Source: Nocardioides sp.
GTDB lineage: Bacteria > Actinomycetota > Actinomycetes > Propionibacteriales > Nocardioidaceae
Assembly (NCBI RefSeq): GCF_036401255.1
Contig: NZ_DASWVI010000147.1
Location: 1 to 60,212 of the forward strand
Direction: 5' to 3'
Length of the DNA stretch: 60,212 nucleotides
Part shown: positions 1 to 60,212 of the stretch, in pieces
Layout: each line of letters opens with the position of its first letter
Numbering within the stretch: the first letter of the stretch is position 1
Program-made: the position numbers and the translations under genes
The notes under the pieces: generated by a model
What the model saw: the letters and a program-made list of their open reading frames with translations, nothing else
Databases searched by the model: none
Told to the model about the DNA's origin: nothing

Positions 1-375
1 GGCGCCGGTGCGCAGCGCGAAGCTCTTGAGTACGCCGGCCACCGCGTCGACGCGGTCGGGGTCGCGGTGCCGGTGCGCGACCTCGCGGACCGCGGCGTGC
101 ACCGCCTGGGCGACCGGGAGCCGGACCCCCTGGTCGGGCCGCGCCTCGATCTTGCCGGTGCCCCAGGCCCGTCGTACGGCCTGGCCGCGCAGCGCGTTGA
201 GCAGCACGGTCTTGCCGACCCCGCGCAGCCCGGAGAGCACCATGCTGCGCTCCGGCCGGTTGGCGGCCACCCGCTCGAGCGTGACCTCGAACTGCTCGAG
301 CTCCCGGTCGCGCCCGGCGAGCTCCGGTGGCCGCTGGCCCGCCCCGGGGGCGTACGGGTTGCGGATCGGATCCAT
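1..375 (-). CDS. AAA-family ATP-binding protein, N-terminal part (runs off window start)
   Basis: Manual translation MDPIRNPYAPGAGQRPPELAGRDRELEQF...SGLRGVGKTVLLN shows a Walker A motif. TACGGT -10 box lies 7 nt before the ATG. Confidence 0.85.
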   Translation of the reverse strand, partial: MDPIRNPYAPGAGQRPPELAGRDRELEQFEVTLERVAANRPERSMVLSGLRGVGKTVLLNALRGQAVRRAWGTGKIEARPDQGVRLPVAQAVHAAVREVAHRHRDPDRVDAVAGVLKSFALRTGA

Positions 376-417
376 GCTCAGGACCGTATCGGGCCGTCTA
401 GCCGATTCCGTAGACAA

Positions 418-510
418 CGCGCGACACGCCGGCGGGGTTCACCGGCCGGCCGGTGAAACCCGCACGACACGCCGGGGGGGTACGGCGTGTCGTGCGGGTT
501 CTGGCTGACA
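418..510. repeat. REP-like nested palindromic element, family A copy 1
   Basis: Hairpins gggttcaccgg..ccggtgaaaccc and aacccgcacgacacgccg..cggcgtgtcgtgcgggtt. A near-identical inverted copy lies at 22874-22954. Confidence 0.8.
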
Positions 511-547
511 AGTGGCCCTCCGGGGTCTGGCTGATCGCCCAGGTCGG

Positions 548-802
548 TCAGGCGGACTCGGGCGTGCCGAGGCGGTCGCGGGCCTGCTCGTAGGAGCGGA
601 CCAGGCCGGCGCGGAGCATCTCGATCAGCTCGGGCACCTCGTCGATCGCCAGCCGGAAGGAGCCGGCGCAGACGTTCTCGCGCCACAGCGAGAGCACCAC
701 GAGCCCGGACTCCTGGTGCCAGGAGACCCGCAGCGCACGGTCGCCGCCGCGGGCGTCGAGGAAGATCGACCCCGTCTCGGGGAGCGGGCGTACGGCGGGC
801 AC
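548..802 (-). CDS. conserved hypothetical protein
   Basis: GTG start; VPAVRPLPETGSIFLDARGGDRALRVSWH...VVLSLWRENVCAGSFRL, resembling a small actinobacterial protein family. Confidence 0.7.
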   Translation of the reverse strand: MPAVRPLPETGSIFLDARGGDRALRVSWHQESGLVVLSLWRENVCAGSFRLAIDEVPELIEMLRAGLVRSYEQARDRLGTPESA

Positions 803-874
803 GTCTCCATGATGCTCCTCGGCGCCGAACCGTGTCACCGGTTCGCGCAGTCGGCTTCGGGGCACCGGGGACCC

Positions 875-1087
875 ATGAGCAGCCTCGAGATCGCCTGGGG
901 CGTCGCGCTGATCGTCACCCTCGGCGCGCTGCCCGCCGGCATCGTGCGCACGGTCGCCTACCGCTCCGGCGAGATCGACCACACCCGGACCATGCGGATC
1001 GCGGCCACCGTCGCCCTCACGCTGGGCCTGGCCGGGCTGGTCGCGCTCGTCGCGCTCAGCGTCGCGCTCGGCCTCGCACGCGGGTGA
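875..1087 (+). CDS. small two-TM membrane protein
   Basis: MSSLEIAWGVALIVTLGALPAGIV... has two hydrophobic segments and GC3-rich codons. Confidence 0.6.
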   Translation: MSSLEIAWGVALIVTLGALPAGIVRTVAYRSGEIDHTRTMRIAATVALTLGLAGLVALVALSVALGLARG

Positions 1088-1117
1088 CCGTCGGCCCACC
1101 GCCCTACACTCGGTCGC

Positions 1118-1984
1118 GTGCCCGAGCTGCCCGAGGTGGAAGCCCTGGCCCTCGACCTGCGGGGCCGGTTGGACGGCCACGCCATCACCAAGGTCCACGT
1201 CGCGGCGTTCAGCGCGCTGAAGACGTTCGACCCGCCGCTGAGCGCGCTCGAGGGCACGCTGGTCGACGACGTGGGCCGGCACGGCAAGTTCCTCGACATC
1301 GAGGCCTCGGGCCTCCACCTCGTGCTGCACCTGGCCCGCGCCGGCTGGGTCCGCTGGCGCGACGAGGTCCCCGCCGTACCCCCCAAACCCAGCACCAAGT
1401 CGACGCTCGCGGTCCGGGTGGTGCTCGAGGACCAGTCCGGTCTGGACATCACCGAGGCCGGCACCCGCAAGAGCCTCGCGATGTACGTCGTCCGCGACCC
1501 GCTCGACGTCCCGGGCATCGCCAGCCTCGGGCCGGACCCACTGACCGACGAGTTCACGATCGAGGCGTTCCGGGAGATCCTCGAGCGCGAGGGCCGCAAG
1601 CAGCTCAAGGGCGTGCTGCGCCACCAGGGCACGATCGCCGGCATCGGCAACGCCTACTCCGACGAGATCCTGCACGCGGCGCGGATGTCGCCGTTCAAGC
1701 CGGCCGGTGGCCTCACCGACGACGAGCTGCAGATCCTGTACGACGCGCTGCGCACCACCCTCGGCGACGCGGTCGACCGGTCCCGCGGGCTCGCCGCGAG
1801 CGAGCTCAAGGGCGAGAAGAAGTCCCACCTCGCGGTGCACGGCCGCACCGGCCAGCCCTGCCCGGTGTGCGGCGACACGGTGCGCGAGGTGTCGTTCGCC
1901 GACTCGAGCCTGCAGTACTGCCCCACCTGCCAGACCGGCGGCAAGCCCCTGGCCGACCGCCGGCTCAGCAGGCTGCTGAAATAG
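1118..1984 (+). CDS. Fpg/Nei family DNA glycosylase
   Basis: N-terminal PELPEVE, H2TH motif GIGNAYSDEIL, C-terminal CPVC...CPTCQ zinc finger. TACACT -10 box 7 nt upstream. Confidence 0.95.
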   Translation: MPELPEVEALALDLRGRLDGHAITKVHVAAFSALKTFDPPLSALEGTLVDDVGRHGKFLDIEASGLHLVLHLARAGWVRWRDEVPAVPPKPSTKSTLAVRVVLEDQSGLDITEAGTRKSLAMYVVRDPLDVPGIASLGPDPLTDEFTIEAFREILEREGRKQLKGVLRHQGTIAGIGNAYSDEILHAARMSPFKPAGGLTDDELQILYDALRTTLGDAVDRSRGLAASELKGEKKSHLAVHGRTGQPCPVCGDTVREVSFADSSLQYCPTCQTGGKPLADRRLSRLLK

Positions 1985-1994
1985 CCTTGTCCGG

Positions 1995-2330
1995 GTGAAC
2001 CAGATCCCGACCGTCTCCGTCGCCGGCGTCCCCGACCCCCTGCCCCAGGGCCTGGTGGTGCTCGACGTCCGCGACCCCGCCGAGTGGCAGCACGGCCACG
2101 TCGAGGGCGCCGTCCACATCCCGCTGTCGTTGCTGCCCCTGCGCCACACCGAGCTGCCCAGCGCCCAGATGCTCGTGGTGTGCCGCGTCGGCGGACGCTC
2201 CGCTCAGGCGGTCGCCTGGCTCCAGCGGCAGGGCCGCGACGCCGTCAACCTCAGCGGCGGACTGGTCGAGTGGGAGGCGGCCGGACGCGCGTTGGTGAGC
2301 GAGACCGGCCGGCCTCCCCAGGTCGTCTGA
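1995..2330 (+). CDS. rhodanese-like domain protein
   Basis: LDVRDPAEWQHGHVEGAVHIP, CRVGGRS active-site loop, NLSGGLVEW. Confidence 0.9.
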   Translation: MNQIPTVSVAGVPDPLPQGLVVLDVRDPAEWQHGHVEGAVHIPLSLLPLRHTELPSAQMLVVCRVGGRSAQAVAWLQRQGRDAVNLSGGLVEWEAAGRALVSETGRPPQVV

Positions 2331-2346
2331 CCCGGCAGCCCGGCCG

Positions 2347-2901
2347 CTACGGGCTGGCCGTCAGGTCGCTCATCTCGGAGGCGAGGTCGGACATCATCGA
2401 CTCCAGGTCCGAGGGGTCCATGCTCGGCAGGTCCGACGGGTCGATGCTGGGCAGGTCGGACGGGTCGATGCTCGGCAGGCCCGGGAGGTCGATCGGGCAG
2501 TTCTCCTCGGTCCAGGCGCTGAACGCCTCTCCGTCGGCCTGGTCGGCGTCGCTGAAGTCCTCGCCGAGCTTCTCGAGGTCCGCGAGGGTGGCGTCCTCGT
2601 CGAGGTTCTGGGCCTGCTCGACGAACAGCTCGAAGCCCCGACGGGCGTCCTCGGGCATGTCGCTCGGCGTACCGATGTCCTCCATGTCGCCGGCCCAGTC
2701 CTTGAGCGCCGTGATCATCGCCGAGGAGTCACCGGTGGTGGCCTGGGCGAGGACCTTCTCGAAGAGTCCGTTGAAGCCCTCGCAGAAGTCGTCCTTCGAC
2801 GCGTCGTCCGGCGCCGCGCTGCCCGAGCCCCCGTCGCTGCCGCCGCACGCGGTGAGCGAGGCGGCCAGGGCCAGACCCGCCAGGATCCGTAGTGCTCTCA
2901 T
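2347..2901 (-). CDS. acidic lipoprotein with C-terminal PS(I/M)DPSDL repeats
   Basis: Lipobox LAASLTAC; two further Cys (DFC, ENC); three 8-aa repeats. Confidence 0.75.
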   Translation of the reverse strand: MRALRILAGLALAASLTACGGSDGGSGSAAPDDASKDDFCEGFNGLFEKVLAQATTGDSSAMITALKDWAGDMEDIGTPSDMPEDARRGFELFVEQAQNLDEDATLADLEKLGEDFSDADQADGEAFSAWTEENCPIDLPGLPSIDPSDLPSIDPSDLPSMDPSDLESMMSDLASEMSDLTASP

Positions 2902-2959
2902 GGGTCCGTCTCCCGTCTCGGTTGGTGCGCCGGCGCTTCCCCGTCCGCCGGCGTCGTCC

Positions 2960-3676
2960 TCATGCTCCACCCCCGACCGGTGGTTCGGACAGGGCGAGCG
3001 CCTGTGGGATCGGCAACGCGAGCGCGCGGCGCAGCGCGCCGAGGTACGCCGCGCGCGGGATCTCGACCGCGCCGAGCGAGGCCAGGTGGGGCGTCAGCCA
3101 CTGGACGTCGAGCAGCCGGTCGGCGGCCCACTCGTCGCCGAGCACCTCGACCAGCCCGACGAGGGCCACCTTCGACGCGTCCCGCTCACGGTGGAACATC
3201 GACTCGCCGGCGAACAGCCCGCCGATCGCCACGCCGTACAGCCCCCCGGTGAGCCGGCCCTCGTGCCACACCTCCACCGAGTGCGCCCAGCCGAGCTCGT
3301 GCAACCGCAGGTAGGCCGCGCGGATGTCGTCGTCGATCCAGCCACCGGGCCGTCGCGGGTCGGCGCAGCCGGCGAGCACCTCCTCGAAGGCGGTGTCGAT
3401 GCGGATCTCGGCGCGTCGGCGCGCCTGGCGCAGCGACCGGGACACCCGCAGCCCGTCGAGCGGCAGCACACCGCGACGCAGCGGGCAGAACCACGCCATC
3501 GGGTCGCGCGGTCCCCCCGCGGGCATCGGGAACAGGCCGTGGCGGTACGCCGCCAGCAGCGTGCCGGGCTCGAGGTCGGCCCCGATCGCGACCAGGTCGT
3601 CCTCGGGGAGCGGCTCGCTGCGCGGGTCCGCGAACGCCCAGCGCGACGGCGGCGGCTCCTCGGGCGGCACGGGCAC
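2960..3676 (-). CDS. aat: leucyl/phenylalanyl-tRNA--protein transferase
   Basis: LLAAYRHGLFPM, GWAHSVEVW, GGLYGVAIGGLFAGESMFH, DVQWLTPHLASLGA. Confidence 0.95.
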   Translation of the reverse strand: MPVPPEEPPPSRWAFADPRSEPLPEDDLVAIGADLEPGTLLAAYRHGLFPMPAGGPRDPMAWFCPLRRGVLPLDGLRVSRSLRQARRRAEIRIDTAFEEVLAGCADPRRPGGWIDDDIRAAYLRLHELGWAHSVEVWHEGRLTGGLYGVAIGGLFAGESMFHRERDASKVALVGLVEVLGDEWAADRLLDVQWLTPHLASLGAVEIPRAAYLGALRRALALPIPQALALSEPPVGGGA

Positions 3677-3714
3677 GGGTCGACCGTAGCCGTCCGGTCC
3701 GTACCATCGGGCCC

Positions 3715-4416
3715 ATGAGCGCCAACCGGAGCGGCGGGATCACCGGTCGCCTGGTGCACAAGCACCTCGCCCCACGGGTGCCGCACCTGGCTCCCGACGT
3801 GACGGCGTCGTTCGTCCGCGAGGCGCTCCAGCGCGCGATCCACGGCGTCGGGCCGCTGCCGCCCGCCGCGGAGGCCGCCGACAAGCAGCTGCGCGAGCAG
3901 CACGGCGACCACGACCGCGCGGTGCGCGAGGTCATCGAGAACCACGTCCGGTACGCCGGCGCCCAGGGGCTGCTGACCGGCGTCGGCGGCGTGGTCACCG
4001 CGGCGTTCGCGATCCCCGCGAACCTCACCGGCCTGGCACTGGTCCAGGCCCGGATGGTCGCCGGGATCGCCCACCTGCGCGGCTACGACCTCGACGACGC
4101 GCGGGTCCGCAACGCCGTGCTGGCCTGCATGCTCGGCCGCGACACCGTCGACCGGCTGATCAAGGAGCGCAAGCTGCCGGCCCCACCGATGGCGATCGCG
4201 ACAGCGCCGGTGCACGATCCGCAGCTCGACCGGGTGCTGTCCGCGGAGGTGACCTCCGACCTGGTGACCCGGGTGGCCGGCAAGCGGCTGGCGATCACCG
4301 TCGCCCGGCGTACCCCCGTCGTCGGCGGGGCGTTCGGGATGGGCGCGGACGGTCTCGCGACCTGGCGCATCGGCCGGTACGCCGACCGCGAGCTGCGCCG
4401 GCGGCCGCGGGCCTGA
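3715..4416 (+). CDS. EcsC family protein
   Basis: QGLLTGVGG...IPANLTGLALVQARMVAGIAHLRGYDL...PVVGGAFGMGAD pattern. Confidence 0.75.
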   Translation: MSANRSGGITGRLVHKHLAPRVPHLAPDVTASFVREALQRAIHGVGPLPPAAEAADKQLREQHGDHDRAVREVIENHVRYAGAQGLLTGVGGVVTAAFAIPANLTGLALVQARMVAGIAHLRGYDLDDARVRNAVLACMLGRDTVDRLIKERKLPAPPMAIATAPVHDPQLDRVLSAEVTSDLVTRVAGKRLAITVARRTPVVGGAFGMGADGLATWRIGRYADRELRRRPRA

Positions 4417-4419
4417 GCC

Positions 4420-5541
4420 TCAGTCGCCGCGCAGCCGCTGCGCCTGGGCGCGGACCCGGTGGGTGAGCTGCCGCTCCGGGTCGGGTCGGCGAGCCGCCTC
4501 GCGGGTCATCGCGGCGAGGGCGTCGAGCGCGGTCGCGAGCTGCCGCTTCGCACGGACCCGGTCGGGGTCGTGCCACTCCTGGTCGGCGGGCGGGCGCACC
4601 GGGCGCAGCTCGGCCACGTCGCCGAGGACGTGCACGCCGCTGCCCTCGATCCACTCGATCCAGCGCTCGGCGCGCTCCTCGGCCCAGTCGTAGCGGTCGG
4701 GGGGCAGCCGCACGGCGGCGGAGGCGCGCTTGACCAGCTCCCCCTGGGCGAGGAGGTCACGGATCAACGCGTCGTAGGTCGACTCCCGCCGCGCCGAGCG
4801 CTCCATGCGCCGGTTGAGCTGCCGGATCACCTGGGTCTCGGCCATCCCGAGAGAGCGGTTCGAGCGGTCGCTGTCGAGCGGGGCCCAGGCGGGGTCGATG
4901 CCGAGGACCTCGCACATCCGCAGCCAGAGCCGGTCGTCGTGCTGGGTCTGGGTCGGACCCGGCACCCGCGGCTGGGTCTGGGAGTGCGGCACGGTCACGA
5001 CGTGCACGTGCTCGGGGGGCAGGCCCGCCGCCCAGGTGCCGAGCACCCGCGGCAGGTCGAAGGCCCGGTAGAACCAGGTGCGGCCCTTCTCCGAGCGGTC
5101 CAGGAAGCGCCGGTAGGTCCAGCGCCGGCCCTGCTTGATGCTCTCCTGCCAGGCCGCCGGCAGCTGCCGCGCGAGGTCGCGGGCCGTGTAGACGATGTGG
5201 ATCTCGCTGCCGGCGAGGTCGCGCATCGCGCGCGCGACCTGGCCGGGAGCCGCCGGCGCCAGGATCTCGTGGCTGACGATCACGGTCCCCGAGCGCCGCT
5301 TGACCCTGCGGACCAGCGCCTCCCAGCTGCCCTCGGCGTGCCCGGGCGGGCCGCCCCAGTCCTGGCCGAGCAGGTCGAGCGCCGCGCGGAAGTGGAACAG
5401 GCCGGGGCTGACCAGCGGCGAGCCGGTCGGCAGGTGCACCCCGTGGTCGGCCAGCGTCTTGGCGTTCAGCGCCAGCCGGTCCTGCAGGTAGGTCGTCCCC
5501 GTCTTCGGCGCACCGATGTGCAGGTAGACCTTCCGGCTCAT
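4420..5541 (-). CDS. sulfotransferase-like P-loop protein
   Basis: N-terminal LHIGAPKTGTTYLQ (PAPS-binding-like), SHEIL, RDLARQLPAAWQESIK. Confidence 0.75.
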   Translation of the reverse strand: MSRKVYLHIGAPKTGTTYLQDRLALNAKTLADHGVHLPTGSPLVSPGLFHFRAALDLLGQDWGGPPGHAEGSWEALVRRVKRRSGTVIVSHEILAPAAPGQVARAMRDLAGSEIHIVYTARDLARQLPAAWQESIKQGRRWTYRRFLDRSEKGRTWFYRAFDLPRVLGTWAAGLPPEHVHVVTVPHSQTQPRVPGPTQTQHDDRLWLRMCEVLGIDPAWAPLDSDRSNRSLGMAETQVIRQLNRRMERSARRESTYDALIRDLLAQGELVKRASAAVRLPPDRYDWAEERAERWIEWIEGSGVHVLGDVAELRPVRPPADQEWHDPDRVRAKRQLATALDALAAMTREAARRPDPERQLTHRVRAQAQRLRGD

Positions 5542-5571
5542 GGCGCCGATTGTGCCGCAGCCCCCGCGCAC

Positions 5572-5650
5572 CGCTGTAACGCGGGGTTAGCGGATCTGGT
5601 GACCCTGTTGTAAGGGGGTTCCTAGATCCAACAACCCCGCGTTACAAGCG
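5572..5650. repeat. long imperfect inverted repeat, family B copy 1
   Basis: cgctgtaacgcggggtt ... aaccccgcgttacaagcg with internal pairing and a TGTTGTA loop. A related element lies at 49698-49774. Confidence 0.75.
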
Positions 5651-5663
5651 AGGGGACGAGGGG

Positions 5664-6596
5664 TCAGCGGGCGGACGGGGCCAGCGCCCGGACGACGGCG
5701 GAGGGGCTGGGGCGGCCCAGGTGGCCGGCCATCCACACGCTGGTGGCGGCGACCTCCTCGAGGTCGACGCCGGTCTCGATGCCGAGCCCGTTCAGCATCC
5801 ACACGAGGTCCTCGGTGGCGAGGTTGCCGGTCGCGCTCTTGGCGTACGGGCACCCGCCCAGGCCGCCGGCGCTGGCGTCGTACGTCGTGATGCCGGCGTG
5901 CAGCGCCGCGTAGGTGTTCGCGAGCGCCTGGCCGTAGGTGTCGTGGAAGTGCATCGCGAGCCGGTCGGCGCCCAGCCCGGCCTCGTCGAAGGCGCGGACC
6001 AGCGCGGTCACGTGGCCGGCGGTGCCGACGCCGATGGTGTCGCCGATGCTCAGCTGGCTGGCGCCGAGGTCGAAGAGCCGCTTGCCGACGCCGACGACCT
6101 GCTCGATCGGCACCGCGCCCTCCCACGGGTCGCCGAAGCACATGCTGACGTAGGCGCGCACGTCGAGGCCGGCGTCGCGAGCGCGGCGCACGGTGGGCTC
6201 GAACATCGCGAACTGCTCGTCGAGGCTCCGGTTGAGGTTCTTCTGGGCGAAGGTCTCGGTGGCCGAGCCGAAGATCGCGATGTGGCGTACGCCCAGCTCC
6301 AGGGCCCGGTCGAGCCCGCGCTCGTTGGGCACCAGCACCGGGCAGTCGCGACCGGCCGGTCCGAGCAGGCCGATCAGCTCCGCGGCGTCCGCGAGCTGGG
6401 GCACCCACGTGGGGTGGACGAAGCTGGTGGCCTCGACGATCGGCAGGCCGGCGTCGACGAGGCGTCGCACGAACTCGGCCTTGACCTCGGTCGGCACCAG
6501 CGCCTTCTCGTTCTGCAGGCCGTCGCGGGGCCCGACCTCGTAGATCGTGACCCGGTCGGGCAGCCCCGGGGCGGGGATCACCGTGGGCGTGCGCAT
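5664..6596 (-). CDS. hydroxymethylglutaryl-CoA lyase
   Basis: EVGPRDGLQNE, HFHDTYG, GGLGGCPYAKSATGNLATED. Start overlaps upstream stop (TGATG). Confidence 0.95.
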   Translation of the reverse strand: MRTPTVIPAPGLPDRVTIYEVGPRDGLQNEKALVPTEVKAEFVRRLVDAGLPIVEATSFVHPTWVPQLADAAELIGLLGPAGRDCPVLVPNERGLDRALELGVRHIAIFGSATETFAQKNLNRSLDEQFAMFEPTVRRARDAGLDVRAYVSMCFGDPWEGAVPIEQVVGVGKRLFDLGASQLSIGDTIGVGTAGHVTALVRAFDEAGLGADRLAMHFHDTYGQALANTYAALHAGITTYDASAGGLGGCPYAKSATGNLATEDLVWMLNGLGIETGVDLEEVAATSVWMAGHLGRPSPSAVVRALAPSAR

Positions 6597-8503
6597 CAGT
6601 CCTCCATCTCCACCGGGGCCTCCGCCGTCTCCACCAGGAACAGCCGGTCGCCCAGCGCCACCTGGGCACCGGTCGTGGCGTGCACCTGCCGCACGACACC
6701 GTCGAACGGCGCCTTGAGGCTCAGCTCCATCTTCATCGCCTCCAGCACGCCGAGCACCTCGCCCGCAGCCACCGGAGCGCCGGGCTCGACCCGGACGTCG
6801 AGGACGGTGCCCGGCATCGGCGCGGTGATCGCGCCGTCGCCGACGTCGACCGCCTGATCGCCGAACACGTCGGGGCGGTCGAAGACGAAGCGCTGACCGC
6901 GCAGCGCGACCTCCGCGGTGTGCGGCTGGACGTTGACGACGGCCGAGTGCAGCCGGCCGTCGATCTCGAGGGTCAGCACGTGGTTCTCCGCCGACACCTG
7001 CCGGACCGGCAGGTCGTCGACGCGCCCGGCGTGCCGGTCGACGACGACCGGCCGGTCGAGCTCGACGATCGTGGGCGCCGGGTCGGCGCCGGAGCGCCAG
7101 CCGTCGGCCTGGAACGGCTGCCCGGCATCGGTGCCGGCCGCGAGCATCGCGCTGACCCACGCCACGAACACCCGCGGCAGCTCGTCATCGGGCGCAGGGA
7201 CGGTGTGCCGGTCGAGCCAGGCGGTGTCGATCGTCGCGTCGCGGAACTCCTCGCTCGCGACGAGCGCGCGCAGGAAGCCCGTGTTGGTCGTCAGGCCGAG
7301 GATCGCGGTCCGGTCGAGGGCGTCGACGAGCGCCCGGCGCGCGGTCTCCCGGTCGGGGCCGTGGACGATGACCTTGCCGAGCATCGGGTCGTACGACGTG
7401 CTGACGACCTGCTCCGGCTCGAGCGCGTGGTCCACGCGCTGGTCCGGCGGCCACCGCACGATCGACGTCCGGCCCGCCTGGGGCAGGAACCCGCCGAAGG
7501 AGTCCTCGGCGTACACCCGCGCCTCGATCGCGTGCCCCGAGGCGCCTACGTCGGCCTGGGTGATCGGCAGCGGCTCGCCGTCGGCGATGCGGAGCTGCAG
7601 CTCGACCAGGTCGAGACCAGTGATGGCCTCGGTGACGGGATGCTCGACCTGCAGCCGCGTGTTCATCTCCAGGAAGTAGGCCTCGCCGGTGCTGTCGTCG
7701 AGGAGGAACTCCACGGTCCCGGCGTTGCGGTAGCCCACGTGCGCGGCGAGCGCGACCGCACTGGAGGTGACGAGCTCGCGCACCTCGGGCGTGATCGTGG
7801 GGGCCGGCGCCTCCTCGAGGACCTTCTGGTGGCGGCGCTGGGTCGAGCAGTCGCGCTCGAAGAGGTGCACGACGTTGCCGTGGGCGTCGGCCATCACCTG
7901 GACCTCGATGTGGCGGCCGCGCTCGACGTACTTCTCGATGAGCAGCGTGTCGTCGCCGAACGCGCTGAGCGCCTCACGCGCCGCCGCGGCCTTCGCCTCC
8001 TCGAGCTCGGCCTCCTCACGGACGATGCGCATGCCCTTGCCGCCACCGCCCGCGGCGGCCTTCACCAGCACCGGATAGTCGGTGGTTGAGGAAGGCGCGC
8101 TAGCGCCTGTCTCGAAACCACCCCACGACGGGACGACCGGCACCCCGGCGGCGACCGCGATCTCGCGCGCCGCGTCCTTGCGGCCCATCGCGTCCATGAC
8201 GTCGGCCGATGGCCCGACGAGCGTGATGCCCGCGGCCTCCAGCGCCCGGGCGAACGCGGCCCGCTCGGAGAGGAAGCCGTAGCCGGGGTGCACCGCGTCG
8301 GCACCGGCCCGCTTCGCCACGGCGACGACCTCGTCGACGTCGAGGTAGCTCGCGACCCGGAACGCGTCGTCGGCGGCCCGGACGTGGGGTGCGGTCCGAT
8401 CGAGGTCGGAGTAGATCGCGACCGTGCGGATGCCGAGGCGGGCGGCGGTGCGTATGACCCGCAGCGCGATCTCGCCCCGGTTGGCAACTAGCAGAGTCTT
8501 CAT
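6596..8503 (-). CDS. acyl-CoA (probably 3-methylcrotonyl-CoA) carboxylase alpha subunit, biotin carboxylase + BCCP
   Basis: LVANRGEIA, HPGYGFLSE, GGGGKGMR, EMNTRLQVEHPVTE, biotinylation motif EAMKME. Confidence 0.95.
   Translation of the reverse strand: MKTLLVANRGEIALRVIRTAARLGIRTVAIYSDLDRTAPHVRAADDAFRVASYLDVDEVVAVAKRAGADAVHPGYGFLSERAAFARALEAAGITLVGPSADVMDAMGRKDAAREIAVAAGVPVVPSWGGFETGASAPSSTTDYPVLVKAAAGGGGKGMRIVREEAELEEAKAAAAREALSAFGDDTLLIEKYVERGRHIEVQVMADAHGNVVHLFERDCSTQRRHQKVLEEAPAPTITPEVRELVTSSAVALAAHVGYRNAGTVEFLLDDSTGEAYFLEMNTRLQVEHPVTEAITGLDLVELQLRIADGEPLPITQADVGASGHAIEARVYAEDSFGGFLPQAGRTSIVRWPPDQRVDHALEPEQVVSTSYDPMLGKVIVHGPDRETARRALVDALDRTAILGLTTNTGFLRALVASEEFRDATIDTAWLDRHTVPAPDDELPRVFVAWVSAMLAAGTDAGQPFQADGWRSGADPAPTIVELDRPVVVDRHAGRVDDLPVRQVSAENHVLTLEIDGRLHSAVVNVQPHTAEVALRGQRFVFDRPDVFGDQAVDVGDGAITAPMPGTVLDVRVEPGAPVAAGEVLGVLEAMKMELSLKAPFDGVVRQVHATTGAQVALGDRLFLVETAEAPVEMED
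8081..8122 (-). repeat. REP-like palindromic element (family C) in frame within the carboxylase alpha CDS
   Basis: 42 nt GGTGGTTTCGAGACAGGCGCTAGCGCGCCTTCCTCAACCACC, translated GGFETGASAPSSTT. Confidence 0.8.
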
Positions 8504-8531
8504 GCGTGGTCCTCGATCCGCCTGACTATTG

Positions 8532-8619
8532 GATTTCGACGCGCCCGTTGCGGCCTCGTCCCTCGGCCGCAGGGCTTGCTCAATCTGGCCGCGCCCACGC
8601 GCCGCGCTCGTCCCTCGCG
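8532..8619 (+). repeat. intergenic REP-like hairpins related to family C
   Basis: GATTTCGAC..gccc..tgcggcc TCGTCCCTC ggccgca gggc..GCTCAATC, plus a second CTCGTCCCTCG unit at about 8603-8619. Confidence 0.55.
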
Positions 8620-8633
8620 CGTCACTGCGCGTC

Positions 8634-10199
8634 TCACATCCTCCAGACGCCGTAGGAGGGCGCGGGCACCGGCGCGTTCGCCGCGGCCGCGAGGCCCATG
8701 CCGAGCACGCGGCGGGTGTCGGCGGGGTCGATGATCCCGTCGTCCCAGAGCCGCGCGGTGGAGTAGTACGGGGAGCCCTGGGTCTCGTACTGCTCGCGGA
8801 TCGGCGCCTTGAACGCCTCCTCCTCCGCCGGGTCGTCGAAGCCCCGCACGGTCGCGAGCACCGACGCCGCCTGCTCGCCGCCCATCACCGAGATCCGGGC
8901 GTTGGGCCACATCCACAGGAACCGCGGGTCGTAGGCGCGCCCGCACATGCCGTAGTTGCCGGCGCCGAACGAGCCGCCGATGACGACGGTGAACTTCGGG
9001 ACCACCGAGCACGCGACGGCGGTGACGAGCTTGGCGCCGTCCTTGGCGATGCCGCCGTTCTCGTACTCCCGGCCGACCATGAAGCCGGTGATGTTCTGCA
9101 GGAACACCAGCGGGATGCCGCGCTGGTTGCACAGCTCGATGAAGTGCGCGCCCTTGAGGGCCGACTCGCTGAACAGGATGCCGTTGTTGGCGACGATGCC
9201 GACCGGGTGGCCCCAGATGTGCGCGAAGCCGGTCACCAGCGTCTCGCCGTAGAGCTTCTTGAACTCGTGGAACCGGCTGCCGTCGACCACGCGGCGGATC
9301 ACCTCGCGCACGTCGTACGGCGTGCGGGTATCGGCGGGCACGACGTCATAGAGGGTCGAGGGGTCCTCGTGCGGCTCCTCGACCGGCCGCACCTCCCAGC
9401 CAGCCACGGTGGTTGAGGAAGGACGGAGTCCTGTCTCGAAACCACCGTGCCTCGGCAGCGTGTCGACGATCGACCGCACGATCGCCAGCGCGTGGGCGTC
9501 GTCCTCGGCGAGGTGGTCCACGACGCCCGACGTGCGGGCGTGCACGTCGCCGCCGCCGAGCTCCTCGGCGGTCACGACCTCGCCGGTCGCGGCCTTCACC
9601 AGCGGCGGGCCGCCGAGGAAGATCGTGCCCTGGTTGCGCACGATCACGGTCTCGTCGGACATCGCCGGCACGTAGGCGCCGCCCGCGGTGCAGGAGCCCA
9701 TCACCGACGCGATCTGGGGGACGCCGCGCGCGGACAGGTTGGCCTGGTTGAAGAAGATCCGCCCGAAGTGCTCGCGGTCGGGGAACACCTCGTCCTGCAT
9801 CGGGAGGAACGCGCCGCCGGAGTCGACGAGGTAGACGCACGGCAAGTGGTTGTCGCCCGCGATCGTCTGCGCGCGCAGGTGCTTCTTCACGGTCATCGGG
9901 TAGTAGGTGCCGCCCTTGACCGTGGCGTCGTTGGCGACGACCACGACCTCGCGGCCGCTCACCCGGCCGATGCCGGTCACGACACCGGCCGACGGCACGC
10001 CACCGCCGTACATCCCGTCGGCGGCGAGTGGGCTCAGCTCGAGGAACGGGCTGCCGGGGTCGAGCAGCCGGTCGACCCGGTCGCGCACCAGCAGCTTGCC
10101 GCGGTCGGTGTGCTTGGCGCGGGCGCTCTCGCTGCCGCCGAGGCGCGCCGCCGCGAGCCGCTCGCGCAGCTCGTCGACCAGCTCCTTCATGTGGCTCAC
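8634..10199 (-). CDS. acyl-CoA (probably 3-methylcrotonyl-CoA) carboxylase beta subunit, carboxyltransferase
   Basis: [54 protein letters not shown] start 7 nt after TAACCT (alternative ATG 10190). Confidence 0.95.
9408..9446 (-). repeat. REP-like palindromic element (family C) in frame within the carboxyltransferase CDS
   Basis: 39 nt GGTGGTTTCGAGACAGGACTCCGTCCTTCCTCAACCACC, translated [13 protein letters not shown]. Confidence 0.8.
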
Positions 10200-10207
10200 C
10201 CGGCCAA

Positions 10208-10225
10208 GGTTAGCGATCATTAACC
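10208..10225 (-). promoter_or_regulatory. putative TetR operator overlapping the -10 box of the carboxylase operon
   Basis: Minus strand GGTTAATGATCGCTAACC; the same GGTTAA-N6-CTAACC occurs before the tetR gene at 18135-18152. Confidence 0.7.
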
Positions 10226-10237
10226 AACGGGTCCACT

Positions 10238-10272
10238 GTCCAGATTTCGAGACGGTCTCTCACCATGCGGAC
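10238..10272. promoter_or_regulatory. pair of imperfect 15-bp palindromic sites upstream of metY (IclR/NdgR-like)
   Basis: GTCCAGATTTCGAGA (10238-10252) and TCTCACCATGCGGAC (10258-10272) are inverted relatives. TACGCT -10 box at 10301. Confidence 0.45.
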
Positions 10273-10333
10273 GCTCAAAGTCGACGGGACCACTGCTCTT
10301 TACGCTGCCAGGACCGCCACCCGAGGAGACACC

Positions 10334-11620
10334 ATGAGCTACCGCCCCGAGACCCTGGCCGTGCACGCCGGCCAGGAAGAGGCCGACCCCGCGACCAACG
10401 CGCGGGCGGTGCCGATCTACCAGACCACGTCGTACGTCTTCAACGACACCGAGCACGCCGCGAACCTGTTCGCGCTCGCCGAGCCGGGCAACATCTACAC
10501 CCGCATCATGAACCCGACCCAGTCGGTCTTCGAGGAGCGGATCACGCAGCTCGAGGGCGGCGTCGGCGCGCTCGCCACCGCGAGCGGCTCGGCCGCGACG
10601 ACGTACGCCGTGCTCAACCTGACCTACGCCGGCGACAACATCGTCGCGCTCTCGACCCTCTACGGCGGCACCTACGCGCTGTTCGCCCACACGCTGCCGC
10701 AGTTCGGCATCGAGGTCCGCTTCGTCGACCCCGAGAAGCCCGAGGAGCTGGCCCAGCACGTCGACGAGAAGACCCGGCTGGTCTTCGGCGAGACCGTCGG
10801 CAACCCCAAGATCAACGTCGTCGACATCCCCGCCTGGGCCGAGGCCGCCCACGCGCAGGGCCTGCCGCTGATCATCGACAACACCGCCCCGACGCCCTAC
10901 CTCGTCCGCGCGCTCGACCAGGGCGCCGACGTCGTCGTGCACGCCGCGACCAAGTACATCGGCGGCCACGGCACCTCGATCGGCGGCGTGATCGTCGACT
11001 CCGGCCGCTTCGACTGGGCCGCCCACTCCGAGCGCTTCCCCGGCCTGACCAAGCCCGACCCGGCCTACCACGGCGCGGTGTGGACCGAGGCGGCCGGCCC
11101 GGCGGCGTACATCATCCGGGCCCGCACGGTGCTGCTGCGCAACACCGGCGCGGCCGTCGCCCCGCTGAACTCCTGGCTGTTCCTCCAGGGCCTGGAGACC
11201 CTGCACCTGCGCATGGAGCGGCACAGCTCGAACGCGCTCGCGGTCGCCGAGTTCCTCGCGGGCCACGACGCCGTGTCGTGGGTGAGCTACCCCGGCCTGC
11301 CGGACAGCCCCTACAAGGAGGTCGCGGACCGCACGTTCACCGGCAAGGGGTACGGCGGCCTCGTCAGCTTCGGCGTGAAGTCCGGGCGCGACGGCGGCAA
11401 GCGCTTCATCGAGTCGCTGCAGCTGTTCAGCCACCTCGCCAACATCGGCGACGCGAAGTCGCTGGCGATCCACAACGCCACCACCACGCACAGCCAGCTC
11501 ACCCCCGAGGAGCTCGAGGCGGCCGGCGTGCCCGAGGACATGGTGCGTCTCTCCATCGGCATCGAGAACGTCGAGGACATCGTCGCCGACCTGGAGCAGG
11601 CGCTCGCCGCCAGCAAGTGA
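10334..11620 (+). CDS. metY: O-acetylhomoserine aminocarboxypropyltransferase (sulfhydrylase)
   Basis: PIYQTTSY, IYTRIMNPT, PLP lysine motif HAATKYIGGHG, SHLANIGDAKSL; RBS GAGGAG. Confidence 0.93.
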   Translation: MSYRPETLAVHAGQEEADPATNARAVPIYQTTSYVFNDTEHAANLFALAEPGNIYTRIMNPTQSVFEERITQLEGGVGALATASGSAATTYAVLNLTYAGDNIVALSTLYGGTYALFAHTLPQFGIEVRFVDPEKPEELAQHVDEKTRLVFGETVGNPKINVVDIPAWAEAAHAQGLPLIIDNTAPTPYLVRALDQGADVVVHAATKYIGGHGTSIGGVIVDSGRFDWAAHSERFPGLTKPDPAYHGAVWTEAAGPAAYIIRARTVLLRNTGAAVAPLNSWLFLQGLETLHLRMERHSSNALAVAEFLAGHDAVSWVSYPGLPDSPYKEVADRTFTGKGYGGLVSFGVKSGRDGGKRFIESLQLFSHLANIGDAKSLAIHNATTTHSQLTPEELEAAGVPEDMVRLSIGIENVEDIVADLEQALAASK

Positions 11621-12729
11621 GCGGCACCCTCGGCTACGTCGAGACGCAGCGGGTCGTCCTCGCCGACGAGGACGACCCGCTGCTCCTGCGCGGCGGCGGG
11701 CGCCTCGACCACGTGGAGGTCGCCTACGAGACCTACGGCGAGCTCGCCCCGGCGCGCGACAACGCGGTGTTCGTCTGCCATGCCCTGACCGGCACGGCCA
11801 ACGCCGCCGGGCTGCACCTGGGCACCAAGAAGCGCGGTTGGTGGGACAACATGATCGGCCCGGGCCGGCCGGTCGACACCGACCGGTTCTTCGTGATCTC
11901 GCCCAACATCCTCGGTGGCTGCTCCGGCACGACGGGGCCGCTGTCGACCGATCCGGCGACCGGCCGGATCTACGGCCTGGACTTCCCGCTGCTGCACATG
12001 ACCGACCTCGTCGCCGTGCACCGCCGGCTGCTGCGCCACCTCGGCGTCGAGCGCCTGTACGCCGGCATCGGCGGGTCGCTCGGCGGCATGCAGGTCCTGC
12101 AGTGGGCGATCGACGACCCCGCCGCGATCGAGCGGGCCGTGCTGGTGGCCGCGTCGTCGCGGCTGACCGCAGAGAACATCGCGTTCTCCGCCGTGGCGCG
12201 GGAGGCGATCATGAACGATCCGGACTTCGTCGGCGGCCGGTACGCCGAGCACGGCGTCTTCCCGTGGCGCGGCCAGAAAGTCGCCCGGATGATGGCGCAC
12301 ATCACCTACGTGTCCGCGCAGTCCCTGGAGTCGAAGTTCGGGCGAGCACGCAGCTCGACCGGCGACGCCTGGACGATGGAGTCCGACTACGAGGTCGAGC
12401 ACTACCTGCAGCACCAGGGGCTGACGTTCCTCGACCGCTTCGACGCCCTGTCCTACCTCTACCTGACCCGGCTGCTGGACTACTTCGACCCGTTCGGCGA
12501 CTCGGGCACCGACGACGCGCTGCGGGCGGCGACCACGCGCTTCCAGGTCACCTCTTTCGACAGCGACTGGCGCTTCGCCACCCCGCAGTCACAGCGCCTG
12601 GTCGCGGAGCTCGAGCGCGTCGGCGTACCCGTCGACTTCGCCGAGCTCTCCTCGCCGTACGGCCACGACTCGTTCCTCCTCGAGCCGCCCGGCTACCACG
12701 ACCGGGTCCGCGCCTTCCTCGACACCTGA
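11617..12729 (+). CDS. metX: homoserine O-acetyltransferase
   Basis: CHALTG, GWWDNMIGPG, GGSLGGMQ nucleophile elbow, GHDSFLL; GTGA overlap with metY. Confidence 0.92.
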   Translation: MSGTLGYVETQRVVLADEDDPLLLRGGGRLDHVEVAYETYGELAPARDNAVFVCHALTGTANAAGLHLGTKKRGWWDNMIGPGRPVDTDRFFVISPNILGGCSGTTGPLSTDPATGRIYGLDFPLLHMTDLVAVHRRLLRHLGVERLYAGIGGSLGGMQVLQWAIDDPAAIERAVLVAASSRLTAENIAFSAVAREAIMNDPDFVGGRYAEHGVFPWRGQKVARMMAHITYVSAQSLESKFGRARSSTGDAWTMESDYEVEHYLQHQGLTFLDRFDALSYLYLTRLLDYFDPFGDSGTDDALRAATTRFQVTSFDSDWRFATPQSQRLVAELERVGVPVDFAELSSPYGHDSFLLEPPGYHDRVRAFLDT

Positions 12730-12734
12730 CGCGG

Positions 12735-12769
12735 CGAGCCGGCGCAGCCTGACAGGCTGCGCCGGCTCG
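12735..12769. terminator. hairpin between convergent genes
   Basis: Perfect 16-bp stem cgagccggcgcagcct-gac-aggctgcgccggctcg. Confidence 0.7.
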
Positions 12770-12782
12770 GGGTGGTGAGGGG

Positions 12783-14327
12783 CTACTTCGGCGGGGCCGG
12801 GACCAGGCAGGCCGTCGGGGCGGACTGGTTGCCGCTGAAGTCCGTCGCGTAGACCTCGGCGTCACCGGTGCCGGTGATGTGCAGGATGCCGCCGGGCATC
12901 GGCTTCACCGACGGCTTGGCGCCGTTCTCGGTGTACTTGATCAGCTGGCCGTCGGCGTAGGGGCCGAAGACCGTGCCGCTGCCGGTGTCGCGGACGTAGA
13001 TCTGCGGCGCCGCGTCGACCGCGTCCGAGGAGGTGAGCTCGAAGAACCCGTCCGGGTTGTGCGAGCCGGGCACGTGGCCGCCCGGGTTGGGTCCCTCGGG
13101 GCACTCGGCGGTCGGCGCGGTGGTGTCGACCACCGTGATCGTGCCGGTCCCGGTGCCGGTGTTGCCGGCCGCGTCGGTCGCCGAGCAGGTGACGGTGGTC
13201 GCGCCGAGGCCGAACAGGCTCCCGGAGGCCGGCGAGCACGTGGGCGCCAGCGGGCCGTCGACGTTGTCCACCGCGGAGGCGTCGTACGTCGTGGAGGCGC
13301 CGTCGGGACCGGTGGCCTCGACGGTCTTGCTCTCGACGGTGACGACCGGCGGCGTGACGTCGTTGACGGCGATCTCGACGGTCTGGACGAACTCCGGTCC
13401 CGGGAGCTCGCCGTTGACCAGGAACCGCGTCGTGCAGCTCAGGGTGCTGCCCTGGGGCGCGTCGCCGGCGAGGGTGGCGGTCTCCTCGAACGTCGTGGTC
13501 CCACCCGAGGTGACCGTCCGGCTCGTGTGGTCGAAGGAGAGCGTCAGGCCCGGGTCGCACGTGGTGTCGTGGGTGACGACCGCGGGGAGGTTCTGCAGCT
13601 CGCTGAGGATCGTGCTGGCCACCTCGGACGGGTCGGCGGCGGACAGCGTGCCCCCGGTCTGGCCGGTGACGTACGTCGCCTGGCCGTCGATGTCGAGGTC
13701 GCCGACGTCGATCGCGATCACGCGGATGCCCGCGGCCTGGAGGCCGGCGGTGGCGGATCCCAGCGTGAAGCCGAGCGACGGGTCGTGGCTCGGGGCGTCG
13801 CCGAACATGACCAGCACCCGGGTGCCGTCCGGCCGGAAGTCGATCGTCGAGGGCACCCGGCCGAGCGCGCCGATCCAGGCCTCCGGGGCGTCCCCGCCTC
13901 CCGCGGCGGACCAGGCGTTGATCCCGGTCACGACGTCGGCGGCGTTGCCGGTCAGCTGCTGGTCCACGCGGTAGACGTCGGCCCCGTCGCTCTCGTCCTT
14001 GTACTCGGCCACGGCGAACTGCGCGGTCGGCTGGGCGCTCTGGATCTGGCTGAGGATGGCGCTGGCGTTCGTGCGGACGTTCGCGATGCTCCCGTCCATG
14101 CTCCCGGTGGTGTCGGCCATCAACACGATGTCGGGCCGGGGCGGGATCGGCGGCGTCTCGACCGTCTTGGTGATCGTGACCGACGCCCCAGGGTCGAGGC
14201 TGTCGGCGTAGTGACCGGGGGTGACGCCCGGACCGGCAAGGGCGGCGGCCGAGGTCGCCACGGCGAGGGCGGTGGCGCCCGCCACCGGCAACAGCCGGCG
14301 CGGGATCGCCCGAGATGTGGTGCGCAT
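12783..14327 (-). CDS. secreted vWA + HYR/Ig-like domain protein
   Basis: Signal peptide; MIDAS DTTGSM; GGGDAPEAW; HYR-like DVTPPVV...FGLGATTVTCSATDAAGNT; RBS GGAGG. Confidence 0.8.
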   Translation of the reverse strand: MRTTSRAIPRRLLPVAGATALAVATSAAALAGPGVTPGHYADSLDPGASVTITKTVETPPIPPRPDIVLMADTTGSMDGSIANVRTNASAILSQIQSAQPTAQFAVAEYKDESDGADVYRVDQQLTGNAADVVTGINAWSAAGGGDAPEAWIGALGRVPSTIDFRPDGTRVLVMFGDAPSHDPSLGFTLGSATAGLQAAGIRVIAIDVGDLDIDGQATYVTGQTGGTLSAADPSEVASTILSELQNLPAVVTHDTTCDPGLTLSFDHTSRTVTSGGTTTFEETATLAGDAPQGSTLSCTTRFLVNGELPGPEFVQTVEIAVNDVTPPVVTVESKTVEATGPDGASTTYDASAVDNVDGPLAPTCSPASGSLFGLGATTVTCSATDAAGNTGTGTGTITVVDTTAPTAECPEGPNPGGHVPGSHNPDGFFELTSSDAVDAAPQIYVRDTGSGTVFGPYADGQLIKYTENGAKPSVKPMPGGILHITGTGDAEVYATDFSGNQSAPTACLVPAPPK

Positions 14328-14485
14328 GATGAGTCCTCCGAGGTAAGGCGGCTTGTGCCGCCTCATCGACGCTAGGAACGCACCCCGGCCCCCGGACATG
14401 ACTCTCCCGGGCCACCCCGCGCCCCCCGTGAGGGGGATTACGCAGGCTCACGGCCTGCGGGCGGGGTGACCCGGGAGAAGGGAGC

Positions 14486-14650
14486 TCAGCCCTGTCGGCG
14501 GAACCGGTCGAACAGCCCCGGCCGGGGCTCGTTCTCGTGGCCCTGGCAGCGGTCGGCCTTCGGCACGCCCGCCATGACCTGCGAGACGTGGGCGCCGCAG
14601 CCGGACCAGCTGGCCTTGCCGCACCGGCGACAGGTGATGCGATGACACAT
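14486..14650 (-). CDS. small Cys/His-rich protein (54 aa)
   Basis: MCHRITCRRCGKASWSGCGAHVSQVMAGVPKADRCQGH; RBS GAGGA; directly downstream of the MMPL gene. Confidence 0.75.
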   Translation of the reverse strand: MCHRITCRRCGKASWSGCGAHVSQVMAGVPKADRCQGHENEPRPGLFDRFRRQG

Positions 14651-14706
14651 GGTGATGAGGATCCTCTCTGTTGGGTCTGTCTGTGTCGGTCGGCGAACCG
14701 CCGAGA

Positions 14707-16863
14707 TCAGCTGTGGGAGAAGCGGACGTCGGGCAGCACGCGCGAGAGCCAGTTCGGCACCCACCATGCGGCACGGCCGGTGAGGCGCAGCAGCACGGGC
14801 AGCAGCACCAGCCGGACCAAGAAGGCGTCCAGCAGCACGGCCACGCCGAGGACCACGCCCATCTCCTTGGGCGGGAGCGGTCCGGAGAGCGCGAAGGTGA
14901 AGAACACCGCGACCATCACCGCGCCGGCGGCGAAGATCACCCGGCCCGAGTGCGCGATCGATCCGACCATGGCCTCCCGCGGGTCGCCGGAGTGCTCGTA
15001 GTGCTCCTTCGCCGAGGCCAGCAGGAACACCGTGTAGTCCATCGCGATCGCGAAGATCATCGCGAAGAAGAACACCGGCGCCCAGGCGTCGAGGAAGCCC
15101 TGGTGCTCGAAGCCGAGCAGGTCCGAGCCGTAGCCCTCCTGGAAGATCAGCCGCGCGACACCGAAGGCCGCAGCGGTCGACAGCAGGCTGGCCAGCGTGC
15201 CGAGCAGCGCGATCAGCGGCGCCTGGAGCGCGACCAGCAGGAGCAGGAAGCCGAGCGCCAGGATCACGCCGATCACGAGCGGCGTCGAGTCGTCGAGCTG
15301 CGACTTCAGGTCGAGGTTCTCGACCGCGGCGCCACCGACGACGGCGGACTCGGGCAGGTCGGCGCGCAGCCGGTCGACGGTCTGGCCGAGCTCCGGGTCG
15401 GACGGGTCCACCGTCGGCACGGCCTGGATCAGCACGTGGTCGGTGCCGTCGGGGGCCGCCATGGGCGGCATGGCCGCGGCGATGCCGGGGTCGGAGGTGA
15501 GGGCGTCGTACGTCGCCTCCGCCTCGTCGGAGCTCGCCACGACCTGGAGCGCACCCGGCGCTCCCTCGCCGAAGTTCTGCTGCACGATGTCATAGCCGAC
15601 CCGGGCGCTCGCGTCCTCCGGCAGCACCTTGATCGACGGCATCGCGGTCTTCAGGCCGAAGATCGGCGCGGCCAGCGCGAGCAGGACGACGAGGGCCGCC
15701 AGGCCGAACGCGAACGGCCGCTTCCACAGCCGCTCGCCCCACGCGGCGAACTTCGGCGAGCGGTGCTCACCGGTGTGCACCCACGGCAGCGCGAGCTTGT
15801 TGATGCGCTGGTCGAGCTTGTGCAGCACCAACGGCAACAGGGTGAGCGTCGCTCCCAGCACGAAGATCACCGAGAGCATGATGCCTCCGGCCATCGACCG
15901 GAAGGCCGGCGCCGGGACCAGCATGACGGCGGAGAGCGAGATCAGCACGGTGGCGCCGGACAGCAGCACCGCCTTGCCCGCGGTGTCCATCGTCTCGGCG
16001 ATCGCCTGGCGCGGGCTCTCGTGGTGACCCATGCGGGCCGCCCGGAAGCGCACGACCATGAACAGCGCGTAGTCGATGCCGAGGGCGAGCGCGAACATCA
16101 TCGCGAAGTTCATCGCCCAGATGGAGACGGGCACGACCTGGTTGATCAGCACCAGCGAGCCGGCCGAGGCCACCAGGCCGGCGAGCGTCAGGATCAGCGG
16201 CAGGCCCGCGGCGACGAGCGCGCCGAACGCCAGCACGAGGATGGCCAGGGTCACCGGCCACGAGAACATCTCCGACTTCAGCATCGCGTCGAGGTTGGCC
16301 TCGTTGAAGTCCGACCACAGCAGCGAGGCACCCGTCGGGTTCACCTGCACGCCGTCGGCCGACAGGTCCTCCAGCGGACCCTTGAGGTCGTCGGCCACGC
16401 GCACCATGTCGTTGGGGTCCGCGCCGGCGCCGGCCAGCAGGACGGCCGTCGAGCCGTCCTGGCTGAGCGTCGCACCCTCCTGGGGCTGGACGACCTCGGC
16501 GATCCGGCTGTCCTCCTCGAGCAGGGCGGTGGCGCGCGCCAGGATCTCCTTGCCGGCGCCTTGGGTCACGGGGCCGTCGTTGCTGCGCACGACGACCTGG
16601 ATCGCGGAGCTGGCGTTGCCGCCGAAGTGCTCCTGGGCGAGCTCGCGGACGGCCACGGACTCCGAGCCGTCGGCCTGCCAACCGGCACCGGACAGCTCGG
16701 CCTCGACCTTCGGCGCGAAGGCGCCGAGGCCGACGATGATCAGCAGCCAGACGACGGCGGTCATGCGGGTGTGGTGGGTGACCCACACACCGAGGCGGCC
16801 CAGCGGGCCGGGGCGGTAGCCGATCTCGGGATCGACGTCGGGGGGCGTCGTGATGGTCGACAT
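14707..16863 (-). CDS. MMPL/RND family transporter
   Basis: Two repeats of multi-TM blocks with motifs LGIDYALFMVVRFR and IAMDYTVFLL. Confidence 0.92.
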   Translation of the reverse strand: MSTITTPPDVDPEIGYRPGPLGRLGVWVTHHTRMTAVVWLLIIVGLGAFAPKVEAELSGAGWQADGSESVAVRELAQEHFGGNASSAIQVVVRSNDGPVTQGAGKEILARATALLEEDSRIAEVVQPQEGATLSQDGSTAVLLAGAGADPNDMVRVADDLKGPLEDLSADGVQVNPTGASLLWSDFNEANLDAMLKSEMFSWPVTLAILVLAFGALVAAGLPLILTLAGLVASAGSLVLINQVVPVSIWAMNFAMMFALALGIDYALFMVVRFRAARMGHHESPRQAIAETMDTAGKAVLLSGATVLISLSAVMLVPAPAFRSMAGGIMLSVIFVLGATLTLLPLVLHKLDQRINKLALPWVHTGEHRSPKFAAWGERLWKRPFAFGLAALVVLLALAAPIFGLKTAMPSIKVLPEDASARVGYDIVQQNFGEGAPGALQVVASSDEAEATYDALTSDPGIAAAMPPMAAPDGTDHVLIQAVPTVDPSDPELGQTVDRLRADLPESAVVGGAAVENLDLKSQLDDSTPLVIGVILALGFLLLLVALQAPLIALLGTLASLLSTAAAFGVARLIFQEGYGSDLLGFEHQGFLDAWAPVFFFAMIFAIAMDYTVFLLASAKEHYEHSGDPREAMVGSIAHSGRVIFAAGAVMVAVFFTFALSGPLPPKEMGVVLGVAVLLDAFLVRLVLLPVLLRLTGRAAWWVPNWLSRVLPDVRFSHS

Positions 16864-16907
16864 GGGGAAAGAAACTCTCACTCTCGGGGTTTCGGTGCAT
16901 GGTCGGA

Positions 16908-16957
16908 ATACCCCGGGGGGTATCCGTCGTTCGGAACCATAACACCCCCGGGGGTAT
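16908..16957. promoter_or_regulatory. tandem CsoR/RcnR-family operators in a divergent promoter
   Basis: ATACCCCGGGGGGTAT (16908-16923) and ACACCCCCGGGGGTAT (16942-16957); a CsoR-family gene is in the same module. Confidence 0.8.
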
Positions 16958-16986
16958 CGTATTCCCGGGACGAACAGAGGAGAGAC

Positions 16987-17363
16987 ATGACCACCACCGC
17001 CCTGACTTCCGCCGTGTTCGAGGAGACCGTGACCGGGAACGACATCGTCCTGGTCGACTTCTGGGCCTCCTGGTGCGGACCCTGCCGCCAGTTCGCCCCG
17101 GTCTTCGAGGCCGCGTCGGAGAATCACCCGGATGTGGTATTCGGCAAGGTCGACACCGAGGCCGAGCGCGACCTCGCCGCGGCCGCCCAGATCACCTCGA
17201 TCCCGACGCTGATGGCCTTCCGCGAGGGCGTGCTCGTCTTCGCGCAGCCGGGGGCGCTGCCCGCCACCGCGCTCGAGCAGGTCATCAGCGCGGTCCGCGA
17301 GCTCGACATGGACGACGTCCGCGCGCAGCTGGCCGCCCAGGGCCAGGGACAGGAGGGACAGCA

Positions 17364-17367
<4 letters not shown>
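16987..17367 (+). CDS. trxA: thioredoxin
   Basis: VDFWASWCGPCRQFAP active site. Confidence 0.92.
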
Positions 17368-18036
<669 letters not shown>

Positions 18037-18048
18037 GGCCCCCTCCCC

Positions 18049-18134
18049 GGGAAACTGGCGCCGACTCGACCGCCCTCCCGGGGAAACTGGCGCCGACTCG
18101 ACGGCCCGTTCTGGGAAACTGGCGCCGGCTCGGC
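18049..18134 (+). repeat. three direct repeats of GGGAAACTGGCGCCGACTCGAC, 32-bp period
   Basis: Copies at 18049, 18081 and 18113 (third degenerate), separated by 10-nt linkers. Confidence 0.85.
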
Positions 18135-18152
18135 GGTTAACGGGTACTAACC
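18135..18152 (+). promoter_or_regulatory. putative TetR autoregulatory operator and -10 box
   Basis: GGTTAACGGGTACTAACC; TAACCT lies 6 nt before ATG 18160. Confidence 0.7.
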
Positions 18153-18159
18153 TTCAGGC

Positions 18160-18708
18160 ATGAGCCGCCGCGACCAGATCCTCGCCACGGCGGCCGAGCT
18201 GTTCGCGGCGCGTGGCTTCCACGGCGTGTCCGTGGCCGACCTGGGTGCGGCGTGCGGGATCTCCGGGCCGGCGCTCTACAAGCACTTCCCGTCCAAGCGG
18301 GCCGTGCTCGCCGAGATGCTGGTCGCGATCAGCGAGGAGCTGCTGCAGGTCGGGGCCGAGCGGGCCGAGGCCGCGGCCGGGCCGCGTCGCGCGCTCGCCG
18401 CGCTGGTCGACTGGCACGTCGACTTCGCGCTGCGCCACCGCGCGCTGATCATCGTCCAGGACCGCGACTGGGAGGCGCTGCCGCAGGAGGCGCGCGAGCG
18501 GGTCCGCGCCCTGCAGCGCGAGTACGTCGACCTCTGGGCCGCGCAGCTGCGCCTCGACGACCCGGCCCTCGACCTGCCGACGGCTCGGGCGATGGCGCAC
18601 GCGGCCTTCGGCCTGATCAACTCCACCCCGCGCAGCGGCCGGCTGCCCGACGACGCGATGCGCGGACTCCTCAGCCGGATGGCGCTGGGATCGCTCGGGG
18701 TCAGCTGA
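18160..18708 (+). CDS. TetR-family regulator (probable leucine-catabolism repressor)
   Basis: RRDQILATAAELFAARGFHGVSVADLGAACGISGPALYKHFPSK HTH. Confidence 0.92.
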   Translation: MSRRDQILATAAELFAARGFHGVSVADLGAACGISGPALYKHFPSKRAVLAEMLVAISEELLQVGAERAEAAAGPRRALAALVDWHVDFALRHRALIIVQDRDWEALPQEARERVRALQREYVDLWAAQLRLDDPALDLPTARAMAHAAFGLINSTPRSGRLPDDAMRGLLSRMALGSLGVS

Positions 18709-19372
18709 CCTCGGGCTGGTGCTCCAGCAGCCGCGCGGCGTACAGCGCCGCCTCGACCGCGGCCTCCAGGTCGGGATCGTCCGCGTCCTCCGCGTGCGGG
18801 TCGCCGCCCGGTGCGACGGTCCGCGCATGCAGGCGCGCGAGCAGGTCGTCGCGGGGCAGGCCCCGCAGCTGCAGCAGCAGGAACGGGTCGGCGTCGACCA
18901 GCCACGCCAGCTGGTGCAGCACCGCGAGCGCATGCACGCACGGATCGGTCCAGTGCTCGCACGTGCACGAGGACCCCAGCTCGCCGCCGTAGGGCAGCAG
19001 CTCGACCCCGGCCTCCTCGGCGTGCTCGACCAGACCGTGCGGCAGCTCCCCGGCCAGCAGCGCCGCGATCCGGCCGGACTCGGCGGCCACCGTCTCCACC
19101 AGCGCGTCCACGTCGGCCGGGTCGAGCACCGGCACGGTGCCCTCGACGGTCCACAGCCCGCGCCGGTCCTCGACCGACGCCACGAAGCGGCCCGGCTCGG
19201 TGCCGATCTGCCCGACCTGGCCGGCGCGGGCGATCGCCCGCGAGGCGACCAGCTCGGCGTCGGCGTACGCCGCCTCGTCGACGGCGCGCACCCACGCCTT
19301 GCCCCACCACGTCGTGGCCCGCACCGCCGAGCGGCGGGGCGCCAGGCGGGGGTGCAGCACGGTCGGGTTCAT
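18701..19372 (-). CDS. SWIM zinc finger protein
   Basis: TTWWGKAW N-terminus; CTC-x5-CVH SWIM motif; DPFLLLQLRG; ATGA coupling to SNF2. Confidence 0.85.
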   Translation of the reverse strand: MNPTVLHPRLAPRRSAVRATTWWGKAWVRAVDEAAYADAELVASRAIARAGQVGQIGTEPGRFVASVEDRRGLWTVEGTVPVLDPADVDALVETVAAESGRIAALLAGELPHGLVEHAEEAGVELLPYGGELGSSCTCEHWTDPCVHALAVLHQLAWLVDADPFLLLQLRGLPRDDLLARLHARTVAPGGDPHAEDADDPDLEAAVEAALYAARLLEHQPEVS

Positions 19373-22062
19373 CGGTCCGGGCGCAGGGCGACGAAGTCGC
19401 GCAGCTCGTCGTCGCTCAGCTCGGTCAGCGCGGCCTCGCCGCGGGAGAGCACCGCGTCGGCGAGCGCCCGCTTGCGCGTGAGCAGCTCGGCGACCTTGTC
19501 CTCGACGGTGCCGCGGGTGATCATCCGGTGCACCTGCACCGGCTTGGTCTGCCCGATCCGGTAGGCGCGGTCGGTGGCCTGCTCCTCCACGGCCGGGTTC
19601 CACCACCGGTCGACGTGCACGACGTGGTCGGCACGGGTGAGGTTGAGGCCGGTGCCCCCGGCCTTGAGCGAGAGCAGGAACACCGGGACCGCGCCGTCCT
19701 GGAAGCGGGCGACCATCGCCTCGCGCTCGCGCACGGGGGTGCCGCCGTGCAGCAGTTGGTGGGGTACGCCGGCGCGCGCCAGGTGGCCCTCGAGCAGTCG
19801 CGCCATCGCGACGTACTGGGTGAACACCAGCACCGCGCCGTCCTCGGCGAGGACGGTCCCGACGAGCTCGTCGAGCAGGTCGACCTTCTCGGAGCGCCCG
19901 GACAGCCGGGCGCCGGAGCGCTTGAGGAACTGGTCGGGGTGGTTGCAGATCTGCTTGAGGCCGGTCAGCAGCATCAGCACCAGTCCGCGCCGCGATGCCG
20001 GGTCACTGGGGTCGGCGCGCTCGATGCGTGCCATGGTGTCGCGCACGAACGACTCGTAGAGCACCACCTGCTCGCGGGTCAGGCTGAGCCGGTGGTCGGT
20101 CTCGGTCTTGGGCGGCAGCTCGGGGGCGATGCCGGGATCGGACTTGCGCCGGCGCAGCAGGAACGGCCCGATCAGGTCGGCGAACCGGCGGGCCTTGGTC
20201 GGCTCGAGCCCGGACTCGATCGGCCCGGCCCAGACCTTGCGGAACGCGTTGCGGCTGCCGAGCAACCCGGGCGTGGTCCAGTCGAGGATCGCCCACAGCT
20301 CGGTGAGGTTGTTCTCGACCGGGGTGCCGGTCAGCGCGACCCGGGCGGCGCTCTCGATCGAGCGCAGCGCCCGCGCCGTCGAGGTGCGCGGGTTCTTCAC
20401 GTGCTGGGCCTCGTCGGCCACCACGAGGTCCCACCGCACCGAGCCGAGCGACTCGGCGTCACGCCGCATCGTGCCGTACGTCGTGAGCACGAACCCGTCA
20501 CCGGCCAGCGACACATCCCGCGCGCTGCCGTGGAACCGCACCACCGGCACGCCGGGCGCGAACCGGCGGATCTCGTCCTCCCAGTTGCCGAGCAGGCTGG
20601 CCGGGCACACGACGAGGGTCGGCCCGGAGCAGCCGGCCTCGCGGCGGTGCAGGTGCAGCGCGATCAGCGTGACGGTCTTGCCCAGGCCCATGTCGTCGGC
20701 GAGGCAGGCCCCGAGCCCCAGCGAGGTCATCTCGGCGAGCCAGGTCAGCCCGTGGCGCTGGTAGTCGCGCAACGTCGCCCGCAGCGCGGCGGGCGGCTCG
20801 ACCGGCGACCGGGTCGCGGCGTTCAGGAGCCGGTCGCGGACCGTCAGCAGGCTCGCCCCGACGACGACCTCGTGATCGCTGTCGGCGACCTGCACCGACC
20901 CGGTGAGCGCGGCGGCCACGGCCTCGGCCGGCTTGACCGTGCGGATCAGCCGCCGGCGCGCCTTGCGCGCGATCGCCGGGTCGACCACGGTCCATGCGCC
21001 GCGCAGCCGCAGCAGCGGCGAGGCGGACCGGGCGAGCTGGTCCATCTCCTCGGCGGTGAGCGGGTCGCCGTGCAGCGCGATCTGCCAGTTGAACGCGAAC
21101 AGCGCCTCGGTGCCGAGCACCGGCTCGTTGAGCGGCTCCTCGCGCGGCTCGGCCGGCGCCCGGTCGAGGACGGTGGTGGCCGTCAGGTCGCGACCGAGCG
21201 AGCGCGGCCACAGCACGTCGATGCCGGCCGCTCGGAGGGCGCCCACGCCCTCGTCGAGGAGGCTGACGAGCTCGTCGGTGTCGAGGGCCAGCTCGTCGGG
21301 CACGCGCAGCTCCAGGAGGCGGTCGAGCACCGGCCACGCCTCGGCCGCGGCACGCAGCGCGATCGTCGCGTGGGTGCGGGCCCGCTCGCCGAAGCCGTGC
21401 TCCTCGGGCGTCCCGGTCCACAGCAGCGCGAGGTCGCAGAGGTGGAGCGGGTTCTGCTCGTCGTGCGCCTGCGGCACGAGGCGTACGGCGCCTCCGACCA
21501 GCTCCTCCTCGTCGGCCTCGACCCGCAGCGAGATCGTGACGAGCTGCGGCAGCTCGCGCGCGTCGACGCGCCGGTGGCGCTCCAGCCGCGCCTGCAGGCG
21601 CTCCTCGAAGGTCGGGCGGCGCTCGCGCGGCGGGGTCGTCGCGCTCGTCGGCGGATGCGGCCGACCATGAGCCGGCCCCCGCGGCTGGGTGCGCGGCATC
21701 GCGTCCGCGACCGCGTCGAGGAGGTCACGGACCAGCCGCTCGTCGTCGGCGCCGGCGCGTGCGAGCATCGCGATCCGGTGCTCGTCGTCGTCGTCGAGGC
21801 CGGAGACCCGCCAGGCGGGCGGGCTGCCGGCCGGGGCGAACTTGCCCGCGGCCACGAGCCGCAGCCCGAGCAGGGCCGCGCCCGACAGCACGCCCACGGT
21901 CGGGTGCAGGTCGTCACGCGAGCGGGCCTTGGTGAGCACCGGCAGCGCCGCCCGGATCGGCAGGCTGACCGTGCGTCGCTCGTCGGTGAACTCCACGACG
22001 CCCTCCCGGGGCGGGTCGGCGGCACGGAAGGTGGCCGGGCCGGTGACCGGGACGAAGCTCAC
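19369..22062 (-). CDS. SNF2-family helicase/ATPase
   Basis: LRDYQRHG, LADDMGLGKT, DEAQHVKN, LTGTPVENNL, WWNPAVEEQATDRAYRIGQ; GTG 6 nt after TACGGT. Confidence 0.93.
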   Translation of the reverse strand: MSFVPVTGPATFRAADPPREGVVEFTDERRTVSLPIRAALPVLTKARSRDDLHPTVGVLSGAALLGLRLVAAGKFAPAGSPPAWRVSGLDDDDEHRIAMLARAGADDERLVRDLLDAVADAMPRTQPRGPAHGRPHPPTSATTPPRERRPTFEERLQARLERHRRVDARELPQLVTISLRVEADEEELVGGAVRLVPQAHDEQNPLHLCDLALLWTGTPEEHGFGERARTHATIALRAAAEAWPVLDRLLELRVPDELALDTDELVSLLDEGVGALRAAGIDVLWPRSLGRDLTATTVLDRAPAEPREEPLNEPVLGTEALFAFNWQIALHGDPLTAEEMDQLARSASPLLRLRGAWTVVDPAIARKARRRLIRTVKPAEAVAAALTGSVQVADSDHEVVVGASLLTVRDRLLNAATRSPVEPPAALRATLRDYQRHGLTWLAEMTSLGLGACLADDMGLGKTVTLIALHLHRREAGCSGPTLVVCPASLLGNWEDEIRRFAPGVPVVRFHGSARDVSLAGDGFVLTTYGTMRRDAESLGSVRWDLVVADEAQHVKNPRTSTARALRSIESAARVALTGTPVENNLTELWAILDWTTPGLLGSRNAFRKVWAGPIESGLEPTKARRFADLIGPFLLRRRKSDPGIAPELPPKTETDHRLSLTREQVVLYESFVRDTMARIERADPSDPASRRGLVLMLLTGLKQICNHPDQFLKRSGARLSGRSEKVDLLDELVGTVLAEDGAVLVFTQYVAMARLLEGHLARAGVPHQLLHGGTPVREREAMVARFQDGAVPVFLLSLKAGGTGLNLTRADHVVHVDRWWNPAVEEQATDRAYRIGQTKPVQVHRMITRGTVEDKVAELLTRKRALADAVLSRGEAALTELSDDELRDFVALRPDR

Positions 22063-22122
22063 GCTGTGACCGTAGTCGGCGACACCGACGGGGCGCTTCG
22101 GGGCGCCACGTAGCCTGCTGGC

Positions 22123-22611
22123 ATGAGCATCCTCGACGCCCCCATCGCGCGCCTGGACGGCACCCCCACCACCCTCGGCGAGATCACCGGCGGCCGGCCC
22201 GCGCTCCTCGTCAACGTGGCGAGCAAGTGCGGGCTGACCCCGCAGTACACCGGCCTCGAGGAGCTCCACGAGCAGCACGCGGCCCGCGGCTTCTCGGTGG
22301 TCGGCCTGCCCTGCAACCAGTTCGGCGGCCAGGAGCCGGGGTCCTCGGAGGAGATCGCCGAGTTCTGCTCCGCGACGTACGGCGTGACGTTCCCGATGAC
22401 CGAGAAGATCGAGGTCAACGGAGAGGGCCGGCACGAGATCTACCGCGCTCTCGTCGAGACCCCGAACGAGAACGGCGAGGCCGGCGACATCGCCTGGAAC
22501 TTCGAGAAGTTCCTCGTCGACGGCGACGGTGCGGTCGTGGCCCGGTTCAGCCCCGGCGTCGAGCCCGGCGACCCGCGACTCGTCGCGGCCGTGCAGGCCC
22601 GGCTGGGGTGA
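22123..22611 (+). CDS. glutathione peroxidase family protein (Cys type)
   Basis: VNVASKCGLTPQY, PCNQFGGQEPG, WNFEKFLV. Confidence 0.93.
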   Translation: MSILDAPIARLDGTPTTLGEITGGRPALLVNVASKCGLTPQYTGLEELHEQHAARGFSVVGLPCNQFGGQEPGSSEEIAEFCSATYGVTFPMTEKIEVNGEGRHEIYRALVETPNENGEAGDIAWNFEKFLVDGDGAVVARFSPGVEPGDPRLVAAVQARLG

Positions 22612-22619
22612 GACCCGCG

Positions 22620-22790
22620 TCCTCCTGGTGACCGAGCGCACAGCACGCGCACGCCGGGGGAGGAAGAACGCCGGCACCAGCACCAGGGCGACCATGATGG
22701 TGGCCACCACGAACACGTGCGCGAACGCGTCGGCCAGGCCGGGGACGAACGTGGCCGGGTCGGACGGGTCGAGGTCGATGGTGCCGCAAG
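22620..22790 (-). pseudogene. probable C-terminal remnant of a DHA2-type MFS transporter
   Basis: GLADAFAHVFVVATIMVALVLVPAFFLPRR resembles the last TM helix of EmrB/QacA proteins; no upstream body. Confidence 0.5.
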
Positions 22791-22873
22791 GTCGCCCAGC
22801 CCGACCCGGCCCTGGTCGTCGGCCACTGAGCACACCGTCCGGATAGCGGCCACGAGGGTCGACCTTCCGGACC

Positions 22874-22954
22874 TGTCAGCCAGAACCCGCGCGACACGCC
22901 GATGCCCACCGGCGTGTCGTGCGGGTTTCACCGGTCAGCCGGTGAAACCCGCAC
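22874..22954. repeat. REP-like nested palindromic element, family A copy 2
   Basis: tgtcagccagaacccgcgcgacacgccg..cggcgtgtcgtgcgggtttcaccgg..ccggtgaaacccgc matches the reverse complement of 418-510. Confidence 0.8.
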
Positions 22955-22958
22955 GCCG

Positions 22959-23639
22959 TCACCGACCGGCGGCACTCCGCTCCGCGAGCCGGACCGCGGC
23001 CTCGCGCACCAGCTCGGCGCGGTCGGGGTCGGCGGCGGCCTGCTCGGGGACCTCACCGCCGAGTAGACCGGCGGGCTGGGTGAGCCACGCCCACACCTTC
23101 CAGGGATCCATCCGCGCCGCGAGCAGCGGCTCGAGCACGGGGCCGAGCTCGGGCCGCAGGTTGCCGTCGGGGGTGAGCTGGAACGCCGGGACCAGGGTGC
23201 GCTCGTCGGCGGCGACCACGAGCAGCCGGTGCTCACCACCGGCCTTGTGCACCACGAACCGGGTTGCGTCGACCGAGGACTCCCGCAGCTCGGCGAGCGT
23301 CTCGTACGTGAACCACGGGCTCTCCAGGAGCTCCTGGCGCAACCGTGCCTGACGGGCGATCTGCACCAGCTGGACGGGCACGGCGTGCTTCGGCTCGGAG
23401 CCCTCGCTGCGCAGCAGCCGCTCGAGGTCGACCAGCTGGTCTCCCGACATCGGCAGCCCGGTGTGCGGGTCGGTCCACGCGACCGTCCCTCGCGCGTCGC
23501 GCGCGAAGGTCGGCAGCCCGGCGGCCGCCAGGTGGTCAGCGAGGCCGAGGGACTCGAGCCAGGCGGCGAGCCGCTCACCGAGCTCCCCCACTCGAACGTC
23601 CACCTGCGAGCCGTCGTGCGTGCCGTCCTGCGAAGTCAT
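22959..23639 (-). CDS. hypothetical protein with MbcA/ParS/Rv2175c-like C-terminus
   Basis: LVPAFQL...WAWLTQPAGLLGGEVP motif. Confidence 0.6.
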   Translation of the reverse strand: MTSQDGTHDGSQVDVRVGELGERLAAWLESLGLADHLAAAGLPTFARDARGTVAWTDPHTGLPMSGDQLVDLERLLRSEGSEPKHAVPVQLVQIARQARLRQELLESPWFTYETLAELRESSVDATRFVVHKAGGEHRLLVVAADERTLVPAFQLTPDGNLRPELGPVLEPLLAARMDPWKVWAWLTQPAGLLGGEVPEQAAADPDRAELVREAAVRLAERSAAGR

Positions 23640-23673
23640 GCCATCAGAGTGCCGCACCCGATCCGCGGAGGCG

Positions 23674-24774
23674 TCATCGGTCGGCGGCCAACGCCTCGCC
23701 GAGGAAGTCCAGGACCCGCCGTTCCCACTCGTCCGGGGCCGTGCGCAGCCCCGCCACGTGGCCGGCGCCGGGGACAGTCCAGACCTCGACCGCCTCCGGG
23801 GCGGCTCGCTCGAGCCGCTCCGCGGCCAGGCCCTCGGTCTCGACGTCGCCGGCGGCCACGAGGAGGAACGAGGTCCCCCGGGCCGCCGCGGCGACGACCG
23901 AGTCACGCAACGGGGCGGGCTCGGGCGCCGGGGTCAGCAGGCCGGCCACGGCGTACGTCCCCACGTCGATCGCCTGCTGGAGGTGTCCACGGACGCCGTA
24001 CGCATCCAGGTAGGCCTTGTCGGCGGCGACCCGGTTGGTGGCGCCCTCGGCCACGACCGCGCGGACGCGGTCGTCGACGCCGGCGGCCCCGATCGCCTCC
24101 TCGCCGCCCATGGACAGGCCGAGCAGCCCGATGCGGTCCGGCGCCACGCCCGGCTGAGCGACCAGGAAGTCGACGGCGGCCGCCACGTCGCGCTCGCCCC
24201 ACCAGCCCAGGTCCATGCCGCGTCCGTCGCTCTCGCCGTGACCGCGGGCGTCGACGAGCAGCACGCCGTAGCCGGCCCGGGCGACCACGCCGGCCTGGTC
24301 GAGGGCGGCGGTGCGGGTCGACCCCGCGCCGTGCAGGACGACCACGGCCGCGCCGTTGCTCGGCGCCACCCACCAGGCGGCCAACGCGACGTCGTCGGAG
24401 GTCCGCAACGCGACGTCGTCGTAGGCCAGGCCGACGTCGGCCGGGGTGCGCGAGCCCAGGTCCGGCCGGGCGGGCAGACCGGCCGCGACGCCCAGTCCGA
24501 CCGTCCAGGCGGCGAGGTACGTCGCGACCAGCAGCAGCGGGATCGTCAGCGCCCACCAGCGCCGCCGGGTCGAGCCGAGCAGCCGCCGGACCGACCGGAC
24601 GGCGAGCAGGGCGCCGACCACCAGCAGCGCCGCCCCGACCAGGCCCAGGACACCCAAGCCCTCCTTGCGCAGGTGCGGCAGCGCGAGGCCGAGCCCGGCC
24701 GACGCGACCACGGCGGCGCCGGTGAACGCCGATCCGGCGAGGAGGATGCGCCCCCGAGGCTGCTGCTCAGGCAC
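23674..24774 (-). CDS. membrane-anchored alpha/beta hydrolase
   Basis: Three N-terminal TM helices; LHG, DARGHGESDG, GLSMG, GAGH. Confidence 0.85.
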   Translation of the reverse strand: MPEQQPRGRILLAGSAFTGAAVVASAGLGLALPHLRKEGLGVLGLVGAALLVVGALLAVRSVRRLLGSTRRRWWALTIPLLLVATYLAAWTVGLGVAAGLPARPDLGSRTPADVGLAYDDVALRTSDDVALAAWWVAPSNGAAVVVLHGAGSTRTAALDQAGVVARAGYGVLLVDARGHGESDGRGMDLGWWGERDVAAAVDFLVAQPGVAPDRIGLLGLSMGGEEAIGAAGVDDRVRAVVAEGATNRVAADKAYLDAYGVRGHLQQAIDVGTYAVAGLLTPAPEPAPLRDSVVAAAARGTSFLLVAAGDVETEGLAAERLERAAPEAVEVWTVPGAGHVAGLRTAPDEWERRVLDFLGEALAADR

Positions 24775-24837
24775 GACGCGACGCTAGGAGCACCCGGCGG
24801 CCCGCCGCCAGGGCAGAAGGTCCGCAGAGGTCCGTCG

Positions 24838-26946
<2,109 letters not shown>

Positions 26947-27217
26947 GCGGCCTGTCTACCAGCCGGCTCCGACGGGCCCCCGAGACCGGCCGTCGAGATT
27001 GGCCGTCGAGATTGATGCCCGCGCGAGGTATCTGGCCCGGCCGGCTCCGCTCCTGGTCAGCGCCGGCGCGCGCAGGCACGGGGGCGTGTGCGCGCCGGCA
27101 CCCCGTAGCATGCGGCCATGCGTCCCTCGGCCCGCGCCGCGCACGTCGGTGTTGGAGCAGACGCCCGGCCAGGTCGTCTCGGTCGTCCAGGTCGTCCAGG
27201 TCGTCCAGGCGGTCGGC

Positions 27218-28198
27218 GTGGGTGAGGTCTTCGCACGCCGCTACGAGCTGCTCGATCCCATCGCCGACGGCGGCATGGGCTCGGTGTGGCTGGTCCGCGA
27301 CCTGACCGAGGGCGACGTCAAGGTGGCGAAGCTGCTGCGCCAGAGCGACGCGGGCTCGTTGTTGCGGTTCATGCGGGAGCAGTCGACCCGCATCCACCAC
27401 CCGCACGTCGTCACCCCGCTGTCCTGGGTGGGCGAGGACGACTCCGTGCTGTTCACGATGCCGCTGGTGCGCGGCGGCTCGGTGGCCGCGCTGATCGGGG
27501 ACTGGGGCGCGCTGCCCGAGCAGTGGACCGTGGAGATCGTGGCGCAGGCCCTGACCGCCCTGGACGCCGTGCACGGCGCCCGCGTGGTGCACCGGGACGT
27601 GAAGCCCGCGAACCTGCTGCTCGAGCCCACCGGGCCCGGGCGGCCGCACGTCCGGCTGTCCGACTTCGGCATCGCCGCGCCCCTCGACCAGCCTCGGATG
27701 ACCGTCGCCGCGACGGCGCTCGGCACGCCGGGCTACGTGGCGCCCGAGCAGCGCGCCGGCGGCGACCCCGATCCGCGTCAGGACCTCTACTCCGTCGGGA
27801 TCGTCGGCCTCGAGATGCTGCTGGGACATCCGCCGCCGTTCACCCTCGACGAGCTCCCGACGACGCCACTCGCGCGGTTCCTCGCCCGGGCGTCCGATCC
27901 GGACCCCGAGCGCCGACCCGACTCCGCCGCGACGATGCTCGCCGAGCTGCGCGCCGAGTGGCCCGAGCGGCCGTGGCCGGACGGCGAGATCGAGGTCCTC
28001 GACCAGTTCGCACCGCACGGGAACACGCCCCGGTCGGCGGAGCCCCGGCTCGAGCCACCGACGACCGTGCTGCCCCGCGAGGCGCCGGCCACGCCGCCGC
28101 ACCCGCGCCGGCAGCCGTCGATGGCCCCGATCGTGGCGCTCGGCATCGCCGGGGTGCTCCTGGTCCTCGCCGCCGTGGTGCTCCTCGTCGTCGGCTGA
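27218..28198 (+). CDS. Hanks-type Ser/Thr protein kinase with C-terminal TM helix
   Basis: GGMGSVW, VAK, HRDVKPANLL, DFGIA, GTPGYVAPE. Start placed at GTG of VGEVFARRYEL (uncertain). Confidence 0.88.
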   Translation: MGEVFARRYELLDPIADGGMGSVWLVRDLTEGDVKVAKLLRQSDAGSLLRFMREQSTRIHHPHVVTPLSWVGEDDSVLFTMPLVRGGSVAALIGDWGALPEQWTVEIVAQALTALDAVHGARVVHRDVKPANLLLEPTGPGRPHVRLSDFGIAAPLDQPRMTVAATALGTPGYVAPEQRAGGDPDPRQDLYSVGIVGLEMLLGHPPPFTLDELPTTPLARFLARASDPDPERRPDSAATMLAELRAEWPERPWPDGEIEVLDQFAPHGNTPRSAEPRLEPPTTVLPREAPATPPHPRRQPSMAPIVALGIAGVLLVLAAVVLLVVG

Positions 28199-28237
28199 TC
28201 ACGCGCGTCGCGGGGTCTCGCCGCGGACCGGCGGGGT

Positions 28238-28292
28238 GGGACCGGCGGTAGGACCCAGGGCCCAGGAGGACGGAGCCGCTCGCGCCTAGCGT
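28238..28292 (+). promoter_or_regulatory. Tad-type promoter, copy A
   Basis: GGGACC (28238), AGGACC (28250), GGGCCC (28258), 23-nt gap, TAGCGT (28287), ATG 7 nt later. Confidence 0.55.
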
Positions 28293-28299
28293 GCGCGGC

Positions 28300-28923
28300 A
28301 TGACCAGGCGCGCAACACGCTCTCTCGGCCTCGCCGTCGCGTTGATGGGGATCGGCGTCACCATGGCCGGCTGCGGCCACGAGACCGGCACCGCAGCCGA
28401 CGCCTCCAACACGGTGAGCACCGCCGACTACCTGATCACCTCCGAGGCGCTGCCGCGCGGCTGGGGCGACAGCAACTCCCAGGGCGTCGACTACCGGGTC
28501 AGCGTGTGCGGCGTCGACCTGGAGCCGACGCCACCGGTGCGCGCGACGAGCATCCGGTTCTCCGAGGGCCCACTCGGTCCGTTCCTCGAACAGCACGTCC
28601 GCGTCTACGACTCCGACGTCACGTCCGGGGTGATCGACCGGTTGCGGGAGGCGCTGCCCGGCTGCTCCGCCTACACGGTGACGGGCAGAGGGCCGGACAA
28701 GCCGACCGCGCGCTTCACCGTCGAGCCGCTCACGGTGGACGGTGCACCGGCCGACAGCGTGGCCTGGCGGCAGACTAGCCACGGCAGGCTCCCGGTCACC
28801 TCGGACTTCCTGCTGGTGCGCCGCGGCGACGCCGCGGTCATGCTGATGTCCTACGCCATCCGGCACGATCCCGACCCGCGGGTGCTCGAGCAGGCCGCCG
28901 CGGCCCTCCCCGAGGGGCAGTGA
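28300..28923 (+). CDS. lipoprotein with PknH-extracellular-like (sensor) fold
   Basis: Lipobox TMAGC; two further Cys; GPFLEQHVRVY...DRLREALPGC pattern. Fold call is by eye. Confidence 0.65.
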   Translation: MTRRATRSLGLAVALMGIGVTMAGCGHETGTAADASNTVSTADYLITSEALPRGWGDSNSQGVDYRVSVCGVDLEPTPPVRATSIRFSEGPLGPFLEQHVRVYDSDVTSGVIDRLREALPGCSAYTVTGRGPDKPTARFTVEPLTVDGAPADSVAWRQTSHGRLPVTSDFLLVRRGDAAVMLMSYAIRHDPDPRVLEQAAAALPEGQ

Positions 28924-28924
28924 G

Positions 28925-29986
28925 ATGGCGGCCGTCCGGCGTGACGAGCGCGGCGCGGGCACCGTCGAGTACGTCGGCGCGACGATCGCCGCCGCGATCC
29001 TGGCGCTCGGCGTCCTGGCCACCCCGGCGAGCGGCACGATCTCCAACGCCTTCGCCCAGGCGGTCTGCAGCGTCATCCAGCGCGACGGCTGCGGCGTCAC
29101 ACCGGGGTCCGGTGAGACGCCCCTGGAACAGGCCACGAGCGGTGACTACGTCGCGCTCGGCGACAGCTACTCCTCGGGCGAGGGTGCCTGGGACTACGAG
29201 GACGGAACGGACTTCGACGACCGCGACGACCTGTGGCCCTTCAACGACGACGAGGAGGACCACAACCGCTGCCACCGCTCCGAGAACGCGTACTCGCAGG
29301 TGGTGGCCTCCAGCAACGACTTCGCCGGCGACGTCACGTTCGTCGCCTGCTCGGGCGCCGTGATCACCGACCTCACCCACTCCAACCACGGCAACACCGG
29401 CGAGGACCCCCAGCTCGACGCCCTGGACGAGGATGTCTCGTTGGTGACGATGACGATGGGCGGCAACGACCTCGGCTTCGCCGACGTCGTCAAGGACTGC
29501 ATCATCAACGGCGCGCGCGGGGTGGGGTTCGTCGACAGCTGCCAGGAGAAGCACGACCAGCGCATCGAGGACCTGCTGCCGGAGCTGGAGCAGCGCCTGA
29601 TCGACCAGTACCGGGCGATCAAGGAGAAGGCGCCGAACGCGCGGGTCGTCATCATCGGCTACCCGCAGCTGTTCCCCGAGCACCCCGGCGACGACTACCA
29701 CGACCTGCTCTACAAGGAGGACCAGGTCTGGATGAACGAGAAGGCCGCCGAGCTCAACGCGATGCTGCGCGACGCCGCCCGGCAGGCCGGTGTCGAGTTC
29801 GTCGATCCCACCGACATCTTCCGCGGCCACGGCATCGGCAGCGACGACCCGTGGATCAACGACCTCGACTGGGGCGGGCCGGGACTGATGATCGTCGACC
29901 CGAGCAGCTTCCACCCCAACGCGGCCGGCCACGCGGCCATCGCCCAGCTGATCCAGCAGCAGCTCGAGCACCCCGTGTACCCCTGA
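28925..29986 (+). CDS. Flp-prepilin-fused SGNH/GDSL hydrolase
   Basis: RRDERG|AGTVEY + hydrophobic helix; SGNH blocks GDSYSSG, ACSGA, GGND, FHPN. Confidence 0.88.
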   Translation: MAAVRRDERGAGTVEYVGATIAAAILALGVLATPASGTISNAFAQAVCSVIQRDGCGVTPGSGETPLEQATSGDYVALGDSYSSGEGAWDYEDGTDFDDRDDLWPFNDDEEDHNRCHRSENAYSQVVASSNDFAGDVTFVACSGAVITDLTHSNHGNTGEDPQLDALDEDVSLVTMTMGGNDLGFADVVKDCIINGARGVGFVDSCQEKHDQRIEDLLPELEQRLIDQYRAIKEKAPNARVVIIGYPQLFPEHPGDDYHDLLYKEDQVWMNEKAAELNAMLRDAARQAGVEFVDPTDIFRGHGIGSDDPWINDLDWGGPGLMIVDPSSFHPNAAGHAAIAQLIQQQLEHPVYP

Positions 29987-30030
29987 GCCTGCCCGTGGTT
30001 AGGGTGGCGGCCGTCGACGAGGAGGACCCG

Positions 30031-30306
30031 GTGAGCGCAGGCACGGTACGGACGATGGCCGCGGTGTGCCTGCTCGGCTGTGGGGTCCTCGTGCTCCACG
30101 CGCTGATCCTCGGCATGCACGTCGAGGCGACGCCGCAGGCCCTTGAGGACGCCGACCGCGGGCGCGCTGTCGGCTACCCGGCGGCCGCGGGAGCGGTGGC
30201 GGCCCTCGTGGCGATGGCCGGCGCCGGGCGGCGCTGGGGCACCGGCGCACTCGCGGTCGGCCTGGTCCTCGGGCTCCTCGCCCTGGGCCTCGACGTCCGC
30301 GGCTGA
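30031..30306 (+). CDS. small three-TM membrane protein
   Basis: RBS GAGGAGG, GTG start, three hydrophobic segments. Confidence 0.65.
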   Translation: MSAGTVRTMAAVCLLGCGVLVLHALILGMHVEATPQALEDADRGRAVGYPAAAGAVAALVAMAGAGRRWGTGALAVGLVLGLLALGLDVRG

Positions 30307-30309
30307 TCC

Positions 30310-30345
30310 CCGTTGACCCGCCCGTAACTTTCGGCGGGTCAACGG
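30310..30345. terminator. hairpin between convergent genes
   Basis: 13-bp stem ccgttgacccgcc / ggcgggtcaacgg. Confidence 0.65.
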
Positions 30346-30350
30346 CGCGG

Positions 30351-30992
30351 TCAGCCGGCGGCCAGCACGACGAGGTACGCCGCCGCCAGCATCGCCGGGC
30401 CGAACGGGAACGTCGCCTTGCGGCCGGCTCCGGTGCGGACGGCCACCACGACCCCGACGAGGCCACCGAGCACGAACGCGAGGAAGAACGCCGCGAACGC
30501 CGCCGCCCAGCCGAACCAGCCGGTCAGCATGCCGAGCACCCCGGCGAGCTTGACGTCGCCCAGGCCGAGCCCGGCCGGGTTCAGCATGCTCAGCACCAGG
30601 TAGACGACCCCGCTCCCGACCGCACAGGCCAGCGCCGACCCCCACGATCCCCACTGGCCCTCGGCCCAGGCACAACCCGCGAGCAGCAGCAGCCCGGCAG
30701 GATAGGCGGGCAGCGTCCAGCGGTCCGGCAGCCGGCGTACGTCGAGGTCGATCGCGGCCAGCCCGGTCATCCACACCAGGGCGAGCGCGAAGGTCGCGAG
30801 CACCGCCGGCGCGTCGGCCAGGCGCCAGCCGAGCACCGCCTCGCCGACACCGAGCACCGGCACGACCCACCACACGCGCCGCGGCGGGAGGTGGACCTCG
30901 TCGTCGTAGCGGTACCGCCGGAGGGCGAGCCAGGCCCTCAGCAGCACACCGGCCGCCAGCCCACCCGCACCGAGGGCGGCTGCCACCACCAT
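30351..30992 (-). CDS. prepilin peptidase, A24 family (TadV-like)
   Basis: Catalytic Asp motifs AIDLDVRRLPD and GLGLGDVKLA; PFGPAM; multi-TM. Confidence 0.9.
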   Translation of the reverse strand: MVVAAALGAGGLAAGVLLRAWLALRRYRYDDEVHLPPRRVWWVVPVLGVGEAVLGWRLADAPAVLATFALALVWMTGLAAIDLDVRRLPDRWTLPAYPAGLLLLAGCAWAEGQWGSWGSALACAVGSGVVYLVLSMLNPAGLGLGDVKLAGVLGMLTGWFGWAAAFAAFFLAFVLGGLVGVVVAVRTGAGRKATFPFGPAMLAAAYLVVLAAG

Positions 30993-31354
30993 CAGGCCTC
31001 GCCGATCTCGAGAACGGAGCCGATCTCCACACCCCACATCGCCATCGACCCGGCCGCCGCCTCGATCGTCGCGCTCGCCCGGCGTCGCGGACGCGTCATG
31101 CCCAGCCACGGCCGGAGGGTCGCGACCAGGATCACCTCACCCGACCGGTCCACCACCGCGACGTCGATGGGATAGCGCATCCCGACCATGTGCACCGAGG
31201 GGCAGCGGGTGATCCACAACGCCCCCTCGACCGCCCGCGTGCCGAGCAGGCCCTTGCGTCTGGCCCGCCCCGTCGTCGCCACGGCGAGCGGTGCGACGGG
31301 CCGCCCGTCGCAGAGCAGCGTCCGGTCGCCCGGACCGAAGACCCGGCGGCTCAC
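30992..31354 (-). CDS. DUF192 family protein
   Basis: RRKGLLG...SVHMVGMRYPIDVAVVD...TIEAAAG; TGATG coupling to the peptidase; start approximate. Confidence 0.8.
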   Translation of the reverse strand: MSRRVFGPGDRTLLCDGRPVAPLAVATTGRARRKGLLGTRAVEGALWITRCPSVHMVGMRYPIDVAVVDRSGEVILVATLRPWLGMTRPRRRASATIEAAAGSMAMWGVEIGSVLEIGEA

Positions 31355-31432
31355 CGGAGGTTTGCCGACCTCGTCACGGTGGCAGGATCCGGGCGTTCTC
31401 GGATCGCACCGGGCCACGGAACAGGAGGCGGA

Positions 31433-31843
31433 ATGGATCGGCGTCGCGCCATCGGACTCGTGGCGGCACTCGTCCTGGGGCACTTCGCGGCCTGGATCGT
31501 GGCCGTGCTCGTGGGCCTCTCGTCGGACAGCGTGACCGCGACGGTGGTGCTCCGCACCCTGCTCGGCCTGGCCATGGTGGTCATGCTGACCCGCATCGTC
31601 ATGCGGGGAGCGTACGACGACGGCACGGTGGCCACGAGGCTCGTCGTGGCAGGGGTGGTGTCCTACCTGCTCTCCCCGGTCGCCTGGATCGGCCGGGCCC
31701 TGATCGCCCAGCTGCTGCTCGATCCCGGGCCGGCGACGTTCGCCGTGGACCTGCCGATCTGGGTGGTCGCGGTCGTGCTGGCGGGCCGCTCCGTCGGCCT
31801 GCGGGAGGCGCCGGCGCAGCGTCGGCCCTACCAGATGACGTGA
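31433..31843 (+). CDS. four-TM membrane protein
   Basis: RBS AGGAGG; MDRRRAIGLVAALVLGHFAAWIV... with four hydrophobic segments. Confidence 0.7.
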   Translation: MDRRRAIGLVAALVLGHFAAWIVAVLVGLSSDSVTATVVLRTLLGLAMVVMLTRIVMRGAYDDGTVATRLVVAGVVSYLLSPVAWIGRALIAQLLLDPGPATFAVDLPIWVVAVVLAGRSVGLREAPAQRRPYQMT

Positions 31844-31884
31844 CGCCCGGCCCGAGGTCGCGGTCGGAGGTGGCCCGGCGCCCT

Positions 31885-31939
31885 GGGCCCGTCGACGGGC
31901 CCGCGGACCTACGGTCACCGCCGGTCGCCGCGGGAGTCT
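31885..31939 (+). promoter_or_regulatory. Tad-type promoter, copy B
   Basis: GGGCCC (31885), GGGCCC (31897), GGACCT (31905), 23-nt gap, GAGTCT (31934). Confidence 0.45.
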
Positions 31940-31999
31940 GACAGCAGCGTGCACGCATGGGTGCCGGGACCGCCCGGCCCGACGGGAGAGGCAGAGGCC

Positions 32000-33385
32000 A
32001 TGCTCGGGGGACACGATCCAGCAAGACGGCGGGAGCGGGGGGCCGCGACCCTCGAGACGACCGGCGTGACGATCATCGCCGCGATGCTCGTGGTCGGACT
32101 GATCGTGTCCGCCACCCCGCAGGCGCGCATCATCGGGGAGACGTTCTCCTACTACGTCTGCCAGGTGGTGACGCTCGGACAGGGTGGTTGCACGCCGCCC
32201 TCCAGCTCGCCCGAGGCCCACAAGCCCACCGACCCGTGCGTGGTGACCCAGGACGGCGTCGAGCGCAACGCGAAGGTCTCGGTGCTGGTCGTCACCGCGT
32301 CCGACGGTCGACGCATCGAGATCCAGCGGCTCAGCAACGGCGAGTACCGCGTCACCGTGACCGACACCGGTGGCGCCGGTGCCGAGGTCGGGGTCGGAGG
32401 CGGGTTGACCGTGACGGTCGCCGACACCACCGTCGGCGGCAGCGCGACCGCCAACGCCGGTGCGTCCTTGGACATCAAGGACGGCGACGTCTACTACACC
32501 GACAAGGACGGCATCGACGACCTGATGAACGCCCTCCTCCAGGACCAGGTCAAGGACGCCACCGTCGGGGACAGCGGGCCCATTCGCTGGGTCACCGACC
32601 AGGCGACCGACCTGGTCGGCATCGGGCACGACCTCCCCGATCCCGACGAGACGTACGCCGAGGGCGGGGTCTCCCTCAACGCCAGCGCCCAGGCGACCGC
32701 ACTGACCGAGAGCGCCAACGCCGGCCTCTCGGAGTCGGCGCTGCTCGGTGTGCGACACAACCGCAACGGCTCGACGACGGTCTACCTCACCACGACGGTC
32801 TCGGGCGAGGCTGGCCTGCAGGGGCTGGGCATCGACACCGAGGGCAACCCCCAGTTCCAGGGCGCGAAGCTGGAGGGCAAGCTCCAGGTCGTCACCGCGG
32901 TCACCCTGGACGCCGAAGGCAACATGACCCAGGTGCAGGCCACCGCCAGTGCCGGCGGCACCTCCACCGGTCTCGCGACCGCCTTGTTCGGCGGCAGCGG
33001 TGACGCCGCCTGGACCAACCAGCAGTCCGGCCTCCACGTCTGGCAGGCGACGCTGCCGATCAAGGACTCCGCCGACCAGACGACGGCCAGTCAGTTCCTG
33101 CTCGCCCAGGGAGTCGGCTCGCTCGGGGCCTGGACCAACCCGCTGCTGGGGACCGCGGCGGCCATCGGCACCCAGAACTTCTTCGACGCCGTGCGCAACC
33201 ACGGCACGCTCACCCAACAGACCTACGACACCAACTCCAGCACCGTCTTCGGGGTCGATGCCGCCCTCGAGTTGGGTGTCGAGGTGGGGGTGTCCGGCAA
33301 CGTCAAGACCGACTCGATGACCACGACCGGCGCGCAATACTGGGACGGCAGCCAGTGGGTCGATTGGGAGGAGTGCGCCGCATGA
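32000..33385 (+). CDS. Flp/TadE-prepilin-fused large beta-rich protein of unknown function
   Basis: RRRERG|AATLE + hydrophobic helix, VCQVVTLGQGGC, Gly/Thr/Ala-rich alternating beta pattern, C-terminal WVDWEEC. Confidence 0.82.
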   Translation: MLGGHDPARRRERGAATLETTGVTIIAAMLVVGLIVSATPQARIIGETFSYYVCQVVTLGQGGCTPPSSSPEAHKPTDPCVVTQDGVERNAKVSVLVVTASDGRRIEIQRLSNGEYRVTVTDTGGAGAEVGVGGGLTVTVADTTVGGSATANAGASLDIKDGDVYYTDKDGIDDLMNALLQDQVKDATVGDSGPIRWVTDQATDLVGIGHDLPDPDETYAEGGVSLNASAQATALTESANAGLSESALLGVRHNRNGSTTVYLTTTVSGEAGLQGLGIDTEGNPQFQGAKLEGKLQVVTAVTLDAEGNMTQVQATASAGGTSTGLATALFGGSGDAAWTNQQSGLHVWQATLPIKDSADQTTASQFLLAQGVGSLGAWTNPLLGTAAAIGTQNFFDAVRNHGTLTQQTYDTNSSTVFGVDAALELGVEVGVSGNVKTDSMTTTGAQYWDGSQWVDWEECAA

Positions 33386-34017
33386 TCCGACGTCTGGCCG
33401 CCGTCTCGGGAGCCCTCACCCTCGCCCTCGCGCTCACGGCGTGCGGGGGCGACGGCGGGGACGAGCCGAAGACGGCCGACGACCCGTACCTGCCGACCGG
33501 GAGCCCGAGCGTGACGGTGACGATGACGAGCCCGCCCGCCGACTACTCGACGGTCAGCGGCGAGGGGTTCTCGATCAGCGCTCCCGGGGAGTTCCAGCAG
33601 CGCCGCCTCACCAGCGCCGACGGCGAGCCGATGCTCGTGCTCGAGAAGCCGTCGTCGATCGAGGCCATCCCCCAGCGCGTCGTGGTGATCCGCGACGTCG
33701 ACCCGCAGCAGTCGGCCGCCGAGCAGTCGTTCGCGCTGGAGTCGGTCAAGGCCGCGGGCGGACCGGCCGGGGACGCCGAGCGCTCCCAGGTCGACGTACC
33801 CGGAGACGCGGGCCCCGCCTTCCTCATCACCTGGAAGGAGGAGCGGCCGGCCGAGGGGGCCTCGACCGTCCAGGTCACCTACTGGCAGCTGATGGAGCAG
33901 GTCGGCAAGGACCTGATCATCAACGTCGTGGCGTTCGCGCCGACCTCCGAGTTCGAGACCTCCGAGGTGAGCAAGATCCTGCGCACGTTCGTCGCCGACG
34001 ACTCGCAGGTCGCATGA
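33382..34017 (+). CDS. lipoprotein (possibly PsbP/LpqN-like fold)
   Basis: Lipobox LALTAC; ATGA coupling; GFSISAPGEF...SKILRTF. Confidence 0.75.
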   Translation: MIRRLAAVSGALTLALALTACGGDGGDEPKTADDPYLPTGSPSVTVTMTSPPADYSTVSGEGFSISAPGEFQQRRLTSADGEPMLVLEKPSSIEAIPQRVVVIRDVDPQQSAAEQSFALESVKAAGGPAGDAERSQVDVPGDAGPAFLITWKEERPAEGASTVQVTYWQLMEQVGKDLIINVVAFAPTSEFETSEVSKILRTFVADDSQVA

Positions 34018-34586
34018 GGCTCAGCTCCGCACAGCGCCAGACCCTCCGGGCCGGCGCGGTCCTGCTGATGCTGTGTGGCGTGGGGCTCGCCGTCTTCGCC
34101 GCGCTCTACAGTCCGCAGTCGACCGGTTCCGGCGACCTGACGGTCGTGGACGACCCGACCTCGTTCAAGCTCCCCGACCCCGGTCTGTTCAGCGGTGAGG
34201 TGATCGTCTACGGCCACGGCACCGGCGAGCAGAGTCCCCAGGACCTCGGCTGCCGGTTGCTCGGACGCTCCGGTGACGAGCAGAGCAGCGCGAAGATGAG
34301 CGAGCTCGCCGTCCTCACGCTCGACCCGGTCACCGTCGACGGCCAGCGCCTGGAGCCGCTCTTCGCGGTGCGCTCCTATCCGCAGGGCGCGACGATCAGC
34401 TGCTCCCAGGGCCAGGCGGCGGCGCCGATCGCGATCACCGACGAGTCGACCTTCGGCCGGCTGGGCACGTTGGTCCGGGTGTTCGCCGGCGGGCTCGCAC
34501 TGGTGTGCGTCGTGGTCGGCGTGACGGTCTGGTTCGCGTTCCGGCCCCCACGTCGCGACCTACCCCGGCAGGCCTTCCCGTCCTGA
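34014..34586 (+). CDS. two-TM membrane protein with two-Cys extracytoplasmic domain
   Basis: ATGA coupling; TM, VIVYG..DLGC..VDG..ATISCS, TM. Confidence 0.7.
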   Translation: MRLSSAQRQTLRAGAVLLMLCGVGLAVFAALYSPQSTGSGDLTVVDDPTSFKLPDPGLFSGEVIVYGHGTGEQSPQDLGCRLLGRSGDEQSSAKMSELAVLTLDPVTVDGQRLEPLFAVRSYPQGATISCSQGQAAAPIAITDESTFGRLGTLVRVFAGGLALVCVVVGVTVWFAFRPPRRDLPRQAFPS

Positions 34587-34601
34587 CCGGTGCACCGCAC
34601 G

Positions 34602-34642
34602 GACATGACGCCCTCCCGGGGTCCCCGGGAGGGCGTCGTGTC
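34602..34642. terminator. hairpin between convergent genes
   Basis: gacatgacgccctcccgggg-t-ccccgggagggcgtcgtgtc. Confidence 0.7.
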
Positions 34643-34669
34643 GGTGCGGCCACCGCTCACTCGATGAGC

Positions 34670-35362
34670 TCAGTCGACCAGGCGGGGCTCCAGGCCGTGG
34701 ACGTCGACGTCGACGAGCGACAGCAGGCCGCTCTCGCCGCCGATGACGAAGTGGGCCACGATCGGTCCGCAGGTCAGCGTGGTCCCGATGTCCGGCGGCG
34801 GAGGCGGCGGCGTCGGGCTCGGCGGCGGCCCGCTCGGATCGTCGTCGGGGGGCTCGGTGGGCGTGGGCGTGGGCGTCGGGCTGGGGCTCGGTGGCGGGTC
34901 GTCCTGCCAGGAGCAGGAGCCGACGTCGAAACCGGTGCTGGCCACGGCGTCTGCGACCGCGGGGCCAACGTCGTCGGAGACGGGCTCGTTCATCTCCACG
35001 GATGCCTCGACCCGGTTGTGAGCGAGGTCGAAGCAGTACGACGTCAGCGAGGCGTCGTTCTTGCCCGCGTAGGTGCTGGCCTGGCTCTGGCCCAGGCCGC
35101 AACCGACCAGGCCCTCGAAGCCGCCCTTCGAGTGCAGCATCCCCAAGATCGCCGGCAGCTCGTCGGCCAGCGCACCCGCTCCGGCGAGCGCAGCGGCGTC
35201 GGCGGCGCTCTGCGCCTGCGACTTCTCGTCGGTGCCGTGACCGAGCGCGGCCACCCCCCACAGCGCGAGCGCGATCAGGAAGGTGGACGCCATGATGATG
35301 ATCGGCGTCGCGATCTGGCCGCGCTCGTCTCGGCGCCGATCACGTGCGTGCGACCGGTTCAT
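34670..35362 (-). CDS. TadG-related pseudopilin
   Basis: RRDERG|QI + hydrophobic helix; AQSAADAAALAGA Tad motif; Pro/Thr linker. Confidence 0.85.
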   Translation of the reverse strand: MNRSHARDRRRDERGQIATPIIIMASTFLIALALWGVAALGHGTDEKSQAQSAADAAALAGAGALADELPAILGMLHSKGGFEGLVGCGLGQSQASTYAGKNDASLTSYCFDLAHNRVEASVEMNEPVSDDVGPAVADAVASTGFDVGSCSWQDDPPPSPSPTPTPTPTEPPDDDPSGPPPSPTPPPPPPDIGTTLTCGPIVAHFVIGGESGLLSLVDVDVHGLEPRLVD

Positions 35363-35406
35363 CGACGAACTCCCCCTGGTGGTCTGGCGACTGGTGGACG
35401 TGGCGA

Positions 35407-35435
35407 ACGCGGGCCCCGGAGTCCGGGGCCCGCGT
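35407..35435 (-). terminator. hairpin downstream of the major pilin gene
   Basis: acgcgggccccgga-g-tccggggcccgcgt. Confidence 0.65.
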
Positions 35436-35457
35436 CAGCGGCGGTGCGGAGCGGAGG

Positions 35458-35670
35458 TCACCCGCCGGTCACGCTGTTCACGGCGGTGGTGAAGACGCCG
35501 CCGAGGTCGATGGCGTCGGCGGCCTGCAGCACCGCGAGGGCGATGCCGGCGGCGACGATGATCATGCCGACGTACTCCAGGGTGCCCTGGCCCTTCTCGT
35601 CGTCGCGGGCCTCGAGCAGGTGGGCCTGGAGCATCAGGTAGGTCATGATGAGCTTCTGCATCTGGATCAT
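35458..35670 (-). CDS. flp: Flp family type IVc major pilin
   Basis: 70 aa; DDEKG|QGTLEY + hydrophobic helix; RBS GAAAGAGG. Confidence 0.88.
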   Translation of the reverse strand: MIQMQKLIMTYLMLQAHLLEARDDEKGQGTLEYVGMIIVAAGIALAVLQAADAIDLGGVFTTAVNSVTGG

Positions 35671-35756
35671 CCTCTTTCACTGTCTCGGCCACGTCCCCCG
35701 TACGGGCCGTAAGCCTGTGTCCTGGATCTGGGTCGCCGTCCCTGACGACACTGTGA

Positions 35757-35847
35757 AATCTAGGTGCGATCGGCCGCCGCGCCGGGGGCCCAGGGGCCCA
35801 TCGTTGGGCCCACTGCCGGGCCCGCCGCTGGGCCTCCTGGTGGGCCC
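35757..35847 (-). promoter_or_regulatory. flp promoter with phased GGGCCC array
   Basis: Hexamers at 35842, 35830, 35818, 35806, 35794 (12-bp period) and 35786; 23-nt gap; TAGATT -10 box at 35762-35757. Confidence 0.7.
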
Positions 35848-35851
35848 AGAC

Positions 35852-36547
35852 TCACTCCAGCTCCCGGGTGCCGAGCCACACGGCGATGGCCTCGCTGCGG
35901 TTGGTGACCACGAGCTTGCCGAAGATCGCGTTCACGTGGTTCTTCACCGTCTTCTCGGCGAGGTAGAGCTCTCGGGCGATCTCGCTGTTGGTCTTGCCCT
36001 GGGCGATCAGCTCCATGAGCTCGACCTGGCGGTCGCTCAGGTCGAACCGCTGCTGCCGGCGCCGACGCTCGACCTCGGGATCCTCCGTCCTCGGTCCGCC
36101 GCGCAGCACCTCGAGCGCCTGGTGGGAGAACGCGCCGGCGCCGAGCGCGGCGCTGCGCACCGTGTGCACGAGCGTGGTGGCGTCGAAGGAGCCGTGGACC
36201 AGGTAGCCGCTCGCGCCGGCGTCGAGCGCGGCTCGGATGTGCTCGGGCTCGTCGGTGAAGGTCAGCATGATCACCGTCGTCTCCGGGGCGATCGCCCGGG
36301 CCGTCTGGACGCCGTCACGCCGAGGCATCCGGACGTCGAGCAGGACCACGTCGGGTCGCAGGCTGTGCACCATCGACTCCGCGAGCACCCCGTCCCCGGC
36401 CTCGCCGACGACCTCCACCAGGTCCGAGGTCTCCAGCAGGCTGCGCAGCCCGGTGCGGACGACGGGGTTGTCGTCGACGACCAGGATGCGCGTCGGCCCC
36501 TCGGCCGGCGTCGGCAGCGGCAGGGTGAGATCCTCGAGGTCAGACAT
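35852..36547 (-). CDS. NarL/FixJ-family response regulator
   Basis: ILVVDD, LLDVRMP receiver; LSDRQVELMELIAQGKTNSEIARELYLAEKTVKNHV LuxR HTH. Confidence 0.93.
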   Translation of the reverse strand: MSDLEDLTLPLPTPAEGPTRILVVDDNPVVRTGLRSLLETSDLVEVVGEAGDGVLAESMVHSLRPDVVLLDVRMPRRDGVQTARAIAPETTVIMLTFTDEPEHIRAALDAGASGYLVHGSFDATTLVHTVRSAALGAGAFSHQALEVLRGGPRTEDPEVERRRRQQRFDLSDRQVELMELIAQGKTNSEIARELYLAEKTVKNHVNAIFGKLVVTNRSEAIAVWLGTRELE

Positions 36548-37715
36548 AGCTCGCCTCCTTCAGGCCCATGAGCGGCGCGACCAGGCGGACGCTCGTCCCG
36601 CGGCCGGACGCGGTCTCGATCTCGGCTCGCCCACCGACCTGGGCCAGGCGCTCGGTGTATCCGCGGACCCCGAAGTGGCCCTCGCGCTCCCGTTCGGGCA
36701 GCACCTCGAGGGAGAACCCGCATCCGTCGTCGGCGATCTCGACGAGCAGGTCGTCGCCATCGCTGCACATCCGGACCGAGAGCCGGTCGGCGCCCGAGTG
36801 CGCCAGCGCGTTGAGGATCGCCTCGCGGGCGGCGGCGAGCAGCTCGTAGCGCACCGACGGCGCCGAGACCGACACCTCCTCGAGGTCGAGCCGCAGGCGT
36901 ACGTCGCGTCCGTGGGTGCAGTCGCGGGCGAGCGCGGCGAGGGACTCGTGGAAGGGCTGGTCGAGGTGGTCTTGCCGCAGGGTCGAGAGCAGCTCTCGGA
37001 GGCGCGCCACCGCGTCGGCCGAGGCCCGGGCGATGTCACCGGCCTCAGCGGCCGCGCGCTGGGGGTCGCGCTGGATCCAGTGCTCCAGGGACTGCGCGGT
37101 CAACGTCAGTCCCTGCAGGGTCTTGGCCGTGGAGTCGTGCAGCTCGCGGGCGAGCCGGGCGCGCTCGGCCGCCGCCGCGGCACCGGACACGAGGTCGGCG
37201 AAGGCACGTTCGGACTGACGCTTGCGTGTCGCGAGCAGCCGGAACACCTGGCCGAGCACGACGACCGACACGAAGGTGATCGGGAAGCCGAAGGCCACGA
37301 GGAAGGAGGAGTCGATCTCGCGGTCGAGCAGGCTCGCGGTCAGATAGCCGCCGACCATCGCGACCGTCGACAGCGCGGCCGGCAGCGGTGGCAGCACGAC
37401 ACCGGTGACGACACAGCTGCTCAGCGCGACCAGGACCAGCGGGTTGTCGGTGCCGAGCGCCACCATCAGCGCGGTCATCACCAGCCCGTCGACCATCACC
37501 AGCAGGGGGTGTCGCTGCAGGAAGTCGGGCACGGAGGGCAGCGAGATGCCGGCCATGCTGCTGAGGGTCAGGAACGCGATGGCCACGATGGCGACGGGCG
37601 AGAGCGTCCTCTCCACGAAGCCGGCGAGGCTGGCCAGCAGCGTCATCATCCGCATCAGGAACGCGACCCGGATCAGGGTCCGGACCTCCATCACGTCGGT
37701 TGCGTCGTCACTCAT
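36540..37715 (-). CDS. membrane sensor histidine kinase (HisKA_3)
   Basis: N-terminal TM helices; ERARLARELHDS; EAILNALAHS, DDGCGF, GHFGVRG. Confidence 0.92.
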   Translation of the reverse strand: MSDDATDVMEVRTLIRVAFLMRMMTLLASLAGFVERTLSPVAIVAIAFLTLSSMAGISLPSVPDFLQRHPLLVMVDGLVMTALMVALGTDNPLVLVALSSCVVTGVVLPPLPAALSTVAMVGGYLTASLLDREIDSSFLVAFGFPITFVSVVVLGQVFRLLATRKRQSERAFADLVSGAAAAAERARLARELHDSTAKTLQGLTLTAQSLEHWIQRDPQRAAAEAGDIARASADAVARLRELLSTLRQDHLDQPFHESLAALARDCTHGRDVRLRLDLEEVSVSAPSVRYELLAAAREAILNALAHSGADRLSVRMCSDGDDLLVEIADDGCGFSLEVLPEREREGHFGVRGYTERLAQVGGRAEIETASGRGTSVRLVAPLMGLKEASYV

Positions 37716-38623
37716 CCCGAGAACCCCCCGAACAGGTTGCCGAAGTCCAGACCCGAGCCCAAGACGATGCCGACGATGAGGATGATCAGCACCGCAGGCA
37801 CCAGCACGATCGTCGTCACGAGCGTGACCCGCGGGGCGACCCGCGCGGCCTTGCGGCGCATCCGTTGGGCGTGCTCGCGGCGCTGGTCGATCGCGATCTG
37901 GTTGAGGGCGTCGACCAGTGGTGCGCCGAGCTCGTCGGACTGCAAGAACGCGGTGACGAACTGGCTCAGCGCCTCGGAGTCGCTGCGCTCGCGCAGCTGC
38001 TCGAACGCCGCCCGCAGCGAGGCGCCGTGCTGGACCTGCCCGAGCGCGTGCTGCATCTCGGCCGCCAGCGGGCCACCGAAGCGCTCTGAGACCCGCATCA
38101 GTGCCGGGCGGAACCCGACGCCGGCGGTGACGGTGACGGCGAGCACGTCGAGGAAGTCGGGCAGGTCGCGGTCGAGGGCCTCGGTGCGCAGGCGGCGCAG
38201 GCGAGAGAGCCGGGAGAGCGGGAACACCACGGGCGCCACCAGGCACAGCACGAGGCCCAAGACGTTGGCCGAGGCGAGGCAGATCAGCGTGGCGGGAGCC
38301 AGGAGGATGACCCAGAGCATGACCCCGCGGATCACGCCGTCGACGCTCAACCCGTCGGGGCGTCCGGCGTAGGCCACCTGGGCCTGCAGCCACTCGACGG
38401 CGCGGTGGGGCAGCCGGCGCCGCACGCGCGGAGCCAGTCGCGTCGCGAGTCGGCCCAACGGCCCCTCGCCGCGTGCCGCGCGACGCTGCTCGGGCCGCAG
38501 CACCATGAGCTCCTCGAGCCCCAGGCCCTCCGCGGCGTCCGCCCGCAGCAGCCGGTAGCCGTGCAGGGCCAGGAGCAGCGCCCCGGCCACGGCCACACCC
38601 GGCAGGTAGATCGTGAGGTTCAT
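37712..38623 (-). CDS. tadC: Tad platform protein TadC (T2SS F family)
   Basis: LDRDLPDFLDVLAVTVTAGVGFRPAL...ELGAPLVDAL; ATGA coupling. Confidence 0.88.
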   Translation of the reverse strand: MNLTIYLPGVAVAGALLLALHGYRLLRADAAEGLGLEELMVLRPEQRRAARGEGPLGRLATRLAPRVRRRLPHRAVEWLQAQVAYAGRPDGLSVDGVIRGVMLWVILLAPATLICLASANVLGLVLCLVAPVVFPLSRLSRLRRLRTEALDRDLPDFLDVLAVTVTAGVGFRPALMRVSERFGGPLAAEMQHALGQVQHGASLRAAFEQLRERSDSEALSQFVTAFLQSDELGAPLVDALNQIAIDQRREHAQRMRRKAARVAPRVTLVTTIVLVPAVLIILIVGIVLGSGLDFGNLFGGFSG

Positions 38624-39540
38624 ATGTCGAACCTCGTCATCTTGCGGATCAGGTAGTAGCCGAGCACGAACAACGAGCCGGCGATGACCAGAGAGATCTG
38701 CCCGACGATCTGCCCGGTCATCGCCTCGACCGACCCGGGCTGGATGGTGTTGAGCATGAACAGCATGCCGACGCCGAGCAGGATGACGAGGTAGCCGGTG
38801 GCCAGGGCCTGGGCGAGCGTGGTCCGGATCTCGCGGCGGGTCTCCTTGCGGGCCTCGAGCGTGTCCGCGATGTCGCGCAGCGAGGTCACCAGCGAGCCGC
38901 CGCTGCGGGAGCAGACCACCAGCGTCGACAGGAGCACCCCGACCTCGCGGGAGGGCAGCCGACTCCCCATGTCGTCGAGCGCGGTCTCCAGATCGGTGCC
39001 GAACCGCAGCGCGTCGGCCACGTGTCGCAGCTCGGTTCCGGCCGGCGCGGCCAGCTCCTCGCCCGCGATCCCGATGGCGGTCGAGATCGACAGGCCCGCG
39101 TTGGTCGCGTTGGCCAGCACGCGGGCGACCTCGGGCATCTGGACGATGAACGCCTCGAGCCGGCGCGCCTTGGCGCGACGGATGTAGGCACGCAGGGCGA
39201 ACCCGCCGATGCTCACGCCCAGGATGCCGAACACCGGCGCCAGGGCGGTCCACAGCAGGTAGGCGGCCAGGAGGCTGACGCCGCTCGCGACCAGGACGAC
39301 GCTGAGCGCACGCTGACGGATGCCGGCCAGGACCAGCTCGCGCTCGACGGCCACGCCGAGCCGAGTACGCCGGAAGCTGCGGTTGAGGCGGTCGAGCAGG
39401 GGCTGGTCCTCGGCCTGGTCGTAGCCGGCGACGGCCGCCGCGATGCGGCGCCGCTCCGTGGCGACCGATGACAGCGACCGCAGGCCGAGCAGACCGAACA
39501 GGACGGCGGCGACCGAGCACAGCAGTGCCGTCACGACCAT
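38620..39540 (-). CDS. tadB: Tad platform protein TadB (T2SS F family)
   Basis: QMPEVARVLANATNAGLS...SGGSLVTSLRDIADTL. Confidence 0.88.
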   Translation of the reverse strand: MVVTALLCSVAAVLFGLLGLRSLSSVATERRRIAAAVAGYDQAEDQPLLDRLNRSFRRTRLGVAVERELVLAGIRQRALSVVLVASGVSLLAAYLLWTALAPVFGILGVSIGGFALRAYIRRAKARRLEAFIVQMPEVARVLANATNAGLSISTAIGIAGEELAAPAGTELRHVADALRFGTDLETALDDMGSRLPSREVGVLLSTLVVCSRSGGSLVTSLRDIADTLEARKETRREIRTTLAQALATGYLVILLGVGMLFMLNTIQPGSVEAMTGQIVGQISLVIAGSLFVLGYYLIRKMTRFDI

Positions 39541-40910
39541 GAGACGCCACCCCCACTGTCCAGACCGGTCAGGCCGTCGGCGGCGTGGAAGCCCGCCGGC
39601 AGCTGCTCGGACCGCTCCTGGAGCCGGGCCACGAGGCGCGGGTGCACGGGGTGGCGGACGAACGCACCGCGCGCGCCTGCCTCTCCGGGCGCGTGCGGGT
39701 CCCAGTGGACGATCCGGCTCAGCTCGAAGTCCTCCCGGCGCCGCGAGGAGAGATAGCTGACCTCGACGACGCGGCGGGTGCCGTCGGCGGACCGCACGAG
39801 CTGCACGACCAGGTCGATCGAGGAGTTCACCTGCTCGCGCAGGGCATGGAAGGGGATCTCCACGTCGGACATCGCCGCCATGGTCTCCATCCGCGACAGG
39901 GCGTCATCGGTGGTGTTGGCGTGCACGGTCGTGAGCGAGCCCTCATGGCCGGTGTTCATCGCCTGGAGCATGTCGAGCGCCTCGCCGCCGCGACACTCGC
40001 CGACGACGATCCGGTCGGGACGCATGCGCAGCGCGTTGCGCACCAGGTCGCGGATGGTCACCTCACCGCGACCCTCGACATTGGCCGGCCGGGTCTCGAG
40101 CTGGACCACGTGCTCCTGCTCCAGCGAGAGCTCGGCCGCGTCCTCGATCGTGACGATGCGCTCCCGGCCCGGGATGAAGGCCGACAGGGCGTTGAGCATC
40201 GTCGTCTTGCCCGAGGCGGTCCCGCCCGAGACGACGATGTTGAGCCGCGCCCGGACCGCGGCCTCGAGTAGCTGGGCGGTCGCCGAGTCGACGGCGCTGC
40301 GCTGGATCAGCTCGTCCATGCCGTAGCGCCGAGGGAACAGCCGGATCGTGACCGTCGGGCCGCGCAGCGCCAACGGCGGGAGCACGACGTTGACGCGTGC
40401 ACCGCGCGGCAGCCGAGAGTCGGGAGGCAGCCGGGCGTCGACCATCGGGCTGGACTCGTCCACGCGGCGGTTCACGGTCGAGACCACCCGGTCGATCGTC
40501 TGCAGCAGCTGCTCGTTGCTGGTGAAGCCCGACGGGATCCGCTCGAGCACGCCGTAGCGCTCGACGTACACGGTGTCGTGCCCGTTGATCATGATCTCGC
40601 TGACCGCCGGGTCGGCGAGGATCGGCTCGAGCACACCGAGACCGACGGCCTCGTCGACCACCCGGCGGACCAGGCTGGTGCGCTCCCGGGTGCTGAGGAT
40701 GATGCCCTCGCGCGAGACCAGGTGGTTGAGCACCCGCTCCAGGCGGGTACGCCGCTGCGCCTCGTCGAGGCGCCCGACCTCGGTCAGGTCGACCTCGTCG
40801 AGCAGCAGGCGCTTGAGGCGCCGCACCAGCAGCTCATCGGAGCTCTCGCTGGCGCCGAGCTCGACGCCGTTGCCCGCGACGCCGGCGAAACCCCGGTAGC
40901 CGCCGCTCAC
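39531..40910 (-). CDS. tadA: Tad assembly ATPase TadA/CpaF
   Basis: [49 protein letters not shown]. Confidence 0.95.
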
Positions 40911-41242
40911 GGCGCCACCGCCATCGCGACCTCGCGCTCGACCGTGAACGCCGGCAGGGGGGCGACCCGCGGCACCTCGACCACGAGCTTCACCGAGTCA
41001 CCCGACACGTCGACGCGGGACACGTGGAGCCCCGCCGGCAGGGCGTCCTCCGCCGCGGCGACGGGGTCGCGTCCGAGGCTCTGGGCGCGCGCGGACTGTC
41101 GTGCCGCCTCCTGGGTCTGCGAAGCGGCCCACCCCGCGACGCCCACCTGGAGGGTGTAGAGCGCGACGAGCACGAGCAGCGGCACCAACGCGACCACCTC
41201 GATGGCGACCGTGCCACGCTCATCACGACGACGGCTGCTCAT
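40907..41242 (-). CDS. TadE-like pseudopilin
   Basis: MSSRRRDERG|TVAIEVVALVP...EAARQSARA. Confidence 0.85.
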   Translation of the reverse strand: MSSRRRDERGTVAIEVVALVPLLVLVALYTLQVGVAGWAASQTQEAARQSARAQSLGRDPVAAAEDALPAGLHVSRVDVSGDSVKLVVEVPRVAPLPAFTVEREVAMAVAP

Positions 41243-42795
41243 GGCTCCTCCACCACCTGCGAGGTCTGGGAGATGTGGCCGGGCAGCTCGGCGCACCCGG
41301 GACAGAGGGCGGGAATGTCCATCGTCACCTTGACCGTCCCGTCGCCGAGCACGCTGACGTGCACCTGGTCCTGGATCGATGCCGGAACGGCGTCGCGGGC
41401 CGCGGCCGCGGGGTCCTCCCCGATCGCCTGGGCTCGCGCCGCGGCGTTGGCGGCATGCCCGTTCCACACGAAGGCCAACGCGGTCAGGCCCACCTGCCAG
41501 GCCAGCAGCACGACGAGGATCACGAGCGGCACGAGGACGACGGTCTCCACCGCGACCTGACCCGTCTCGACGGCGGCGCGACGTGCGCCCCCGCGGCGCC
41601 GTGCCGGAGCGCGGGTCGGCGGCTCCGCGACCGCGACGCCGCTCACCCCGATCTCGGCACCGATCCGCTCCAGGGCCGACCACCAGGCGGCCTCGCGGAC
41701 CTCGCCCGGGTCGCGGGAGTTCACGGCGCGCTCGAGGCGGCGGAAGGTCGCGGGCAGCCGGGTCGAGACGACCTTCGCCGAGGTCAACCGGGCCAGGGCG
41801 TCGGGGTTGAGGACGTCCTCGCGCGAGACCCGGTTGACCAGGACGTTCAGGTCCTGCTCGGCGCTGACGCCCAAGCTCTCCCACGCCTGCACGGTGCGCC
41901 GGAACGACCGCATCGCCAGCACGTCCGGCGTCACGACCGTCACGACCGTGTCCGCCACCTCGACGGCCGCGGCCTGCGCCGGCGTGGCGTGGGAGCCTCC
42001 GTCGACGATGATCACGTCGAACTCCTGGCGCAGCAGGCCGAGGATCGCACGCACGGCGGCAGGGGTGACGTACTCGGTCTCGGCGACCTGCATCGGCGTG
42101 AGCAGCAGGGAGATGCCCGACTCGTGCTGGACCAGCGCGTCCAGGATCGTCGCGGGCGAGAGGTCCTCGGCGACCTTCGCGACGTCGGCGATCGAGACCC
42201 GCTGTCGGGCCTCGAGGATGCTCGAGACGTCACCGGCCTGCAGGTCGAGGTCGACCAGGCAGACCCGCAGACCGGAGACCTTCCGGCGCAGGTCGAGCGC
42301 CATGTGAGTGGCGATCGTGGTCGTCCCCACGCCACCCTTCGCGCCGGCGAACACCGTCACCCGCCCGTGCCGACCGAGCGCCTGGGTGGTGTCGGCGACC
42401 GTGCCGGACAGCAGTCCCCCCATGCGCTCGGACCACTCCCGGGCCGCCTCGTAGCGTCCGAGCAGGTCGTCGAAGGAGATGGGGTAGGAGACGACGCCCT
42501 TGGCGCCGGCCTCCATCGCCTTCAGCGCGCCCTCGACGTCGCCGGAGGAGTTGAGGACGACCACCCCGCTGGCCGGGGAGCGGAACACGATCTCGCGCAC
42601 GACCTCCGGCGCGCTCTGCGGGCCGAGCCGGTCGTGGACGACCACGACGTCCGGCCGGAGCCGGCCCACGGCGGCCGACAGCTCCCCGGTCGACTGCTCG
42701 TAGGTCACCACCTCGGCGCCGTCGATCTCGGCCAACAGGCTGCGGATCTCGCTCTGGACACCCTGGTCGGCCGCGCCGACCACCACCTTGGTCAC
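41239..42795 (-). CDS. TadZ/CpaE (receiver-like + MinD/ParA ATPase) fused to a C-terminal TadE pseudopilin
   Basis: GAKGGVGTTT, LVDLDLQAGD; then RRRGGARRAAVETG|QVAVETVVLVPLVILVVLLAWQV...AANAAARA in the same frame. Confidence 0.85.
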   Translation of the reverse strand: MTKVVVGAADQGVQSEIRSLLAEIDGAEVVTYEQSTGELSAAVGRLRPDVVVVHDRLGPQSAPEVVREIVFRSPASGVVVLNSSGDVEGALKAMEAGAKGVVSYPISFDDLLGRYEAAREWSERMGGLLSGTVADTTQALGRHGRVTVFAGAKGGVGTTTIATHMALDLRRKVSGLRVCLVDLDLQAGDVSSILEARQRVSIADVAKVAEDLSPATILDALVQHESGISLLLTPMQVAETEYVTPAAVRAILGLLRQEFDVIIVDGGSHATPAQAAAVEVADTVVTVVTPDVLAMRSFRRTVQAWESLGVSAEQDLNVLVNRVSREDVLNPDALARLTSAKVVSTRLPATFRRLERAVNSRDPGEVREAAWWSALERIGAEIGVSGVAVAEPPTRAPARRRGGARRAAVETGQVAVETVVLVPLVILVVLLAWQVGLTALAFVWNGHAANAAARAQAIGEDPAAAARDAVPASIQDQVHVSVLGDGTVKVTMDIPALCPGCAELPGHISQTSQVVEEP

Positions 42796-43523
42796 TGTGC
42801 CTCCTCCGGGATCGCCTTGCCGCCGAGGTCGCTCGCGTCGAACTCGTCGACCTCGCGCGACCGGTTGGTGCCCACGTCGCCGGGCAGGGCGACGAGCCGG
42901 ACCTCCTGGGCGAACGCCGCCGCATAGGTCACCGACAGCGCGTCCTCGGGCTCCAGCGCGAGCGTCACCGGGACGACGTCCTTGGTGTTGGCCACGCTGC
43001 CCTCGTCGTCGACCGTGATGGTCTGCTGACCGCCGATCGAGACGATGCGGACGTCGCGCACGAGGACCCGGGCCTGCTTGGGCAGACCCGGCACATCGGC
43101 GAACACCGCGACGATGTCGACCCGGTCGCCCGGGCGGACCCGGCCGGCGACCCCGGTCACGCTGTTGACGTTGATCGCGATCTCACGCTCGGTGGGGCTG
43201 AGGTCCGTCGAAGGGATCAGCATGTCGGAGGTCACCACGGTGCCGGTGGCGAGGGGGAACGACACCCGCCGCCCCTCGAGCTCACGCAGGCTGGTGACCG
43301 CGGTCCGTGCCGCCCAGCGCCGAGGCACCTCGATCGCGTGCAGGTTGGAGGCGCCCAGAGGGCTGTAGGCGTCGACGGGCTTCGCCACCTCGTAGACGGT
43401 GATCCGTGGGCCGACCTGACTGTCGACGTCCTTGACGTAGTTGCTCACTGCGAAGAAGACGGCGAGCGACAAGGCCGCGGCGGCGAGAAGGAACAAGACG
43501 CCGCGACGCTGGCGGGGGTTCAC
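42792..43523 (-). CDS. cpaB: Flp pilus assembly protein CpaB/RcpC
   Basis: N-terminal TM, SAF-like domain, GVAGRVRPGDRVDIVA, VTLALEPEDA. Confidence 0.88.
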   Translation of the reverse strand: MNPRQRRGVLFLLAAAALSLAVFFAVSNYVKDVDSQVGPRITVYEVAKPVDAYSPLGASNLHAIEVPRRWAARTAVTSLRELEGRRVSFPLATGTVVTSDMLIPSTDLSPTEREIAINVNSVTGVAGRVRPGDRVDIVAVFADVPGLPKQARVLVRDVRIVSIGGQQTITVDDEGSVANTKDVVPVTLALEPEDALSVTYAAAFAQEVRLVALPGDVGTNRSREVDEFDASDLGGKAIPEEAQ

Positions 43524-44437
43524 TGGGTGGCTCCTCCGGCGGTGCTGAGCGATGCGAGGTGGGGTGCGGTCGCCGGTGGCGGGGTGCCGGCGGGCTGGGC
43601 GGTCACCGGGACCGCGGGGCCAGGGATCGCGCGGACCCGGCAGAAGGCACAGTCGTGGCCCCAGACGGCCTCATCGCAGATCGGGCAGCGGCCCGTGGCG
43701 GGCGAGAGCTCCGCGACCCCTGGCCACGCGACCACGAACTCGACCGCCTTCGCGGTCCCCCAGACCGGCGTGGGATCACTGGTCGCCTCCCGGCGGACCG
43801 GCCGGCTGGTGAGCCCCATCGAGAAGAGTGTCGCGACGGCGACCTCGGGAAGCTCACCGAAGGCGTGGCAGTCGTAGGCCGTGGCCACCACCCCGCGCGG
43901 GGGCACCCGCGGGAGCTGTCGGTCGGGCGCGAGCTGTCCGATCGGGAGCTTGGCCACCCACCCCGGGTCGCCGTGGACGGCCAGGTAGCCGGACCGGTCC
44001 CGCAGCCAGGAGTGCACGTGCTGGCGCAGGGTCGGCGCCGGGGTGGTCAGCTTGGCGACCGACGGCAGCCAGGCGCCCCAGGTCAGGGCATCGAGCCGGG
44101 CCCGGACGTCGGCGAAGACGGCGTTGGCGCCGTGGACCCGGTCGGGCACCATCTCGACCGCACGCATCATGGCCGTCGTGGAGAACGGCACCGCGACGAC
44201 GCGCACGCTGAGCTCGGGGCGGACCGCAGCGACGGTGGCTGCCGCGACGTGCGCAGGGCCCGACCCAGCCTGCGGGCTGAGGACGAGGAGCTGTCGTGTC
44301 GTAGGCGAGAGCACCGTCTCGTCCGTGGCCAAGGAGGTCGGGTCAGACCACGGATGAACCTGCCACGACCCCCAGGTCGCAGTCCCCCGTGGCCTGGCGA
44401 CCGGGTGCTCCTCGAGGAGCGCAACCGCCAGTGTCAT
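43520..44437 (-). CDS. hypothetical protein with C-terminal zinc ribbon, first gene of the tad operon
   Basis: CPIC-x8-CAFC; GTGA coupling to cpaB. Confidence 0.7.
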   Translation of the reverse strand: MTLAVALLEEHPVARPRGTATWGSWQVHPWSDPTSLATDETVLSPTTRQLLVLSPQAGSGPAHVAAATVAAVRPELSVRVVAVPFSTTAMMRAVEMVPDRVHGANAVFADVRARLDALTWGAWLPSVAKLTTPAPTLRQHVHSWLRDRSGYLAVHGDPGWVAKLPIGQLAPDRQLPRVPPRGVVATAYDCHAFGELPEVAVATLFSMGLTSRPVRREATSDPTPVWGTAKAVEFVVAWPGVAELSPATGRCPICDEAVWGHDCAFCRVRAIPGPAVPVTAQPAGTPPPATAPHLASLSTAGGATQ

Positions 44438-44586
44438 GGTCCGTGCATACCCCGTTGTGCGCCGGCCTAACCGCGCGGCTCGGAATGGCTTCGGCGCCGC
44501 GGGATGCGGGTAGCCTCTGCGTGCGCGGCAGCGCAGCCGGACGAGGATCCGCGCGCTGGCGCGGACAAGGGGGAGGAGCGTTCGGG

Positions 44587-45219
44587 GTGGCGGACGGAGA
44601 GTCGCTGGCTCGTCGGCTGCTCGGCGGTGGCCACGGGCGGGACCAGCGAGCGCCGCGGCTGCGCGACACCGCCCGCATCCGGCGCCGGCGGGCCTGGGTC
44701 GCGATCGCGCTGCTCGTGCTCGGCCTCGGGTGCGCCGGGTTCGGCGTCGTCGCCGGCCGGGCCGCGCCGCCGAGCCCGATCCAGCTCGATCCCGACGGCG
44801 TCACCTCGGTCCCTGCGACGCACTTCTACCAGAGTCCGTGGGTGCTCTACGGACAGGTCGACGATCCCCGGCGGGTGCCATCCCTCACCGACGTGGGGTG
44901 CGCGCCGGACGGCGACCTGCGCCTCCCCGAGCAGCCGGACGACATGACGCAGTACGGGTCGCGGGTCATCGACGGGGTCTCGATCGCGGCGCTCGCCCTG
45001 CTCTCCCGGTCCGGGAGCCAAGCGTCGGTGCGGTGCAGCGACGCCGCGGACTACGCACCCTTGTGGCTGATGCCCTCGTCCGTCGCCGAGCCGTTCACCG
45101 CGACCGGCATCGCGATCCTCGGTGCCGTGCTCCTGGTGGTCGGCGCGTTGGTCCATCCGGCCACCGACGAGCTCCCGGCACGCTGGCGGGCAGCGCGCGG
45201 GCGACGCGACGAGCGCTGA
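44587..45219 (+). CDS. two-TM membrane protein with two-Cys extracytoplasmic domain
   Basis: RBS GAGGAG 8 nt before GTG; TM, WVLYG..DVGC..IDG..ASVRCS, TM; resembles 34014-34586. Confidence 0.65.
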   Translation: MADGESLARRLLGGGHGRDQRAPRLRDTARIRRRRAWVAIALLVLGLGCAGFGVVAGRAAPPSPIQLDPDGVTSVPATHFYQSPWVLYGQVDDPRRVPSLTDVGCAPDGDLRLPEQPDDMTQYGSRVIDGVSIAALALLSRSGSQASVRCSDAADYAPLWLMPSSVAEPFTATGIAILGAVLLVVGALVHPATDELPARWRAARGRRDER

Positions 45220-45232
45220 CGCGACCGTCCGG

Positions 45233-47146
45233 TCAGGCGGCCTGCCGGCGCCGCCACAGCAGGAGTGCGACGACCACGGCCGCGAGGCCGGCCGCGCCCA
45301 GCCCGGCGGCCACCAGCGTGGTCGCCGAGGAGTCGTCGTCCGACGACCCGGCCCCGGAGGCCGACGGGTCCTCGGTGGGCTCCGACGTCGGGCTCGTCTC
45401 GCCGCTGGGGCTCTCCGTCGAGCCGTCGCCACCGCTGGCGCCGGTGGCCACCGACCACGTCGCGCCACCGGCGTACGTCGGGCCGGCCGCCGCGTCGCCC
45501 ACGACCTCGACGTCGATGGTGATCGGCAGCTCGATGGTGTAGTCCTCCGGCTCGACCACGACCATCAGGTAGTAGTCGCCGGCGGTCGTGTAGTCGCCTC
45601 CGCCGTCGAACTTCGTCGGGAGCTCGGTCGGGACCCGGCTGACCGGTGCCGTCGCCGTGGTCAGGGTGGCGCCGTCAGCGGTCTCGGAGAAGGTCGCGTC
45701 GTCGGGGTAGCTCAGGCCGCCTTGCATCGGGTCGAAGAGCCGGATCCCTGCCAGCGGGGGGAACCGCCCGAACGCGTCCGCGGTCGCCCCGTGCGGCTGG
45801 GCGAACTTCACCGACACCCGGGCGGCCTGCCCGAACTCGAGCGGGATCCGGTACAGCAGCGCCTCACCCGGGACGACCGTGCTCGACCACCGGCCGGCGC
45901 CGATCTCGGTGGCATTGGCGAACGATGCGCCTCCGTCGACCTTCTGGGCGGAGCCCGAGACCTGGGGCGGTGTGACCTGGATGCCGCTCCCTGCGGGAGG
46001 CTCGTAGCCGGCGTCGGCGAGGGCCGGCTCCTCACTGACGCGCAGGCCGAACGGCACGACGCCGTCCGCACCTGGGCCGCGTGAGACCGTGATCCGGTAC
46101 TGCCCGGGCGCACCGCAGTCCGTGGTCGAGGTCTCGCCCTCGGTCGACGGTGCAGCGCTCGCCTCGACGCCCATGAGCATGCGGGTGTCGAGCAGGCGGG
46201 TCAGCCGGGCGTAGTCACAGCGCGCATCGTCCGGTCCGTAGATCGTCAGGTTGAACCCTTCGGCGATCTCGGCAGCTCCCTGGGTGATCGCGGCGGCCCG
46301 GATCGTCGTGTCGGCGGTCTGACGCTCGAAGACGTAGCTCTTCGTGGCGCCGGACCCGGCCAGGGTGTCGATCCAGTCGCCGACCGTGATCGGCGTGGGG
46401 TCGTTCTCCGGGCCGCCGGTGATCGGTTGGCCGGTCAGCGTGAAGGGCCGCACCGCCCGGCTGGCCACCCGGGCCAGCCTGCTCTCGATGTCGCCGGCGC
46501 TGTCGGCGTCGTAGTAGTGGCCGTTGCCAGCCTCCGCGATGCACCTGAGCTGGTCACGCGCCGCCCCGGAGACCGACAGACCCACCACGTCGATCTGCAG
46601 GTCGATGCCGCCCTTCTCCAGGTCGGCCGCCACCTTGCAGGGGTCGGGGTCACACGTCGACTCCCCGTCGGAGACCAGCACGATCGAGCGCGCTCCCTCC
46701 TCACCGAGGTCCTTCGCCGCCTGCTGCAGCGCGTACGGGATCGGCGTCTCGCCGTACGGCTTGTACTTCCCCACCGCCGCGGAGAGGTCCGCACGGTTGT
46801 CGGTCCCCGGCGGCACCACCAGCTGGCTGTCGGTGCACGCCCCCTTGTCGGTGCGCGAGAACACCTTCGCCCCGAACACCCTCAGGCCCACCTGCGCCTG
46901 GTCGGGCAGACCCTCGATGACCGTGTGCAACGCCGTCCGCGCGGCCTCGATCTTCGACTGGCCACCGCCCGCCGGCTCCGCCATCGACCCCGAGGAGTCC
47001 AGCAGCAGGACCATCCGGCCCAACCCGGCCTCGTCGTCACCAGCGGCCGCCGACGCGGTCGAGGGCACCGACGTGCCCGCCACCCCACCGACGCAGACCA
47101 CAGCCAAGAACACCAGCGCCACCACGCGACGCAGCCCGATCATCAT
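45233..47146 (-). CDS. surface-anchored vWA domain protein
   Basis: Signal peptide; MIDAS DSSGSM, GETPI, VSDGESTC; S/T/E/P linker; C-terminal TM + WRRR. Confidence 0.88.
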   Translation of the reverse strand: MMIGLRRVVALVFLAVVCVGGVAGTSVPSTASAAAGDDEAGLGRMVLLLDSSGSMAEPAGGGQSKIEAARTALHTVIEGLPDQAQVGLRVFGAKVFSRTDKGACTDSQLVVPPGTDNRADLSAAVGKYKPYGETPIPYALQQAAKDLGEEGARSIVLVSDGESTCDPDPCKVAADLEKGGIDLQIDVVGLSVSGAARDQLRCIAEAGNGHYYDADSAGDIESRLARVASRAVRPFTLTGQPITGGPENDPTPITVGDWIDTLAGSGATKSYVFERQTADTTIRAAAITQGAAEIAEGFNLTIYGPDDARCDYARLTRLLDTRMLMGVEASAAPSTEGETSTTDCGAPGQYRITVSRGPGADGVVPFGLRVSEEPALADAGYEPPAGSGIQVTPPQVSGSAQKVDGGASFANATEIGAGRWSSTVVPGEALLYRIPLEFGQAARVSVKFAQPHGATADAFGRFPPLAGIRLFDPMQGGLSYPDDATFSETADGATLTTATAPVSRVPTELPTKFDGGGDYTTAGDYYLMVVVEPEDYTIELPITIDVEVVGDAAAGPTYAGGATWSVATGASGGDGSTESPSGETSPTSEPTEDPSASGAGSSDDDSSATTLVAAGLGAAGLAAVVVALLLWRRRQAA

Positions 47147-47192
47147 GTTCACGACCTTTCCGTCCGGACCCGATCGCCAAACACCGTAGGTA

Positions 47193-47227
47193 TTCGCAAT
47201 AGCGAACGTCAAGGTTGCTTGTGCGAA
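47193..47227. promoter_or_regulatory. palindromic operator pair in a divergent promoter
   Basis: TTCGCAATAGCGAA (47193-47206) and degenerate GTTGCTTGTGCGAA (47214-47227), 21 bp apart. Confidence 0.55.
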
Positions 47228-47268
47228 CAGATCGGTCGTACGCTCTCGCTCACGAAGGGAGGCGCCGC

Positions 47269-47778
47269 GTGGACGAGGCGGACAAGATCGAGCAGCAGCG
47301 GCGCCTCTACGGCCAGCCGTTGGGCGACCTCGTCCGGCAGGTGACCGGCCGGCTGGGACTCACCCAGGCCCGGGTGGCGGACATCTTGGGGCTGAGCCCC
47401 GCGATGATGTCCCAGCTCGTCGGTGGCCATCGGGTCAAGATCGGCAACCCGCAGGCGGTCGCGCGGCTGCAGACGCTGCTGGCGCTGGCCGACGAGGCGC
47501 CCGCCCTCAGCGGCGAGGCGGTCGCGGGCCGGCTCGACGAGATCCGGGCCTCCCGTCCGGGACTCACCACCGGGCAGATGACGGCCACCACGAGTGTCGA
47601 CGCCGCCGAGATCGTCCGCCGGGTGCTGCGCGCGGTCGCCTCCGGGCGCGAGCTCGACGCGGCCGCCCAGCAGCTCCACGACACCGCACCCGCGCTGGCC
47701 GAGCTGCTGCGCGTCTACGGCACCGGCACGTCGGAGGAGGCGGCCCACCACCTCCAGGAGATCGCCCACCTGCTCTGA
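47269..47778 (+). CDS. XRE-like HTH DNA-binding protein
   Basis: LGLTQARVADILGLSPAMMSQLVGGHRVKIGNP; RBS GGGAGG. Confidence 0.82.
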   Translation: MDEADKIEQQRRLYGQPLGDLVRQVTGRLGLTQARVADILGLSPAMMSQLVGGHRVKIGNPQAVARLQTLLALADEAPALSGEAVAGRLDEIRASRPGLTTGQMTATTSVDAAEIVRRVLRAVASGRELDAAAQQLHDTAPALAELLRVYGTGTSEEAAHHLQEIAHLL

Positions 47779-47789
47779 CCGGTGCGAGC

Positions 47790-48248
47790 TCACCCGAGCC
47801 AGTGGCCACCGCGCATCAGCGTGCGGCCGGCGATCTCGTCGGCCTCGCGCCAGGCCTGCACCCGCTCGGGTCGCAGCACCGCGAAGACGTACGCCGCGTC
47901 CCCGCGCGGGTCCCAGTCCGCCTGAGCGGCGTACGCCGCACCGAGGCCGGCGTCCTCGTCGACGGGCACGAGGCGCTCGAGGACCGCGTCGACCATCGTG
48001 ACGTCGCGGGTCGGGCCGACCGCGAGCCGGGCCCGCCCCGACGCCGCGAGATCGCGCGCGGTGCGCGACCTCTCCTGCACGGCGATGACGAGCCGCTCGC
48101 CCGTCCACGCGAGCGACAGCGGCACCAGGTGCGCCTCGCCGGCGGCCGAGGCCGTGGCCACCCACACGTCGATCTCGGGCGTCGCCCACATCGCGAGCGT
48201 GTCGGCCTTGCGGGTCGCTCGGTCACGGGGGCCTCGGGGTCCGGTCAC
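47790..48248 (-). CDS. pyridoxamine 5'-phosphate oxidase-like flavin/F420-binding protein
   Basis: DVWVATAS..AHLVPLSLAW...GPTRDVTMVD...PERVQAWRE; start uncertain. Confidence 0.75.
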   Translation of the reverse strand: MTGPRGPRDRATRKADTLAMWATPEIDVWVATASAAGEAHLVPLSLAWTGERLVIAVQERSRTARDLAASGRARLAVGPTRDVTMVDAVLERLVPVDEDAGLGAAYAAQADWDPRGDAAYVFAVLRPERVQAWREADEIAGRTLMRGGHWLG

Positions 48249-48388
48249 GAGCGGCAGTCTGCCAGTGCGGTGGCCCGCACCGGGGCCGCCGGCGCCGCGC
48301 CCATGGCCCGAACGGGGTGGCCCGGGCGGCATCCGCTCCGTGACCTCCGCCTCCACCGGCGCGCGCCGTCCGGCTCTAGCGTCGAAGC

Positions 48389-48910
48389 ATGTTCACAGCT
48401 CTCTCACGTAGCGCACCGGCACTGGCCATCGCCGCCGGCGCCCTGCTGCTCTCGGCCACCGGCGGCGCGGTCGCCGCCACGGTCATCACCGGTGCCGACA
48501 TCAAGGACGGCACCGTGACCACCAGGGACATCAAGAACTCCACCCTCAAGACCGCCGACCTCTCCGCGGCCGCGATCGCCGCACTGGAGGGCGACCCGGG
48601 CCCCGCGGGACCGCAGGGTGACCCGGGGCAGGCGGGACCTCCGGGACCGGTCGGGCCCGCCGGAGCACCGGGCATCAGCGGCTGGGAGCTCGTCAGCAAC
48701 AGCACCAGCGTCCCCAGTGGTGCCGACGGCACGGTCTACGCCACCTGCCCCACCGGCAAGAAGACACTGGGCATCGCGGGCTACTTCGTGACCGGCACCG
48801 AGGGCATCCAGTCCAACCTGGCCACCGCCACCGGGGCCGTGTACGGCCACAACAGCAAGGCGACCGCCAACACCCTGGTCATCGAGATCATCTGCGCCAC
48901 CGTCGGCTGA
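48389..48910 (+). CDS. secreted collagen-like protein
   Basis: Signal peptide; ITGADIKDGTVTTRDIKNSTL repeat; about 9 Gly-X-Y triplets; two-Cys C-terminal domain. Confidence 0.8.
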   Translation: MFTALSRSAPALAIAAGALLLSATGGAVAATVITGADIKDGTVTTRDIKNSTLKTADLSAAAIAALEGDPGPAGPQGDPGQAGPPGPVGPAGAPGISGWELVSNSTSVPSGADGTVYATCPTGKKTLGIAGYFVTGTEGIQSNLATATGAVYGHNSKATANTLVIEIICATVG

Positions 48911-49670
48911 CCGGCTCGCCGGGGCGGGCGGTCGCGGCGACGAAAGCCTCTCCGTCGAGGACGGGTACGGCGGCACACGCGTCGTGCTCGGCCGCGACCG
49001 CCACGTCCCCGGCGAAGCCGATCTCCACGAGCTCTCGGCCACTGGCGCAGTCGTGCAGCTCCTCGGTCAGGCGCGCCTCGACCGCCCGGAACGCGCATTC
49101 GGCCACGCGCGCTTCCGGGCTGAGGCCGGTCGCGCCGAGGTCGACGAGCGCCGCCACCACCGCGCCCGCGCCCCAGAGGTCCTCGACCGCGGGACGCAGC
49201 GACCCGTCGGGCCAGCGCTCACCGGCAGCGACGACCGCGACCGACGCACCGTCGGGGAGCCAGCGCGCGACGGCGACGGCGTTGCGCAAGGACGCACCGA
49301 CGACGGTGACGCCGGCATCGGCCAGGCCGAACGCGATCGACGAGCCGTTGGGCGAGGGCAGCACCAACCGCTCGATCCCCTCCGCGGCCCGCACCGACAC
49401 CGGCGACAGGCTGACGCCGGTCCGCTCCGACCGCCCGGTCGCCAGCACCGCGGCGCGCTCAGCGGCGTACGCCGTCGCTCGCTCGTCCTTCCAGCGGAAG
49501 GGATAGACGGTGATCCCCCGCTCCACGGCCACGGTGAGCGTGGTCGTGAACGACAGCACGTCGACCACGACCGCCACGTCCGCGCCGCCGACGATCGCTG
49601 CAGCACCGGTCGCTCCCCACTCGAACCGCAGCCGATACGCCGACTGCGTGTGTGCCCCCATGCCCGTCAC
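48888..49670 (-). CDS. 2-phosphosulfolactate phosphatase (ComB) family protein
   Basis: VVVDVLSFTT, SLSP, LPSPNGS, AAGERW, RPAVEDLWGAG. Confidence 0.85.
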   Translation of the reverse strand: MTGMGAHTQSAYRLRFEWGATGAAAIVGGADVAVVVDVLSFTTTLTVAVERGITVYPFRWKDERATAYAAERAAVLATGRSERTGVSLSPVSVRAAEGIERLVLPSPNGSSIAFGLADAGVTVVGASLRNAVAVARWLPDGASVAVVAAGERWPDGSLRPAVEDLWGAGAVVAALVDLGATGLSPEARVAECAFRAVEARLTEELHDCASGRELVEIGFAGDVAVAAEHDACAAVPVLDGEAFVAATARPGEPVSRRWRR

Positions 49671-49697
49671 GACGTCCTCCCGGGTGCGCTGTCATCT

Positions 49698-49774
49698 CGC
49701 TGTAACGCCGTGTTACCCCCTCTGCCCACGATGTTGCAGCACGGGGATAGAGCGGGTAAACGGGCGTTACAGCG
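49698..49774. repeat. long imperfect inverted repeat, family B copy 2
   Basis: cgctgtaacgcc ... ggcgttacagcg with a TGTTGCA loop. Confidence 0.75.
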
Positions 49775-49789
49775 GGGAAGGCCGACCCG

Positions 49790-51739
49790 TCACCAGATCC
49801 GGACCCGCTGCTCCGGGTCGAGCCACAGGCCATCGCCGGGCTGGGTGTCGAAGACCTCGTGGAACTCGTCGAGGTTGCGCACGATGTTGGCGCGGAACTC
49901 CGGCGGGCTGTGCGGGTCGATGGTGAGGTACTGCTGCTCCTGCTCCTTGCGCCGCTTGGTGCGCCAGCAGTAGGCCCAGTTCAAGAACACCTTCCGCCGG
50001 TCCTCGGCCGGGGCGTCCCCGCCGCGCGAGATGAGGTACGCCGTGTGCCCGATGGTCAGGCCGCCGAGGTCGCCGATGTTCTCGCCCACGGTGAGCGCCC
50101 CGTTGACGCGCTCGCCGGGCAGGGCGCGGGGCTCGAAGCCGTCGTACTGCTCGATCAGCGCCTTCGACTTCACCTCGAAGGCGGCCTTGTCGTCGGGGGT
50201 CCACCAGTCGTGCAGGTTGCCCTGGCCGTCGTACTGGGCACCCTGGTCGTCGAAGCCGTGGCCGATCTCGTGGCCGATGACCGCGCCGATGCCGCCGTAG
50301 TTCTCCGCGTCCTCGGCGTCCGGGGAGAAGAACGGCCGCTGCAGGATCCCGGCCGGGAAGCAGATCTCGTTGGTGCCGGGGTTGTAGTAGGCGTTGACGG
50401 TCTGCGGGAGCATGAACCACTCGTCGCGGTCGACCGGCGAGCCGATCTTCCGCAGCTGCCGGTCGGTCTCGAACGCCGACGCGGCGGCCACGTTGCCGAG
50501 CAGGTCGTCGCGGGTCACCCGCAGGGTCGAGTAGTCCCGGAACTTCTCGGGGTAGCCGATCTTGGGCCGGAACGTGTCGAGCTTCTCGTAGGCCCGCTGC
50601 TTGGTCTCCTCGGTCATCCAGTCCAGCCGCGAGATCGACTGGCGGTACGCCGCGAGCAGGTTGGCCACCAGGTCGTCCATCATCGCCTTGGCGCGGGGCG
50701 GGAAGTGCCGGGCGACGTACTCCTTGCCGACCGCCTCGCCGATCGCGCCCTCGACGAGCGCGACCCCCCGCTTCCACCGGGCCCGCAACTCGGGGGTGCC
50801 GTTGAGCGTGCGGCCGTAGAAGTCGAAGTTGGTCTCGACGAAGTCGTCGGTGAGGTACGGCGCGGCCGCGCGCAGCACGTGGGCCAGCAGCCACTGCCGC
50901 CAGTCCTCGAGCGGGATCTCCTCGAGCACCGAGGAGAGGTGCGAGAAGTACGACGGCTGCCGCACGCACACCTCGGCGAGCGTGGCCTCGTCGCCACCGA
51001 GGTTGGTGACGTAGGCGCTCCAGTCGAAGGCCGGGCACAGCTCGACGAGCTCGGCGAACGTCATCAGGTTGTAGGTCTTCTGCACGTCGCGGGTCTCGGC
51101 GCGCTCCCAGTGACCGGCGGCCATGCGGGTGTCGATCGCGAGGACCGTCGCGGCCGCGGCGCCCGGGTCGGGGTGCTCCCCGAGGCCGAAGAGCGTCGTC
51201 AGGTACGCGACGTACTTCTCCCGGATCTCGGCGAACTTGTCGTCGCGGTAGTAGGACTCGTCGGGCAGGCCGAGCCCGCCCTGCACGAGGTTGAACAGGT
51301 AGCGGTCGGAGTTCTTGGAGTCGGTGTCGACGTAGGAGCCGAACATCCCGTGGCCGCCGATGCGCTCGAACTCACCGAGGAAGGCCGCGAGGTCGCGGAT
51401 GTCGCGCAGGCCGGCGACGGCGTCGACCAGGGGGCGCACCGGCGCGAGGCCGCGCCGCGCGATGGTGTCGGTGTCCATGAACGACGCGAACAGGTCGCCG
51501 ATCTTGTGCGCGTCGTCGTCGACCTCCTCGCCGGCGAGGACCTTGCGGGCCAGGTCCTCGATGATCGCGTGCACGTGTTCCTCGGCGGCGTCCGAGAGCT
51601 CGACGAACGGCCCCCAGCTCGAGCGGTCGGCGGGGATCTCGGTCTCGTCCAGCCACCGGCCGTTCACGTGGCCGAAGAGGTCGTCCTGGGGCCGGATGTC
51701 GGGGTTCATGCCCGCCCGGGCGTCGTCGAGGATGCTCAC
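49790..51739 (-). CDS. M13 family zinc metallopeptidase (PepO/Zmp1-like)
   Basis: VNAYY, HEIGH, GENIGDLGG, DPHSPPEFR; GTG 7 nt after TACTGT. Confidence 0.95.
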   Translation of the reverse strand: MSILDDARAGMNPDIRPQDDLFGHVNGRWLDETEIPADRSSWGPFVELSDAAEEHVHAIIEDLARKVLAGEEVDDDAHKIGDLFASFMDTDTIARRGLAPVRPLVDAVAGLRDIRDLAAFLGEFERIGGHGMFGSYVDTDSKNSDRYLFNLVQGGLGLPDESYYRDDKFAEIREKYVAYLTTLFGLGEHPDPGAAAATVLAIDTRMAAGHWERAETRDVQKTYNLMTFAELVELCPAFDWSAYVTNLGGDEATLAEVCVRQPSYFSHLSSVLEEIPLEDWRQWLLAHVLRAAAPYLTDDFVETNFDFYGRTLNGTPELRARWKRGVALVEGAIGEAVGKEYVARHFPPRAKAMMDDLVANLLAAYRQSISRLDWMTEETKQRAYEKLDTFRPKIGYPEKFRDYSTLRVTRDDLLGNVAAASAFETDRQLRKIGSPVDRDEWFMLPQTVNAYYNPGTNEICFPAGILQRPFFSPDAEDAENYGGIGAVIGHEIGHGFDDQGAQYDGQGNLHDWWTPDDKAAFEVKSKALIEQYDGFEPRALPGERVNGALTVGENIGDLGGLTIGHTAYLISRGGDAPAEDRRKVFLNWAYCWRTKRRKEQEQQYLTIDPHSPPEFRANIVRNLDEFHEVFDTQPGDGLWLDPEQRVRIW

Positions 51740-51906
51740 GGCGACGACAGTAGCCGGGCGCGGGCGAGGTATGCCTCCTGCTTCGCGCAGGGCGAACGCG
51801 CGGCCCACACGGACCGAGCACCGGCCCGGCACGGGCAGCCAGGACCTCCGACCGTGGCGCACGCGGGTGGACGGTGCCAGAGTCGGCTCCAACGGGAGGT
51901 ACCGCC

Positions 51907-53343
51907 ATGCGCTCGTCACGTCGTCTCGCTGCCCTCGTCGCCACGCTCGGGCTGGCCCTGCCCCTCACGGTGGGTACGGCCCTCGTCGCGTCACCCAGCA
52001 CGGCCGATCCCGCGCCTCCGCTCGACCGCGGCGCGCCCGGGACCTGGACGAAGGTGACCACCGGCAAGGTCCTCAACATCTCCGAGCCCGGGCTCTACCG
52101 CACCGCCGACGGGGTCCTGCACGTGCTCTACCCACGCCAGAACGCCTCCACCGACGACATCGCGTTCACCAACATCGGCCCCACCGGCGCCGTCGTCGCG
52201 ACCGGCGACGCGGTGGCCGGCTGGGCGGACCTGCCGCAGGACCCGAAGGTCGTGGGTCTGCCCGGTGGCGGGATCCGGCTGGTGTTCGGCGGCATCCACG
52301 ACATCTACGGCGGGGACCCCTACGACACCGGCCAGATGTTCAGCGCCACCTCCGACGCCGGCGGCACGACCTGGACCCTCGCGCAGGGTGCGCTGACCGA
52401 GAGCCACTACGCCTACGCCAGCTACGGCACCGGGGCCACCACGCTCGCCGACGGCACGCCGGTGGTGTCGTTCCCGCTGAACTCCATGCTGACCTGGAAC
52501 GCCGGCACGCCGACCGACTCGACCTTCACGGTGTCCTCGTGCTGCCTCTACGACTCCACGCTGGTCCGCGACGACGACGAGGTCTGGGTCGCGTACGCCG
52601 GCAACGGCAGCTCGGCCTCGACCGCCGGCCTCTTCGTCAAGCAGCTGCTGCCCACGGACACCGGCCCCACCTTCAAGATGCCCCGGTCCAGCGAGGGCAC
52701 CGACGTGAGCACCCCGAGCCAGTCGACCGCGTTCGTAGCGCGGCCGGGCGGCGGGATGTACGCGGCGTACTGCATCGGCTATCCGACCTGCGACCGGATC
52801 GGGCTGTGGCGGTTCGGCAGCGACGAGCCCGTCACCGTCCCCGGCTCGAAGGGCGCCCGCGACATCGCGCTGGCCTCCGGCCCCGGCGGCCGGCTCTGGA
52901 TCGCGTGGACGACCTACGACCAGGTCAAGGTCGTGCGCACCGCGACCACGGGCACCCGCTTCGGCGCGGTCCGCACGATCAAGCCCCCGCCGGCCGCGGA
53001 CAGCCTGCACGGCGTGTTCGTCGCTGGCTCGGACGGGTCCGCGGACGTGCTGCTCAACAACGGCTCGGCCCTGTTCCACCAGCAGGTGCTCCCCGGGCTG
53101 AGCCTCACGGCCGCGCCCCGGTCGTGGCGCCACGGCACCCGGCAGAAGGTGACGTTCACCGCCACCGACGCCGGCGCCGCGATCGGCGGGGCGCGGGTGA
53201 GCGCCGCCGGCCGGTCCTGCACCACCGCGGCCGCGACCGGGCGCTGCTCGATCACGTTCCGGATCGCGACCTCGAAGCGGTTCGTCGCCACCGTCCACGC
53301 TGACGGCTACGCCGCCGGCAGGGTCCGGCTCCGGGTCCGCTGA
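51907..53343 (+). CDS. secreted beta-propeller-like protein with C-terminal Ig-like domain
   Basis: RBS GGGAGG; signal peptide; Asp-box-like SDAGGTTW; beta-rich. Confidence 0.7.
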   Translation: MRSSRRLAALVATLGLALPLTVGTALVASPSTADPAPPLDRGAPGTWTKVTTGKVLNISEPGLYRTADGVLHVLYPRQNASTDDIAFTNIGPTGAVVATGDAVAGWADLPQDPKVVGLPGGGIRLVFGGIHDIYGGDPYDTGQMFSATSDAGGTTWTLAQGALTESHYAYASYGTGATTLADGTPVVSFPLNSMLTWNAGTPTDSTFTVSSCCLYDSTLVRDDDEVWVAYAGNGSSASTAGLFVKQLLPTDTGPTFKMPRSSEGTDVSTPSQSTAFVARPGGGMYAAYCIGYPTCDRIGLWRFGSDEPVTVPGSKGARDIALASGPGGRLWIAWTTYDQVKVVRTATTGTRFGAVRTIKPPPAADSLHGVFVAGSDGSADVLLNNGSALFHQQVLPGLSLTAAPRSWRHGTRQKVTFTATDAGAAIGGARVSAAGRSCTTAAATGRCSITFRIATSKRFVATVHADGYAAGRVRLRVR

Positions 53344-53366
53344 CCTCGTCCGCGGGCCCCATCTCC

Positions 53367-53429
53367 CGTCGAGACACCAGGAATGGCTGCTCCGCGGCCG
53401 CAACGACAGCCACTTCTGGTGTCTCGACG
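53367..53429. repeat. inverted repeat (REP-like or terminator) between convergent genes
   Basis: cgtcgagacaccag..tggctg ... cagcca..ctggtgtctcgacg. Confidence 0.7.
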
Positions 53430-53449
53430 CGAGGCGGGCGCCGGAGCGG

Positions 53450-54412
53450 CTACCTGACCCGCAGCACCGACTTGCCGAGCGTGCGGCGCTGGTCCATGTC
53501 GACGAGTGCCCGCGCGACGTCGTCGAGGTCGTACGTCGCGCCGACCGGCGGCTTGACCACGCCCGACTCCAGCATGGGCAGCAGCGCGGCCCACTGCTGC
53601 TGCATGTAGCCCGGGCGCATCATCGCGTAGGCGCCCCAGCCCACGCCGCGGACGTCGACGTTGTTGAGCAGCAGCCGGTTGACCTTGACCTCGGGGATGC
53701 CCTGGCCGGCGGCGAACCCGACCACCAGCAGCCGGCCCTGGGAGGCCAGGCAGCGCAGCGAGTCGGTGAAGACCGTGCCGCCGACGACGTCGACGACCAC
53801 GTCGACCCCGCGGCCGTCGGTGAGCTGCATGACGGCGTCCTTGAAGCCGTCGAGCAGCACGGCCTCGTCGGCACCCGCGGCCCGGGCCACCTCGGCCTTC
53901 TCCTCGGTGCTGACCACGGCGACGGTGCGTGCGCCGTACCCCTTCGCGACCTGGAGCGACGCGGTGCCGACGCCACCGGCGGCGCCGTGCACGAGCACGG
54001 TCTCCCCCGCACGCAGGCCGCCGCGCTCGGCGAGCGCGAACTGGGCGGTGAGGTAGTTCATCGGCAACGCCGCGCCCTCGTCGAAGGAGACGTGGTCGGG
54101 CAGCGCGAACGTGAACATCGCCGGGTTGGCGACCAGCTCGGCGGCTCCGCCGTACCCGTTCACGCCGGCGACGCGCTGGCCCGGCTCGAACGGTCCGCCG
54201 CTGACGACGGTGCCGGCGAAGTCGACCCCGAGCGTGAACGGGACGTCGGGCTTGAGCTGGTACTCGCCCTTGCTCAGCAGCAGGTCGGGGAACGAGATCC
54301 CGACCCGATGCACCTCGACGAGCACGTCGTCGGGACCGGGCGTCGGGTCGGGGACGTCGCGCACGACGACGTCGGAGGGACCGGTGGTGTCGAGCACTTG
54401 GGCGGCACGCAT
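53450..54412 (-). CDS. NADPH:quinone oxidoreductase (MDR family)
   Basis: LVHGAAGGVGTA, GRGVDVVVDVVGG, GRLLVVGFAAG. Confidence 0.92.
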   Translation of the reverse strand: MRAAQVLDTTGPSDVVVRDVPDPTPGPDDVLVEVHRVGISFPDLLLSKGEYQLKPDVPFTLGVDFAGTVVSGGPFEPGQRVAGVNGYGGAAELVANPAMFTFALPDHVSFDEGAALPMNYLTAQFALAERGGLRAGETVLVHGAAGGVGTASLQVAKGYGARTVAVVSTEEKAEVARAAGADEAVLLDGFKDAVMQLTDGRGVDVVVDVVGGTVFTDSLRCLASQGRLLVVGFAAGQGIPEVKVNRLLLNNVDVRGVGWGAYAMMRPGYMQQQWAALLPMLESGVVKPPVGATYDLDDVARALVDMDQRRTLGKSVLRVR

Positions 54413-54437
54413 GGGTCAGGACCCTAGGACATGGGCC

Positions 54438-54821
54438 TCAGTCGGCCCGGTCGTAGGCCTCGCGGAGCCAGCCCAGGAGCTCGGCGTCGAGGTCGACGGC
54501 CGGGTCGCGCAGCTCGACGTGGTGGACGACGTGCCGCGGCGAGGTGCGCACGGCCTGCTTGACCCGCGGGGAGTCGAGCTCGTGGTCGAGCGCGAAGGTC
54601 AGCACCACGTCGGCGGCGGGGCTGCGGAGGTACTGCCGGGGGTTCCACAGCCACGCGAACCCACGCCCGCGGCGGAACCCGATCTGGCTGCGGCCGACGC
54701 GCTCCTCGCAGCCTCCCCAGCCGGTGATCGTCTCGTGCACGATGCGGTACGCCGCCAGGCCGGTCTCCCCCGCACCGAAGAGGTCGGCCGGCGTGCGCGG
54801 CGCGGGACCGGCGGCGCTCAC
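54438..54821 (-). CDS. DUF5655-like protein
   Basis: RSQIGFRRGRGFAWLW...HHVEL...ELLGWLREAY; GTGA coupling. Confidence 0.7.
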   Translation of the reverse strand: MSAAGPAPRTPADLFGAGETGLAAYRIVHETITGWGGCEERVGRSQIGFRRGRGFAWLWNPRQYLRSPAADVVLTFALDHELDSPRVKQAVRTSPRHVVHHVELRDPAVDLDAELLGWLREAYDRAD

Positions 54822-56047
54822 CGCGGCTCGACCAGGCGGTTCATCTCGAAGTGCATGGGATCGGTGTAGCGCCAGTCGCCGCCCCACGTGAAGCCCCAGC
54901 GCTTGAAGATCGCGACCACGCCGCGGTCGATCTCGCCGGCGGTGCCGCGCTGGTTGCCGGGCACGTTCAGGTCCAGCGCCAGCCCGAACGCGTGGTTGGA
55001 GAGCGTGGTGCTGCCGGCGATGAAGCGCGGGTAGTAGCAGCCGGCGTACTCCCCGGGATGGATCTTGTCGGCGAGCCCCTGGGCGACGACGTCCTCGAGC
55101 GCGGCCCGCAACTGCGGGATCATCAGCCGGTTGCAGGTGACGTTGCCGAGGATCGGCACCGGCTCGGTCACGATGTGCGCCGCCACCCAGGCCGGGTCGG
55201 GTGCGATCCGGCCACCGCCGAGCACGCTGTAGCGGAACGTGCCCACGGCGTCGGCGATGGTGCCGACGACCACCGCGGTCTGCACGACGCCGGGGTCGAG
55301 GCCCTTGCGTGCGACGACATCGGTCATCTGCACGGACGCGTCGGTGCCGCGCAGGATCCGGGTGATCGGCTTGCGCAGCGTCTCGGGTGCGGTGCCGCCG
55401 GTGCGGATCAGCAGCGCGTTGCCCTCGGTCATGTCCAGGTCGGGGATCCAGGTCTCGTTCACGACGGCGTCGACCAGCCACGACTGCTGTGCGTAGGCAC
55501 CGACGTGCACCTTGGGGGCGTCGGCGGTGCTGCCCAGGGCGAGGAAGTCCTCGGCGTCCAGCGGCGCCCGCTCCTCCAGCGCCGGGCGCAGGGCGACCTC
55601 GCCGCCCGCGACCCGGTCCCACACCTCTGCGGTCTGGGCGCTGCCGGCCGCCGTGACCCAGTTGCGGTACGTCGCCGGGTCGACCGCCGCGACGCTCAGC
55701 GCCCGGTTCTCGATCGGGATCGACACCAGCGAGATCTGCTCGACGTCCTGCACGCCCTCGAGGCGCCGGATCCGGTCCACGGTGGCCTTCGGGAGCGGCT
55801 TCGAGCCGTTCGCGACGATGTCGGCCGGTGCGATCGCGCCGGTCCGCGGTCCCGGCGGGTCCACCGCGTGCGCCGGGTCCAGGGCAGGCGATGCGGTCTG
55901 GCCGCCGGCCGCGGTGGTCGCGCTCCCGCCCGACGGGCTCGGAGAGGTGGTGCCGGACTCCGCCGATCCGTTGCAGGCACTCGCGAGCGCGGCCAGCAGC
56001 ACCACCACCGCGCCGGCGGTCGTCGTGCGCGCGCGCCCGAGTGCCAT
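54818..56047 (-). CDS. M15 family metallopeptidase lipoprotein (cell-wall peptidase)
   Basis: Lipobox LASAC; SNHAFGLALD, WGGDW, DPMHFE. Confidence 0.85.
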   Translation of the reverse strand: MALGRARTTTAGAVVVLLAALASACNGSAESGTTSPSPSGGSATTAAGGQTASPALDPAHAVDPPGPRTGAIAPADIVANGSKPLPKATVDRIRRLEGVQDVEQISLVSIPIENRALSVAAVDPATYRNWVTAAGSAQTAEVWDRVAGGEVALRPALEERAPLDAEDFLALGSTADAPKVHVGAYAQQSWLVDAVVNETWIPDLDMTEGNALLIRTGGTAPETLRKPITRILRGTDASVQMTDVVARKGLDPGVVQTAVVVGTIADAVGTFRYSVLGGGRIAPDPAWVAAHIVTEPVPILGNVTCNRLMIPQLRAALEDVVAQGLADKIHPGEYAGCYYPRFIAGSTTLSNHAFGLALDLNVPGNQRGTAGEIDRGVVAIFKRWGFTWGGDWRYTDPMHFEMNRLVEPR

Positions 56048-56134
56048 CACATCCCTCCCGGCGGCCAGGGTACGTCGCGATCGCCCGAACGGTCGCCGCT
56101 CGGCGGCGGGCTTCGGGGTCCAGCGCCGGTCGGA

Positions 56135-56216
56135 ATCCCCGGTCCACCGGGGAATCTTCCGCTTGTCAGGGGTTGCAACCCCCGACAAGCGGGAACAACC
56201 CCGGCCCACCGGGGAT
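56135..56216. repeat. three-hairpin REP-like element
   Basis: ccccggtccaccgggg / ccgcttgtcaggggtt-gc-aacccccgacaagcgg / ccccggcccaccgggg. Confidence 0.7.
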
Positions 56217-56281
56217 CCTCCGCCTCCCGCCGGACCGCCGCACCGTCCGTCCGGAGGCGCCAGGATGGGAGACTGTCCCGC

Positions 56282-57142
56282 GTGTCCGAGTTCGTGCTGA
56301 TCCTGTCCTGCCCCGACCGCCCCGGCATCGTCCACGCCGTGACCGGCTTCCTGGTGGAGCGCGGCGCGAACATCACCGAGAGCCAGCAGTTCGGCGACGC
56401 GCTCAGCGGACAGTTCTTCATGCGGATCGCGGTCGAGGTCCCCGCCGATGGTCGGGGGAGCGTCGACGAGGCGAGCCTGCGCACCGAGTTCGCGCCGGTG
56501 GCCGAGGAGTTCGAGATGCGCTTCGAGATCCGCGACGCGACCGCGCCGTACCGCACGATCATCATGGTCTCCAAGGACCTGCACTGCCTCAACGACCTGC
56601 TGTTCCGCGCGAGCACCGGCTCGCTGGGCATCGAGGTCGCCGCGGTCGTGTCCAACCATCGCGACGCCGAGCCGATGGCGGCGTCGTACGGCGTGCCGTT
56701 CCACCACGTCCCGGTCACCGCGGACACCAAGCCGCAGGCCGAGGCGCGGCTGCTCGAGCTGGTCGGCGAGCTCGACGTGCACCTGGTGGTGCTCGCCCGC
56801 TACATGCAGATCCTCTCCGACCGGCTGTGCCGCGAGCTGGCCGGCCACGCGATCAACATCCACCACTCGTTCCTGCCGAGCTTCAAGGGCGCGAAGCCCT
56901 ACCACCAGGCCTTCGACCGCGGGGTCAAGCTGGTCGGCGCGACCGCCCACTACGTCACCGGGGACCTCGACGAGGGGCCGATCATCGAGCAGGACGTGAT
57001 GCGCGTGGACCACGGGTTCTCCCAGGCCCAGCTGGTCTCGGCGGGCCGGGACGTCGAGACCCAGGTGCTCGCCCGCGCGGTGCGCTGGCACGCCGAGTCG
57101 CGGGTGCTGCTCAACGGCCACCGCACGGTGGTGTTCCGCTGA
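56282..57142 (+). CDS. purU: formyltetrahydrofolate deformylase
   Basis: ACT domain SCPDRPGIV; LARYMQILS, INIHHSFLPSFKGAKPYHQA, LDEGPIIEQDV. Confidence 0.95.
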   Translation: MSEFVLILSCPDRPGIVHAVTGFLVERGANITESQQFGDALSGQFFMRIAVEVPADGRGSVDEASLRTEFAPVAEEFEMRFEIRDATAPYRTIIMVSKDLHCLNDLLFRASTGSLGIEVAAVVSNHRDAEPMAASYGVPFHHVPVTADTKPQAEARLLELVGELDVHLVVLARYMQILSDRLCRELAGHAINIHHSFLPSFKGAKPYHQAFDRGVKLVGATAHYVTGDLDEGPIIEQDVMRVDHGFSQAQLVSAGRDVETQVLARAVRWHAESRVLLNGHRTVVFR

Positions 57143-57157
57143 GCCGACCCTCGACGG

Positions 57158-57340
57158 TCAGACGGACCAGCTGACCGACTCGACGGCGACGTCGGCCGGC
57201 TTGTAGACGCCGACCAGGTCGGGACGCCGCGCCATCAGGTCGACGAGGTCGCTGGGGTGCACGGCGACCCGGGCCTTGCGTGCCGAGGGCACCTCGTCGC
57301 GGGGTGCCGGGCGCGTCGGCGCCGTGAGCATCGTGGTCAT
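57158..57340 (-). CDS. small hypothetical protein (60 aa)
   Basis: RBS GGAGGGG; MTTMLTAPTR...RRPDLVGVYKPADVAVESVSWSV. Confidence 0.55.
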   Translation of the reverse strand: MTTMLTAPTRPAPRDEVPSARKARVAVHPSDLVDLMARRPDLVGVYKPADVAVESVSWSV

Positions 57341-57447
57341 CTGCTTGTCCCCTCCCGGAGCGGGTCCCGTCGGGACCTCCGTACCCATCCCGATCGGCCC
57401 CACACGGCGACTCCTTAAGGCTTGCGCACCGGCGTAGGTTCACCGGG

Positions 57448-57900
57448 GTGAGCGCGAGCCATCCCTTCGTCGCCCAGACCGTCCTCGACTGCCGCCACCC
57501 GCGGGTGCTGGCCGAGTTCTACCGCGAGCTGCTCGGCTACGCCTACCGGCCCGGCGACGAGCCACCGCCGCCCGGGGCCGACGATCCGCGAGGCACGGAC
57601 TGGCTGGTCCTGCGGCCCGGCCCCGATGCCGCGGACTCCGGCCGCGGCCTGGCGTTCCAGGCCAACGCCGAGTACGTGCCACCGGTGTGGACGCCGGGTC
57701 CGGACCGGCCCGGGGACCAGCAGATGATGCTGCACCTCGACCTGACCGTGCCCGACCGCGAGAGTCTCGAGACCCAGCGCGCCCGGGTCGTCGAGCTCGG
57801 CGGTCGGGTGCTGCTCGACCGCACCGACGACGAGGACGAGCCGCTCTACGTCTTCGCCGACCCGGCCGGGCACCCGTTCTGCATCTTCGTCGCCGGCTAG
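57448..57900 (+). CDS. VOC/glyoxalase family protein
   Basis: VLDC..LAEFYRELLG, LAFQ, QQMMLHLDL, DPAGHPFC. Confidence 0.9.
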   Translation: MSASHPFVAQTVLDCRHPRVLAEFYRELLGYAYRPGDEPPPPGADDPRGTDWLVLRPGPDAADSGRGLAFQANAEYVPPVWTPGPDRPGDQQMMLHLDLTVPDRESLETQRARVVELGGRVLLDRTDDEDEPLYVFADPAGHPFCIFVAG

Positions 57901-57911
57901 CGTCTTTGCGG

Positions 57912-59336
57912 TCACGCGCCGCGGGCCGCCCGGAGCCCGGGGTCGCGGATCGTCAGCCACGAGACCACCCCGCCCACGGCGAGCAGCACCGCGCACACGA
58001 TCGTGGCGGAGCCGTACGCCGCGTCGAACGTCGCCGGGTCGGCGTAGTCCTCCCCGCCGATCCCGACCGCGGCCGGCAGCGCCGCGACCGCGAGCAGCGA
58101 TCCGGCCCGTGCGACGGCGTTGTTGACCCCGCTCGCGATGCCGGCGTGCTCGTCGGCCACCGCGGCCAGCGCGGTCGCGGTCAGGGGCGCGACCATCAGC
58201 GCGAGCCCGAGCCCGAACACCACCAGGCCCGGCAGCACGTCGGTCCAGTAGCCCAGGTCCGGCCCGACCCGGAGCAGCAGCAGGGTGCCCACGGCCATGA
58301 CCAGCGGCCCCAGCGTCATCGGCACCCGCGGCCCGATCCGGGCCGCGAGCGCACCGCCCCGCGCGGCGAGCAGCAGCATGCAGACCGTGATCGGCAGCGT
58401 GGCCACGCCGGCGCGCAGCGCGCCGTACCCGCTCACCGTCTGCAGCTGCAGGACGAGGAAGAACAGCATCGCCCCGAGCGCGGCGTACACGACGAACGTC
58501 ATCGCGTTCGCGGCGGCGAACGTGCGGTCCGCGAAGATGCCGAGGGGCAGCATCGGGTGGTCGCTGCGCCGCTCGTCGGCGACGTACGCCGCGGCCGCGA
58601 GGACGGCGACGGCCACGGCCCAGGGCGCGAGCGGGCCACCCCACTCGATCAGTGCGTACGTCAGGCCGGCGAGGCCGAGCGCGGCCAGCAGCGCCCCGGC
58701 GACGTCGAGCCGGCGCGGTGCGCCCGGGTCGAGCGTCTCGGGCACGGCGCGCCGGGCGACGACGACGGTGATCGCGGCGATCGGCAGGTTGACCAGGAAG
58801 ATCCACCGCCAGCTCGCGTACTGCACCAGTCCGCCTCCGACGAACGGCCCGACCGCGGCGGCGACGCTGGTCAGGCCCGACCAGGACCCGATCGCCCGGG
58901 ACCGGTCCCCGGGGACGAAGGCACCCTGGATCATCGCGAGGCTGCCCGGCGTCAGCAGCGCCGCGCCGACACCCTGGAGGATCCGCGCGCCGATCAGGAC
59001 CGCGGGCGTCGGCGCGAGCCCGCAGGCCAGCGACGCCGCCGCGAACCACACCGTGCCCAGGACGAACACCCGGCGCCGCCCGAACCGGTCCCCGAGCGAG
59101 CCGCCGAGCAGGATCAGGCTCGCCAGCGAGAGCAGGTAACCGTTGGTGATCCACTGCAGCTGGGCCAACGAGGCGTCCAGGTCGGCGCCGATCGTGCGGA
59201 GCGCGACGTTGACGACCGTGCCGTCGAGCATCGTCATCCCCGACCCCAGCACCGCGGCCGTGACCACGGCCCGGCCGGTCGGCGTGCCGATCCGGACCGT
59301 GCCGCCCGTCCCGGCCGATCCGGTGGGGTCGCCCAC
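57912..59336 (-). CDS. DHA2-type MFS transporter
   Basis: LDGTVVNVAL, GSLGDRFGRRRVF, WRWIFLVNLP; about 14 TM helices; GTG 7 nt after TAGGGT. Confidence 0.92.
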   Translation of the reverse strand: MGDPTGSAGTGGTVRIGTPTGRAVVTAAVLGSGMTMLDGTVVNVALRTIGADLDASLAQLQWITNGYLLSLASLILLGGSLGDRFGRRRVFVLGTVWFAAASLACGLAPTPAVLIGARILQGVGAALLTPGSLAMIQGAFVPGDRSRAIGSWSGLTSVAAAVGPFVGGGLVQYASWRWIFLVNLPIAAITVVVARRAVPETLDPGAPRRLDVAGALLAALGLAGLTYALIEWGGPLAPWAVAVAVLAAAAYVADERRSDHPMLPLGIFADRTFAAANAMTFVVYAALGAMLFFLVLQLQTVSGYGALRAGVATLPITVCMLLLAARGGALAARIGPRVPMTLGPLVMAVGTLLLLRVGPDLGYWTDVLPGLVVFGLGLALMVAPLTATALAAVADEHAGIASGVNNAVARAGSLLAVAALPAAVGIGGEDYADPATFDAAYGSATIVCAVLLAVGGVVSWLTIRDPGLRAARGA

Positions 59337-59410
59337 GCCGAACACCCTAGGCGGTCGGCTCAGGGAAAACCCCGATGTAGGCGACCCTCACCTCGACCTA
59401 GGATCCGGCA

Positions 59411-60212
59411 ATGGCGCGCGCATCGACCTCCGAGCGGCGGCTCCGCGACCACGTGGACCGCCTCGGCCACGAGCACCCTCCGATCGACCTCGCGACCGTC
59501 GACTACACGGTCCGGCGCCCCGGGGTGCTGGGCGACCGGTTCGGGCACGTGCTCGACTACATGGCCCGCGTCGAGCTCGAGGTCGACCGCAACGTGCTCG
59601 AGCTGACCACGCTGTTGCCGGATCCGCCGGAGGTGGACCGCCGTTTCTACGCCGAGGTGTGGCAGCCGCAGGAGATCCGGCACGGTCTGATCCTCGACGC
59701 GCTCCAGGTCCGGCTGGGCCGGCCGGCGGCGGTGGCCGACCTGACCTCGGTGAGCATGAAGATGCGGGTGCTCGGGGCGCTGGCCCACCTCGACGCGTTC
59801 CAGGACGTGTGCCGGATGCTCTACTACCTCACCGGCATGGCGACCGAGCGTTCGGCGGTCATCGCCTACAACCTGCTGCACGGCGGCGTCACCGAGCTCG
59901 GCGAGCACGCGGTCGCCGACACCGTGATCGCGCCGATCCGGCGCCAGGAGCCGGGGCACTACGCGTTCTACCAGCTCTCCGCACGGGGGCTCTGGGCCGA
60001 GCTGGCCGGCTGGCAGCGGTGGCTCGTGCGTCGCATGCGCCGGCTCTCCTTCGCGCCGGTCGGAGCCAACGACGCCGCCCAGGTCGCGGACTTCGGCGCG
60101 GTGATGCGCACGCTCGGGATCGACCAGGACACCGACGGGTTCGCGGCCCAGGTGGCCCGGGTCGAGCGCGACCTGCTGTGGGCGCACCGGCGCGGGCTGC
60201 GGGTGCCGGCGT
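59411..60212 (+). CDS. ferritin-like di-iron protein (acyl-ACP desaturase-like), runs off window end
   Basis: Manual translation MARASTSERRLRDHVDRLG...MARVELE...WQPQEIRHG...MATERSA...RRQEPGHYAFY shows two E...ExxH sets. TAGGAT 6 nt before the ATG. Confidence 0.75.
   Translation, partial: MARASTSERRLRDHVDRLGHEHPPIDLATVDYTVRRPGVLGDRFGHVLDYMARVELEVDRNVLELTTLLPDPPEVDRRFYAEVWQPQEIRHGLILDALQVRLGRPAAVADLTSVSMKMRVLGALAHLDAFQDVCRMLYYLTGMATERSAVIAYNLLHGGVTELGEHAVADTVIAPIRRQEPGHYAFYQLSARGLWAELAGWQRWLVRRMRRLSFAPVGANDAAQVADFGAVMRTLGIDQDTDGFAAQVARVERDLLWAHRRGLRVPA

What the first reader, a model, noticed from the sequence alone, without database searches (positions are those of the whole stretch)
28925..29986. 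Flp pilin fused to an intact SGNH lipase/phospholipase-type domain
Seen: the leader and cleavage site DERG|AGTVEYVG closely match the major pilin's DEKG|QGTLEYVG. SGNH blocks I (GDSYSSG), II (ACSGA), III (GGND) and V (SSFHPN) are present. Block V has no DxxH Asp, as in secreted Streptomyces Ser-His dyad SGNH lipases. An acidic insert (DFDDRDDLWPFNDDEEDH) follows block I. Inference: an enzyme-tipped minor pilin acting on membranes or surface esters.
Basis: partly seen in the sequence, partly recalled or inferred. Interest (0 to 1): 0.72.

Follow-up and report, generated by a model that had tools for sequence, protein, structure and literature searches.

The report
Pilus-borne lipase toxin with immunity partner
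This soil actinobacterium encodes a pilus building block fused to a lipase-type enzyme beside a dedicated surface lipoprotein, and related actinomycetes attach many different toxin domains to the same building block, so the gene is likely one weapon of an apparently undescribed pilus-based toxin system, with the lipoprotein predicted to protect the producer.

Summary
Window 28925-29986 encodes a Flp-type prepilin (Gly|xxxxGlu-Tyr, helix, Cys pair) fused to an SGNH hydrolase with all catalytic residues, closest to Streptomyces phospholipase A1, within a complete Tad pilus gene cluster. About 120 near-full-length homologues share the architecture.

Two new results. (1) All 10 distinct loci examined carry a homologous PknH-like lipoprotein next to the fusion (here 28300-28923); complex prediction gives weak support for binding (0.56, best control 0.01). 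(2) Across Actinomycetes the same pilin module carries restriction-fold nucleases, HINT-linked deaminases and RNases, ADP-ribosyltransferases, kinases, peptidases and lipases, with up to 46 module matches in one genome; some are followed by known immunity genes. Lipase and calpain cargos have lipoprotein neighbours (16 of 17); cargos acting in the cytoplasm do not (0 of 27).

Best reading (0.6): a membrane-attacking effector and its immunity protein in a Tad-pilus-linked polymorphic toxin system. Main rival: a displayed nutritional lipase with a chaperone. Cleavage, pilus incorporation, substrate and killing are untested. Ten literature searches found only a one-line mention of Flp-pilin toxin fusions.

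The parts
28925..29986 (+). Pilin-SGNH fusion gene, 353 aa
28925..28954 (+). Prepilin leader, residues 1-10, ending in the invariant Gly-1 (predicted cleavage after 28954)
   Evidence: cleavage inferred from the class III signal-peptide rule (recalled)
28955..29092 (+). Flp-type pilin module: Glu+5/Tyr+6, hydrophobic helix, second helix, Cys48-Cys56 pair shared by most cargo-bearing pilins and absent from the major pilin
29111..29983 (+). SGNH hydrolase domain: Ser81 (29165-29167), Gly144 (29354-29356), Asn181 (29465-29467), Ser328, His330 (29912-29914)
29195..29263 (+). Acidic insert after block I (12 Asp/Glu in 23 residues); role unknown
28300..28923 (+). PknH-like lipoprotein, 207 aa, lipobox Cys25; its stop lies one base before the fusion's ATG; predicted immunity or binding partner
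30031..30306 (+). 91-aa membrane protein downstream; not conserved beside most homologues
30351..30992 (-). A24 prepilin peptidase (one of three in the genome)
31433..31843 (+). 136-aa membrane protein before the second fusion; homologues in L001, L116, L120
32000..33385 (+). Second pilin fusion, 461 aa, with a beta-rich cargo of no named family; weak likeness to beta-barrel porins
33382..34017 (+). Second lipoprotein, overlapping the stop of the second fusion
34670..35362 (-). TadG-like minor pilin
   Evidence: PF13400, E 3.6e-8
35458..35670 (-). Major Flp-type pilin, 70 aa
35852..37715 (-). Response regulator and likely histidine kinase inside the Tad cluster
   Evidence: the kinase was read from sequence, not scanned
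37712..43523 (-). Tad core: TadC, TadB, CpaF ATPase, TadE, CpaE-TadE fusion, CpaB

Best explanation
The gene encodes a Flp-type prepilin fused to an SGNH lipase domain with all catalytic residues, and it is likely a membrane-attacking effector of a Tad-pilus-linked polymorphic toxin system, with the adjacent lipoprotein predicted to bind and inhibit it. Proposed steps: (1) the protein is inserted with its enzyme domain outside the cytoplasmic membrane and the A24 peptidase cuts after Gly10 (inferred from the motif and the neighbouring peptidase); (2) the pilin helix is built into the Tad filament as a minor subunit, probably at the tip, with the Cys48-Cys56 loop acting as a platform for cargo (inferred); (3) on contact with a neighbouring cell the Ser81-His330 dyad hydrolyses acyl esters of membrane or envelope lipids (residues shown; phospholipase activity inferred from the closest solved relatives); (4) the co-encoded lipoprotein, in the same outer compartment, protects the producer and its siblings (pairing shown; binding weakly supported by prediction; inhibition inferred). 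The module is a swappable carrier: in other actinomycetes it bears nucleases, deaminases, ADP-ribosyltransferases, kinases and peptidases (shown).
For: Architecture and catalytic residues are conserved. Closest solved relatives are 4HYQ phospholipase A1 (E 1.8e-27; TM-score 0.89 over the target) and 5MAL lipase. A Tad cluster and prepilin peptidase lie beside the gene. A homologous lipoprotein is adjacent in 10 of 10 distinct pilin-SGNH loci, upstream in 5 and downstream in 5, and in 0 of the 74 other SGNH loci. In one sample of 201 family genomes the 5 with the fusion are the 5 with a strong lipoprotein match, each adjacent; the 10 weaker matches (E 9.8e-18 or weaker) lie beside unrelated genes. 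Complex prediction: weak support, score 0.56 against a best control of 0.01; runs agree in at least 69% of contacts; partner pLDDT at least 84; the mark was reached by 116 of 157 solved and 2 of 215 mismatched pairs, and at 0.60 or under by 18 solved pairs and both mismatches. Among 131 pilin-module proteins scanned (76, 55), hits over Pfam's cut-off include Tox-REase-5 (7), pretoxin HINT (19), toxin deaminase (2), CdiA RNase A, Ntox24, colicin D and colicin E3-type Cytotoxic (1 each), ADP-ribosyltransferase (4), PI3/4-kinase (3) and calpain-type peptidase (7). Imm52 follows three REase-5 fusions (one over the cut-off) and a SUKH protein follows a deaminase fusion. Lipoprotein neighbours: GDSL 10 of 10, calpain 6 of 7, cytoplasm-acting cargos 0 of 27. 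One genome holds 46 module matches.
Against: No activity, cleavage, localisation or killing data exist. The closest characterised enzymes are ordinary secreted hydrolases. A related clade of 23 Streptosporangiales proteins keeps the helix, mostly the Cys pair, and block I but has lost the prepilin motif, has no such lipoprotein nearby and no strong match in 5 whole genomes searched, so an anchored SGNH can apparently exist without this partner. The complex score is in the weak range and no interface was given, so blocking of the active site is not shown. The lipoprotein profiles were built from the paired lipoproteins, so their top ranking is partly circular; only the absence elsewhere is informative. 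The lipoprotein rule fails for NlpC/P60 (2 of 5) and four other outside-acting cargos (1 of 4), and the loci are related, not independent. The pair is well conserved (mean identity 74% and 67% over 21 pairs) and the lipoprotein is single-copy in its loci, unlike the arrays of divergent immunity genes typical of many toxin loci. Many cargos have no Pfam match.
Confidence: 0.6

Rival explanations
1. A nutritional or surface-remodelling lipase displayed on the Tad pilus, releasing fatty acids from waxes, polyesters or dead cells where the pilus attaches; the lipoprotein is a folding chaperone or loading adaptor, not an inhibitor.
For: Closest solved relatives are secreted Streptomyces hydrolases. 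The pair is conserved rather than fast-diverging. The anchored related clade has no partner, which fits a partner needed only for pilus loading. The second fusion also has its own lipoprotein. Predicted binding does not tell inhibitor from chaperone.
Against: The same module carries established toxin domains with cognate immunity genes. Partners are cargo-specific (the lipase partner is not found beside other cargos) and follow the compartment of the cargo's target, whereas a general loading adaptor should accompany all cargos. Distribution is patchy: 5 of 201 family genomes.
Confidence: 0.25
2. The pilin segment is only an export and anchoring device: the protein is processed like a pilin but stays in the membrane pool or is shed, and acts as a cell-bound or diffusible enzyme without riding on a filament.
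For: A 290-residue head on a 46-residue pilin fits a filament only at an end (inference). Several loci lie away from the Tad genes. The related clade lost the cleavage motif but kept the anchor.
Against: Gly-1 is invariant and Glu+5 nearly so across cargos; Glu+5 is needed for filament assembly (recalled). All 5 genomes checked whose fusion was fetched from other loci hold CpaF homologues at 52-73% identity, and many fusions lie inside Tad clusters.
Confidence: 0.1
3. The PknH-like lipoprotein is the detached sensor of the upstream Ser/Thr kinase (about 27218-28198), and the lipase has no dedicated partner.
For: PknH_C is the outer domain of a mycobacterial Ser/Thr kinase (Pfam description). 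The window's kinase ends just after its membrane helix and precedes the lipoprotein here and in L001; it is one gene further up in L116.
Against: A close kinase homologue (over 50% identity) was found near the pair in only 3 of the 10 loci, all in one genus, while the lipoprotein is adjacent to the lipase fusion in all 10 and switches sides. Predicted binding to the lipase domain.
Confidence: 0.05

Closest known systems
Streptomyces Ser-His-dyad SGNH hydrolases: phospholipase A1 of S. albidoflavus (4HYQ), lipase SrL of S. rimosus (5MAL), esterase SsEst of S. scabies (1ESC)
   Same: Fold, blocks I/II/III/V, no acid at His-3, Ser at His-2 (dyad described in passages of PMC10779480)
   Different: Prepilin N-terminus in place of an ordinary signal peptide, an acidic insert of about 18 extra residues, a very acidic domain (58 Asp/Glu against 17 Lys/Arg) and a dedicated lipoprotein neighbour
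Myxococcus Kil system (Tad pilus with interchangeable minor-pilin tips; PMC12075869, passages and Discussion read)
   Same: Tad pilus, several large minor pilins with variable heads, contact-dependent killing as the proposed output
   Different: The paper finds Kil tips restricted to predatory myxobacteria, working with a needleless T3SS, and leaves the toxic activity unidentified; here recognisable enzyme and toxin domains are covalently fused to a Flp helix in actinomycetes and paired with cargo-specific neighbours
Polymorphic toxin systems (conserved trafficking domain + variable toxin + adjacent immunity gene; PMC3482391, term search only; umbrella toxins, PMC11062931, passages)
   Same: Shared toxin domains (Tox-REase-5, HINT, deaminase, RNases), shared immunity families (Imm52, SUKH), several paralogues per genome
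   Different: The trafficking domain is a roughly 50-residue Flp prepilin; 'pilin', 'pilus' and 'Flp' do not occur in the held text of PMC3482391 (first 300,000 of 357,715 characters) or of bioRxiv 10.1101/2021.10.19.465003, and 'pilin', 'pilus' and 'Tad' do not occur in PMC11062931
ARC (CD38-like) toxin domains fused to Flp pilins (PMC12605009, passage and section 8 read)
   Same: States in one sentence that a toxin domain occurs fused to Flp pilins
   Different: In what I read there is no analysis of the pilin module, the Tad link, cargo range or partners; whether its example carries this module was not tested, and its supplements were not read
Antibacterial lipase effectors with cognate immunity proteins (T7SS TslA, as described in passages of PMC11217815; T6SS Tle effectors, recalled)
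   Same: Lipase cargo acting on membranes from outside, with an adjacent protective partner
   Different: Different delivery domain; here an SGNH fold on a pilin, with a PknH-like lipoprotein

Membership tests
SGNH/GDSL-2 hydrolase | Blocks I, II, III, V with Ser, Gly, Asn, His | tested here: met
   S81, G144, N181, H330 invariant in 45 sequences; PF13472 82.7 bits, cut-off 32.9
SGNH/GDSL-2 hydrolase | Three-layer alpha/beta/alpha SGNH fold | tested here: met
   Model pLDDT 83.8; Foldseek 4HYQ E 7.9e-19, TM-score 0.89 over target
Streptomyces Ser-His dyad subgroup | No Asp/Glu at His-3, Ser at His-2 | tested here: met
   x-[SG/E]-S-F-H-P in 120 of 121 proteins, none with Asp at His-3
Phospholipase A1 (SaPLA1-like activity) | Hydrolysis of phospholipid sn-1 esters | not testable with these tools
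   33% identity to 4HYQ does not fix the substrate
Flp/Tad pilin | Short charged leader, Gly-1, Glu+5, Tyr+6, hydrophobic helix | tested here: met
   G10 invariant; E15 and Y16 at least 90% conserved; profile recovers the genome's major pilin. Pfam gives only DUF4244 below its cut-off
Flp/Tad pilin | Encoded with Tad assembly genes and a prepilin peptidase | tested here: met
   A24, TadG, Flp, TadB/C, CpaF, CpaE, CpaB within 14 kb
Flp/Tad pilin | Cleavage by the peptidase and incorporation into the filament | not testable with these tools
   Needs N-terminal sequencing and pilus proteomics
Polymorphic toxin system | One conserved N-terminal trafficking domain fused to many unrelated C-terminal toxin domains | tested here: met
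Polymorphic toxin system | Cognate immunity gene adjacent to the toxin gene | tested here: inconclusive
   Met for some nuclease and deaminase cargos (Imm52, SUKH); for the lipase the partner is adjacent in 10 of 10 loci and weakly predicted to bind, but inhibition is not shown
Polymorphic toxin system | Toxicity delivered to neighbouring cells | not testable with these tools
   No experimental data
Myxococcus Kil tip complexes | Homology to Kil tip pilins and association with a needleless T3SS | not tested
   No Kil protein was compared; the paper reports tips restricted to myxobacteria
PknH-like extracellular domain (PF14032) for the 28300 product | Pfam match over the cut-off | tested here: inconclusive
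   No hit for the window protein; its 59%-identical homologue in L001 scores 32.5 bits (cut-off 27); an Atlas look-alike cluster at 0.91 is 89% PknH_C

The most novel reading that the evidence does not exclude
Actinomycetes use Tad pili as a contact-dependent weapon in which the toxins are themselves pilins. A roughly 50-residue Flp module loads lipases, peptidases, nucleases, deaminases and ADP-ribosyltransferases onto the filament, each with its own immunity partner in the matching compartment; HINT domains release cytoplasmic toxins, and the conserved beta-rich pilin fusion (32000-33385) opens the way into the target cell. The window's lipase-lipoprotein pair would be a simple, directly testable member.
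Probability: 0.4. Interest if true: 0.92.

Novelty: new variant of a known kind. Interest (0 to 1): 0.78.

Why it matters
If true, this adds a contact-dependent toxin route for filamentous and soil actinomycetes, gives their widespread but poorly understood Tad pili a concrete job, and shows type IV filaments carrying covalently attached enzymes as payload. It also bears on an open question from Myxococcus predation, namely whether a Tad tip can itself be toxic. The pilin tag is an easy search handle for new antibacterial enzyme families, since most cargos found here have no Pfam match, and it would assign an immunity role to a PknH-like lipoprotein family.

Tried and rejected
Opposite-strand ORF over the gene (377 aa): rejected, because it fails the coding-base filter that the + frame passes and the + frame has the homologues. 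The 30031 product as the partner: no tblastn hit outside the own genome. Kinase-sensor reading of the lipoprotein: fits only 3 of 10 loci. NCBIfam gave no family for the fusion, the lipoprotein or the second fusion. Foldseek on the second fusion's model gave only meaningless low-probability matches; the wide structural search gave porin and autotransporter barrels at Z up to 8.4 (rmsd 4.3, 148 aligned), which the tool rates as possibly a common arrangement, so a pore role is a lead only; ESM Atlas look-alikes are all unnamed actinobacterial clusters. Promoter and terminator scans of 26900-36000 found none (uninformative at 73% GC). The correlation of pairwise identities between lipase and lipoprotein (Spearman 0.57, 210 comparisons from 21 pairs matched by equal contig length) is not evidence of co-evolution because the pairs are related. 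The tree is the quick version; the placing of the 23-member anchored clade among pilin forms has support of only 86, no one-clade test was run, and L052 was put in that group by my error. Earlier findings of this scan: four look-ups returned nothing. Literature: ten searches found no description of the system; subscription papers are largely outside the library and no supplements were read.

Full report
Observation. The stretch 28925-29986 is a single 353-codon gene on the + strand with typical high-GC coding bias. It begins with a short charged leader and Gly10, followed by Glu at +5, Tyr at +6 and a hydrophobic helix, matching the 70-aa pilin at 35458-35670. A profile of this N-terminus finds three strong hits in the whole genome: this gene, the major pilin and a second fusion at 32000-33385. 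Residues 63-353 are an SGNH hydrolase (Pfam E 5.7e-23). The closest solved structures are phospholipase A1 of Streptomyces albidoflavus (4HYQ) and the S. rimosus lipase (5MAL) by sequence and by fold. These enzymes use a Ser-His dyad with a helper Ser two residues before His (passages of PMC10779480); the window protein has Ser81, Gly144, Asn181, Ser328 and His330 in register.

Conservation. The protein search returned 5,436 hits among 7,996 scored candidates; the 120 listed are 48-96% identical, mostly over the full length, with named examples from Nocardioides, Microlunatus, Janibacter, Knoellia, Ornithinibacter and Angustibacter. A strict prepilin pattern matched 87 of 121 and a permissive one 117 of 121. 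In 45 aligned members Gly10, Cys48, Cys56 and all catalytic residues are invariant. The gene is patchy: 5 of 201 sampled family genomes at E 1e-40 or better (one of the five, G031, is unpublished).

Surroundings. A full Tad cluster lies on the - strand: prepilin peptidase 30351-30992, TadG, Flp, a response regulator and likely histidine kinase, TadC, TadB, CpaF, TadE, CpaE and CpaB. On the + strand are two cassettes, lipoprotein + lipase fusion + small membrane protein, and membrane protein + beta-rich fusion + lipoprotein + membrane protein.

A dedicated partner. In all 10 distinct pilin-SGNH loci (window, L001, L002, L003, L005, L006, L007, L084, L116, L121; L084 is from unpublished G031) the adjacent gene encodes a lipoprotein, upstream in five and downstream in five. 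The ten are homologous, 20-60% identical to the window's, with an invariant lipobox Cys and Cys-Gly-Val-x-x-Glu motif, and are PknH-like. A profile of them hit none of the 74 other SGNH loci fetched. In the same 201 genomes, the five strong matches are the five fusion loci; the ten weaker ones sit beside unrelated genes. Both profiles contain the paired lipoproteins, so only the absence elsewhere is informative, and only 15 candidates per genome were scored. A complex prediction of the SGNH domain with the lipoprotein gave weak support: 0.56 against a best control of 0.01, at least 69% agreement of contacts, partner pLDDT at least 84; the mark was reached by 116 of 157 solved and 2 of 215 mismatched pairs, and at 0.60 or under by 18 solved pairs and both mismatches; no interface was given.

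The module is a polymorphic carrier. A profile of the pilin module matched 93 of 401 genomes of the class and a broader one 75 of 401 of the phylum; these counts include plain pilins. It also matched 852 cluster representatives. Many matches begin long ORFs. I scanned 49 of 70 long fusions from fetched regions plus 27 of the 150 listed representatives, chosen by length, and 55 of 57 further fusions. Hits over Pfam's cut-off include Tox-REase-5 (7), pretoxin HINT (19), toxin deaminase (2), CdiA RNase A, Ntox24, colicin D and Cytotoxic (1 each), ADP-ribosyltransferase (4), PI3/4-kinase (3), calpain-type peptidase (7), NlpC/P60, thermolysin, class 2 lipase and alpha/beta hydrolase; most of the rest have no match. 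Among 70 neighbours scanned (65 of the 88 listed plus 5 window genes), Imm52 follows three REase-5 fusions (one over the cut-off) and a SUKH protein follows a deaminase fusion; 18 further neighbours gave no immunity family. Many fusions lie in or next to Tad clusters. The genome holding L013 has 46 module matches, two others 11 and 7, and two none. Sorting cargos by where they would act, an adjacent lipoprotein was found for GDSL 10 of 10, calpain 6 of 7, NlpC/P60 2 of 5 and other outside-acting enzymes 1 of 4, against 0 of 5 REase-5, 0 of 15 HINT (one more had no room) and 0 of 7 ADP-ribosyltransferase or kinase fusions. I assigned the categories, and the loci are related, so this is a pattern, not a test. 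It is what toxin-immunity pairs predict: the protector sits where the enzyme acts.

Results against. Twenty-three Streptosporangiales proteins form a clade (support 97) next to or within the pilin forms (support 86, quick tree). They keep a hydrophobic helix and mostly a Cys pair, but not the prepilin motif, and have no such lipoprotein nearby or as a strong match in five whole genomes. This is one evolutionary event. It fits either a weapon that was domesticated into an anchored lipase, or a partner that serves pilus loading rather than protection. The lipase pair is also more conserved (74% and 67% mean identity) than many toxin-immunity pairs, and no array of orphan immunity genes was seen in its loci.

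Mechanism. Shown: architecture, catalytic residues, Tad context, strict pairing with one lipoprotein family, and toxin cargos on the same module. Inferred: cleavage after Gly10, incorporation as a minor (probably tip) pilin, hydrolysis of a neighbour's membrane lipids, and inhibition by the lipoprotein. I put this at 0.6, a displayed nutritional lipase with a chaperone at 0.25, a pilin used only as an anchor at 0.1, and the kinase-sensor reading at 0.05. The second fusion belongs to a family found at many of these Tad loci; its model has long beta-hairpins and only weak likeness to barrels, so a role as entry pore is speculation.

Comparison with what is known. The enzyme is a member of the SGNH family by every test that could be run. 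The system works like a polymorphic toxin system and meets the modular-architecture criterion; delivery is untested. Tad-dependent killing is known in Myxococcus, where tip pilins are reported as restricted to myxobacteria and their toxic activity is unidentified (PMC12075869, passages and Discussion). One paper lists Flp pilins among domains fused to ARC toxins in a single sentence (PMC12605009). Term searches in PMC3482391 (first 300,000 characters), PMC11062931 and bioRxiv 10.1101/2021.10.19.465003 found no pilin; PMC11217815 notes Tad genes beside some type VII loci in Bacillota only (passages). Ten library searches found no description of the system; subscription papers and all supplements were unseen and could contain one.

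Verdict. A real, conserved pilin-lipase fusion that opens onto a widespread pilin-tagged effector family in actinomycetes. New variant of a known kind; interest 0.78.

Noticed in passing
window 32000-33385 (+) with 33382-34017 (+): Second pilin fusion with a roughly 400-residue beta-rich cargo of no named family, present at many actinomycete Tad loci (often several copies) and often followed by its own lipoprotein; model pTM 0.76, weak likeness to porin barrels. Candidate core component or pore-forming cargo.
   Followed up: partly
G957 (genome of L013), loci L170-L202: 46 matches to the pilin module in one genome, with ADP-ribosyltransferase, PI3/4-kinase, HINT, calpain, thermolysin, lipase and many unknown cargos. 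The kinase cargos hint at eukaryotic targets.
   Followed up: partly
window 41239-42795 (-): CpaE is fused to a C-terminal TadE-like pilin; the fusion is also seen in 4 of 5 other genomes checked, while Streptomyces loci keep the two genes separate.
   Followed up: partly
L123, L125, L126, L153 and L133, L136, L137, L143-L145: Many pilin fusions with nuclease, HINT or unknown cargos are preceded by a roughly 120-aa membrane protein, either as a separate gene or in the same reading frame ahead of the pilin motif; possibly a loading chaperone.
   Followed up: no
L004, L008-L029: Streptosporangiales relatives of the lipase keep the helix and mostly the Cys pair but lack the prepilin motif and the lipoprotein; they look like a domesticated, anchored form.
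   Followed up: partly
window about 27218-28198 (+): Ser/Thr kinase ending just after its membrane helix, directly upstream of the PknH-like lipoprotein in this genus only.
   Followed up: partly
L117 7495-9051: Three identical copies of the major Flp pilin gene in one Tad locus, among four beta-rich pilin fusions.
   Followed up: no
L134, L138, L139, L151, L153: A pilin-NlpC/P60 peptidoglycan hydrolase fusion recurs in these loci, in several cases inside the Tad cluster; it may open the producer's own wall for the pilus rather than act as a toxin.
   Followed up: no
window 45233-47212 (-): Secreted von Willebrand A domain protein just beyond the Tad core; a candidate adhesin.
   Followed up: no
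L046, L055, L060, L062-L064, L067, L068, L070, L071, L076, L078: A related SGNH domain ends open frames of about 1,300-1,800 codons in Streptomyces and Actinoplanes; their N-terminal parts were not annotated.
   Followed up: no

What the first reader, a model, noticed from the sequence alone, without database searches (positions are those of the whole stretch)
35757..35847. Phased GGGCCC array defines a promoter architecture shared by flp and both cargo cassettes
Seen: upstream of flp, five hexamers fall at an exact 12-bp period (35842, 35830, 35818, 35806, 35794), a sixth follows 8 bp later (35786), then 23 nt to TAGATT. The same 12/8/23 geometry recurs before 28300 (28238, 28250, 28258, TAGCGT at 28287) and before 32000 (31885, 31897, 31905, GAGTCT at 31934). 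Inference: binding sites for the adjacent NarL-type regulator, with more sites driving the major pilin. This independently ties the cargo genes to the pilus. Caveat: GGGCCC is common at this GC content, so the spacing is the evidence.
Basis: partly seen in the sequence, partly recalled or inferred. Interest (0 to 1): 0.7.

Follow-up and report, generated by a model that had tools for sequence, protein, structure and literature searches.

The report
Pilus-regulon promoter switch of actinobacteria
The spaced GGGCCC-type repeats are a real promoter element kept in front of the pilin gene and of pilin-tagged cargo genes in many actinobacteria, and they are likely the docking sites of the neighbouring two-component regulator, which would switch on pilus and cargo together.

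Summary
The element is a 14-bp inverted repeat, GGGYCC-NN-GGRCCC, 23-24 nt before a TAnnnT box, with same-direction half-sites every 12 bp upstream. A matrix trained only on other genomes ranks the three sites 1st, 2nd and 8th of 8.9 million positions in this genome. Same-genus relatives keep both cargo sites at the matching genes (6 of 8 and 7 of 8). In 40 Tad loci picked without looking at the motif, 27 of 27 with the NarL-type regulator carry a site, against 1 of 13 without it, although all 13 keep DosR-like regulators (6 independent pairs, sign test p 0.03-0.06). The regulator shares DosR's three base-reading residues. Binding and start sites are untested. 'More sites drive the major pilin' is not general: most pilin promoters have 0-1 extra half-site, and the -10 box differs more. 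The -10 proposed at 31934 is degenerate. The mechanism is of a known kind (DosR/OsdR, ComA, PprAB); my searches found no paper on this regulon. The scan noted the same module before in another genome (e1-5267853).

The parts
35786..35799 (-). Core inverted repeat GGGCCC-CT-GGGCCC (6-2-6), predicted centre -42.5, next to the -35 position of the flp promoter
   Evidence: consensus from 61 anchored relatives
35806..35847 (-). Four upstream half-sites at a 12-bp period (35806, 35818, 35830, 35842), running up to the regulator's stop codon
   Evidence: orientation of the first upstream half-site from column counts
35757..35762 (-). Predicted -10 box TAGATT, 23 nt after the inverted repeat; predicted start near 35750; no -35 consensus (CCGGCG at 35785-35780)
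   Evidence: spacing of 23 or 24 nt in relatives
35458..35670 (-). flp, major Flp-type pilin (start at 35670 or 35661); no Pfam match, assigned from its prepilin-type G/QGTLEY motif and hydrophobic run (motif recalled)
35852..36547 (-). NarL/LuxR-type response regulator, likely binder; K199, K202, N203 align to DosR K179, K182, N183
36540..37712 (-). Membrane sensor histidine kinase (HisKA_3 + HATPase_c), likely cognate kinase
28238..28292 (+). Promoter module of cargo cassette 1: GGGACC, AGGACC-CA-GGGCCC, 23 nt, TAGCGT; the ATG at 28300 follows after 7 nt (predicted leaderless mRNA)
28300..30306 (+). Cassette 1: lipoprotein-like gene (28300-28923), prepilin-leader GDSL lipase fusion (28925-29986), small membrane protein (30031-30306)
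31885..31939 (+). Promoter module of cargo cassette 2: GGGCCC, GGGCCC-GC-GGACCT, 23 nt, degenerate -10 position GAGTCT
32000..34586 (+). Cassette 2: 461-aa prepilin-leader fusion of no known family (32000-33385), lipoprotein-like gene (33382-34017), membrane protein (34014-34586)
37712..44437 (-). Tad assembly genes (cpaB/rcpC, cpaE-tadE, tadE, tadA, tadB, tadC) upstream of the kinase; no copy of the element before them in this genome

Best explanation
The repeats form a conserved promoter element, an inverted repeat GGGYCC-NN-GGRCCC 23-24 nt before a TAnnnT box with same-direction half-sites every 12 bp upstream, that is likely bound by the NarL-type response regulator encoded next to flp, which would activate flp and both cargo cassettes as one regulon. 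Shown: the element, its conservation at matching genes, its loss together with the regulator, and the shared recognition residues. Inferred: the locus kinase phosphorylates the regulator; a dimer sits on the inverted repeat at about -42.5/-43.5, next to a missing -35 box, and recruits the housekeeping-sigma polymerase as DosR does; further protomers load on the 12-bp repeats and tune threshold or timing. Also inferred: flp is strong mainly because of a good -10 box, the large pilin fusions are kept low by a degenerate one, and cassette 1 makes a leaderless mRNA starting at 28300.
For: Conservation: 59 of 73 flp-linked relatives match a loose pattern; columns the pattern did not force are fixed too (third G 61/61, last C 61/61, upstream TT 50/61 and 59/61). 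Ranks 1, 2 and 8 in this genome with a matrix from other genomes. Extra sites in related loci: 54 hits of 8 bits or more in 1.49 Mb (a few are overlapping double counts) against 8 in 4.48 Mb of Markov sequence. Prepilin genes found without the motif: 85 of 89 short pilins (partly the training set) and 15 of 41 long fusions have a site, against 48 of 3000 random windows. Same-genus relatives keep the cassette-1 site in 6 of 8 loci and the cassette-2 geometry in 7 of 8. Start codons lie 6-8 nt after the -10 in 24 of 70 non-flp sites, against 0-4 at each other offset. Co-loss: 27 of 27 against 1 of 13. The regulator was not found in those 13 genomes while 5 of 5 controls were found, and all 13 keep DosR-like regulators. 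Only 3 of 35 LuxR-type helices in this genome have the K..KN triad. DosR reads GGGACT with K179/K182/N183, its box lies at -43.5 in the hspX scaffold, and it contacts sigma-A region 4 (PMC13486717).
Against: There are no binding, reporter or start-site data. The co-loss rests on 6 independent pairs: 5.5 the same way, 0 opposite, p 0.031-0.0625; with the 33 rows where a flp was seen it is 5 pairs, p 0.06-0.125. One locus without the regulator keeps a degenerate site (L135, 12.3 bits). One locus with it has only an 8.2-bit site and no flp seen (L105). L132 (100.0 bits) was moved by hand into the 'with regulator' group, and L114 duplicates a training locus. In 6 of the 13 regulator-less loci no flp was seen in the 9-14 kb fetched. 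26 of 41 long fusions have no site of 8 bits within about 330 nt (6 of these are second genes behind a lipoprotein gene that has one). The 31897 site has no TAnnnT here or in 7 relatives. Two DosR-like paralogues with the same triad exist in this genome, so cross-binding is possible.
Confidence: 0.85

Rival explanations
1. The sites are read by a DosR/OsdR-type regulator encoded elsewhere, not by the adjacent one.
For: The OsdR consensus AGGGCCGATCGGCCCT has the same 6-2-6 shape and GGGCC core (PMC5069765). Two DevR-like proteins with the K..KN helix are in this genome. The cassette-1 left half is GGGACC in relatives, close to DosR's GGGACT.
Against: All 13 genomes that lack the Tad regulator keep a DevR-like gene, yet 12 of their 13 Tad loci have no site. 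The consensus differs from OsdR's at the inner base (C/T against G) and in the TT flank. DevR boxes are tandem dyads 21 bp apart (PMC3177182), not 12-bp half-site repeats.
Confidence: 0.05
2. The adjacent regulator binds, but the upstream 12-bp repeats, or the whole element, dampen or delay transcription instead of strengthening it.
For: In Caulobacter, extra upstream CtrA sites at the Flp-type pilA promoter reduce and delay expression (PMC11264516, abstract only). The number of upstream half-sites varies from 0 to 5 among Flp promoters.
Against: The fixed 23-24 nt distance, the lack of a -35 consensus and the -42.5 position match DosR activation. A pure repressor site would not need this fixed register. 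This rival mostly concerns the upstream repeats, not the core.
Confidence: 0.15
3. The flp element is real but the two cargo copies are chance matches in GC-rich intergenic DNA.
For: Three of the six cargo hexamers are inexact. The 31897 site drops out with a core-only matrix and has no TAnnnT. Other three-hexamer spacings occur 0-10 times in the genome.
Against: Both are kept at the matching genes while the spacers diverge, in 6 of 8 and 7 of 8 same-genus loci. Unrelated pilin fusions in other orders carry the site too.
Confidence: 0.03
4. The array is an RNA structure, a terminator or attenuator behind the regulator gene, and not a protein site.
For: The flp-strand array folds at -50 kcal/mol, z -3.0, and begins 5 nt after the regulator's stop codon.
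Against: A self-complementary hexamer folds whatever its role. What relatives keep is position relative to the -10 box, not pairing. The element recurs at cargo promoters far from the regulator gene and is lost with the regulator. The nearby true hairpin after flp looks different, a 14-pair stem.
Confidence: 0.02

Closest known systems
DosR/DevR box of Mycobacterium tuberculosis (PMC13486717: abstract, passages, section 6; PMC3177182: passages)
   Same: NarL-family regulator with the same base-reading residues (K179/K182/N183 = K199/K202/N203). GGG-led hexamer half-sites in a palindrome centred at -42.5/-43.5 before a weak -35 and a good -10. Several sites per promoter.
   Different: Half-site GGGYCC against GGGACT. 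Extra sites are single half-sites in direct repeat every 12 bp, not whole boxes 21 bp apart (-42.5 and -63.5). The regulator is only a distant relative of DevR (E 1e-26, against 1e-69 for this genome's DevR-like protein). The targets are pilus genes.
OsdR (SCO0204) of Streptomyces coelicolor (PMC5069765: passages)
   Same: 6-2-6 palindrome with GGGCC core (AGGGCCGATCGGCCCT).
   Different: Inner base G against C/T, A against TT flank; a DevR orthologue with a stress regulon. DevR-like genes remain in genomes that have lost this element.
ComA of Bacillus subtilis (PMC4797271: passages)
   Same: NarL-family activator using one hexamer in both an inverted and a direct repeat at the same promoter.
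   Different: ComA has TTGCGG, an inverted repeat with a 4-nt spacer upstream and a direct repeat with a 5-nt spacer (11-bp period) downstream. Here the order is reversed, with 2-nt and 6-nt spacers and up to five repeats.
PprA-PprB and the flp/tad locus of Pseudomonas aeruginosa (PMC6821963: passages; family and locus position of PprB recalled)
   Same: A two-component system that directly controls the Flp pilin, with further surface genes in its regulon.
   Different: Putative site GGCTAATAC, unrelated to this one. PprB also controls the tad assembly locus, whereas no site lies before the assembly genes in this window (a few relatives have one).
CtrA sites at pilA of Caulobacter crescentus (PMC11264516: abstract only)
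   Same: Several regulator sites stacked upstream of an Flp-type pilin promoter, the proximal one at the -35 position.
   Different: A global cell-cycle regulator of another family (family recalled); its upstream sites repress and delay.

Membership tests
NarL/LuxR-family activator site next to -35 (DosR type) | Cognate protein has receiver + GerE/LuxR HTH domains | tested here: met
   PF00072 and PF00196 over cut-off
NarL/LuxR-family activator site next to -35 (DosR type) | Recognition helix carries K179/K182/N183 equivalents | tested here: met
   Query 7-59 aligns to DevR 149-201, an offset of 20; K199, K202, N203; DevR helix shown; residues named
NarL/LuxR-family activator site next to -35 (DosR type) | Hexamer inverted repeat centred about -42.5/-43.5 from the start site | tested here: inconclusive
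   Centre is -42.5 if TAGATT is -12..-7; the start site is predicted, supported only by the 6-8 nt start-codon peak
NarL/LuxR-family activator site next to -35 (DosR type) | Direct, phosphorylation-dependent binding and activation | not testable with these tools
   Needs EMSA, footprinting, reporters
DosR/OsdR regulon (Dev box) | Half-site GGGACT or consensus AGGGCCGATCGGCCCT | tested here: not met
   Consensus here is TT-GGGYCC-NN-GGRCCC
DosR/OsdR regulon (Dev box) | Tandem whole boxes about 21 bp apart | tested here: not met
   Upstream unit is a half-site at 12 bp in most loci; some relatives show extra sites at about 24-25 bp instead
DosR/OsdR regulon (Dev box) | Site occurs with a DevR orthologue | tested here: not met
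   13 of 13 genomes keep DevR-like genes, 12 of 13 lack the site at the Tad locus
ComA-type inverted plus direct repeat promoter | Same hexamer in inverted and direct repeat at one promoter | tested here: met
   First upstream half-site has left-half polarity: preceding T 42/61, GGG 48-50/61, Y 45/61, A at third place 1/61
ComA-type inverted plus direct repeat promoter | TTGCGG element, 4-nt and 5-nt spacers, direct repeat promoter-proximal | tested here: not met
Tad/Flp pilus locus | cpaB/rcpC, cpaE/tadZ, tadA, tadB, tadC, tadE, TadG-like, prepilin peptidase, Flp | tested here: met
   Pfam RcpC, ParA-type ATPase with receiver, T2SSE, two T2SSF, TadE, Tad, Peptidase_A24; Flp assigned by motif only, no Pfam hit

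The most novel reading that the evidence does not exclude
The element marks a regulon spread across Actinomycetota in which one two-component system switches on a Tad pilus together with interchangeable pilin-tagged effectors (lipase, metallopeptidase-like, HINT-processed deaminase toxin) and their lipoprotein partners: a pilus-borne polymorphic weapon system. The regulator polymerises head-to-tail along 12-bp repeats from a -35-proximal dimer, and degenerate -10 boxes set effector-to-pilin stoichiometry.
Probability: 0.3. Interest if true: 0.75.

Novelty: new variant of a known kind. Interest (0 to 1): 0.5.

Why it matters
This Tad locus is widespread: its TadA clade was found in 61 of 61 genomes sampled from the genus of a Streptomyces locus and in several other actinobacterial families. 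My searches found no paper on its control (most subscription journals are not in the library). The element gives a predicted binding site, start sites and a target list, so the regulator, the unknown inducing signal and the role of these pili become testable with a reporter or a phosphomimetic allele. It also works as a tag for finding pilus cargo: in relatives it precedes extra pilins, TadG-like genes and large pilin fusions, and some fusions in these loci carry pretoxin-HINT or toxin-deaminase domains. S. coelicolor appears to lack the kinase-regulator pair at this locus (inferred), which may be why the regulon was overlooked. The activation mechanism itself is of a familiar kind.

Tried and rejected
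No RNA holder was listed for 28000-36600; this says nothing either way. The sigma-70 consensus scan found 0 promoters in 27900-36000; it needs a -35 match and does not suit these promoters. Supplement searches for pilus terms or motif strings in two Streptomyces start-site papers (PMC8079986, PMC8780764) gave no hits. The S. coelicolor start-site table lists positions without sequence and the strain seems to lack the regulator, so no published start site could be tested. PMC2000904 (passages) and PMC8467076 (passages, Micrococcus tad loci) say nothing on this element. The original PprB paper is not held. The GGGCCC pair at 35411/35426 is not part of the element: it is a 14-pair hairpin after flp (-35 kcal/mol, z -5.2). 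Five other contigs of this genome with T2SSE-family matches have no site (best -5.5 bits), nor do 20 of 20 loci of a second TadA clade. The 32000 cargo protein stayed unassigned: no Pfam or NCBIfam family, no PDB sequence match, a low-confidence model (pLDDT 55.7) and no fold match at E <= 0.001; the protein atlas gave no answer. A look for a change in the regulator's helix matching the GAG...CTC variant of the site in Solirubrobacterales-type loci showed no clear change (those loci were retrieved with a KTVKNH pattern, so the test is weak). A first, narrow count of NarL helices (8) was replaced by a profile search (35).

Full report
1. Observation. Eight of 12 hexamers are exact GGGCCC; the others are GGGCCT (35830), GGGACC (28238), AGGACC (28250) and GGACCT (31905). 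GGGCCC is rarer than chance in the window, 31 against 58 +/- 7. The flp array is the only cluster of four or more within 60 bp in the 4.43-Mb, 72% GC genome. A pattern fitted to the three sites finds only those three in the genome, but other spacings average 1.5 hits, so spacing alone proves little.

2. Setting. The window holds a Tad/Flp locus on the minus strand: cpaB, cpaE-tadE, tadE, tadA, tadB, tadC, a HisKA_3 kinase (36540-37712), a receiver-GerE regulator (35852-36547), flp (35458-35670) and a TadG-like gene. The closest named homologues of the regulator are from Nocardioides. On the plus strand lie two cassettes. The first is a lipoprotein-like gene (28300), a prepilin-leader GDSL lipase (28925) and a small membrane gene. 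The second is a 461-aa prepilin-leader protein (32000), a lipoprotein-like gene and a membrane gene.

3. Conservation. Of these 82, 73 have an flp-like gene just downstream, and 59 of 73 match a loose pattern with a 22-24 nt gap to TAnnnT; most misses are degenerate versions. After dropping one duplicate, 61 anchored promoters give the consensus (T-GGGYCC)-N4-TT-GGGYCC-NN-GGRCCC-W, then 23 or 24 nt, then TA(C/G)NGT. Columns the pattern did not force are fixed as well. The core is an inverted repeat. The first upstream half-site has the polarity of the left half, so the 12-bp array is a direct repeat ending in a dyad. Record titles span Nocardioides, Cellulomonas, Janibacter, Actinomadura, Nocardiopsis, Streptomyces, Euzebya and Solirubrobacterales.

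4. Are the cargo copies real? A matrix from 45 non-redundant promoters of other genomes ranks flp 1st, 28250 2nd and 31897 8th among 8.86 million positions. With a core-only matrix 31897 is not among the 68 hits listed, so it is the weakest site. In eight same-genus loci (L007, L087-L093) the cassette-1 site stands before the matching lipoprotein gene in six; none was listed in L092 or L093. The cassette-2 geometry stands before the matching fusion in seven, one of which scores under the threshold. Across the 80 loci there are 54 further hits of 8 bits or more in 1.49 Mb (a few double-counted) against 8 in 4.48 Mb of Markov control. Among prepilin genes found without reference to the motif, 85 of 89 short pilins (partly the training set), 0 of 5 mid-length TadE-type genes and 15 of 41 long fusions have a site, against 48 of 3000 random windows. 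Six of the fusions without one are second genes behind a lipoprotein gene that has it.

5. Is TAnnnT the -10? Among 70 sites not at flp, a start codon of a long reading frame lies 6, 7 or 8 nt after the hexamer in 9, 12 and 3 cases, against 0-4 at any other offset up to 40 (several are kin). That is the pattern expected of leaderless mRNAs. TANNNT is the usual -10 and 21% of primary starts are leaderless in S. coelicolor (PMC4895711, passages). In this window ATG 28300 follows TAGCGT by 7 nt, as in all six relatives. At cassette 2 the -10 position is degenerate here and in seven relatives, so that start site is uncertain. With TAGATT at -12..-7 the dyad centre is -42.5, and the -35 position reads CCGGCG.

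6. Which protein binds? DosR reads GGGACT through K179, K182 and N183; its box sits at -43.5 in the hspX scaffold, before a poor -35 and a good -10, and it contacts sigma-A region 4 and the alpha subunit (PMC13486717: abstract, passages, section 6). The regulator here aligns to DevR with an offset of 20 and has K199, K202 and N203, invariant in 32 aligned relatives. Only 3 of 35 LuxR-type helices in the genome have this triad: this protein and two DevR-like ones. To separate them I picked loci by TadA alone. Of 40 loci in the same TadA clade, 27 have the regulator (26 above 100 bits, L132 at 100.0 added by hand), and all 27 have a site of 8 bits or more; L105's is weak and not at a flp, and L114 duplicates a training locus. 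Of 13 without it, one has a site (L135, degenerate, 12.3 bits); the six other flp promoters seen score -15 to -20, and in six loci no flp was seen. The regulator was not found in any of the 13 genomes at E <= 1e-40, while 5 of 5 controls were found. All 13 keep DevR-like genes. Presence of the regulator changes at least six times on the TadA tree. Over six independent pairs the site goes the same way in 5.5 and never the opposite way, p 0.031-0.0625; the stricter set of five pairs cannot reach 0.05. Twenty loci of another TadA clade have no site. This is strong but indirect support for the adjacent regulator.

7. Counting unbroken 12-bp half-sites upstream of the dyad (at most one mismatch), 86 Flp promoters have 0 (35), 1 (38), 2 (6), 3 (4), 4 (2) or 5 (1), and 17 fusion promoters have 0 (7) or 1 (10). 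The four-site array here is an extreme, not the mark of a major pilin. TAnnnT is present in 79 of 86 Flp promoters (partly by construction) and 6 of 17 fusion promoters. Extra sites need not add strength: at Caulobacter pilA they delay expression (PMC11264516, abstract only).

8. Mechanism. Shown: the element, its geometry, its conservation, its co-loss with the regulator and the shared recognition residues. Inferred: the kinase phosphorylates the regulator; a dimer binds the dyad next to the -35 position and recruits polymerase as DosR does; further protomers occupy the 12-bp repeats and tune the response; flp, cassette 1 (leaderless) and cassette 2 (weak -10) are switched on together. No site precedes the assembly genes in this genome, though a few relatives have one there. 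The signal is unknown. Confidence 0.85 that the adjacent regulator binds the core and activates.

9. Known systems. It works like a DosR/OsdR promoter but is not a Dev box: the half-site, the arrangement of extra sites and the co-occurrence all differ (PMC3177182 and PMC5069765, passages). The mix of inverted and direct repeats recalls ComA, with other sequence, spacers and order (PMC4797271, passages). A two-component system controlling an Flp pilin is known from Pseudomonas PprAB (PMC6821963, passages). Six searches aimed at this locus or its control returned nothing on it; the library lacks most subscription papers. An earlier, unchecked report of this scan describes the same module in another genome (e1-5267853). 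I saw it after my own tests and do not count it as evidence.

10. Verdict. A real, widely conserved promoter element that defines a small pilus-and-cargo regulon; a new variant of a known kind of switch. The cargo is the more surprising part: some fusions in related loci carry pretoxin-HINT or deaminase domains, while the one at 32000 has no assignable family. Interest 0.5.

Noticed in passing
window 35400-35445: Strong hairpin (14 pairs, -35.2 kcal/mol, z -5.2) between flp and the TadG-like gene, containing the GGGCCC pair at 35411/35426; likely a terminator or mRNA-stabilising stem.
   Followed up: partly
L067:16199-17845(-), L027:14542-16026(+), L027:12695-14194(-), L069:16733-17578(+), L071:17949-18791(+), L081:19109-20527(+): Prepilin-leader fusions in related loci carry pretoxin-HINT, toxin-deaminase, metallopeptidase-like or alpha/beta-hydrolase domains. 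Of 41 fusions, 26 were scanned and 8 had a Pfam match (one more than those listed plus the GDSL lipase was a weak RodZ_C hit). They look like polymorphic effectors on a pilin leader.
   Followed up: partly
window 31934-31939 and L007, L087-L091, L093: The -10 position of the cassette-2 promoter is never TAnnnT but always ends in CT (GAGTCT, TTGTCT x3, TTGACT x2, TTGGCT, GATCCT): a deliberately weak box or another sigma factor.
   Followed up: partly
L042, L047, L054, L056, L058: Solirubrobacterales-type loci use a symmetric variant, GAGYCY-NN-GGRCTC, next to the -10, often with a GGGCCC-type repeat about 23-24 bp upstream.
   Followed up: partly
L008: The regulator lies 6.8 kb from flp, yet flp keeps a 29.7-bit site.
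   Followed up: no
L017, L046, L047, L058, L097: Duplicated flp genes each carry their own copy of the promoter module.
   Followed up: no
genus sample of this genome: The regulator was found in only 7 of 400 sampled same-genus genomes (only 7 candidates scored per genome), so the locus looks patchy in this genus.
   Followed up: no
window about 30351-31354 (-): Prepilin peptidase (A24) and an upstream small gene that looks like DUF192 (label recalled, not scanned) sit between the two cargo cassettes on the opposite strand, with no copy of the element.
   Followed up: no
window 41239-42795 (-): The CpaE/TadZ-like ATPase is fused to a C-terminal TadE-like domain.
   Followed up: no
genome contigs C359:3751, C307:2951, C421:4134, C281:3056: Similar 6-2-6 boxes of the GGGACC/GGTCCC type, some 24 nt before TAnnnT, probably sites of the DevR-like paralogues.
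   Followed up: no
S. coelicolor SCO5006-SCO5015 (literature only): About 2.1 kb separates SCO5009 from SCO5012 and no kinase-regulator pair is tabulated there, suggesting the model strain lacks the pair; orthology was not checked by sequence.
   Followed up: partly
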